A stretch of 61,723 nucleotides of DNA from Dendrobates tinctorius (GCF_039654945.1 NW_027361825.1:2916278-2978000); one strand, 5' to 3'. Counted from the first letter of the stretch, positions 1 to 61,723 are shown. Translations and numbers: made by a program. The notes: generated from the sequence alone by a model not told the origin.

Positions 1-13215: not shown

Positions 13216-13769
13216 TTAGACATTTGCTTTCCCATTGAAAATAATTGCAGATTTATTCTAAGTGTATTTAATGGGGATTTTCATGTGGATTTTAAAGCAG
13301 AATTTTCTCTAAAATCCACATAAATAAAACTGTGAATACACCCCTAGGGCATTTCTGCTGTAAAACGCCAGAAGTAAAAATGCTGAAGTGAAGTTCTCAT
13401 GTCATCACAAAAATGGTGTGGTGGATCCATTGTCCTCCGTGGCAGCTGACCATTGTCGTTTTCTAGGCGCCATTTGTACTTACTAGGCCCTGAGACATCA
13501 TGATGTCACGTGAGGACCTGACTTGACACCAACAATGGCTCGGTCCAGAAAGAGTTGGGTGAGACCTAAGAGACGAGCATGGAGCCACCATTGCCTTGCA
13601 CTACAGCAGTGTAGGGAGGAGCAGATGACAGCATATAAAGGAAGGTCTGGCGCCAGTCGTTGGAGGCTGAACGACATCTTTAATATGTGTTAATCAATGA
13701 CTGCCAACCTGTGCAGAGATATAGGCATGGTGAGATTATTTATTTACGTAGCTAGCTATTGGAGAAGTA

Positions 13770-14505
13770 GGGGACTGGAGAGGCAATGGGCTAGGAGGAA
13801 GGAGGATTGGAGGCCGGGGGACTGGAGGCAATGGGGTAGGAGGAAGGAGGATTGGAGGCCGGGGGACTGGAGGCAATGGGGTAGGAGGAAGGAGGATTGG
13901 AGGCTGGGGGACTGGAGGCAATGGGGTTGGAGGCTGGGTGACTGGATGCAATGGGTTTAGAAGCAGGTGAATTGGAGGCACGGGGACTGGAGGCAATGAG
14001 ATTGGAGGCACGGGGACTGGAGGCAATGAGATTGGAGGCACCGGGACTGGAGGCAGATTGGAGACAAAGGGATTGAAGGCAGCGGGACTGGAGGCAGTGG
14101 GAGATGGAGGCAAGGGGACTGGAAGCAAAGGGACTGGAAGCAGGGGTATATGAGGTAGGGTGCTGGAGGCAGGGAGACTGATGGCAATTCGATTGGAGGT
14201 CATGGGATTGAGGGCAGGGGGACAGCAAACGGGGACTGGAGGTAGATGGACTAGAGGCAGAATGATTGGGGGCAGGGGGACTGGAAGCAGGTGGACTGCA
14301 GGCAGAGGGATTGGAGGCAGGGGGATTGGAAGTAGTGGGACTGAAGGTAAGGGGATTGGGCGCAGGGTTACTCGATGCAGACAGAGGGGTTTGAGGCATG
14401 GGGCTGGACAGGACTAATGGCAGAGGGATTGGAAATGGGGATTGGAGGCAGAGAGACTGGATGTAGGGGGGCAAGGGCCTGGAGGAAGGGGCACTGGAGG
14501 CTAGG
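13770..14505. repeat. Degenerate purine-rich tandem repeat (GGACTGGAGGCA core)
   Basis: Repeated GGACTGGAGGCA/GGATTGGAGGC units with a 42-bp period near the start. Confidence 0.8.
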
Positions 14506-16118
14506 GGAAGTGACACAGTTCTGAGAAATAAGGATCACTTGTTGTAACTTTGTTGGCTTGTGGGGACCATCATGGAGCCCATGGTGAGCTGATCGTCCTT
14601 GACTAGCAGTATGGGGCTATTTGGCTATCGTCTACGATGGTAGCACACTGCAGTGGTGCTGAAGCTGAGCTGTGGAGTTCTGCAGGGCTGTGGACATTGT
14701 GTCAGTGGGCGAGCAGTGTGGTGCTCAGACTTATGGAGGATGATCTTAGGCTGAGACAGATCCTGGTCCCTTTGGGCAGTTGCGCACTTAGGCCTGGTTC
14801 CCTGCAGACCTGGCTGCGACTTGGTTGCCAAGTCCGGCATTTACAGTTGTGATTAGTAAGGTTGTCTTCTGATGTTCTTCTGAAGAATGAGGGAAGTGAC
14901 AACCAGCAAATCCACCCCCAGATTCAGACTACCTGTGGTCAAACCCAGGACATCTGATCCAGCATCTTCTCCTGGTCACAGTTTATTTATTTTTCTATGA
15001 CCATCTAATAATCCATAATCTCTGATAATCCGGCGCCCATCTTTCGTAAAACTTGCTGACATAAAGCAATATCTATATCTGACAGGTGTGTTTGTACTCG
15101 TCACAGCTGTTGACCCGCTGTAGGTCAGCGGGAAGTGTGTGGTTTGTGTTGTGTGCCCACGCCTAAGAGTCCTTGAATATGTTTACACACCCTTATCTCT
15201 CACACTCAGCCTTGTCCACACTGTGTATTTCACATTGGTTACTTATTACCTCATCCAAACAATGCCTCGTTCTGCCGCCATCTTGGAAGGCTTTGAGAAA
15301 ATAAAATAAAGAGGTCGCCCCGTCCTGTGAGATTTGAGGCCACGCTTTCCATGTATGGATTTTGTTATTATTCAGCCCACATAATACCGCCATGTGGTGT
15401 CCAAATAATATTGCCTCAAAGAGTTTGTATAATACCGTCATATTGCTATTACAGTACGGCCATATTCACACTTTTAGGAGCGCAAGTAATGCCGCCAAAT
15501 AATGCTGCCTCAAGAACCCTGTATAATACTGCCATTTAGATACCCTGCATTGCATCCAGTCCCCAAATAAAATGACCATAATCAGCCGAATAATACTGAG
15601 GAGTATTCCTGTGTTCCAATAACATATACTGGCATCTCACTGTCTCAGCACATAAGTAGTGTCATATTGGAGCGCTCAGCCTGGACCTCCTGCTTCATGG
15701 ATAAATGTCCGCTGAGGACTGACAATAAGGCACAGTACATACACTCTGTCCCTTAATGTGTTTAATCTCAGCCACATCATGGAGTCAGGGAAAAATCTAA
15801 GCCTTTTCTTCAGGGCCTGATCGCCATGGCAACATTTCTTAATTCCTCCGTACACGCTCTCCCCCAGTGCGCTCTACAACGGGCCTGCACAGTCTGTACA
15901 TCCTAATGATGGAGTAGATTCCATATTAATCCCATGTGATCATTCGAGGATCGAGATGATGCTGAATGCAGGAGAGGGAGGACTTGGCATCCAGCGACGT
16001 TTCAAACAATATCACAATTAGGTGTAAAGTACAGTAATTGTAGGAGATCTGTGATCGCCAGTATTCTATAGATGGGTTGCTACATGGACCAGTCGCGTGT
16101 CACACGTACGTAATCTAT

Positions 16119-16415
16119 CTAATGTGGTGCAAATGCCGCCGATCTCCTGAATCTGGCGATGGTTTCCTCTTGCTCCTGCGCCTCTCCGTTCCTGAGATAT
16201 GGCCCCCTATTCCCTGTATGTATATTTGACAGTGTTAGCCAAGTGGGCATGGTCATAACATGGCCCTCTGTGGGTGTATTCATTTGGACCACGCCCACTT
16301 GTCTTACAAGGCTAGCTTTATATGCAGGGAAGAGGCCATATCTAAGGAACGGAGAGGCGCAGGAACAAAATAAAAACATTGCCAGATTCAGGAGAACAGG
16401 GGTATTTACATCAGG
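16119..16415. mobile_element. Palindromic MITE body
   Basis: TCTCCTGAATCTGGC...GCCAGATTCAGGAGA with long complementary arms; ends degraded. Confidence 0.55.
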
Positions 16416-19400
16416 TAAAAAATAAAACAAAAACAGTTGTTTTTAAGCAAGATAAAAGAGCCAGGGGCGCCTTGTGGAAGAGCTTCATCTATTGTCCATG
16501 CACAGGCTACACAGAGCATCTGTTGTTATGGCAGGATCAGCACAGATATGTACTACTTAGACAGGCCATTGATTTCTGTAGGAAGAGTGCAATAATTAAT
16601 ATCCCCTGGGATGGCGCTGCTGCACTAGGTGGGGTGTCTGCAACCGGACACCATGTGACCAGCCTATTGTCACTGTACAATCACACATTGGTTGAAGTAG
16701 AAAAGACCCTTAAATGATTAGAGAGGAAATCAATCTTCTGCAAATTATGGTCAATGTACATTGCGGGAATTGCTGTATTAAATGACTGGCAATATGTTTG
16801 TCAGTAGATAAGTCATTTAGTACCCTGTTTTCACAGGCCGACCTTGCTTCAGATACGCATTGAACGATCAGTAAAAGATCTATTCTGATTCCAGGACTAA
16901 GCTGCAAACCATAGGGCGCTGTGAGGCACCATTTCTAGGCTGCCTCTTTTACACCGCACTCATACATAGTGATTTCCTCAAATAGCTTGAACTCGACTGT
17001 AGGAGGCACGCATGAAGTTTCCAGCTGAATTCTTGTAAATATGTACACATACAATAGGTAAAAAAGACTTTTCAGAAACAGGACTGCATACACATGAGCT
17101 TCTAAGATGGCTGATAGACAGCGAATGAGGAAGAAGAATGAGGAAGAAAAGAGGGGCTACTGACATCAGAGCTACATCACAGACAAACTTCTAAAAAGAG
17201 CAAACCTTACTGCCTGGCAACGAAATAGCACAATATAACAACACAATGATAATACAATGTTAAGGGGAAAATATATGGCATATGAATATATACAAGAATC
17301 AAAACTGTACCACTATATAGACGCTTTGCTGAGTATTGGGATCATGTTGCTTTAAGATACTTCAGATTTTCTGAGAATTGTTTCTGTATTGTATAACCCA
17401 CCTAGGCTTCATGCAATACTGGGTGGACTGGGTGGATCGGGCTAGAAGACGATAATTATGTACATAATGATTATGTAGCGATATGGGAACATATGAGATC
17501 ATATGAGATCAATACTAATTTGCTATTTGGGGTAAACAGTAATTTGGAAATGCACCCATGATGTAACACAATGAGATAGCGCAATTTCTGTTATAAAAAC
17601 TGTACACCTTGGATTAAAGATAGAGAAGAATCATATTGACATGATACACCTTGTCTTGTGTATTCTTTTCTCCGTGCACGTAAAATCTCTGCTAGAGATC
17701 CAATTCGGCCACAGGCAATTAAGACGGGCCACACCCTAGTGTGGCAGAATCCATAGAAATCAACAACAAGACTGTATGTATGATTCCCAAATAATGGGAT
17801 ATGGCAAGATTGTTTGGTGTGCAAAGGATGCCATTGTTCCCTACAGAACGATGTGCGGCCCAAAAGATTACTTCACCCTTACGGAGGAGCGTTTGTGGCT
17901 TGTTTACAATGCACAATTACCAAGAAATGATCATTTTAGGAATGGTACAATGTAAATGCCGTGCAGTGCCGAGCTCACTGATACCAGCGCAGTCCTATCA
18001 TAGCAGCCACCGGGGTAACAAGTCCGTCCATGAAAATTCTTCCTCCTAAATCTAGATTTAGAATGGGATGTGTCGAATGCTCCTTTAGGTGTAATGCGGA
18101 GGGTTCACATACTTTTGTTCATATAGTATATGTCACATGTACACATAGCGGTGATCATTATGCCCCCCAACCTTCCTGGATTCTGCAGGACCAACCTAGA
18201 TTTTTGGAGCTGTCCTGCCTTCCTGGGAGTCGGGGTAGTTGAATACAATGGTGGAGACGTCAGATCCCTACACTTCAGTCTCTACAAATGATCCAGTACA
18301 AAGAGCTGGGTCTCATCTAGGAATGATGATGATGGTCGATAAAAATTGAAAGTTTGGCGTCTGTATCTGGGAAGCAAGATAATGAAGAAAGATCAAATGC
18401 CAGAGAAAGATATAATAAAAAAAAGCGTTTTTCTTTTTCTACGCATTTCAAAGTTTAACAAACTTGTTCCTCAGGAAACAAAAACCACACCACCAGTGAT
18501 GGTGGTCAGCAGATGAAACCCCTCTTGACAAATTTTTTGTCATTGGCTGGTTGCAGGTGGGTGGGTTCTCGATTGTGGTGATTTTATCTTAAATGTGCGG
18601 GGAAATATTTGATAGGGATTTGTTTAGCAGCCAGAAGAGCTGTCTTTTTTGGTGGAGCCAAATGGCTAACATCAGCAAATAGAGCCAGACTGACTGCCCA
18701 TCACTAGCAAGAACTTCCGAGTCATGTGGCTGGGCAGTAGAGACTGCCAGTTGCAGACTAGCAGGTGTCCTGGGCGCAGTGACCGACTGCTCGATGGTCC
18801 AATCTAGAGCAGGGGCATGCTGAACTGTCGTCATTTTGATTGACTGGGAAGTGCTGAGCTTCCTTCAGGTGTCCCCTGTTCTTAGTGATTTCCCAGGTAC
18901 TTAGCTAAGCTCTCAGTCCCACATCTCTGCCTGAAGTAATATTTGCTCGGTGGTGCGTGTTTGCCTTGTAGTATTCTTGTGCTTTGTTTGTTTATTTATT
19001 GCTGCCTGTCCTTGGACCTTGTTCTGACCATCCGTTTACCTTGCCCCTTTGCTCTGATTCGCTATCTTCCTGGTATTCTGACCTCGGACCGTGACCTAAT
19101 GTCACCTTTGTGTTTACCCTTTAGTTTACAACAAGCTTTCTTGTTATGTGACCCTGGAACGTTTGACTACCCTGCCTCATGGGCTTGTTCATGAGTAGTG
19201 ACTATAGTCACAACACTGATGTGAAAGAACGAAAATGTAAACGGGGCCTAAGATTCTGCATGTGGGCGGCTGTGGGGCATTATACCTTGTGGGTGGCATC
19301 ATACTGTGTGTCACTGAGGGAGCCTCATGTGTGAGGTGGGAGTTGAGAGCATCATACTGTGTGCGGGGCACAGTGCATATATCATACTGTGTGTGGAAAT

Positions 19401-19620
19401 TGTGGGTGCATCATACTGTATATAGAGAGCTGTGGAGGCATCATACTGTGTGTGGGGCATCATAATTTATATAGGGAACTGTGGAGACATCATATTGTGT
19501 GTCACTGCGCTTGAGGGAACTGTAGGGGTATTATACTGTATATTGGGAGATGTGGGGATATACTACTGTATGTGTGTGGGAACTGTGGGGGCATCACACC
19601 GTATATAGGGAGCTGTTTAG

Positions 19621-20895
19621 CCCCTTCCTTACCGATGATGGAATAGTATGTCATCGGTAAGGATCCCCTGCTTTGAGGTGGGCTCCGGTGCTGAGCCCAC
19701 CTCAAAGCTGCGCCATGTCAGCTGTTATGAACAGCTGACATGTGCCCGCAATAGGCGCGAGCGGAATCGCCATCCACTCGAGCCAATTAACTAGTTAAAT
19801 CCCGCTGTCAAAGCTGACAGCAGGCATTTAAATTGCACTTCCGGCTGCCGGGCCGGAAATGAGCTCATCGCCGACCCCTGTCAGGTGATCAGGGGTCGAG
19901 GTCACGTTGCCTGGACAACCACAGGTCTCGTAGAGACCTCCATGGTTGTTCCAGGCAGATGGCTTTGAGCGCCGCCCGATGGTCGGCGCTCAAAGCACAG
20001 CAATAAAACTGCTAAATATGGGCGATCTGCTCATCGCCCATATGTAGCAGAGCCGATCGGGTTGTGCATGCTTCTAGCCCCCTAGGGAGGCTATTGAAGC
20101 ATGCCAAAGGTAAAAAAAAGTTTAAAAATAAAAAATAAATGAAAAAAGCCTAAAAGTTCAAATCACCCCCCTTTCGCCCCAATCAAAATAAAACAATAAA
20201 AAAAAAAATCCCACATACACATATTAGGTATCGCCGCATTCAGAATCGCCCGATCTATCAATTTAAAAAAAAGCATTAACCCAATCGCTAAATGGCGTAG
20301 TGAGAAAAAAAATTCAAAACGCCAGAATTACGTTTTTTTGGTCGCCACGACATTGCATTAAAGTGCAATAACGGGCGATCAAAAGAATGTATTTGCACAA
20401 AGGTGGTATCATTGAAAACGTCAGCCCGGCACGCAAAAAATAAGCCCTCACCCGACCACAGATCATGAAAAATGGAGACGCTACGGGTCTCAGAAAATTG
20501 CGCAATTTTTTTTTTTAGCAAATTTTGGAATTTTTTTTCACCACTTAGAGAAAAGACAACATAGACATGTTTGGTGTCTATGAACTCATAATGACCTGTA
20601 GAATCATAGTGGCACATTAGATTTAGCATCTAGTGAACCTAGCAAAAAAGCCATCAAAAAACAAGTATGGGATTGCACTTTTTTTTGCAATTTCACCGCA
20701 CTTGGAATTTTTTTTCCGTTTTCGAGTACATGACATGGTAAAACCAATGATGTCGTTTAAAAGTACAACTCGTCCCGCAACAAATAAGCCCTCACATGGC
20801 CATATTGACAGAAAATTAAAAAAGTTATGGCTCTGGGAAGGAGGGGAGCGAAAAACGAAAACGAAAGATCGAAAAAAGCTCCAGGAGTGAAGGGG
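19621..20895. mobile_element. piggyBac-type non-autonomous element with TTAG target duplication
   Basis: TTAG|CCCCTTC...GAAGGGG|TTAG; removing it restores a satellite unit. Confidence 0.7.
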
Positions 20896-20974
20896 TTAGA
20901 CATAATACTGTGTGGGCATATCATACTCTATATTGTAGCTGTGGGGGAACCGTGGGATCATCAAACTGTATATA

Positions 20975-22495
<1,521 letters not shown>

Positions 22496-25400
22496 TATGA
22501 AGTGTCATACTGTTTGTATGGCAGACTATGGGGGCATCATATTGTAGATAGGGCGTAACATACCGTGTGTATGGCAGGCTATGGGGCATCACACTGTGTA
22601 TAGGGAGCTGTAGAGACATACTGTACATAGGAAACTGTTGAGGCATCATACTGTGTGTGGCAAATTATGGTGGCATCATACTGTATAGAGGGAGCTGTAG
22701 CGGCATCCTGCATATAGGGAGCTGTTGCGGCATCATACTGTAGAGAGGGAGCTGTGGGGGCATCATACTGTGTGTATGGCAGACTATGGGGCATCATATT
22801 CTGTATTCTGTGTGTAGCAGACTATGGGGCATCATATTGTATAGGGGGAGCTGTGGGAGCACCATGCTGTGTGTGTAGTAGACTATGGTGACATCATACT
22901 GTTTAGAGAGAGCTGTTATGGCATCATACTGTATAGAGTGAGCTGTGGGGGCATCATACTGTGTGTGTGGCAGACTATGGAGCATGATACTATATAGAGG
23001 GAGCTGTGAGGGCATCATACTGTGTGTGGCAGACTATGGTGGCATCATACTGTATAGAGGGAGCTGTAAGGGCATCATACTGTGTGTGGCAGACTATGGT
23101 GACATCATACTGTATAGAGTGAGCTGTGGGGGCATCATACTGTGTGTGGCAGACTATGGTGACATCATACTGTATAGAGTGAGCTGCGGGGGCATCATAC
23201 TGTGTGTGGCAGACTATGGTGGCATCATACTATATAGAGGGAGCTGTAAGGGCATCATACTGCTTATAGGGAGCTTTTGGGGGATCATATTGTATAGGGG
23301 GAGCTGTGGGAGCACCATGCTGTGTGTGTAGTAGACTATGGTGACATCATACTGTTTAGAGAGAGCTGTTATGGCATCATACTGTATAGAGTGAGCTGTG
23401 GGGGCATCATACTGTGTGTGTGGCAGACTATGGAGCATGATACTATATAGAGGGAGCTGTGAGGGCATCATACTGTGTGTGGCAGACTATGGTGGCATCA
23501 TGCTGTATAGAGGGAGCTGTAAGGGCATCATACTGTGTGTGGCAGACTATGGTGACATCATACTGTATAGAGTGAGCTGTGGGGGCATCATACTGTGTGA
23601 GGCAGACTATGGTGACATCATACTGTATAGAGTGAGCTGCGGGGGCATCATACTGTGTGTGGCAGACTATGGTGGCATCATACTATATAGAGGGAGCTGT
23701 AAGGGCATCATACTGCTTATAGGGAGCTTTTGGGGGATCATACTCTATAGAGGGAGCTGTTGGGACATTATACTGTGTGTGTCAGATTGTGGGGGCATCA
23801 TACTGTATAGAAGGAGCTGCGAGGGCATCATACTGTGTGTGGCAGACTATGGTGACATCATACTGTATAGAGTGAGCTGTGGGGGCATCATACTGTGTGT
23901 GGCAGACTATGGTGGCATCATACTGTATAGAGTGAGCTGTGGGGGCGTCATACTGTGTGTGGCAGACTATAGTGACATCATACTGTATAGAGTGAGCTGT
24001 GGGGGCATCATACTGTGTGTGTGGCAGACTATGGAGCATGATACTATATAGAGGGAGCTATGAGGGCATCATACTGTGTGTGGCAGACTATGGTGGCATC
24101 ATACTGTATAGAGGGAGCTGTAAGGGCATCATACTGTGTGTGGCAGACTATGGTGACATCATACTGTATAGAGTGAGCTGTGGGGGCATCATACTGTGTG
24201 TGGCAGACTATGGTGACATCATACTGTATAGAGTGAGCTGTGGGGGCATCATACTGTGTGTGGCAGACTATGGTGGCATCATACTGTATAGAGGGAGCTG
24301 TAAGGGCATCATACTGCTTATAGGGAGCTTTTGGGGGATCATACTCTATAGAGGGAGCTGTTGGGACATTATACTGTGTGTGTGTCAGATTGTGGGGGCA
24401 TCATACTTTATAGAAGGAGCTGCGAGGGCATCATACTGTGTGTGGCAGACTATGGTGACATCATACTGTATAGAGTGAGCTGTGGGGGCGTCATACTGTG
24501 TGTGGCAGACTATGGTGACATCATACTGTATAGAGTGAGCTGTGGGGGCATCACTGTGTGTGGCAGACTATGGTGGCATCATACTGTATAGAGGGAGCTG
24601 TAAGGGCATCATACTGCTTATAGGGAGCATTTGGGGGATCATACTCTATAGAGGGAGCTGTTGGGACATTATACTGTGTGTGTGTCAGATTGTGGGGGCA
24701 TCATACTGTATAGAAGGAGCTGCGAGGGCATCATACTGTGTGTGGCAGACTATGGTGACATCATACTGTATAGAGTGAGCTGTGGGGGCGTCATACTGTG
24801 TGTGGCAGACTATGGTGACATCATACTGTATAGAGTGAGCTGTGGGGCGTCATACTGTGTGTGGCAGACTATGGTGACATCATACTGTATAGAGTGAGCT
24901 GTGGGGGCGTCATACTGTGTGTGGCAGACTATGGTGACATCATACTGTATAGAGTGAGCTGTGGGGGCGTCATACTGTGTGTGGCAGACTATGGTCACAT
25001 CATACTGTATAGAGTGAGCTGTGGGGGCGTCATACTGTGTGTGGCAGACTATGGTGACATCATACTGTATAGAGTGAGCTGTGGGGCGTCATACTGTGTG
25101 TGGCAGACTATGGTGACATCATACTGTATAGAGTGAGCTGTGGGGGCGTCATACTGTGTGTGGCAGACTATGGTGACATCATACTGTATAGAGTGAGCTG
25201 TGGGGGCGTCATACTGTGTGTGTGGCAGACTATGGTGGCATCATACTGTATAGAATGAGCTGTGGGGGCGTCATACTGTGTGTGGCAGACTATGGTGACA
25301 TCATACTGTATAGAGTGAGCTGTGGGGACGTCATACTGTGTGTGGCAGACTATGGTGACATCATACTGTATAGAGTGAGCTGTGGGGGCGTCATACTGTG

Positions 25401-26290
25401 TGTGGCAGACTATGGTGACATCATACTGTATAGAGTGAGCTGTTGAGGCATCATACTGTGTGTGTTGCAGACTATGGTGACATCATACTGTATAGAGTGA
25501 GCTGTGGGGGCGTCATACTGTGTGTGTTGCAGACTATGTTGACATCATACTGTATAGAGTGAGCTGTTGAGGCATCATACTGTGTGTGGCAAGACTATGG
25601 TGACATCATACTGTATAGAGTGAGCTGTGGGGGCATCATACTGTGTGTGGCAGACTATGGTGGCATCATACTGTATAGAGTGAGCTGTGGGGGCATCATA
25701 CTGTGTGTGGCAGACTATGGTGACATCATACTGTATAGAGTGAGCTGTGGGAGCGTCATACTGTGTGTGTTGCAGACTATGGTGGCATCATCGTGTATAT
25801 AGGGAGTTTTGGAGTATCATACTATATAAAGGGAGCTGTTGGGACATCATACTGTGTGTGGCATGCTTGAGGACATTACACTGTGTGGATGGAGTGTGGC
25901 GGCCATGAAAGGGGTATCACACTGTGTGGGAATTCTAATGGACTATGAGCCCACTATCACTAGTTGATTATTTCTGTGTGGAGCATCCAATGAACTGAGA
26001 GAGATTAGGGAACAGACTGTAAAATAAACGTTTCCACACTCAGCAGTTTGCGTCCGTCTTTCTTTCCAAGTTGTGAGCTATGGTGATCTTATATGACGTG
26101 TACACACAGTTATCAGGGAACAGCATTGCAACCATTCACACACATATTACCCCACAGCTTTACTATCAGTGGGATTTGCCCAATGCCCTGATATCTGCGG
26201 TCCTCCCCCAACTCTACACTAAAGGGAACGGTTTCTATGGCTTGGTTACTAAGGAAGCCATCTTGGCACTGTGGCAGATGGAGAGCGTCA

Positions 26291-26324
26291 GCCGGAAGTG
26301 ACGAAGCTGTATAGGGGGCGTGGC
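26291..26324 (+). promoter_or_regulatory. Candidate PPT2 promoter motifs (ETS/CRE half-site composite plus KLF/Sp box)
   Basis: GCCGGAAGTGACG and GGGGGCGTGGC about 2.3 kb upstream of the ATG; a downstream donor CAG|GTAAGT at 27224/27225. Could instead belong to an LTR-like repeat. Confidence 0.3.
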
Positions 26325-26364
26325 TTACTAGGAGCATCTGCTGACTGCAGGCAGTGTAAACAAG

Positions 26365-26805
26365 GGAGGGAGAGAGACTGCAGTGCACAGAGAGACAGTG
26401 ACCAGAGGGAGGAGGAGAAGAGAGACTGTGACCAGAGAGAGCAGGAGAGAGACTGCACGGAGAGACAGTGACTAGAGAGAGCAGAAGACTGCACAGAGAG
26501 ACAGTGACCAGAGAGAGGAGGAGAGAGACTGTGACCAGAGAGAGCAGGAGAGAGACTGCACGGAGAGACAGTGACTAGAGAGAGCAGAAGACTGCACAGA
26601 GAGACAGTGACCAGAGAGAGGAGGAGAGAGACTGTGACCAGAGATAGCAGGAGAGAGACTGCACATAGAGACAGTGACAAGAGAGAACAGGAGAGACTGC
26701 ACAGAAAGAGCAGTGGAGAGACACTGACCAGAGAGAGCAGGAGAGAGAGACTGCACAGAGACAGATAGTCACCTGGGAGAGGGAGACTGCACATAGAGAA
26801 CACAG
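26365..26805. repeat. GA-rich minisatellite
   Basis: GAGAGACTGCACAGAGAGACAGTGACCAGAGAGAG-type units. Confidence 0.75.
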
Positions 26806-27639
26806 AGGGGACAGTCTCCCTAGAGCGATTGCAGGGACTAAGTGAATGCTCTACTGGAGAGATACATCCTATATGGTGACCTCCTCACAGAGGTTAGAGA
26901 AGAGACTGGTGGGAATGTATGCAATGGTGATAGAATAGGACAAGGAGCTAAGAGAGCACTGTGCTGGAGAGGCATCCTATAACGGGACTGCATGGTGACA
27001 GCCACAAGACTGTCGGTGTGAGGCTGCGGAGAGAGAGGTAGTATACCCTGTGTGTGAATGCCCTGGGTACTCCTGTAGAGAGGCATACGGGGTGAAGAGT
27101 GCTCCTATACCTGAGACCACGAGGCAAGAGACCGTCACATAACCTGAGACTACAGGTAGGGACAGTGCTCAGCTAGAGAGACCCTCCATACTTGACTCCA
27201 GGGTGACAGATCAGAGGCCCTCAGGTAAGTGGGAAGCCTCTATGCAGCAGTCAGGTGCCTGGATACCTCAATGAGACGTCCAGAGAGAAGAAATTAGAGC
27301 GAGAGAGCACACACGTCCCAGGAGGAGAATGCGATGCCAGAGAGTAAGATGAGAGCGCTCGCCTTGTCTGTCCATCTATCACTTCCATTTATTCTTCCTC
27401 TCTGATGATTTGGGGGCATGAGCTGTAGTGTAGGATTTATCAGATGATCAATGGGAAGATTAGATTTGTTTCTGAAAGGATGTAGAGGTCAGAAAGCGCG
27501 GGGTTAACTCCTTATGGTCCTGTTCAGAACTTATACAGTCACATGCCAAAGTCCTAATATGTATCAGTCTGTACGTTTCTGGGCAGTGAGGTTTATAGGG
27601 CACGTGAAGTCGTATGGTGACCACCTATACCCGGGTCGG

Positions 27640-28060
27640 GGCCTCTGCCTGGTGCTGTACCTGTGGGTTTAGTTTGGCCTGGAGCCTCATGCTGTGTCTG
27701 TGGTTGTGGTGGCCCAATGCCTCGGTGACTCTGCCTAGTGCTGTGTCTGTGGGGTTGGTGTGGCCTGGAGCCTCTGGGGCTCTGCCTGGTGCTGTATATG
27801 TGGGTTTAGTTTGGCCTGGAGCCTCTGGGGCTCTGCCTGGTGCTGTATCTGTGGGCTTGGTTTTGCTTGGAGCTACAGGGGTTCGGCCTGGTGCTGTGTC
27901 TGTGGTTGGGGTGGCCCAATGCCTCGGTGACTCTGCCTGGTGCTGTGTCTGTGGGGTTGGTGTGGCCTGGAGCCTCTGGGGCTCTGCCTGGTGCTGTATC
28001 TGTGGGGTTAGTTTGGCCCGGAGCCTTGGGCTCTGCTTACTGCTGCGTCTGTGCGGTTGG
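27640..28060. repeat. ~53-bp minisatellite
   Basis: TGCCTGGTGCTGTATCTGTGGG...TGGCCTGGAGCCTCTGGGGCTC units. Confidence 0.75.
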
Positions 28061-28574
28061 TGTGACCTGGAGCCGCTGCCACTAGTGACACCTAATGGGT
28101 TAATACAGTGGAATTAAAAAGTAGAGAGATGAATGGTTAATGGGTTGATACGGAAACAGGTAAGTAGTTGACTGTATTAGCGCAGCCCCTATATTATTTA
28201 GCAAGTAATTGGTTAATAATGGAGAATTTGGGTTTGGTAGATGGTGGCAGGTTGTGTCTGCAGCTGATGAAGGGTTAACATGAGGGGGGTATGGTCACTT
28301 CAAGCTGATGAAATTAGATATAGCCTGAGGCTGCCAGGAAAACACAGTGAGAAGTGAGAGTGCCCCCCTGTGTGCAGATGTGAGTGCTGCGCTTACTGGG
28401 AGACTGGCAGGTGGTGTAGGGAAGTTATTCCTCACATTGCTACCAGATGCCTGGAGGCCGGTGTCAGCAACGAATGACTAATGGTGCCAGCTGTATGTAT
28501 GTGAGCGCTGCCGGGTCGCGGTCAGTCCTGTCGGCTCATTGGATCATGTCTCTTGTTTATAGGTAACTTTAAAC

Positions 28575-31500
28575 ATGACTGAAATGTGCCGCCGGATAGC
28601 GCCGATGTTCTTCGTGCCCCTCTTGCTGTGGATTGCGGACCCCACGCACGGTTACAAGCCGGTTATCATGGTCCACGGCCTTTTTGACAGTTCTGCCAAC
28701 TTCAAATACCTGGTGGAATACATCAACAAGGTGAGCCGAACAGGCAGTGCCAGAGAGACTGCGGGGGCTTGTAACTGGCAGGAAGGTTATCGGGAGTATG
28801 AGACGGAGACTGACACAGCTGGTGTGTGAACATTATGCACATGAGGAGTGTGTGGAGCACCGTCTCTGCCCGGCTATCGCATGGGGCGCCATATCTCTTC
28901 CTGGCGAACATGTTGGGGCACCGTGACTGTATCTCACCTGCGAGCATACGGTGTGTTTTGTTAGTACCAGGACTACATTACTCTTGCCCTCCTGGCATTT
29001 TCCTTCTGCTGACACATTGTCCAGACAGCTGCAGGTCTGCTGGGACGATCGAGGGAATCTTCTATCCTGACTTCTTTTTTTCTCCGACCACAGTCTCACC
29101 CGGGCACCAATATCTCGGTGCTGGACTTGTTTGACCACAGGGCGAGTCTGCAGCCTCTCTGGAAACAAGTGATGGGATTCCGGGAAGCCATCTACCCCAT
29201 AATGCAGAATGCTGGCAAGGAAGGGGTGCACCTGCTTTGCTATTCACAAGGTGAGTACTACTCTACCCAGCATCCGGCAGACACACTGTATACCAGTGAT
29301 TGCAGCTTTTGTGACTATTCATGAGCTGTACAATACGGCAGAATTTCTCCATAGAGATGATTGAGAGCTCTGTGCCAGAAATGTCACCTATGTCTCCAGC
29401 GATTGGCTGAGGGCCAACCAACATTAAGTAGCCCAGGCCGAGTCTCGTATGCGGGAGAACTTAATTTTCTAGCTTCTGTTTACTTCACATGCAGCTGGGA
29501 GACTTCCAGTTCTTCAGGATAATTTCATTCCAAAGTTCTCAGTCATCTAACAGGAGAAGTGGAGACGCCCAGACAGACACACGGACACCATAATTCAGAT
29601 ATGCATATATTATGGCCGGAAAGTAGGTGTCATCTCCAGGGGCCCCGACAGCTGCTTCCTGCTGTGGAATAGGCAGGAGCGCCATGTATGGTGGGCACAG
29701 TGATGCCCCATCCCCGGCAGGAGTGCTGCCCAGCCTGGTCCACTGCTTCCACACCGTCACCCCCTTTCTGGAGCGAACCCCAGTTTGCATAGCTCTACAG
29801 ACAGGTTACTGACTGCCGCCTCCTTAGGGCTGGCTTCTCCATGGACAACAGAAAATATGCATTATTAAAATAATCTGCTATATACAATCACTAGACCGCC
29901 CCCCCCCGCCTTAGACGGCCATACTGAATCCCACCCCACTACCAATTGCATTTTAGTCCATCATCTACTGTTGTTTCTGGAGAATAGTGGTGCCGGCATC
30001 TGATTTGATTCCTGCCTTCTCTCTCCTTCTGTCAGGAGGACTGATCTGTCGGGGGATCTTGGAGACGATGCCGGACCACAATGTGGACACGTTCATCTCG
30101 TTGTCTTCTCCGCAGATGGGACAGTATGGAGGTGAGGGCTATTCATCCACATCTGTTATGCTCTCCTCTACAAGATCACATGGCGCTGACATCTCCTGAC
30201 ATCTTGGGGGGGTTCGGACAGTTAATTGCACCGCCTGGGCCAGCTTAAAGGGAATCTGTCACCATTTTTTTGAGATATCATATAATGATATCATTCAATT
30301 GTGTGTCACATAAGGATTCTCTTAGTACTTTTGCTTCCCCCTGACCCCGCACCTTTCATGGATAAATACCTTTTTTATATCGGTTCAGATGTATGTAAAC
30401 TGCTGCTGTCTGGTCCGCTGGGCGGGGCTTATTCACCTGCTCCTCCCCTCCCTGTCTTGCTCTATGCATTTCTTCTTGCGCAGAGCAAGACAGGGAGAGA
30501 GGGAGCAGGTGAATAAGCCTCGCCCATCGGACCGGAACATGGCAGTTTACATACATCTGAACCGATATAAAAAAGGTATTTATCCATGAAAGGTGCGGGG
30601 TCAGGGGGAAGCAAAAGTACTAAGAGAATCCTTATGTGACACACAATTGAATGACATCATTATATGATATCTCAAAAAAGGGGTGACAGATTCCCTTTAA
30701 AGGGTGTATATGAGATCTGCCTCAAAACGGTGCCACTCTTGTCTGTGGGCTGTGTCTGGTGTTGAAGTATTCACTTGGTGCAATACCAGATACAACGTAT
30801 GTACAAGGGTCGTGCTGTTTTATTAGTAATACTCGAGGTCAATCTTTACCATGGTGGTGAGCTAAGACTCGCTGGCATGAAGCAGAATGGTTCTGCAGAT
30901 ATTTACCATGTGTCTCTAGAGGATCATCGCCCCATGTCAGGAAATATTGTTACGCTCCTCCTGTAGTGATGGCAGAACATATGCATTATTAATATAATAT
31001 GCTATATATAATAACCAGACGTCCCGGCTCTCATTACCGCCTCTTAACCCCTTCACTATCCTATCGTATAAATGTACAACACAGGGGTGTATGGAGCAGG
31101 CAGAAGAGCAGAGGCGTCTCTGTACATGGTGGGAGGCAGCTGTGTTATACAACCAGCAACTCCTCAATCAGCAGAGATGACAGCGTCCAGTGTCCCTGCA
31201 TCTGGAAAAGTCGGATGTCTGATCAGTGAAAATATAAAATTATTTAAAGGGTTTTTTCCCAAGGACAAATGTTGATTTTAATCATCAGTAGATCTTGGAA
31301 TAATAATAATTTCCAGGGTTGGATGTGTGTAAAGAAAATGTTCCTGTGCTGAGATAATCTTATAAAAGTGTCCCTGCTGTGTAATGGCCGTGTCTGACCG
31401 TACAGGGATATGATCTGATCATACCACATCTCCTGGGCAGGGAAGGATGCAAGAGAGTATACAGACAGGACAGCATGGGATCGCAGGGGGGAGCAAAAGA

Positions 31501-33721
31501 GTATACAGGCATTACAGCACAGGATCACAGGGGGGAGCAAAAGAGTATACAGGCATTACAGGACGGGATCGTAAGGAGGAGCAAAAGAGTATACAGGCAT
31601 TACAGCACAGGATCACAGGGGGGAGCAAAAGAGTATACAGACATTACAGCACGGGGGAGCAAAAGAGTATACAGGCATTACAGCACGGGATTGCAGGAGG
31701 AGCAAAAGATTATACAGGCATTACAGCACGGGAAGCAAAAGGGTATAAAGGCGTTACAGCACGGGATTGCAGGGGGAGCAAAAGAGTATACAGGCGTTAC
31801 AGCACGAGATCACAGGATAGGAAGAAAAGGATTAAACAGACATTACAGCACGGGAACGCAGGGGGAGCAAAAGAGTATACAGGCATTACAGCACGGGAAC
31901 GCAGGGGGAGCAAAAGGGTATACAGGCATTACAGCACGGGATCGCAGGGGGTGCAAAAGAGTATACAGACATTACAGCATGGGATCACAGGGGGGAGCAA
32001 AAGTGTATACAGGCATTACAGCAGGGGGGAGCAAAAGAGTATACAGACCTTATAGCATGGGACCTCACTCCTAATGTTATTGTTTGAATTGTCTTAACTT
32101 GTATTGAATTTATTGTCTGTACATGTCCCCGCTTAATTGTAAAGTGCTGCGGAATATGTTGGCGCTATATAAATAAAAATTATTATTATTATTATTATGG
32201 GATCGAAGGGGGGAGCAAAAGAGTATACAGACAGGACAGCACTGGATCACAGCTGGTTCTTTCATTGAAATACTTTTTTTTCCCGCTATATTATATGGGA
32301 GAGTCAATGGCATCATTGAGACTACAACTCATCCTGCAGAGAAAAAAAAATAAGGCTCAGAAAATAAGGTATTGCTCTTAGAGGAAGGGGAAGATAAAAG
32401 AAAAAAAAAAGTAGCGGAGGAAAGCCTGAGATGTGCAGATGGCTGTACGTGTCACTTTTGGGGTGTTTGTTCCCGTCCAGTTCTGCACATTGGGGTATAA
32501 TTCTGGTGCGATAACGCTGCTATGTCCTATGTTGCAGACACGGATTATCTGCGGTATCTGTTCCCCACCTATGTGAAGGCCAATCTCTACAGATTCTGCT
32601 ACACGCAGTTCGGGCAGAGCATCTCCATCTGCAATTTTTGGAACGGCAAGTGACGGCAGAGGATGAGGGGACGGGGGTGACATGAAGGAATTCTGACGCA
32701 TTCCCGACGCCCGCGGATGCCGCTTTCTGATGTCCACAAGGTGGCGCTGAGTGAAGTAGACATTAAGTGTTTTTTACTAATGGTGTTTTTTCCATTTTCA
32801 GATCCCCATCACCACGACATGTACATCAACAGCAGCAAGTTCCTGGCGCCTATAAACTCCGAACGGCCAGAGCCAAACACAACAGGTAATGTAGTGTGGA
32901 AAAGGCCAACTTTATGCCCCCATTCCACACACACAAATATACATGGGATCCCCAATATTTGTTTGGCAGAATAATCCTTAATTTCTACCGTACCATGTGT
33001 ATGCGTCATGTCAATAAGTAATTTTCTTACTTACAGAATGGAGGAAAAACTTCCTGCGCCTTCGGAGGTTAGTCCTCATCGGCGGTCCCAGTGATGGCGT
33101 CATCACCCCCTGGGAGTCCAGGTACGGAGGCGGTGGTCCGCAGTGTCAGTGAATTTGTTCCCGTGCACGGCTTTGCCGTCTCATGTTACGTTTTTTTTGC
33201 CTTTTCAGCCACTTTGGATTCTACGATGAGAATGAGACGGTGCAGGAGATGAGATACCAGAAGGTTGGTTCTTCCTGGAAATCTCCTTGGGGGTTTGTTC
33301 CCACCAATATACTGCAGGATGCAGTGGACCCCCATAATAAATAAGGAGGTAGCACAAGTGCCAAATATAAATTACTCACACTCCCATCATCTATGGGAGG
33401 ATGGGTGCTTGGTATTACAACAGATAAGACTGTAATCACACAGACACGCGTGGTGCGCCACGTTGGCTTAGCCCATCCTGAGGACACAAAGCTCTCTGTT
33501 ACACTGTAACGAGTCCTGCCCATGTGTGAGCAGCACATTTGGCTCCTTGTTCCCTAATGTTTCTTGTCCCACCTCAGGTCTACAAGGACGACAGCTTTGG
33601 CCTCCGCACGTTGGATAAGAGAGGAGCTGTCACGGTGTACTCTGTGGCCAACGTGGTTCACACAATGTGGCACTCCAACGAGACGGTGTACAAGGAATGC
33701 ATCGAGAAGTGGCTGACCTAA
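28575..33721 (+). CDS. PPT2: Lysosomal thioesterase PPT2 (palmitoyl-protein thioesterase 2), 294 aa
   Basis: Exons 28575-28730, 29094-29250, 30036-30131, 32538-32645, 32802-32885, 33037-33121, 33209-33263, 33578-33721 (885 nt). Signal peptide, then [13 protein letters not shown]; nucleophile CYSQGG; [11 protein letters not shown]; Asp in [11 protein letters not shown]; His in VHTMWH; ends IEKWLT*. The acceptor AG ending at 28562 implies an upstream non-coding exon. Confidence 0.95.
30249..30696. mobile_element. T2/Kolobok-type MITE, near-perfect 448-bp palindrome in a PPT2 intron
   Basis: TTAA|AGGGAATCTGTCACC...GGTGACAGATTCCCT|TTAA. Confidence 0.85.
31248..32250. repeat. T2-type MITE left arm with an expanded ~43-bp minisatellite
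   Basis: TTAA|AGGGTTTTTTCCC start; GGGGGAGCAAAAGAGTATACAGGCATTACAGCACGGGATCGCA units at ~31450-32250. Confidence 0.7.
32063..32196 (+). mobile_element. 5'-truncated L2-type LINE/SINE 3' end
   Basis: Tail TGTAAAGTGCTGCGGAATATGTTGGCGCTATATAAATAAA(ATT)n, nearly identical to 40273-40331; ATGGGA flanks both sides. Confidence 0.7.
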
Positions 33722-34914
33722 CGCCGCCGCTCCGCAAACCTCCCGTCTGCTCCATCATGGGAACCTTCTTCACCCTCCTTAATGCAGATGGATTCGAATC
33801 CATGACCCTTCCTGGCTCATCCTTGGCCGCCTCCTGCCATGAACTCTAGGCCTCCTGCCATTTTTACCTCCCGCCATCGGCCTCCATTGTGTAACCATAG
33901 GAGGAACACGTAGGCCACTTTTATATCCCTCCCCTAACTTTTTGGAAGGTAGAACGTTTTCTGGTTGTACCCCTTTTTCTAATGGAAAATTTAATTTTTG
34001 GGAAACCATTTGCACAATTTTGGGGGAAGGGTACAAAGTGGGATCCTCTACCTCTTCTCCTCCAATCCACTGCTGTTACATTATGGTCTATCAGGGTGCT
34101 TTTTACCTTTGAGGCGAACCTCGTAGCTTTTTACTAAGTGTCTGCCTGCCCTGAGCGTGGACTTTCGTGGTTTCGCCATAGTAGTCGTTTACATACCGTG
34201 TTCCCACCGATCGGATGTATGGATTGTCCAATTTCTTGCTATCACTCCAATGCATCTATATTTAAGGCTGCCGTTTTGTGTACACAGCATCCATGCGGAG
34301 AAGGAGAAATGCATAACTTCAGAAACCAATTACATAGTTTGTAGTCTGCAACTGCAGAAACGCATAAATCTGCATAGAAGCTGTATACGCAAAACGGTAG
34401 GGGATGGTGTTTTAGCTTTATTAACCAACCAATGCCAAAAAGGTACTATGGCCACCCTGCTTGTGCACGATTGGGGAGGGGTGGGCTCGCAAAATCGCTT
34501 TGGTAATGGTAGATGCAACAGAACAAAAACAAGAAATGGGGAAACCTGGCCGATCCGCTGCAGATGGCCGCAACGGGCGGCTCTGACCACAGTGTGGCCT
34601 CCTCTACAGGGTTAACCTGGAGCTGAAATAACCCTGTGTTTGCTGCAAAAAAAAAAAAAGCCGTCATCAATGCAATGTCCATAGAAGTTGGGGCAGCAAA
34701 TATTATTTAATTTTTTTACCTTTGATTGTCGGATTCTGGACTCGGGACACTCAGGACGTTGGTTATTTATGTATTTATAATCCCAAGGCACAAGAGCTGA
34801 CACTCCTGGACACGAAGGACGGCGTCAGCCCGGTTACGTCAGGAAGTTTACCGCCCCGTTAGACTTGTAATCGTGGTTTTTCTGCCTTTTTTTTAATTGC
34901 TGTTTGTTGTGTTC

Positions 34915-34920
34915 AATAAA
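34915..34920 (+). terminator. Probable PPT2 polyadenylation signal
   Basis: AATAAA about 1.2 kb after the stop, followed by GT-rich sequence. Confidence 0.5.
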
Positions 34921-35361
34921 ACATTTGTGCATTTGAAGTTGTTATATAAAGCGTGTGTGACCGCGACTAACCGTCATCACAGATCCGTCACCGGCAAGGA
35001 AATAATGGGACGGGGGCAAGAAATGACTGATCTGTGCCTTTATTCCTGAACAGTGGTCTATTGGTGATACCTGGTATTGCAGCCCAGGTCTATTAATTCA
35101 ATGAGCTGCAGTACCAGATCCAACCAATAAACGTGTGTGGCGCTGTTTCTAGAAGGAGGCGCCTATATTATAATAATTCTGTACAAATCCTTTACCTGCA
35201 CCCTTCCCACTCCCGGTAAAGCTATTGCTTTCTGTTCCAAGACGTATTACACAACGGGTGCCAGCCCTGCACCCAGTAAATAAAAAAGGTTACTTGCATT
35301 TACGTAAAAAATAAGCAGCATCAAAAACTCACTCAAAACTCAGCGTGGGAACGTAGCCTTA

Positions 35362-35588
35362 GGGTATGTGCACACGGTGCGGATTTTACTGCGGATCCGC
35401 AGCGGATTTGCTGCGGTTTTAAATCCGCAGCATGTCAATTCTTTGTGTGGATTCCGCAGTGGTTTGACACCTGTTGCATTGTCCAGGTGTCAATCCACTG
35501 GCAAATCCACAGGAAAACCGCAGGTCACTTTACCTGCAAATCCGCGTGGAAAAATCCGCAGGTGAATCTGCAATGTGTGCACTCACCC
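35362..35588. mobile_element. Harbinger-type MITE
   Basis: TTA|GGGTATGTGCACAC...GTGTGCACTCACCC|TTA; a related right end lies at ~36480-36766. Confidence 0.65.
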
Positions 35589-35679
35589 TTAGGCTTCAGT
35601 CACGCGTGGATATGAAAAAAGTCAATTTTCCATCCTTGCTATGGCCCGTTTATCATTATCAGTGTGACTTCCACAATAA

Positions 35680-36215
35680 TATGTTTTATATAATCGTATA
35701 TAAAATTATATATATAACATAAAAATAATTTGTGAAAAGATTATATATAAAACAAAAATAATTTATGAAAATATACGTATATAACATAAAATAATTTATT
35801 AAAATATATTATAAGAATAAATGCAAAAAGATTACCATACATATAAAAGAAATATAAAAAATATATTACATTTTAAAAATATAAACTAGAAAAAATATAA
35901 AATTTAAGATGACATAAAAATATTAAAAATACAAATATTAATACTTTTGTGTAATTTTTTCATATACTATAGAAAATGTTACTTTTAATATTTTATTTTT
36001 GATTTATATATTTATATGTAATCTGCATTTTTATATTTATCTTTTTTCTAATGATTTTTCTACTATGATAAATTTTTTAGAGTTAATTATATTTAGTTTA
36101 TATTAAATATAAAAATAGCATAAAATTTGTTTTTATATTAAAATATGTAAACTATAAAAAAATTATATATAAAATCTAAATTTTTTTATATAAAATATAT
36201 ATAAAAATAATAAAC
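35680..36215. repeat. AT-rich low-complexity tract
   Basis: Almost entirely A/T. Confidence 0.7.
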
Positions 36216-36974
36216 TGCCAGCTACTTTCCTATTTTGTAATGGATCTGTAGAAAAATGTAAAAAAAAAAAAAAGAGAATTGCTGTTTTCTAGTGAAAAAA
36301 AAGTAATAAAAATACTGCAGATATTTTCTGAACTTTCCGTAACTCCTGTACACACACATACAAAAAAATCATCATTAGTTAAGTCATTTTGACTCTTTCC
36401 TCTCCAGATTGTACGGCTGAAAGGGAGCAAAGTCTTTATCCCAATGGTATGGGGGCTGTAGTTAACGTAAAGTTATATATTTTTTTTGCTGCGGTGTACA
36501 GTACCATTCAAACCTATGAAAAAAAAACCCCGCTGTGCAGACACTGCAGAATTTTCCACGGTTTCAAAACCGCAGAAAGAATTGACATGTCAATTCTTTC
36601 TGCGGATTCCGCTGCGGTTTGCCAACTCCTCCATTAAGGAGATGCAAAACCGCAGGCTAATCCGCAGGTAAAACCGCAGGTCTTTTGACCTGCGGATTTA
36701 CCTGCGGATTTTACAAAATCCGCGTGGCCAAATCCGCACCCCAATCCGCAGTGTGTGCACGTACCCTTAGAAGTGGCCTTCTATAAATTCAGAGCTAGCC
36801 TGGGGATGCAATTATGTAGGGGGACTTTTTTGTACATGTATCAAAGTACGCTGGCAGTTATAACATCGCAGCTGGGCAGGAGACAGGTAAGACAAATCTA
36901 TTCTCTGTACATTTGGGCTACCGCAAATATATACCATATGCATTTGTGTAATTTATATCCTGGCCGCTGCATTT

Positions 36975-39900
36975 ACACACATCCACCGCCCTGGTATTAA
37001 CTCTCTACACTCAGTCCATATCGGCCCCTCGCTCCTTTCCTCTCCTATGTATAGCACTCACGCTCTTTTCACATTGCTAAACAGCACAGATCCATTCAGT
37101 CCCACCATTCAACATCAGAGACGCTCTCACAAATCACTTAACCATCTTCTCACTCTTTCTATCCTCCTTTTCCTAGTCGCAGGAGACATTGCTCCCAACC
37201 CAGGTCCCCCATGTTATAGAAAGTCAAACCCCCCAACTGCTATACTCAGAAACCCCTCTAATCTTATTAATATTCCCTGCATGCCATCTGTCTCTCTTAA
37301 TTGTGCCCTATGGAATTCTCGCTCAGTGTGTAACAAGCTCTCCTTCATTCATGACTTTTTCCTTTCTAATTCTCTTAACCTCCTGGTTCTTACTGAAACC
37401 TGGATCCAGCAGTCAGACACTACCGCTGCAGCTGCTCTTTCATACGGGGGACTACACTTCTCTCATACCCCAAGATTAGACAATAGAGCAGATGGAGGCG
37501 TTGGTCTGCTCCTATCACCAAAATGTACCTTTCAGGTTATCCCTCAAGTACCCTCACTTGTCTTCCCTTCCTTTGAGGTCCATGCTGTCAGACTCTACAC
37601 CCCCTTCTCCATGCGAGTGGTGGTGGTGTATCGTCCTCCCGGCCCCTCCCATCAGTTCCTGGATCATTTTGCCACTTGGCTTCCACATTTTCTCTCCTGT
37701 GACATCCCTACCCTCATCATGGGCGATTTCAACATCCCCATTGCTCTTCCCCTCTCCCCATCTGCTTCTCACCTTTTATCTCTAACCTCCTCGTTTGGCC
37801 TTTTGCAGCTTACTAATTCTCCAACGCATGAAGACGGTAACTCCCTCGACTTGGTCTTCTCTCGGCTTTGTGCAGTGGATGATTTTGCAAACTCCCCTCT
37901 CCCGCTCTCTGACCACAACCTTCTTTCATTCTCTATCAAGAACTACCAGGCTGCTCAGGTCACCCCCACTGTCCATATTTATAGAAACATACAGGCCATT
38001 AACACCCAGAAACTTATGAAGAACTTGCAGTCTTCATTGGCCCCTATCTCCTCCCTCTCATGTCCTGATTCTGCACTGAAGTATTACAATGAAACACTTC
38101 AAAGTGCCCTGGATGAATTTGCACCCCCTATAAATAGAACACCACAACGCAGACGGCGACAACCCTGGCACACCCTGCAAACATGTTTCCTGCAGCGGTG
38201 CTCCAGGTGCGCCGAACGTCTGTGGAGAAAATCCAACCTACCCGAAGATTTCATCCATTATAAGTTTATGCTTCGAACATATAACACTGCCCTTCACCTC
38301 TCAAAACAAACCTATTTCAACACCCTCATCACCTCACTGTCCAATAACCCGAAACGTCTTTGACACTTTTCATTCTCAACCCAAGAGTACAGGCCCCAAC
38401 CACGGAGCTCCGAGCTGACGATCTGGCCAATTGCTTCAAAGAAAAAATTGACAAGATCTGACAGGAAATTATCTCCCAATCACCTCATACCATGCACTGT
38501 CCTCCCTCCCCCACTGCATCTAGCTCACTCTCTGATTTTGAATCAGTCACAGAGGAAGAAGTAAGCAGGCTCCTTGCATCTTCTCGTCCAACCACTTGCA
38601 CCAGTGACCCATTTCCGTCACATCTCCTCCAGTCCCTTTCCCCTGCTGTCACTCCTCACCTAACTAAAATATTTAACCTCTCTCTCTCTTCTGGTATCTT
38701 TCCCTCCTCATTTAAGCATGCCATCATACATCCACTACTTAAAAAAACCATCCCTCGACCAAAACCGTGCCGCTAACTATAGACCTGCCTCTAATCTTCC
38801 CTTCATCTCTAAACTCCTGGAACGCCTGGTCCACTCCCGCCTTATCCGCTATCTCTTTGATAACTCTCTTCTCGCCCCTCTCCAATCCGGTTTCCGCTCT
38901 TTACACTCTATTGAAACTGACCTCACTAAAGTCTCTAATGATCTACTAACAGCTAGATCAAATGGTCATTACTCCATGCTAATTCTCTTGGATCTCTCTG
39001 CAGCATTCGACACTGTGGATCATCAGCTCCTCCTAGCTATGCTCCGTTCCATTGGCCTCAAGGACACCGTTCTCTCCTGGTTCTCCTCCTATCTCTCTGA
39101 CCGCTCCTTTACTGTATCTTTTGCCGGTTCCTCCTCCTCTCACCTTCCCCTTACTGTTGGGGTTCCTCAAGGATCGGTTCTAGGCCCCCTCCTCTTCTCC
39201 TTGTACATTGCCCCTATTGGTCAAACAATCAGTAGATTTGGTTTCCAGTACCATCTCTATGCTGATGACACCCAATTATACACTTCTTCTCCTAACATCA
39301 CGCCAGCCTTTCTAGAAAACACCGACGATTGTCTAAACGCTGTGTCTAACATCATATCCTCACTATATCTGAAACTGAACCTGTCAAAGACTGAACTCCT
39401 TGTGTTTCCTCCCGCTACTAATGTACCTATACCCGACATTGCCATTTCCGTGTGTGGTTCGACTATTACTCCCCAGCAACATGCCGCTGTCTTGGGGTCA
39501 TACTTGACTCCGAGCTTTCCTTTGTCCCCCACATACGATCACTGGCTCGCTCTTGTTATCTGCACCTCAAAAACATTTCTACAATTCGACCTTTTCTTAC
39601 TTTTGACTCTGCAAAAACTCTTACTGTTTCTCTTCATTCTCGTCTCGACTATTGTAACTCTCTTCTAATCGGTCTCCCTCTTACCAAACTCTCCCCTCTC
39701 CAATCTGTCTTGAACGCTGCAGTCAGGATCATATTCCTCGCCAATCGTTACACCGATGCCTCTACCTTGTGCCAGTCATTACACTGGCTACCCATCCACT
39801 CCAGAAATCCTCAATAATCAGAACCGCCCACTCCCGTCTCCAAGACTATACACGTGCTGCGCCAATTCTTTGGAATGCACTTCCCAGGTCAATACGATTA

Positions 39901-40331
39901 GTCCCCAATCCCCACAATTTTAAGCGTGCCCTGAAAACGCATTTATTCAGACTGGCCAATCGCCTCAACACATTAACCTAATCTATCCCTGGGTGGCACA
40001 GCCAAAAGTTTTATCATAACCAGGTTCCCCGCATCATGTTCCCACATGCTTTATGCATCCATTAGCCCTCTGTGTCTGTACTGATACACACTTAACATTA
40101 TGGCTGGTCCATACAATCAGGGCAACTGTTACCACCCACCTTTCGTGTCTACCTCTTTCCTCATAGACTGTAAGCTTGCGAGCAGGGCCCTCATTCCTCT
40201 TGGTATCTGTTATGATCTATGTGATTATTGTTATGCTGTAATGTCTATTGTCTGTACAAGTCCCCTCTGAATTGTAAAGTGCTGCGGAATATGTCGGCGC
40301 TATAGAAATAAAATTTATTATTATTATTATT
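36975..40331 (+). mobile_element. L2/CR1-clade LINE: APE endonuclease plus reverse transcriptase, frameshifted
   Basis: ORF pieces 37047-38363 (WNSRS, LTETW, MGDFN, SDH), 38492-38776, 38718-39668 ([25 protein letters not shown]) and 39452-39981; (TTA)n tail. 5' boundary approximate. Confidence 0.92.
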
Positions 40332-40776
40332 AATGTACTGTCTTTTAAAAAGTGGGCGTGGCCTGACATCTCACCTGTAGGAGTAGGTGGGACCCGCCCA
40401 AGTTAAAGATCTGTAAACAGAGTAAACCAACATCCCACACAGGAGGGGGGGGGTGGAGGAAAAGTTGTCTGGACTCTTCCAAAGTTTCAGTAACTTCACT
40501 GCAGCCTGAAAAGTTGTCATTAACCCCTGAGCTGCCTGACACCCATGTACAAAACGCACAGTCCTCTGCCGTTGCCGCCTCTTCCTGCGCCCTCTGGAAC
40601 TGAAAGCGTTAATATCCCCCATAATAACCTGAGCAGTGTGAAAGCTCCAGCCAAAAAAAAAAAATCCTCATTTGCAAAATCCGTTTAACTCTTTCCTCTC
40701 CAGAGCAAAAGTTTTAATCCCAAGGGGGGGGTTTCGAGCTAACAATTATCCGTGCTCCAGTTCTTCCTGAATAGGA

Positions 40777-40794
40777 CATGCTGGGACTTGTAGT
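40777..40794 (-). promoter_or_regulatory. ZNF143-type motif upstream of the myomegalin-like gene
   Basis: CATGCTGGGACTTGTAGT; GC boxes nearby at about 40351-40400. Confidence 0.3.
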
Positions 40795-41701
40795 GTGCTG
40801 CTCTTCTCTAGGAGAGGTGGTGGTAATGCTATTCTGCAGGAGATTAGATGAGCTATTTCCAGTATAATCTCACAAAGCTGCTCTTTAACCCCTTAAATGT
40901 CAGGGAGTTCACATAGCAAATATTTTCCATTTGTTACTATGAGTCTCGTCAGTGTGTATGGTGGGGGGTGAAAATTGATACATTGTAGTAGCAAACCTGA
41001 AAAAAAAACAACAACACACCTTTGTGTCAGGTGCTTCTACCTTGAAAGGGTTAAGTCAGGTAGTGTCCTGGGTGCACACCTCCACTCCTCCCTCTTGGGA
41101 GTTTCCTGGAAGGAGAGGTGAGCTGGCAGGGGAGGGTCTGTCCTGCTCCTGAGCACTCCCTTCTGGATACCAGTCTGCCATGGGGGCATAGGAGTTTTGG
41201 AAGGAGCTGTGACTAGTTCTGCATGTGCAAGGAGACCTAGGGGCCCAGTCAGTGCCAGCAACAGAGCACAGGTGGGTGGTGACAGCGAGGGGGCAGCAGG
41301 GGTGCTGGCGGTGGCTTACTGGTTGGCAGAGGACAGACTGGAGCAGCTGTAGGGGAATAGCAGAGGGTCTTGTATAGCAGAGGATCTGGGGTCACGGGAA
41401 CTGGGGAAATGTTTTAGGAGAAAGAATCAGTGGAACAAGCCGGTAATCCCTGACTGCCGCAGGCCTCCTCCTTGCCTTCCCTTCCTACAGGGTGTTGTGA
41501 CAGATGAGTCAGTGCTGTGAAAACGTGGACATGCTCCCCTTGTATGTTGTGTGCGAAACATTCAGCCCTGCGAAGGGCCGGTGACATGTAAAGCTCTGAG
41601 CATCAGGTCCCTCGGGGTTAAAAAGTTTTTTTGTTTTTTTCCTGTAGTTTTTAAAAAAATATTTACCGCTTAGGAATGTTTCTCGGTTTCCTCTTCTAGA
41701 T

Positions 41702-44444
41702 ATGTCTGATCTTTGCCGTCTCTGTTCCTCACAACTTCGTGGATCACGTCGTAAGTGGCTCTTCGGGGGCTCTGGATCTCTTCCAGCCTTATTTTCCCAT
41801 GTAGTAGGGACCCCAGTTCTACGCAATCCACCTGGATCATCCCCTAGACTGGGAAAAGGGAAAGGAAGGCCGGAAGATGCGGAGTTCATCTGCGGAAAGT
41901 GCTGCCACTCACTGAATGTCTACCACCGCTATGACCAGGTGTTGTCTCGTATGCGGGAGCTGTATGAGCAGAGGTCCATCCGCCTGGTGAAGGAGAAGGA
42001 GAAGCTTTCGTTTACCCTACGTACTATTCACGCTAGGGCCTGGGGGCTTCCAGTACCCGAGTACCTTGGGCATCAGCAAGACCGTAATGCCTATGGGTAT
42101 CGGGGTTCTTATAATGATCTCAGATCTCCGGGTTACTCTAAGTCTCGTAATAATTCCCTTTCTCCAGGATACCAAAATTCACGTCCAACATCTCCTTTTA
42201 CGGACCGCCCAGGGTCCTTGCATAGTTCTTTGGGTTCTTTGTCTTCAGGAACTCCTTCAAAGTCTTACCAAAATCTTCTGGACCATGACCGCTCAATGTG
42301 GGAGCATGAGAGCTGGTGGGACAACCATGACAAGGGCTGCTCTCATTGTGTCAGGGGCGAGAAGTGCCATTCTTGTTCCTCCTGGAGAGTTTCCGATGCC
42401 AATTACGAGTCTGTGTGTACAGTCCCTCGGAGGAAGAAGCACGGCCGAAGCGAAGATGACGTCTCTGTTCTTCTAAGGAGCAAATCTCTAGGAAGTGTTG
42501 GTGGAGAGAGTACCAGCAGTAAGGGTTCCCTCCTCTCCTTATCTGCCTCTTCTTTGGATTCTCTTTCTTACGCTGGTGAAGAAGGAGATGGAGTTGTGTT
42601 TTGGGAAGCAAAGTCTCCTTTAGCCTCGTCTCCGCCTTCATCATTTTCTTTCCCCAAACCAATGGTGGGAGAATTGTTGAAAAGCTTGAAGGAAATTAAG
42701 TATAGTCCCATTAAAACACCGACAAAGAGCAAGATACCCATCAGGGGTCAACCGAGAGTTACGGCGGGAAGTGTGGAGATACATATTGAAGATGACTATG
42801 AGGGGCCACGGGTCGAGGAACCTGTGCGAGACTTCGATGCTTACATGTGCATTGGGCCTGAGGTACGTGATAGTAGATTGGTATGTTGGAGTATAAGCAC
42901 ATATATGTGACTGTCTCGAGAGTTGATAGTGTTTCATGGGTCAGGTGGCTAATGGAGGGTGCAAAGAGATGAATAAGACTCAAACTTCCCTGGTCTGGCA
43001 TCCAGTTTGGTGCTCCATGGCAGCTAGACCAGGGCAGTGTTCAGTTCTGCACTGAAAATCCTCTGCCCAGTATCATCACGAGGCTTGGTCACCAGCCCAG
43101 CCTTGTGCATAAAAATGTGGACACTGTTGTCCTACTTTTTTCATGAGGTCCACCTTTGGTTTGATCGGTGAAAATTAAACCGGTAGAATAGTGACTCGTT
43201 ATCTAGAGAAACCAAATCATTTGACATGAAGATGCTTCAATCTCTACTCATTGGTGCAAGTAAATTCAACGCATTTTGGGACCAAGGTAATCCTGAAAGC
43301 TATTGCTGTTACCTTCACCTACTGATGAAAATTGAAGCATCTTGATTGCCTCCTCTTCTCTGGATAAGTGGCATCACTTTTCTACCATATTCTTTGTGGT
43401 TTTAGAAGTGTTGAACATGCATTTCGCCCCTCATGCCACCAGGGCAGTGATGTTGCTTCCTGATGTTCTGGGAGCAAGGAATGGCACTAACAAGCCAATA
43501 AACGAGGGCACGGAAATTAACTCTTGCCCTGGGTGAAGGAAAATCTGGTGGCGATGTGGCTGGTCTGTCTAGTCAGTCCATGGGTGGGCAGCAATATTAT
43601 CTGCCCAACTATGGCTGGCCTTTACAACAAAGTACAGATGTCTCGGGCGTGTCCCGGTCAAAGACAAACATTAAGCCAGACAACCTGTATAGTCTAAACA
43701 ATGGCAGGACTAACTCCACCCAGTGTGCCACAATATAAACTGTGGAATTACAGGGGAGGAATCCGCACGTGTGCCCGCGTGTGATTGGCATATGACACCT
43801 CTTCATAATTGCCCCATTAATGGAGGCAACATATCTGGGAGATGAGTCCATATTGGTGACGGTCAACGCTCCGGAGCCAGTGACTGAGGTGCGAGGCATT
43901 TATGAGGGATTCCACCTGCATCTTGTATATACCCTGATCCAATAGGAATGTCCCTTGTATAATATACGGCGGGGAATGAGGCGTCCTAGTAAATTTGAGT
44001 CATTCCAGTAAACGTGCAGAGAACTGTAATATACAGAGGCTTCTTTTTGGGTGGCTCGCCCTCCTTGGCAATGACCGTTTTACTGCCCGGCCATTAATAT
44101 TGTCACGTTGGCTAGTGGTGAGGGATGGTGTACTGTTAGGCGTAAGGACTGCGAGGAACTCCACCTGCGTAGTGGAAGATGTGCTGCCGACAATGACTTT
44201 TAGGCAGCACAGAAGATGCAAGATGCTCATGAATGAGTGATTGAGCATCTGCTGATCCCTACCATGGATAAATGGACCAATGACCTGTAAGGCCTCTTTC
44301 ACACTTCCGTTTTTTCTTGTCAGTTAAAATCTGCCAAAATGGCGGAAAGCGGATCCGTTTGTAACTGATGCAAACGGATGCCACTGGACCGTTTTTTTGA
44401 CGGATCCGTTGAATGCAGAATTTTAAAGGAACCGCAATCTGGGA

Positions 44445-44490
<46 letters not shown>

Positions 44491-47400
44491 ATGAATATTT
44501 GTTTCCACCGCCAGAAAGGATTTCAGGGTTAAATCCCCGGCTGACTTCCTTTCTCCGGCCATGCGGATCCTACAGCCAAAAAAAGCATTGCAGGGTCCGT
44601 CCAGGCATGCCGGCGGACGCAAACATTTTGGCGGATCCGCAAAAAAACGGATCCAACGGATGGCCATCCGTCAAGATCCGCCGGTAATGCAACTCAATGG
44701 GGGAAAAAAACGGATCCGCTAAAAAAATGGAGGATCCGTTTTTTTCAAAAACTGGCGCATTTTGACTGATGGTCAAAAACGGAAGCGTGAAAGAGGCCTA
44801 ACTGGCGTTTGGCCTGTGTGAAAGGGCTGTTAGGCTCCTGCCATGAAACATTCCCCCCCCGGTGGTCAGACATTCATCAGTCGTCCTTTAGGCTCTTCTC
44901 TGATATTAATGATCATACATGTTATACTTATCTCCGTATTCCTGTCCCATCTGAATTCCAGGTCTGCAAGACTCAAACATCTCGTTCGCTCCACATCCGG
45001 GAGACCATAAGCTGGCTACAGACACAGCTGAAGGCCGCGCAGAGTGGCAGCACTGAGTCACGGCAGCAGGTAAATACCCAATGTGTGATCGGTGGCTGTC
45101 ATCACTGTGCTGCTATGTGCCCGCAGTCATAATGACCCCAAATCCACAATGTGATGTCATCCTGTGGTGTATCAGTCATTGTACATGAGGGGGAAGAGGT
45201 GAGCTGTGATATCACTTATTGTGTATGGTGATCCTGTGTTACCTACTGTATATAGAGGTGTTATCAGTCATTGTACAGGAGGGGGAGGAGGTGAGCTGTG
45301 ATATCACCTATTGTGTATGGTGATCCTGTGTTACCTACTGCATATAGAGGTGTTATCAGTCATTGTGCAGGAGGTGAGCTGTGAAATCACCTATTGTGAA
45401 TGGTGCAGCCTGTGTTATCTACTGTATATAGAGACGTTATCAGTCATTGTACAGGAGGAGGAGGGGAGCTGTGACATCACCTATTGTGAATGGTGGATCA
45501 TGTATTATTACTGTATATAGAGATGTTATCAGTCATTGTACAGGAGGAGGAGGGGAGCTGTGACATCACCTATTGTGAATGGTGGATCCCGTGTTAAAAT
45601 TCAGTGTAATCTCACTTTTGATGATAATGAGGTGACTGATCTCTACAAAACAGAGTGTCAGAGAAAATTACAACATTTTATATTTTTTTAATAATTGTCA
45701 TTGCTTGGAAAAACTCTATAGCTTCTGTTTAGCACTGCCTATTGCTAGTGGCAGGATGAGTTACCCGAGAATCAATCAGTGAGCTCATTCTGAAGAGAGA
45801 GTTTGACTCTAATCTTCCCTCTTCTACTACTAGAAAGAGGAGCTGCACCTTTTGTTATGATTCACCCGAGATGAGCTCAGAAGAGGGAAGATTAGAGCCA
45901 TAAACTCCCATCAGAATAAGCTCGATGATAGATTTTCAGTTGACTCATTCTGCAGCTTGACAACAGACTGTGTAAAATAAAAATTATGTGATTTACAATA
46001 TAAATACCTAGAAAGTGAAGTTAGAAAAACATTTTTTTTTCTTTAAAGTGGTGGTCGCATCAGAATCTGAGATAACCCAAGTCCTATTTCCATCTTAAAT
46101 ATTTATAGAGGAAGCCACTCTCGGCATGTGGTCGTTTATACAGACTCTCCATTATATATATTCTATTTATATAATTGCCTTGTAATGTTTTCATTTCCTG
46201 TTCTGTCCAGATGTCACCGTATCCCAGAATTCCAAGAGGTGGAAGTTCACCGACTTCCATATTGGGACACCCAAGTGATGGGTGTCTCAATATGGAAACT
46301 GCTGGTGGTACCAACCTATTGCACGGTACCACCAGCGGAACACCGTCGTACCACACACTCGCTCACTCTCACACACATTCGCTCTTGCGCGGTACCACCA
46401 GCGGAACACCGTCGCACTGCACTTGCGCGAATTCCACGCAGACGCAGCTAGTCATTCGGCTGATCCTGGCGGCAGATGCGCGACGTGTCTACAAGCAGAG
46501 GAAGCCGGTCACGTTAAAGGGGTTTTCCAACGAACAAAAGTTCATTTTAAAAATTGTCTGTGTCTGACCGTGTACGGAGCATACCACATCTTGTGGACAG
46601 GGGAGGAAGGAAGCAAAAGACAATACTGACATTACAGCAGGGGATCACAGAGGATTCATTTTGTAAGGTAAACTTTTTCACTGACTGTTTTTAAACAATA
46701 TTTTACCTCACAAAATGTATCCTCTGCGATCTGCTGTAATGTCAGTATTGTCTTTTGCTTCCTCCCCTGCCCAGGAGCTGTGGTATGTTCTGTACACAGT
46801 CACACAGGGGTGAGAGAAACAGAACACAGGGGAGTAGACAGCTCAAATGGGACAGCACATGAGGGGAGAACACAGCACAGGAAGGAGACAGCAGACAAGA
46901 GGGATAGCACATGGGGTAGAGAGGTCAAAGAAGAGAGTACAGACGGGAGAAGTCAGCACATGGGGAAAGAGAGTGGATAGGTGGGTGAGCACATGTGGGG
47001 GGGAGAGATTCTCAATGCTGCAAAGCCTGCCCCCATGGTGACATTACCGCCCTCCCGATGCGACAGCATCGGGCCTCCATCTAGTAATATATATCAGTCT
47101 TGTCTTTAGGAGACCTCCCCTTTAAGGCTGCAGTGTTACATCTCCCTGCACTTGTTGGAGCTTTGGTTTTACTCTCGACACTCCTTCCCTTCCAGGACCA
47201 AATGATCGAACAGCAGGAACTAATCCGAGATTTGATCAAGAGACTGACGTTGAAGGAGGACTTCCTGGAGGTGGGCGCCCGCGCAGGTCTGACCTACGGT
47301 GGTCTATGGAATCATGTTATGGTCCACTGAGACTTATCCTCTAATCCTCAGGACTCGCTGAGTTTACTGCTGGCACTCCCTGTAGCCTGTGACCCATCGG

Positions 47401-50400
47401 GGCAACTTATTACAGACTTTGTTGAAAAGTTAAGGGCACGAGAAGATCAGATACAGGTGACTAACAATGACCCCAAATTAGAGACCATGACAGGGGGACA
47501 TGAGCAACACCAGAAGGCGGAGGAGGAAAAGGAAGCAGACACCGACTGATCAGTGTTACTGAAATTATTATGGTTTGATGTCTGTTTTGTCACTAATAAA
47601 CTATACGATACATCCTGCTGCGTCCTGAATGAGGATCAGGCTAAACAGTGACGTCAATCTGCAAATGATAGAGGAGAAATAACTTTACATCACTCATCCT
47701 GTATTATACCCCAGAGCTGCACTCACTATTCTGCTGGTGCAGTCACTGTGTACATACATTACTGATCCTGAGTTATATCCTGTATTATACTCCAGAGCTG
47801 CACTCACTATTCTGCTGGTGCAGTCACTGTGTATATACATTACATTACTGATCCTGAGTTACATCCTGTATTATACTCCAGAGCTGCACTCACTATTCTG
47901 CTGGTGCAGTCACTGTGTACATACAGTACATTACTGATCCTGAGTTACATCCTGTATTATACTCCAGAGCTGCACTCACTATTCTGCTGGTGCAGTCACT
48001 GTGTACATACATTACTGATCCTGAGTTATATCCTGTATTATACTCCAGAGCTGCACTCACTATTCTGCTGGTGCAGTCACTGTGTACATACATTACATTA
48101 CTGATCCTGAGTTACATCCTGTATTATACTCCAGAGCTGCACTCACTATTCTGCTGGTGCAGTCACTGTGTACATACATTACTGATCCTGAATTACATCC
48201 TGTATTATACCCCAGAGCTGCACTCACTATTCTGCTGGTGCAGTCACTGTGTACATACATTACATTACTGATCCTGAGTTACATCCTGTATTATACCACA
48301 GAGGTGCAGTCACTGTGTACATACATTACTAGTAGGAAAAAAAGGCCACTAAATTAACAATCCATCCAGCTCTATAGATGAAATTCCGTCCCAGTGATTC
48401 TAGTACTGATGAATAGATCCATAAGATCTGGTTTCTTAGGGCCTTGACTCGTTTTGACACTGTGGCCTGTCTGAGCAGAGAGAAGGGGATGAGCTGGCCT
48501 TACTCAAAAGCCAAAGAGAAACGGAAATGAAACGTCTGCAGGAAGAACTGACAGCGAGAGAGGAAGACACCGCACATCTGTCAAAGGTTCTTCGCGACAA
48601 TCAGGACATCATAACTGTGAGTGGCTCCCAGGGGGCGGGTCTATAACTGGCATTGCCTTTCAGCACTGGAATCTTGCCAATCAATATATCGAGTTTCTAT
48701 ATTCCTACTATATTCATTTAGAATTCTTCTTGTTTCGTCCTCTGCTCCAAAAACTTGCTAGCTGACGCCCAATATATCCACTACCACCTCTGCCGTTCCC
48801 TCAGGGGTTGTTGTCACCCAGCTTTTCTAATGCTATCTTCTATTTAATCATGGAGGCTCTGCGTGACATCCTGGTAGAGAAGGACTTCACCATCCAGAGG
48901 TTAGAGGTGGCCCTGGACTCTGCAAATCGCTCTGCAGCCTCCCAGGATGCTCTGCGCCTCTCTGCTCTGCGGGAGAAAGATGCCCTAATCGCAGCAATAC
49001 AAGGAGCTCTGAGCAGTAGCAATCAAGATGTCGAGGTGAGTGTGAGGGGCGTCCGAACCTCAAACCTCTGTGTAAAATATTATCTCTGACTTTCTCCAAT
49101 AGCGAACCTCACATCATGGATATCTCCATCTTTGTTTCAGGCACTCGCAGACTCTCTCTTATCCCAGGGACTAGATGACTTTAGCACCTCAGTTCCTGGA
49201 TTGTCTGCCCCTAATCCTCTAGTCTCCCAAATCCAGGAGAAAGGCCGTCTGCTATGCCAGGCCCACGCAGAAAATCAACGCCAGAGTGTTCATCACCAGC
49301 GAGACATCCAGGATCTACTGAATGCTCTTAATGAGAGTCAGACACTGCTCCAGGTGAGTCACGAGTGCTGTCTGTAATATAACTATAATACTACTCCCTA
49401 TGTACAAGAATATAACTACTATAATACAGCCCCTATGTACAAGAATATAACTACTATAATACTGCCTCTATGTACAAGACTATAACTACTATAATACTGC
49501 CCCTATGAACAAGAATATAACTACTATAATACTGCTCCTATGTACAAGAATATAACTACTGTAATACTGCCCCTATGTACAAGAATATAACTACTATAAT
49601 ACTGCCCCTATGTACAAGAATATTACTGTAATACTGCTCCCTATATACAAGAATATAACTACTACAATACTGCTCCCTATATACAAGAATATAACTACTA
49701 TAATACTGCCCCTATGTACAATGTAACTACTATAATACTGCCCCTATGTACAAGAATATAACTACTATGATACTACCTCCTATGTACAAGACTATAACTA
49801 CTATAATACTGCCCCTATGAACAAGAATATAACTACTATAATACTGACCCTATGTACAAGAATATTACTGTAATACTGCTCCTTATATACAAGAATATAA
49901 CTACTACAATACTGCTCCCTATATACAAGAATATAACTACTACAATACTGCTCCCTATATACAAGAATATAATTACTGTAATACTGCCCCTATGTACAAG
50001 AATATTACTGTAATACTGCTCCTTATATACAAGAATATAACTACTACAATACTGCTCCCTATATACAAGAATATAACTACTACAATACTGCTCCCTATAT
50101 ACAAGAATATAACTACTATAATACTGCCCCTATGTACAAGAATATAACTATTATAATACTGCTCCTATGTACAAGAATATAACTACTATAATACTGCCCC
50201 TATGTACAAGAATATAACTACTGTAATACTGCCCCTATGTACAAGAATATAACTACTATAATACTGCCCCTATGTACAAGAATATTACTGTAATACTGCT
50301 CCCTATATACAAGAATATAACTACTACAATACTGCTCCCTATATACAAGAATATAACTACTATAATACTGCCCCTATGTACAATGTAACTACTATAATAC

Positions 50401-53400
50401 TGCCCCTATGTACAAGAATATAACTACTATGATACTACCTCCTATGTACAAGAATATAACTACTATAATACAGCCCCTATGTACAAGACTATAACTACTA
50501 TAATACTGCCCCTATGAACAAGAATATAACTACTATAATACTGCCCCTATGTACAAGAATATTACTGTAATACTGCTCCTTATATACAAGAATATAACTA
50601 CTACAATACTGCTCCCTATATACAAGAATATAACTACTACAATACTGCTCCCTATATACAAGAATATAATTACTGTAATACTGCCCCTATGTACAAGAAT
50701 ATAGCTACCACAATACTGCTCCCTATATACAAGAATATACCTACTATAATACTGCTCCTATGTACAAGAATATAACTACTATAATACTGCCCCTATATAC
50801 AAGAATATAACTACTATAATACTGCTCCCTATATACAAGAATATAACTACTATAATACTGCTCCTATGTACAAGACTATAACTACTATAATACTGCCCCT
50901 ATATACAAGAATATAACTACTATAATACTGCCCCCTATGTACAAGAATATAACTACTATAATACTGCTCCTATGTACAAGAATATAACTACTATAATACT
51001 GCTCTGTATATACAAGAATATAACTACTATAATACTGCCCCTATGTACAAGAATATTACTGTAATACTGCTCCTATATACAAGAATATAACTACTACAAT
51101 ACTGCTCCCTATATACAAAAATATAACTACTATAATACTGCCCCTATGTACAAGAATATAACTACTATAATACTGCCCCTATGTACAAGAATGTAACTAC
51201 TATAATACTGCCCCTATGTACAAGAATATAACTACTATAATACTGCCCCTATGTACAAGAATATAACTACTATAATACTGCTCCTATGTACAAGAATATA
51301 ACTACTATAATACTGCTCTGTATATACAAGAATATAACTACTATAATACTGCCCCTATGTACAAGAATATTACTGTAATACTGCTCCCTATATACAAGAA
51401 TATAACTACTACAATACTGCTCCCTATATACAAAAATATAACTACTATAATACTGCCCCTATGTACAAGAATATAACTACTATAATACTGCCCCTATGTA
51501 CAAGAATGTAACTACTATAATACTGCCCCTATGTACAAGAATATAACTACTATAATACTGCCCCTATGTACAAGAATATAACTACTATAATACTGCTCCT
51601 ATGTACAAGAATATAACTACTATAATACTGCTCTGTATATACAAGAATATAACTACTATAATACTGCCCCTATGTACAAGAATATTACTGTAATACTGCT
51701 CCCTATATACAAGAATATAACTACTACAATACTGCTCCCTATATACAAAAATATAACTACTATAATACTGCCCCTATGTACAAGAATATAACTACTATAA
51801 TACTGCCCCTATGTACAAGAATGTAACTACTATAATACTGCCCCTATGTACAAGAATATAACTACTATAATACTGCCCCTATGTACAAGAATATAACTAC
51901 TATAATACTGCTCCTATGTACAAGAATATAACTACTATAATACTGCCCCTATATACAAGAATATAACTACTATAATACTGCTCCCTATATACAAGAATAT
52001 AACTACTATAATACTGCTCCTATGTACAAGACTATAACTACTATAATACTGCCCCTATATACAAGAATATAACTACTATAATACTGCCCCCTATGTACAA
52101 GAATATAACTACTATAATACTGCTCCTATGTACAAGAATATAACTACTATAATACTGCTCTGTATATACAAGAATATAACTACTATAATACTGCCCCTAT
52201 GTACAAGAATATTACTGTAATACTGCTCCCTATATACAAGAATATAACTACTACAATACTGCTCCCTATATACAAAAATATAACTACTATAATACTGCCC
52301 CTATGTACAAGAATATAACTACTATAATACTGCCCCTATGTACAAGAATGTAACTACTATAATACTGCCCCTATGTACAAGAATATAACTACTATAATAC
52401 TGCCCCTATGTACAAGAATATAACTACTATAATACTGCTCCTATGTACAAGAATATAACTACTATAATACTGCCCCCTTTGTACATATAATTCTGGGTTT
52501 ACTCTGGTCAGTAGCTCCTGTATGTGTGTTGCGCAGTGTCCGGGTCGTTCCCTGCACAGTATTAGGACCTCTGCGCTGTGGTGAGTTCCCCAGGACTTTC
52601 CTCTCGGTGTCGGTGCAGCTGGGAATCTGTGATCGCATCTCACATGTGAATGATTTCTAATAGCATTAGTGCCGGGCCAGTGACGCTTATAGACTTTGAC
52701 ACTCAGCCCTGAGTCAGTCAGTAACAAGGAGGCCTCTGAGTCCAGAATACAATGTGGCATCTGCAATATGGGAGGGAGATTTAGTTTCGGATTGGTTTTA
52801 TACAGTGAATCGCTTTTTTGGAAGTCCCATGTAAATGCTTGGTTAGAAGGATCTGGTAATTCATTATGTGTAGTGTAGCAGAACTGGGAGACCTAATCAA
52901 TGTTGTTTCAGTCAGTCTCAATGACGTGCTGTTTTTTCCTCCACCATGCTTTACACTGCATCTCTGTGTTTACATGGCTGTTGTGTAAAAGTTGAGCAGG
53001 ACGTCCGTAGATGGTAACATGAGTCTCAGGTTGGCAGCTATAGAGGGCTTTGTGGTATTTCCTTTCTTTACGTTGTACCTGTATGTGATCCATCTCCATA
53101 ACATTGTCCTTCACCTTCAGGAACAGCTGCAACATTGTAAGAAACGTCTGCAGGACGGGGCTCTGGAGCAGAAGATGCTGCGAGAGTCGCTGCGGGTGAA
53201 GGAGGGCGAACTGCAAGCAGAGAGACGGAGGCACAATGCTGATCGGCACCAAGTACAGGCCAAACTACTGGAACTACAAGACTCGGGGAGGGAGAAGGAC
53301 CGGACAACTAAGGTGAGGACCACACCACCCTAGATCCTGGTCCACGGTCACCTCAATGGGTGAGGACAGAACAGACTGTAACACCCCATGAACATTTTAG

Positions 53401-54417
53401 ATAGATCTGAGGTCACCACTAGGGGGAGCTCACTGCATATAGATTTATACAGCCACCACTAGGGGAGCTCACTACCTATAGATTTATACAGCCACCAATA
53501 GGGGGACCTCACTACATATAGATTTATACAGCCGCCACTAGAGGGAGCTCACTACATATAGATTTATACAGCCACCACTAGGGGGAGCTCACTACATACA
53601 GATTTATACAGCCACCACTAGAGGGAGCTCACTACATATAGATTTATACAGCCACCACTAGGGGGAGCTCACTACATATAGATTTATACAGCCACCACTA
53701 GAGGGAGCTCACTACATATAGATTTATACAGCCACCACTAGAGGGAGCTCACTACATATAGATTTATACAGCCACCACTAGGGGGAGCTCACTACATATA
53801 GATTTATACAGCCACCACTAGGGGGAGCTCACTACATATAGATTTATACACCCACCACTAAGGGAAGCTCACTACATACAGATTTATACAGCCACCACTA
53901 GAGGGAGCGGTCTGTATTCAGATTTATACAGCCACCACTAGAGGGAGCTCACTACATATAGATTTATACAGCCACCACTAGAGGGAGCTCACTATATACA
54001 GATTTATACAGCCACCACTAGAGGGAGCTCACTACATATAGATTTATACAGCCACCACTAGGGGGAGCTCACTACATATAGATTTATACAGCCACCACTA
54101 GGGGGAGCTCACTACTTACAAATATCCTAAGAATAGTTCATTATTTCAGATTTGTGAGGGTCTGACAACCAGCACCCCAATTAAGCATCCGTCACCAAGT
54201 CCCGCGTTCTCCGGAAGTAAATGGTGTATAGAACAGCACAGCGCTGTATTCTATCTAGTGGCTGTTCTCATGTACTGCAGCTCAGATCTCTCTCACAATT
54301 TACTCTAACTTTCTTGTCTTCTAGAAATTGCTGAAGGATGCGGAGAGCAGAGATCAGATCATCAAGAAGCTTCAGGAAAGACTGAGCCTGGGAGGGGGGA
54401 TGATGGGCACGCTGTGA
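41702..54417 (+). CDS. Myomegalin (PDE4DIP SMYLE/MMG8 isoform)-like coiled-coil protein, ~754 aa
   Basis: Nine exons, all introns phase 0: 41702-42862, 44962-45069, 47196-47270, 47352-47456, 48479-48616, 48856-49035 (or from 48805), 49141-49353, 53121-53312, 54325-54417 (TGA). The N-terminus CRLC...RKWLF...LFSHVVG...AEFICGKC...YHRYDQV and RVSDANYESVCTVPR resemble the recalled SMYLE N-terminus. SKIP motif at 42728-42739; later exons are coiled-coil-like. Confidence 0.82.
44291..44798. mobile_element. Harbinger-type non-autonomous element with internal (GA)n
   Basis: TAA|GGCCTCTTTCACAC...GCGTGAAAGAGGCC|TAA. Confidence 0.75.
45170..45595. repeat. ~90-bp minisatellite
   Basis: ATCAGTCATTGTACAGGAGGAGGAGG...GAGCTGTGACATCACCTATTGTG, about 5 copies. 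Confidence 0.75.
45745..45955. mobile_element. Degenerate palindromic MITE body
   Basis: CTCTAATCTTCCCTCTTCT / AGAAGAGGGAAGATTAGAG arms. Confidence 0.5.
46518..46805. mobile_element. T2-type palindromic MITE
   Basis: TTAA|AGGGGTTTTCC; GAAGCAAAAGACAATACTGACATTACAGCAG and its reverse complement. Confidence 0.6.
47695..48330. repeat. ~82-87-bp minisatellite
   Basis: ATCCTGTATTATACTCCAGAGCTGCACTCACTATTCTGCTGGTGCAGTCACTGTGTACATACATTACTG, about 7 copies. Confidence 0.85.
49376..52477. repeat. ~35-bp satellite, 3.1 kb, intronic
   Basis: TATGTACAAGAATATAACTACTATAATACTGCCCC tandem array. Confidence 0.93.
53415..54120. repeat. 40-bp minisatellite with CTCF-like core
   Basis: GATTTATACAGCCACCACTAG(A/G)GGGAGCTCACTACATATA, about 17-18 copies. 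Confidence 0.9.
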
Positions 54418-56211
54418 GGTAAGCGGAGTCCCTGTGACTGTGCACAGATGCCTGGTGCTGTTGTGTGGCACTGGCGGGTGATGGACAGGTGCACTACTCT
54501 GGTTCCTAGTGACATAAATGAATTATGCTGGTGGAGTAAAGATTTTACCTGGTTCACATGGCGGGTAATGAGGCAGGTGCCAGTTTGTGGCCTGTGAGTT
54601 TGGTCTGAGTCCTGATGCTGGGCTAGTAGGGACTACTGTGGCTTGTGGTCATGAATTTAACGCGTGGTGGCCCCCAACCCGCTTACTTTGTCAGATGGGG
54701 GCCCCCAGTTGCAGCCAAATTAAGACTTTTCAAAGCTTTTTATGCCAGAATACTGGTATAACAGCTCTGATGAAACTGCCCTTTTCCTTTTATTCCCGTT
54801 TTTTTAATCTACTCTCTTTAAAGCTTATATACCACACACCATACGGGGATGAGGGGACCCATTACTAAACCCTTCTGCTCCCTCCCGTCCATGGGTATCA
54901 AATTAAATATTAGTTACTTGAAGTCACCACTAGGGGAACTCCCCACAGACAGTCACACAGCTACCAATGAGTTCTTTGCGAACTGTATACAGCGCCCTCT
55001 GCAGGATGCATTTTTCCGGAATTCAAGCTGAGCCCTTTCAGGACTGCAGTAATTATATGTTTATATGTGACTTAGTGTCTCTCATCACATTTCCTTACAT
55101 TTGTCACTGTCTTCTCTTCCAGATGTTCTTCTAAGCTACTTTTCTAATGGAATGAAACTAATTGTTTACCTGCTGGAGACTCAGAACTGGAATAATTTTT
55201 TTCTGGGTTGGGGTGGGTGGGGAGGGTTATAGTAACTTGGGATCATTTTTCGAAAGCTGGAGGCTTGATATATGTTTATGGAGGAAACAGTAGGTGACAT
55301 ATCTTATAGGATGTAAACTGCGGTGGGAATGAAGACGAGTCAGATTTGGAAATATAGAATTTGGAATGTTAGAGATCTTCTACTTGAGATATGCATACAG
55401 ATCAGATGGATCTACTATGTGATGTCCTACAGAAAGACCATGGAGAAGTGATGAGGCATGAGCAATGATCCAAGACGTCCTATGTCCTGTTATCTTTGGG
55501 TCAAAAGAATCAACGCGACCTCATCTGAGGGCCAGGACATTATGGAGTTCAGCGGATCTGAGGGCCATGACTTTATGGAATTCTGCTGATCTGAGGGTCA
55601 GCACTTTATGGATCTCTCCTGATGAAACATATTCTGCCATGATGTAATCCTTCGCTTTAGTCTTTCCTTGGTAGAGGCCGAATATGATGGAGATGACATT
55701 CATTCCTTGTGCTGCCTTCACTCCTCTACCGGGTGGACGACTTCTGGACAGATAATACAACATTGTTCCCAGGTGTCCAGTAAGTTCCACCAGGGCTGGG
55801 ATTTCAGGTCATCCTGTCAGACAGTAGAGGAGACCATAATGTCCTGATCTCACCTCCCTGAACCGAATCATTTTATTGGTCCTCCTGGTGTCGGCATTGG
55901 TTGTCTTTCTAGGTACATCACACTTGTGTTGTCTTCTGCCATAATCTAAAAGTGTCCAATGCCATAACGAGAGAAAACGCCATCCGGAGACTGAGAAGTT
56001 TACTATGAGCCTGTAAAGGTTCAGATTACTCACATCCCCTCTCAGGACACAGGGTTTTTAGCCATCTCTCAGGTGCTAGGTGACCGGCCTGTCAGCAATT
56101 GACTGCCTCTGCGCTGACTGCCATAACGCTGGTGCTCAGATCTACTGAACTAATGCTCTTACTGGTTGTAATTATTTATTTTCTGGGAAAGAAATTTGTT
56201 ACAATTCTAAT

Positions 56212-56217
56212 AATAAA
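56212..56217 (+). terminator. Probable polyA signal of the myomegalin-like gene
   Basis: AATAAA downstream of a putative non-coding last exon starting at 55123 (acceptor CTTCTCTTCCAG). Confidence 0.4.
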
Positions 56218-57706
56218 AGGTCTATAATAATCACATGTAATGTCCTGGCATTTATTTATAGAGGATCGTGAAGGTGCTGGATTATCAAATGTTCCAAATT
56301 AACAGAAGTATAAAAGAAAATAGCACACACAGACATGAGGGATTCCTGCTCACCTATTTAAACTAAGCACATGTCCAGAACACAGTACTGAGCAGTGTAG
56401 TTGTGAATCCAGCTCCAGGGTTCAAGAAACACTTACTAGAAAGCAGCAAAACGTATAAAAATAGGAGCAGATGTAGGCTGATAACTTTTTCTTTAGTTTT
56501 TATGATCATGCACAGGATTTCAGTGCATCCTAAAGGCAGGCTAACTGATTAACGTCAACTAAAGTGGGTACGAAAAGTATTCAGGTACCCCTTTAAATTT
56601 TTCACTTTGTTTCATTGCAGCCATTTAGTGAATTCAAAAAAGTTAATTTTTTTCCTCAATGTACACTCTGCACCCCATCCCTGAAAAAAAAAAAATGTAG
56701 AAATTTTTACAAATGTATTACAAAAGAAAAACTGAAATATCACATGGTCATAAGTAGCGATGGAAGAGCACTAAAATGCTCAGGTCGAGTAAATTGGAAT
56801 GCTTGGGCTCGTTGCTCGGGTCGAGCACCCAATGTACAGTGGGGGAAAAAAGAATTCAGTCATCCACCAATTGTGCAAGATCTCACACTTAAAAAGATGA
56901 GAGGCCTGTAATTGACATCATAAAGTATTCAGCCCCTTTGCTCAGTATTGAGTAGAAGCACCCATTTGAGCTAGTACAGCCATGAGTCGTCTTGGCAAGT
57001 TTTTCACACCTGGATTTGGGGATTCTCTGCCATTCTTCCTTGCAGATCCTCTCCAGTTCCGTCAGGTTGTGTAACAACCATGCTGGCATTGCTGCATGGC
57101 CTCCCATTCCCCACTCACCAACTTGCTCACTGCTCCAAACCATGCTGTGAATTCTGTTTACTGCCAGCTCCTTGCCTTGCCTCCTGTCTGCTGTGTTCGT
57201 TTCCTGACTGTGTGTATAGGGGGCGGCGCCTGAACTCTCTGCTTCTTATGGAGTCAGGGTGCACCTGGCTAATGTGTCCCTGACCAATTACCAAGAGCCC
57301 TATACTATTTAGGGCTGCCCCACCCACTGGAACATTGCTTGAGCAATGTCTAAACTCAGTGTTTTGCTGCTGAGTAAGCCAGGCCCTGTGCTGTGTTTCT
57401 CCTTCTCTGGAGGCTACACACCTAGCTTTGTCTTGTGCCTGTCTGTCTGCCCTCCAGGAGGCAGAATATCCTTGTCTCTGTGCTATAGCTCCTGACCTTA
57501 TCTTTCCAAGTACCTCCGTCCTCCCTCCAGGAGGCAGAATATCCTGGTCCTCGAGTCTTTGTCCCTGTACTTTATCTGAACTCTGTCCTACCCCGCCTCC
57601 TTGTCTTTGGCTTCTTTCCCTGCTGTGTCTATCCCTGTGTCCTCCCTGTCTGCTTCGCACTCCTGCGGCTCCGCCTACTTCTCACACCTGCCTGTATCCA
57701 TACCTG

Positions 57707-58994
57707 TGGGACGCCCTCACACCCAGGGCTGTGGGGTACTCGGTACCGTGCCCGATGAGCTCCAATGGGAGATGTCACGGCAGCTGTATCCCGGCCCATG
57801 GCCCTGGGCGCCCATTGTAAAAGGGGGTTGTTTCAGTGTGCTTATGGTGATGAAAGTTTATAAGTGATTGACGCCACCTGTGGTGTTCGGCGATAAAGAT
57901 GTAAGCCGACGCTGCAGACAGATCCTCTGGGACAGATGGTGTGGTGCAGCAATGATGTTATAGCCTTCCACAGGCAGGGCTGTAGTCCCAGGGCAGAGTA
58001 GGTGAAGGGACATGTAGATGGTGTAGTGTCAGGCGCAAGGGATGTAGCAGTGCTGGGCAGGTTGGCGCAGGGATAATTGGAGGACACCAGGGCATGTAGT
58101 TCCAAAGCTTTACTCACAGTCTGTTGTACAAACAGGTGCCTGCCTCCGCGCCGTGTCCTCCGGATCAGGGACTCAGTCAACCTCCAGGCAAGATGCAATG
58201 TATGTGCCTTTCTGAACGTCTCCTCTTATAGCGCCTTTAAATGAAGTACTCCCAGTACTGAGTTACACTGGAGTTCCTCCTGTCCGATGTTCCTATGAAC
58301 TCTACTTGTACAGCAGACAGCTGTAGCCTGCTTCGGGGACTCCTTACTCCTAGTCCCGGCTCACTATCGTTGCTGTTGTGCCCCCAAGTCTTGTGTGGGA
58401 ATAAAGTGGTCACTACTTCTATTCCTCCGGTGTCTGCTGCAGGACCATTAGTATTCATACAACCTCGGGGACCGCGCCCCAGCTTTGCGCTTGGAACTTC
58501 TAGGAAGGGTCCTCTTCTAACCCACGTCCTCTGTTCTCTTTTACTCCTCACGTTCCGTACTAATCCTTCTTTCTATGGAGAATCAGGCTTTCAGTCTATG
58601 CTGCTCTCTCTCTTCCTTTGCCGTGCCAGCAGACCCAGGTCACTGGGATCTGCTGCAGCACTTCCATCCATCTATCCCTCTCTCCAGGGATCTTCTTCTC
58701 TCCAACACTCTAACCAACTGACTTCTTATCCTAAACTCTTCCCGCTCTTTGTAATGTAATCTAACTCCACCCACCTCCCAGCACGTTTCGTGTTCCAAGC
58801 AGGGAGCCACCAATGGGTGCTTTGCTATACTCCAAGCAGGGAGCCGCCGAAGTGCTTTGCTACACTACTTTGTGGTGTGGGGGTGCAGGTGTTGGAGCCT
58901 GGTCAGGAGTCTCCACCTTACCTGGATGGTGGGATACCACACCTCAGGAGAAGGTGCAGTACCTCTGTGGCGACTGAGCCTCAGTGGTGCCACA
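57707..58994. mobile_element. Solo-LTR-like element B nested in A
   Basis: TGGGACGCCC...GTGCCACA termini; 4-bp TSD CCTG on both sides. Confidence 0.6.
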
Positions 58995-59064
58995 CCTGCT
59001 CCTCCCGTGTGAACAGGTCCAAACCTGTCCCATCATATTCCACTCCATCCTATCAGTACCTGTA

Positions 59065-60623
59065 CAGTCATGGCCAAAAGTTTTGAGAATGACACAAATA
59101 TTATATTTTCACATGATCTGCTGCCCTCTGGTTTTTATGTGTTTGTCAGATGTTTTTATCACATACAGAAATATAATTGCAATCATATTATGAGTAGCAA
59201 AAGGTTATATTGACAGTTAGAATGAGTTAATGCAGCAAGTCAATATTTGCAGTGTTGACCCTTCTTCTTCAGGACCTCAGCAATTCTCCCTGGCATGCTC
59301 TCAATCAACTTCTGGATCAAATCCAGACTGATAGCAGTCCATTCTTGCAAAATCAATGCTTTTATTTTGTCTGAATTTGAAGGTTTTTGTTTGTCCACCC
59401 GTCTCTTGATGATTGACCACAAGTTCTCAATGGGATTAAGATCTGGGGAGTTTCCAGGCCATGGTCCCAAAATCTCTGTTTTGTTCCCTGAGCCATTTAG
59501 TTATCACCTTTGCTTTATGGCAAGGTGCTCCATCATGTTGAAAAAGGCATTGTTGATCGCCAAACTGCTCTTGGACGGTTGGGAGAAGATTCTCTTGGAG
59601 GACATTCTGGTACCATTCTTTATTCATGGCTGTGTTTTTAGGCAAGACAGAGAGAGCCCATTCCCTTGGCTGAGAAGCAACCCCACACATGAATGGTTTC
59701 AGGATGCTTGACAGTTGGCATGAGACAAGACTGGTGGTAGCACTCACCTGGTCTTCTCCGAATAAGCCGTTTTCCAGATGTCCCAAACAATCGAAAAAGG
59801 GATTCATCAGAGAAAATGACTTTACCCCAGTCCTCAGCAGTCCACTCCCTGTCCCTCTTGCAGAATATCAGTCTCTCCATGATGTTTTTCCTGGAGAGAA
59901 GTGGCTTCTTTGTTGCCCTCCTTGAGACCAGGCCTTGCTCCAAGAGTCTCCACCTCACAGTGCGTGCAGATGCACTCACACCTGCCTGCTGCTATTCCTG
60001 AGCAAGCTCTGCACTGCTGGTAGCCCGATCCCGCAGCTGAAACACTTAAGAGACGGTCCTGGCGCTTGCTGGTCTTTCTTGGGCGCCCTGGAGCCTTTTT
60101 GGCAACAAGGGAACCTCTCTCCTTGAAGTTCTTGATGATGCGATAGATTGTTGACTGAGGTGCAATCTTTCTAGCTGCAATACTCTTCCCTGTTAGGCCA
60201 TTTTTGTGCAGTGCAATGATGACTGCACATGTTTCTTTAGAGATAACCATGGTTAACAGAAGAGAAACAATGATGCCAAGCACCAGCCTCCTTTTAAAGT
60301 GTCCAGTGGTGTCATTCTTACTTAATCATGACAGATTGATCTCCAGCCCTGTCCTCATCAACACCCACACCTGTGTTAATGGAGCAATCACTGAAACAAT
60401 GTTAGCTGGTCCTTTTAAGGCAGGGCTGCAATGATGTTGAAATGTGTTTTGGGGGATAAAGTTCATTTTCTAGGCAAATATTGACTTTGCAAGTAATTGC
60501 TGTTAAGCTGATCACTCTTTATAACATTCTGGAGTATATGCAAATTGCCATTAGAAAAAATGAAGCAGTAGACTTTGTAAAAATTAATATTTGTGTCATT
60601 CTCAAAACTTTTGGCCATGACTG
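59065..60623 (-). mobile_element. Tc1/mariner element nested in LTR A, frameshifted transposase
   Basis: TA|CAGTCATGGCCAAAAG...CTTTTGGCCATGACTG|TA. ORF pieces 59834-60283, 59638-59979 (FSDES), 59436-59807 (FQHDGAPCH) and 59240-59470 (WPGNSPDLNPIENLW). Confidence 0.92.
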
Positions 60624-61337
60624 TATCTGCACCTCCTGTTTGAACAGGACCCAACCTGTCCCTCCAAATTCTATAACTTCCGGCCAGTACCCGCTCCTGC
60701 TGTTTGAGCAGGTCCCTACCTGTTCCTTCATACACCACACCTGCCTGCCCTGTGTCTCCAAGCCGTGCCTGCCTGCCAGTGTATCAAGCAGTGCCTGCTT
60801 GCCCTGTGTCTCAGCTGTGCTTGCCTGCCCACCAGCTGCACCCAAGTGACTTGTCCCCGAGTGGGATCAGCAGTCACAGCCAGACACCACGCTGGAGTGG
60901 CACCTGGGAGCTGCCTGCTGCACAACCCTGACCTCACCATTGGAGGCTCCAGAGAAGACCAAAGCAACTGTCTTAGTCACGCCCCTTCCAGGGTAATCTG
61001 GTCCGTGGCACAGAGGGGCCACAACCTCCCGATTCGCGCCAACCTGCCAAGACGTGAGTGTGACAGGTTGGATGGTGAATGTTGGTGGACAGCCATTTTC
61101 AGGTCTCTCAAGAGATGCTCAATTGGGTTTAGGTCAGGGCTCTGGCTGGGCCAGTCAAGAATGGTCACAGAGTTGTTCTGAAGCCACTCCTATTTTAGCT
61201 GTGTGCTTAGGGTCATTGTCTTGTTGGAAGGTGAATCTTCGGCCAAGTCTGATGTCCAGAGCACTCTGGAAGAGGTTTTCATCCAGGATATCTCTCTACT
61301 TGGCCACATTCATGTTTCCTTCAATGGCAACCAGTCA

Positions 61338-61436
<99 letters not shown>

Positions 61437-61723
61437 TTATCTCCACACATACCGCTTACAATTACCACCAAAAAGGTCTATCTTCGTCTCATCAGACCAA
61501 AGACTCTTATTTCTCATAGTCTGGGAGTCCTTCATGTGTTTTTTAGCAAACTATACAGGCTTTTATATGTCTTGCACTGAGGAGAGGCTTCCGTCAGGCC
61601 ACTGTGCCATAAAGGCCCGACTGGTGGAGGGCTGCAGTGATAGCTGACTTTGTGGAACTTTCTCCCATCTCCCTACTGCATCTGTGGAGCTCAGCCACAG
61701 TGATCTTGGGGTTCTTCATTACC

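Follow-up and report, generated by a model that had tools for sequence, protein, structure and literature searches.

Does the gene at positions 41702-54417 of the 61,723-nucleotide Dendrobates tinctorius sequence analysed here (the window) represent a diverged PDE4DIP, or a further member of the PDE4DIP/CDK5RAP2 family, as an earlier note had proposed? CDK5RAP2 and myomegalin (MMG) are seen as a two-member vertebrate family (e.g. PMC3575658). Our analysis makes it likely that the frog gene is orthologous to an ancient vertebrate gene that stands alone and has no name, a third PDE4DIP/CDK5RAP2 paralog that consists of the SMYLE/EB half and would act like the EB-MMG and MMG8/SMYLE isoforms.

Gene structure and transcripts

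The gene (41702-54417, + strand) has nine phase-0 coding exons and a non-coding leader exon, arranged as follows:

40996..41117, + strand: putative non-coding leader exon; 5' end approximate (~40996-41025), 3' end at 41117 well supported
41118..41699, + strand: intron between leader and ATG exon, 582 nt, gt...ag; contig depth zero at 41460-41659
41700..42862, + strand: ATG exon (coding exon 1), coding for 387 aa from 41702 on; holds the ZAD-like module, the SMYLE_N region, and the SxIP motif
44962..45069, + strand: coding exon 2; joints 42862/44962 and 45069/47196 in 4 runs, and tblastn with the Xenopus ortholog
47196..47270, + strand: coding exon 3; both joints in 4 runs
47352..47456, + strand: coding exon 4; joint 47270/47352 in 4 runs
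48476..48616, + strand: coding exon 5; NAGNAG acceptor, a start at 48479 dropping one Gln
48856..49035, + strand: coding exon 6; in all other orthologs, missing from the Xenopus gene model
49141..49353, + strand: coding exon 7; ALADSLLSQGL... block, from ortholog alignment
53121..53312, + strand: coding exon 8; from tblastn and ortholog alignment
54325..54417, + strand: coding exon 9; stop and conserved C-terminal tail ...GGGMMGTL

The joined CDS of 2268 nt encodes 755 aa with one terminal stop, or 754 aa if the acceptor at 48479 is used, and at that position the Dendropsophus ortholog is shorter by one residue; every element of the nine-exon ORF of ~754 aa in the earlier note was recovered. 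Coding exon 1 has the 1161 nt of coding sequence reported there (41702 to 42862, ending CCTGAG/gtacgt), but it is not the first exon of the gene. Its acceptor (ttctag/AT ATG) lies 2 nt 5' of the start codon and the transcript contigs carry 91-120 extra 5' letters that are absent from 41460-41697, and a leader exon therefore precedes it. The leader position, deduced rather than read directly, would be 40996..41117; this segment has no ATG in any frame, and its donor (GGAGAG/gtgagc at 41117/41118) belongs to a segment that is also conserved in Dendropsophus, Gastrophryne, and Xenopus. Contig pieces begin at 41698 because the leader ends in AG, and they cover 41698-42860 with 0 differences.

All eight exons after the ATG exon have AG/GT borders. 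Spliced transcripts were found, with the first three coding junctions (GT..AG joints 42862/44962, 45069/47196, and 47270/47352) on contigs from 4 runs, 3 studies, and 2 organisms; the junctions from exons 4-5 to exons 8-9 were placed from ortholog alignment only. The spliced contigs measured 2.4-3.1 kb in the 4 runs, as expected of a short mRNA from a stand-alone gene and not of a 7-8 kb myomegalin message, while a zebrafish transcript contig of 3.6 kb holds the entire 781-aa ORF. The frog gene is real, expressed, and stand-alone.

The predicted N-terminal zinc module

41702..42040, + strand: ZAD-like C4 zinc module and long helix, aa 1-113; Cys at 41714, 41723, 41891, and 41900

The four Cys of the module, C5/C8 (CRLC) and C64/C67 (CGKC), are kept in 55-56 of 56 family sequences, and what had been put forward as a possible Zn site can be refined, from these Cys and from fold searches, to a probable ZAD-like domain. 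In the AF2 model the pLDDT over 10-residue blocks of the module was 81-91, except in the loop at ~residues 41-60. ZADs came top in both fold searches: the best 11 Foldseek matches were all ZADs (1pzw, TMt 0.76), at E values of at least 0.05, and VIA-align gave Z scores of 7.6 and 7.5, both below 8, with an rmsd of 2.2-2.4 A over 76-81 residues. Pfam zf-AD (PF07776) scored 16.8 bits in the frog protein, below the gathering threshold of 28, and passed it in relatives (caecilian short protein 28.6, lizard short protein 30.8, frog MMG 30.2, whale MMG 32.2). As modelled, the N-terminus is a ZAD-like C4 module, with a putative treble-clef-like fold and predicted zinc binding, which together with the long helix probably forms a dimerisation unit. 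A 2025 paper credits humans with ZFP276 as the sole ZAD protein; our results suggest that the SMYLE lineage also starts with a ZAD-like zinc domain.

The SMYLE_N region and the SxIP motif

42338..42430, + strand: second conserved Cys cluster and RVSDANYESVC.VPR core of SMYLE_N, aa 213-243
42728..42739, + strand: SxIP motif SKIP, aa 343-346, within YSPIKTPTKSKIPIRGQPR

The affinity of coding exon 1 to SMYLE_N, which the earlier note had suggested from its motifs, was borne out by Pfam SMYLE_N (PF18615), which matched at 42.6 bits (E 8.1e-11, best stretch aa 183-245) with a gathering threshold of 25 bits and scored 38.8-97.2 bits in orthologs. The core reads C222-x2-C225...RVSDANYESVC239TVPR, with C222 present in 54, C225 in 50, and C239 in all of the 56 sequences, and with R229, V230, D232, Y235, E236, P242, and R243 at least 90% conserved. 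Further downstream, [S/C][K/R][I/L]P is aligned in 56/56 family members with an invariant P, and the frog SKIP occupies the alignment position of SRLP in human MMG; mutated LP>NN, the human protein no longer binds EB (PMC5626540). The 19-aa context of SKIP is Ser/Pro-rich with 5 K/R and 0 D/E, and the residues around it are non-helical in the AF2 model; the motif thus has the [S/T]-x-[I/L]-P form and the basic, acid-free setting of a +TIP motif. Cys pairs, core, and SKIP follow each other in the order described previously. Human MMG 1-389 binds AKAP450 (PMC5626540), and by analogy with the human protein the frog protein would bind EB and possibly AKAP9.

The coiled coil and the absence of CM1

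After coding exon 1 comes a coiled coil of ~370 aa, as short as had been claimed. A 389-position profile of the post-exon-1 part matched MMG, CDK5RAP2, and lamprey proteins over a single collinear stretch (E 1e-19 to 1e-66), whereas reversed-sequence controls gave no match at E<10, and a weak tblastn match of shark CDK5RAP2 was seen in exon 6. Judged from these alignments, the homology with myomegalin and CDK5RAP2 reaches beyond coding exon 1 into the coiled coil. Pfam gave no match in the frog protein to CM1 (Cnn_1N), the motif that binds and activates gamma-TuRC, and a CM1-positive frog myomegalin isoform (CM1 E 1e-19) had no tblastn match in the 61.7-kb window, in line with the absence of a CM1-like exon noted before. 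CC_CDK5RAP2 (PF23246), which lies at ~aa 964-1101 of myomegalin, and the long C-terminal region were not found in the window exons or in short-family proteins.

Orthologs and anuran divergence

The frog gene belongs to the orthogroup of zebrafish si:ch73-95l15.5, with orthologs in sharks, rays, chimaera, bichir, teleosts, coelacanth, lungfish, amphibians, turtles, and squamates; none were found by database search in birds, crocodilians, or mammals. From shark to frog the protein is collinear end to end with its orthologs, exons 6-7 and the tail (...GMKQTL, KHTL, or RDTL; ...G.M..TL) included, and Dendropsophus XP_069800326 is 76% identical over its full length. RefSeq calls the orthologs 'uncharacterized protein' or misnames them 'rootletin', 'cingulin-like', 'kinectin-like', or NuMA-like, among others, and we found no paper on the orthogroup. 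The suspected uncharacterised adaptor is thus indeed unstudied, but the orthogroup is gnathostome-wide and already predicted in databases, and is no frog novelty.

The strong divergence seen in the earlier note is real but confined to anurans rather than family-wide. Compared with the other orthologs, the anuran members are fast-evolving (stem branch length 1.41 in the tree); their ZAD loop is enlarged by an insertion (PPGSSPRLGKGKGRPED), 35-45 aa rich in Ser/Pro/Tyr have been inserted, and the SKSQSMPLDW motif, retained by other members, has been lost. As read from the sequences, the divergence is an anuran-specific acceleration, and partner binding, that of AKAP9 especially, may differ in frogs.

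A third SMYLE_N lineage

A profile search returned 77 relatives of short and long classes. In a careful tree of family sequences, in which the branching order of the three clades and the cyclostome placement were left unsettled, the frog gene falls in a short clade (UFboot/SH-aLRT 99/98), frog myomegalin in a myomegalin clade (100/99), and the CDK5RAP2-type SMYLE_N sequences in a third (98/94). Because each of the three contains both cartilaginous and bony vertebrates, the split is older than the gnathostome ancestor. There are three SMYLE_N lineages, since CDK5RAP2 of the shark Scyliorhinus torazame also starts with SMYLE_N in an annotated isoform. The short gene and a SMYLE_N-bearing myomegalin occur side by side in the frogs Nanorana and Gastrophryne, the caecilian Microcaecilia, and the turtles Gopherus and Emydura; the separate PDE4DIP locus anticipated earlier was thus found in other frogs (Nanorana, Gastrophryne). 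Frog coding exon 1 and frog myomegalin share ~25% identity. Forcing the frog genes together with myomegalin cost 27.4 lnL (AU test, p-AU 0.0036). Clade support, AU test, and co-occurrence in the same genomes all agree with the earlier proposal of a separate paralog.

Synteny and evolutionary origin

32519..33721, + strand: last exons of the upstream neighbour PPT2, from tblastn with zebrafish and Xenopus neighbour exons; a synteny marker outside the gene

The sole structure matched by the last PPT2 exon is that of PPT2, 1pja (E 1.6e-12). In the window, in X. laevis, and in zebrafish alike, PPT2 is the immediate upstream neighbour and shares the strand of the gene, so that the neighbourhood differs from that of PDE4DIP, as had been observed. 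Elsewhere the downstream neighbours are an SLC44A-like gene (Dendropsophus) and a TRIM gene (elephant shark). In humans PPT2 and SLC44A4 lie at 6p21.3, PDE4DIP at 1q21, and CDK5RAP2 at 9q33; the MHC region is a paralogon partner of 1q21 and 9q33. On these human map positions, the gene would be a third copy from the vertebrate whole-genome duplications.

We lean, by a little, towards a scenario in which the vertebrate ancestor had a centrosomin-family gene with two promoters (CM1 and ZAD/SMYLE_N), of which three copies existed after 2R: PDE4DIP would have kept both, CDK5RAP2 would still have both in sharks and sturgeons, the SMYLE start having gone in other lineages, and the third, in the MHC paralogon beside PPT2, would have been trimmed to a stand-alone EB-binding SMYLE module that subsequently disappeared from mammals, birds, and crocodilians. 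Such a gene would be a natural separation-of-function myomegalin and a hidden redundancy where zebrafish or Xenopus is used to study how microtubules are organised at the Golgi and the centrosome. The dual CM1/SMYLE promoter layout is seen in shark CDK5RAP2 and in a lamprey gene, which suggests that it is ancestral.

It seems unlikely that the third paralog arose instead in an early vertebrate through a duplication, local or partial, that copied the SMYLE portion from PDE4DIP or CDK5RAP2. Such an event would fit the restriction of the gene to the middle part of its ancestor, the better match of the short-family coiled coil profile to CDK5RAP2-type sequences (204-215 bits) than to myomegalin (at most 184), and the unsettled relationships of the three clades and the cyclostome sequences; against it stand the age of the split, shared by cartilaginous and bony vertebrates in all three clades, the existence of short proteins in cyclostomes, and neighbours (PPT2, SLC44A-like, TRIM) that are markers of the MHC region by human map positions.

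Proposed function and its alternatives

As a stand-alone third paralog of the SMYLE/EB type, the frog protein would be a dimeric scaffold held together by its N-terminal ZAD-like module. Its SxIP motif would recruit EB1/EB3, the domain equivalent to MMG 1-389 could dock on AKAP9/AKAP450, and microtubule ends or lattices would in this way be linked to the Golgi or the centrosome without any activation of nucleation of its own. We infer the EB and AKAP9 binding of the frog protein as well as its dimerisation and localisation.

An improbable alternative is that the fold was kept while the microtubule role was lost, AKAP9/EB coupling having disappeared in frogs in favour of, for example, a ZAD-type dimeric scaffold elsewhere. 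Elsewhere ZADs occur in nuclear zinc-finger proteins (PMC12649048), the frog SMYLE_N match of 42.6 bits compares with 97 in shark and 334 in whale myomegalin, and the long anuran branch, the lineage insertion, and the lost SKSQSMPLDW motif point the same way. Nevertheless, 5/5 frog sequences retain an intact SxIP motif in its basic, acid-free surroundings, all seven conserved Cys and the RVSD..YE..C.PR core are kept, the coiled coil and the C-terminal tail are conserved, and a domain search of the frog protein found no C2H2 fingers or other nuclear domains.

That the gene is frog PDE4DIP itself, whether a one-to-one ortholog that has diverged or a short isoform from an internal promoter, is scarcely credible and was rejected: internal-promoter isoforms of PDE4DIP are where SMYLE_N is otherwise known (PMC3575658) and the acceptor 2 nt before the ATG does imply an upstream exon, but the gene falls outside the 100/99 clade and its union with myomegalin is rejected by the AU test, frogs have a separate myomegalin with CM1, ZAD, SMYLE_N, and CC_CDK5RAP2 (133 kb long in Gastrophryne), neither CM1 nor any other myomegalin exon was found across the window, PPT2 lies between the gene and any hypothetical upstream exons, and all four assemblies stop 91-120 nt upstream in a leader lacking an ATG.

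The third family member, whose range runs from sharks to reptiles, exists in zebrafish and Xenopus, the two main non-mammalian models of cell biology, where it could mask or modify pde4dip or cdk5rap2 knockout phenotypes. A compact CM1-free module with putative EB and AKAP9 binding would be useful to part EB tethering from gamma-TuRC activation, and one consistent name would help an orthogroup with misleading automatic ones.

Comparison with known systems

Among the closest counterparts are the si:ch73-95l15.5 orthologs, which like the frog gene are collinear to the tail, have PPT2 upstream, and form one clade. The EB-type isoforms of PDE4DIP (EB-MMG, MMG8 = SMYLE) share with the frog protein the ZAD-like C4 module, SMYLE_N, the second Cys cluster, the core (RVxDxDYExxC.VPR), an SxIP motif in the column of the validated SRLP, a first coding exon with an acidic/aromatic end (...[DE][FY]xP[LF]), a homologous coiled coil of ~350 aa, and the lack of CM1. 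They differ in that the frog gene is a separate gene with its own clade and its own locus beside PPT2, and in length (1116 to ~2500 aa versus ~755 aa). Relative to PDE4DIP, the frog protein has ~150-200 aa fewer on the way from SMYLE_N to the shared coiled coil, lacks CC_CDK5RAP2 (PF23246), the downstream domains PF26710 and Olduvai, and the PDE4D-binding C-terminus, and has a conserved ...GMKQTL-type tail of its own.

CDK5RAP2 resembles the frog protein in the SMYLE_N/ZAD-type N-terminus of its shark, sturgeon, and paddlefish forms and in its coiled coil, the best match to the short-family profile, but has CM1, CM2, a body of ~1900-2900 aa, and its own clade; no SMYLE_N start is known for mammalian CDK5RAP2. 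With the ZADs of Grauzone (1pzw), M1BP (7po9), Pita, and vertebrate ZNF276, the frog module has in common the CxxC...CxxC C4 pattern of a zinc knuckle pair and, as predicted, the beta-hairpin, short helix, and long C-terminal helix, whereas it lacks C2H2 zinc fingers, has a much longer helix (aa 65-113) and an expanded loop, and would form part of a cytoskeletal scaffold.

Gene structure and transcripts

The short gene was found to consist of nine open segments at 41702-54417 (+), all in phase 0 and with consensus AG/GT borders, in agreement with the nine-exon ORF of ~754 aa described in the earlier note. The joined CDS of 2268 nt encodes 755 aa with a single, terminal stop, and the difference of one residue is explained by a NAGNAG acceptor at 48476/48479.

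Coding exons of the short gene (all + strand)
41702-42862, +, exon 1
44962-45069, +, exon 2, joints in transcript contigs
47196-47270, +, exon 3, joints in transcript contigs
47352-47456, +, exon 4, 5' joint in transcript contigs
48476-48616, +, exon 5, ortholog alignment
48856-49035, +, exon 6, ortholog alignment
49141-49353, +, exon 7, ortholog alignment
53121-53312, +, exon 8, ortholog alignment
54325-54417, +, exon 9, ORF with terminal stop, ortholog alignment

Contigs of four public runs (three studies, two organisms) placed on 41460-47459 spanned short-gene exons only, with zero differences from the window in the same-species runs. We regard these contig sets as transcriptomes because they are only 40-66 Mb in size and are spliced; at 2389, 2403, and 3092 nt, the contigs are the size of a short mRNA. 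Their GT..AG joints (42862/44962, 45069/47196, and 47270/47352) supply, in all four runs, the RNA-seq evidence proposed earlier for the first three junctions, and the joints 3' of exon 4 are taken from ortholog alignment. A polyadenylation signal is present at 54902.

Every contig carried 91-120 extra 5' letters beyond 41698 that were absent from 41460-41697, and a strong acceptor (cctcttctag/AT ATG) lies 2 nt 5' of the start codon, so a non-coding leader exon must lie further upstream. From conservation and splice signals we infer its 3' end at 41117, since a conserved donor (GGAGAG/gtgagc, 41117/41118) lies there within the sole upstream block that is also conserved in Dendropsophus, Gastrophryne, and Xenopus, the leader would end in AG, and the implied leader contains no ATG in any frame. 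The final AG also accounts for the contig pieces starting at 41698. The conserved block 40334-40430 was considered as the leader and dropped, the consensus donor at 41117/41118 being conserved in three frog genera.

The introns of the short gene contain large minisatellites. Many transcriptome-run contigs pile up on 44260-47060, so these repeat families must be transcribed from, or have copies at, other genomic sites.

Intronic minisatellites
45170-45596, 92-bp unit x 5
47695-48314, 86-bp unit x 7
49382-52485, 35-bp unit x 89, 3.1 kb, AT-rich, strong negative GC skew
53414-54115, 40-bp unit x 18

Family membership and distribution

Exon 1 scored 42.6 bits with Pfam SMYLE_N (PF18615, cut-off 25), as the earlier note had anticipated, and the window protein is a member of this family within an existing but unstudied orthogroup; within the literature library searched, no paper mentioned si:ch73-95l15.5 (the zebrafish member), PF18615, or a third paralog. 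When the downstream exons were scanned one by one, Pfam returned nothing but coiled-coil noise below threshold (RUFY4, XLF_CC, Cep57_CLD_2). The closest proteins came from Dendropsophus (76% full-length identity), Gastrophryne, Nanorana, and Xenopus. A profile built from four N-terminal domains of frog proteins, run with no length limit against 1.84 billion representative proteins, recovered 77 relatives, which were sorted by name into four groups.

Relatives recovered by the profile search
Group (a), short proteins: ~650-790 aa, C-termini ...GMKQTL, ...KHTL, or ...RDTL
Group (b), myomegalin isoforms starting with SMYLE_N: including frogs, caecilian, axolotl, mammals, catshark
Group (c), CDK5RAP2-type: Scyliorhinus torazame CDK5RAP2 isoform X4, sturgeon, paddlefish
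Group (d), cyclostomes: lamprey 906 aa and 2869 aa, hagfish 717 aa

Group (a), with which the window protein can be aligned along its whole length, exons 6-7 included, extends over sharks, ray, chimaera, bichir, teleosts, coelacanth, lungfish, caecilian, frogs, turtles, and many squamates, all under database names that are either 'uncharacterized' or unrelated automatic labels. Neither this search nor one seeded with a turtle protein found a bird, crocodilian, or mammal in group (a). Public models of short-family genes are frequently wrong: the Gastrophryne gene is split into two calls of 359 aa and then 395 aa (locus L006, 10001-21077), the Nanorana model has 26 spurious extra N-terminal residues, and the X. 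laevis model (P0003) omits the equivalents of 48856-49353, that is exons 6-7, whereas the window gene and the short family have both.

A paralog separate from PDE4DIP

A careful maximum-likelihood analysis of the N-terminal domain, with an alignment of 41 rows and 476 columns, placed the window protein in a short clade (99/98) distinct from the myomegalin (100/99) and CDK5RAP2-type (98/94) clades, each of the three containing both cartilaginous and bony vertebrates. Dendropsophus was its sister (95/89) inside a 100/100 frog clade with a long stem (1.41), and constraining the frog genes with myomegalin cost 27.4 lnL units (p-AU 0.0036). Moreover, the short gene and myomegalin are both found in Nanorana, Gastrophryne, Microcaecilia, Gopherus, and Emydura, the separate frog myomegalin being established from related frog genomes. 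In Gastrophryne the myomegalin gene is 133 kb long and encodes Cnn_1N, zf-AD, SMYLE_N, and CC_CDK5RAP2; it and the short gene are on a 635-Mb chromosome.

Searches of the window gave a consistent picture. A frog myomegalin isoform with CM1 (Cnn_1N, E 1e-19) had zero matches there, in keeping with the CM1-like exon reported missing earlier, SMYLE-type myomegalin isoforms matched exon 1 only, and shark CDK5RAP2 weakly matched exons 6-7. On these sequence comparisons the short gene is a separate paralog and not PDE4DIP; the original observation is confirmed, and its interpretation supported and widened.

Genomic surroundings

The neighbours also differ from those of PDE4DIP, as had been claimed: PPT2 is the conserved upstream neighbour in the window, X. 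laevis, and zebrafish, in the latter two directly upstream on the same strand. An SLC44A-like gene lies downstream of the short gene in Dendropsophus (absent from the 7.3 kb downstream in the window), and a RING/B-box/PRY-SPRY TRIM gene in elephant shark. In the human genome, the MHC region (6p21-22) holds PPT2, SLC44A4, and many such TRIMs, and the classical MHC-paralogous regions hold PDE4DIP (1q21) and CDK5RAP2 (9q33). This synteny, together with the human map positions, would fit a 2R ohnolog lost by mammals. The CRAT-like exons could mark the paralogon as well, human CRAT being at 9q34. The conserved block ~0.9 kb 3' of the PPT2 stop may be PPT2 3' UTR or a conserved regulatory element.

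Other features of the window
84-369 and 465-864, N runs
~1800-5050, -, carnitine/choline acyltransferase-like (CRAT-like) exons
6825-7280, +, Tc1/mariner transposase remnant
21433-22137, -, Tc1/mariner transposase remnant
22945-24478 and 31447-32074, protein-like tandem arrays
32519-33721, +, PPT2 (palmitoyl-protein thioesterase 2) ortholog, last ~four exons; final exon matches PPT2 structure 1pja only, E 1.6e-12
34619-34933, +, conserved block of ~315 nt, 72% identical to Dendropsophus, partly conserved in Xenopus
37047-39817, +, LINE endonuclease/reverse transcriptase, between PPT2 and the short gene
59240-60283, -, Tc1/mariner transposase remnant

The N-terminal module and the SxIP site

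Conservation was counted over 56 sequences from all clades. C5, C8, C64, and C67, together with C222, C225, and C239, were conserved, as were an RVxDxxYE...C..PR core and an SLD motif. AlphaFold2, run with this alignment, was confident for residues 1-113 (block pLDDT 81-91, except for a frog-specific loop at ~residues 41-60) and of low confidence over most of the remaining protein. The modelled module runs from a hairpin through a short helix and a second knuckle to a helix at 65-113, and ZAD domains topped both independent fold searches, taking Foldseek ranks 1-11 in full (Grauzone 1pzw, TMt 0.76, rmsd 2.2 A) and giving VIA-align Z scores of 7.6 and 7.5 over 76-81 residues. Pfam zf-AD scored a sub-threshold 16.8 bits in the window protein, which the loop insertion most likely explains; the short proteins of caecilian and lizard, and the myomegalins of frog and whale, scored above threshold. 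In the SMYLE-type myomegalins of whale and frog (P0043, P0110) zf-AD lies at aa ~4-78, and precomputed Pfam listings place it in mammalian entries, human included; a 2025 paper names ZFP276 as the sole human protein with a ZAD-like domain (PMC12649048). ZAD domains homodimerise in a zinc-dependent manner (PMC12649048, PMC5081699).

The SKIP motif of exon 1, which the earlier note had placed in the same order as in SMYLE isoforms, lies within YSPIKTPTKSKIPIRGQPR, a context of five basic and zero acidic residues, and corresponds to [S/C][K/R][I/L]P in 56/56 sequences, with P invariant. It occupies the same alignment column as the human SRLP defined by the mutagenesis primer SPRGSR[LP]IPVKSS (PMC5626540). 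Human MMG 1-389 binds EB1/EB3 via SRLP, binding being lost in an LP>NN mutant; the same fragment binds AKAP450 and rescues CAMSAP2-Golgi attachment in RPE1 cells knocked out for MMG (Yang et al. 2017, PMC5626540).

Comparison with myomegalin and CDK5RAP2

A 389-position profile built on the sequence that follows exon 1 matched one collinear stretch in myomegalin, CDK5RAP2, and lamprey proteins (~aa 515-950 of SMYLE-initiated isoforms, E 1e-19 to 1e-66), and reversed-sequence controls gave no match at E<10. The short family ends before CC_CDK5RAP2, whereas myomegalin carries that domain at ~aa 964-1101. The window protein has the coiled-coil body in common with full centrosomin-type proteins and lacks their CM1 and CC_CDK5RAP2. 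The MMG8-type tail (...IGGGEP...PKHAF) was rejected as a homolog of the short-family ...GGGMMGTL, as the two are not collinear and the profile alignment stops ~250 aa before the MMG tails.

We propose that the window protein would act as a dimeric scaffold without CM1, like EB-MMG/MMG8/SMYLE, that would recruit EB1/EB3 and perhaps dock on AKAP9. Because anuran sequences evolve quickly and no longer carry the SKSQSMPLDW motif, frog proteins may, judging from these sequences, differ from other members in how they bind partners. Shark CDK5RAP2 (P0071/P0112, Scyliorhinus torazame) has annotated isoforms with a ZAD/SMYLE_N-type start and an SKIP motif, which form their own clade with the sturgeon and paddlefish proteins (P0075, P0064); the CM1/SMYLE dual-start layout therefore occurs outside myomegalin too and is probably the ancestral state.
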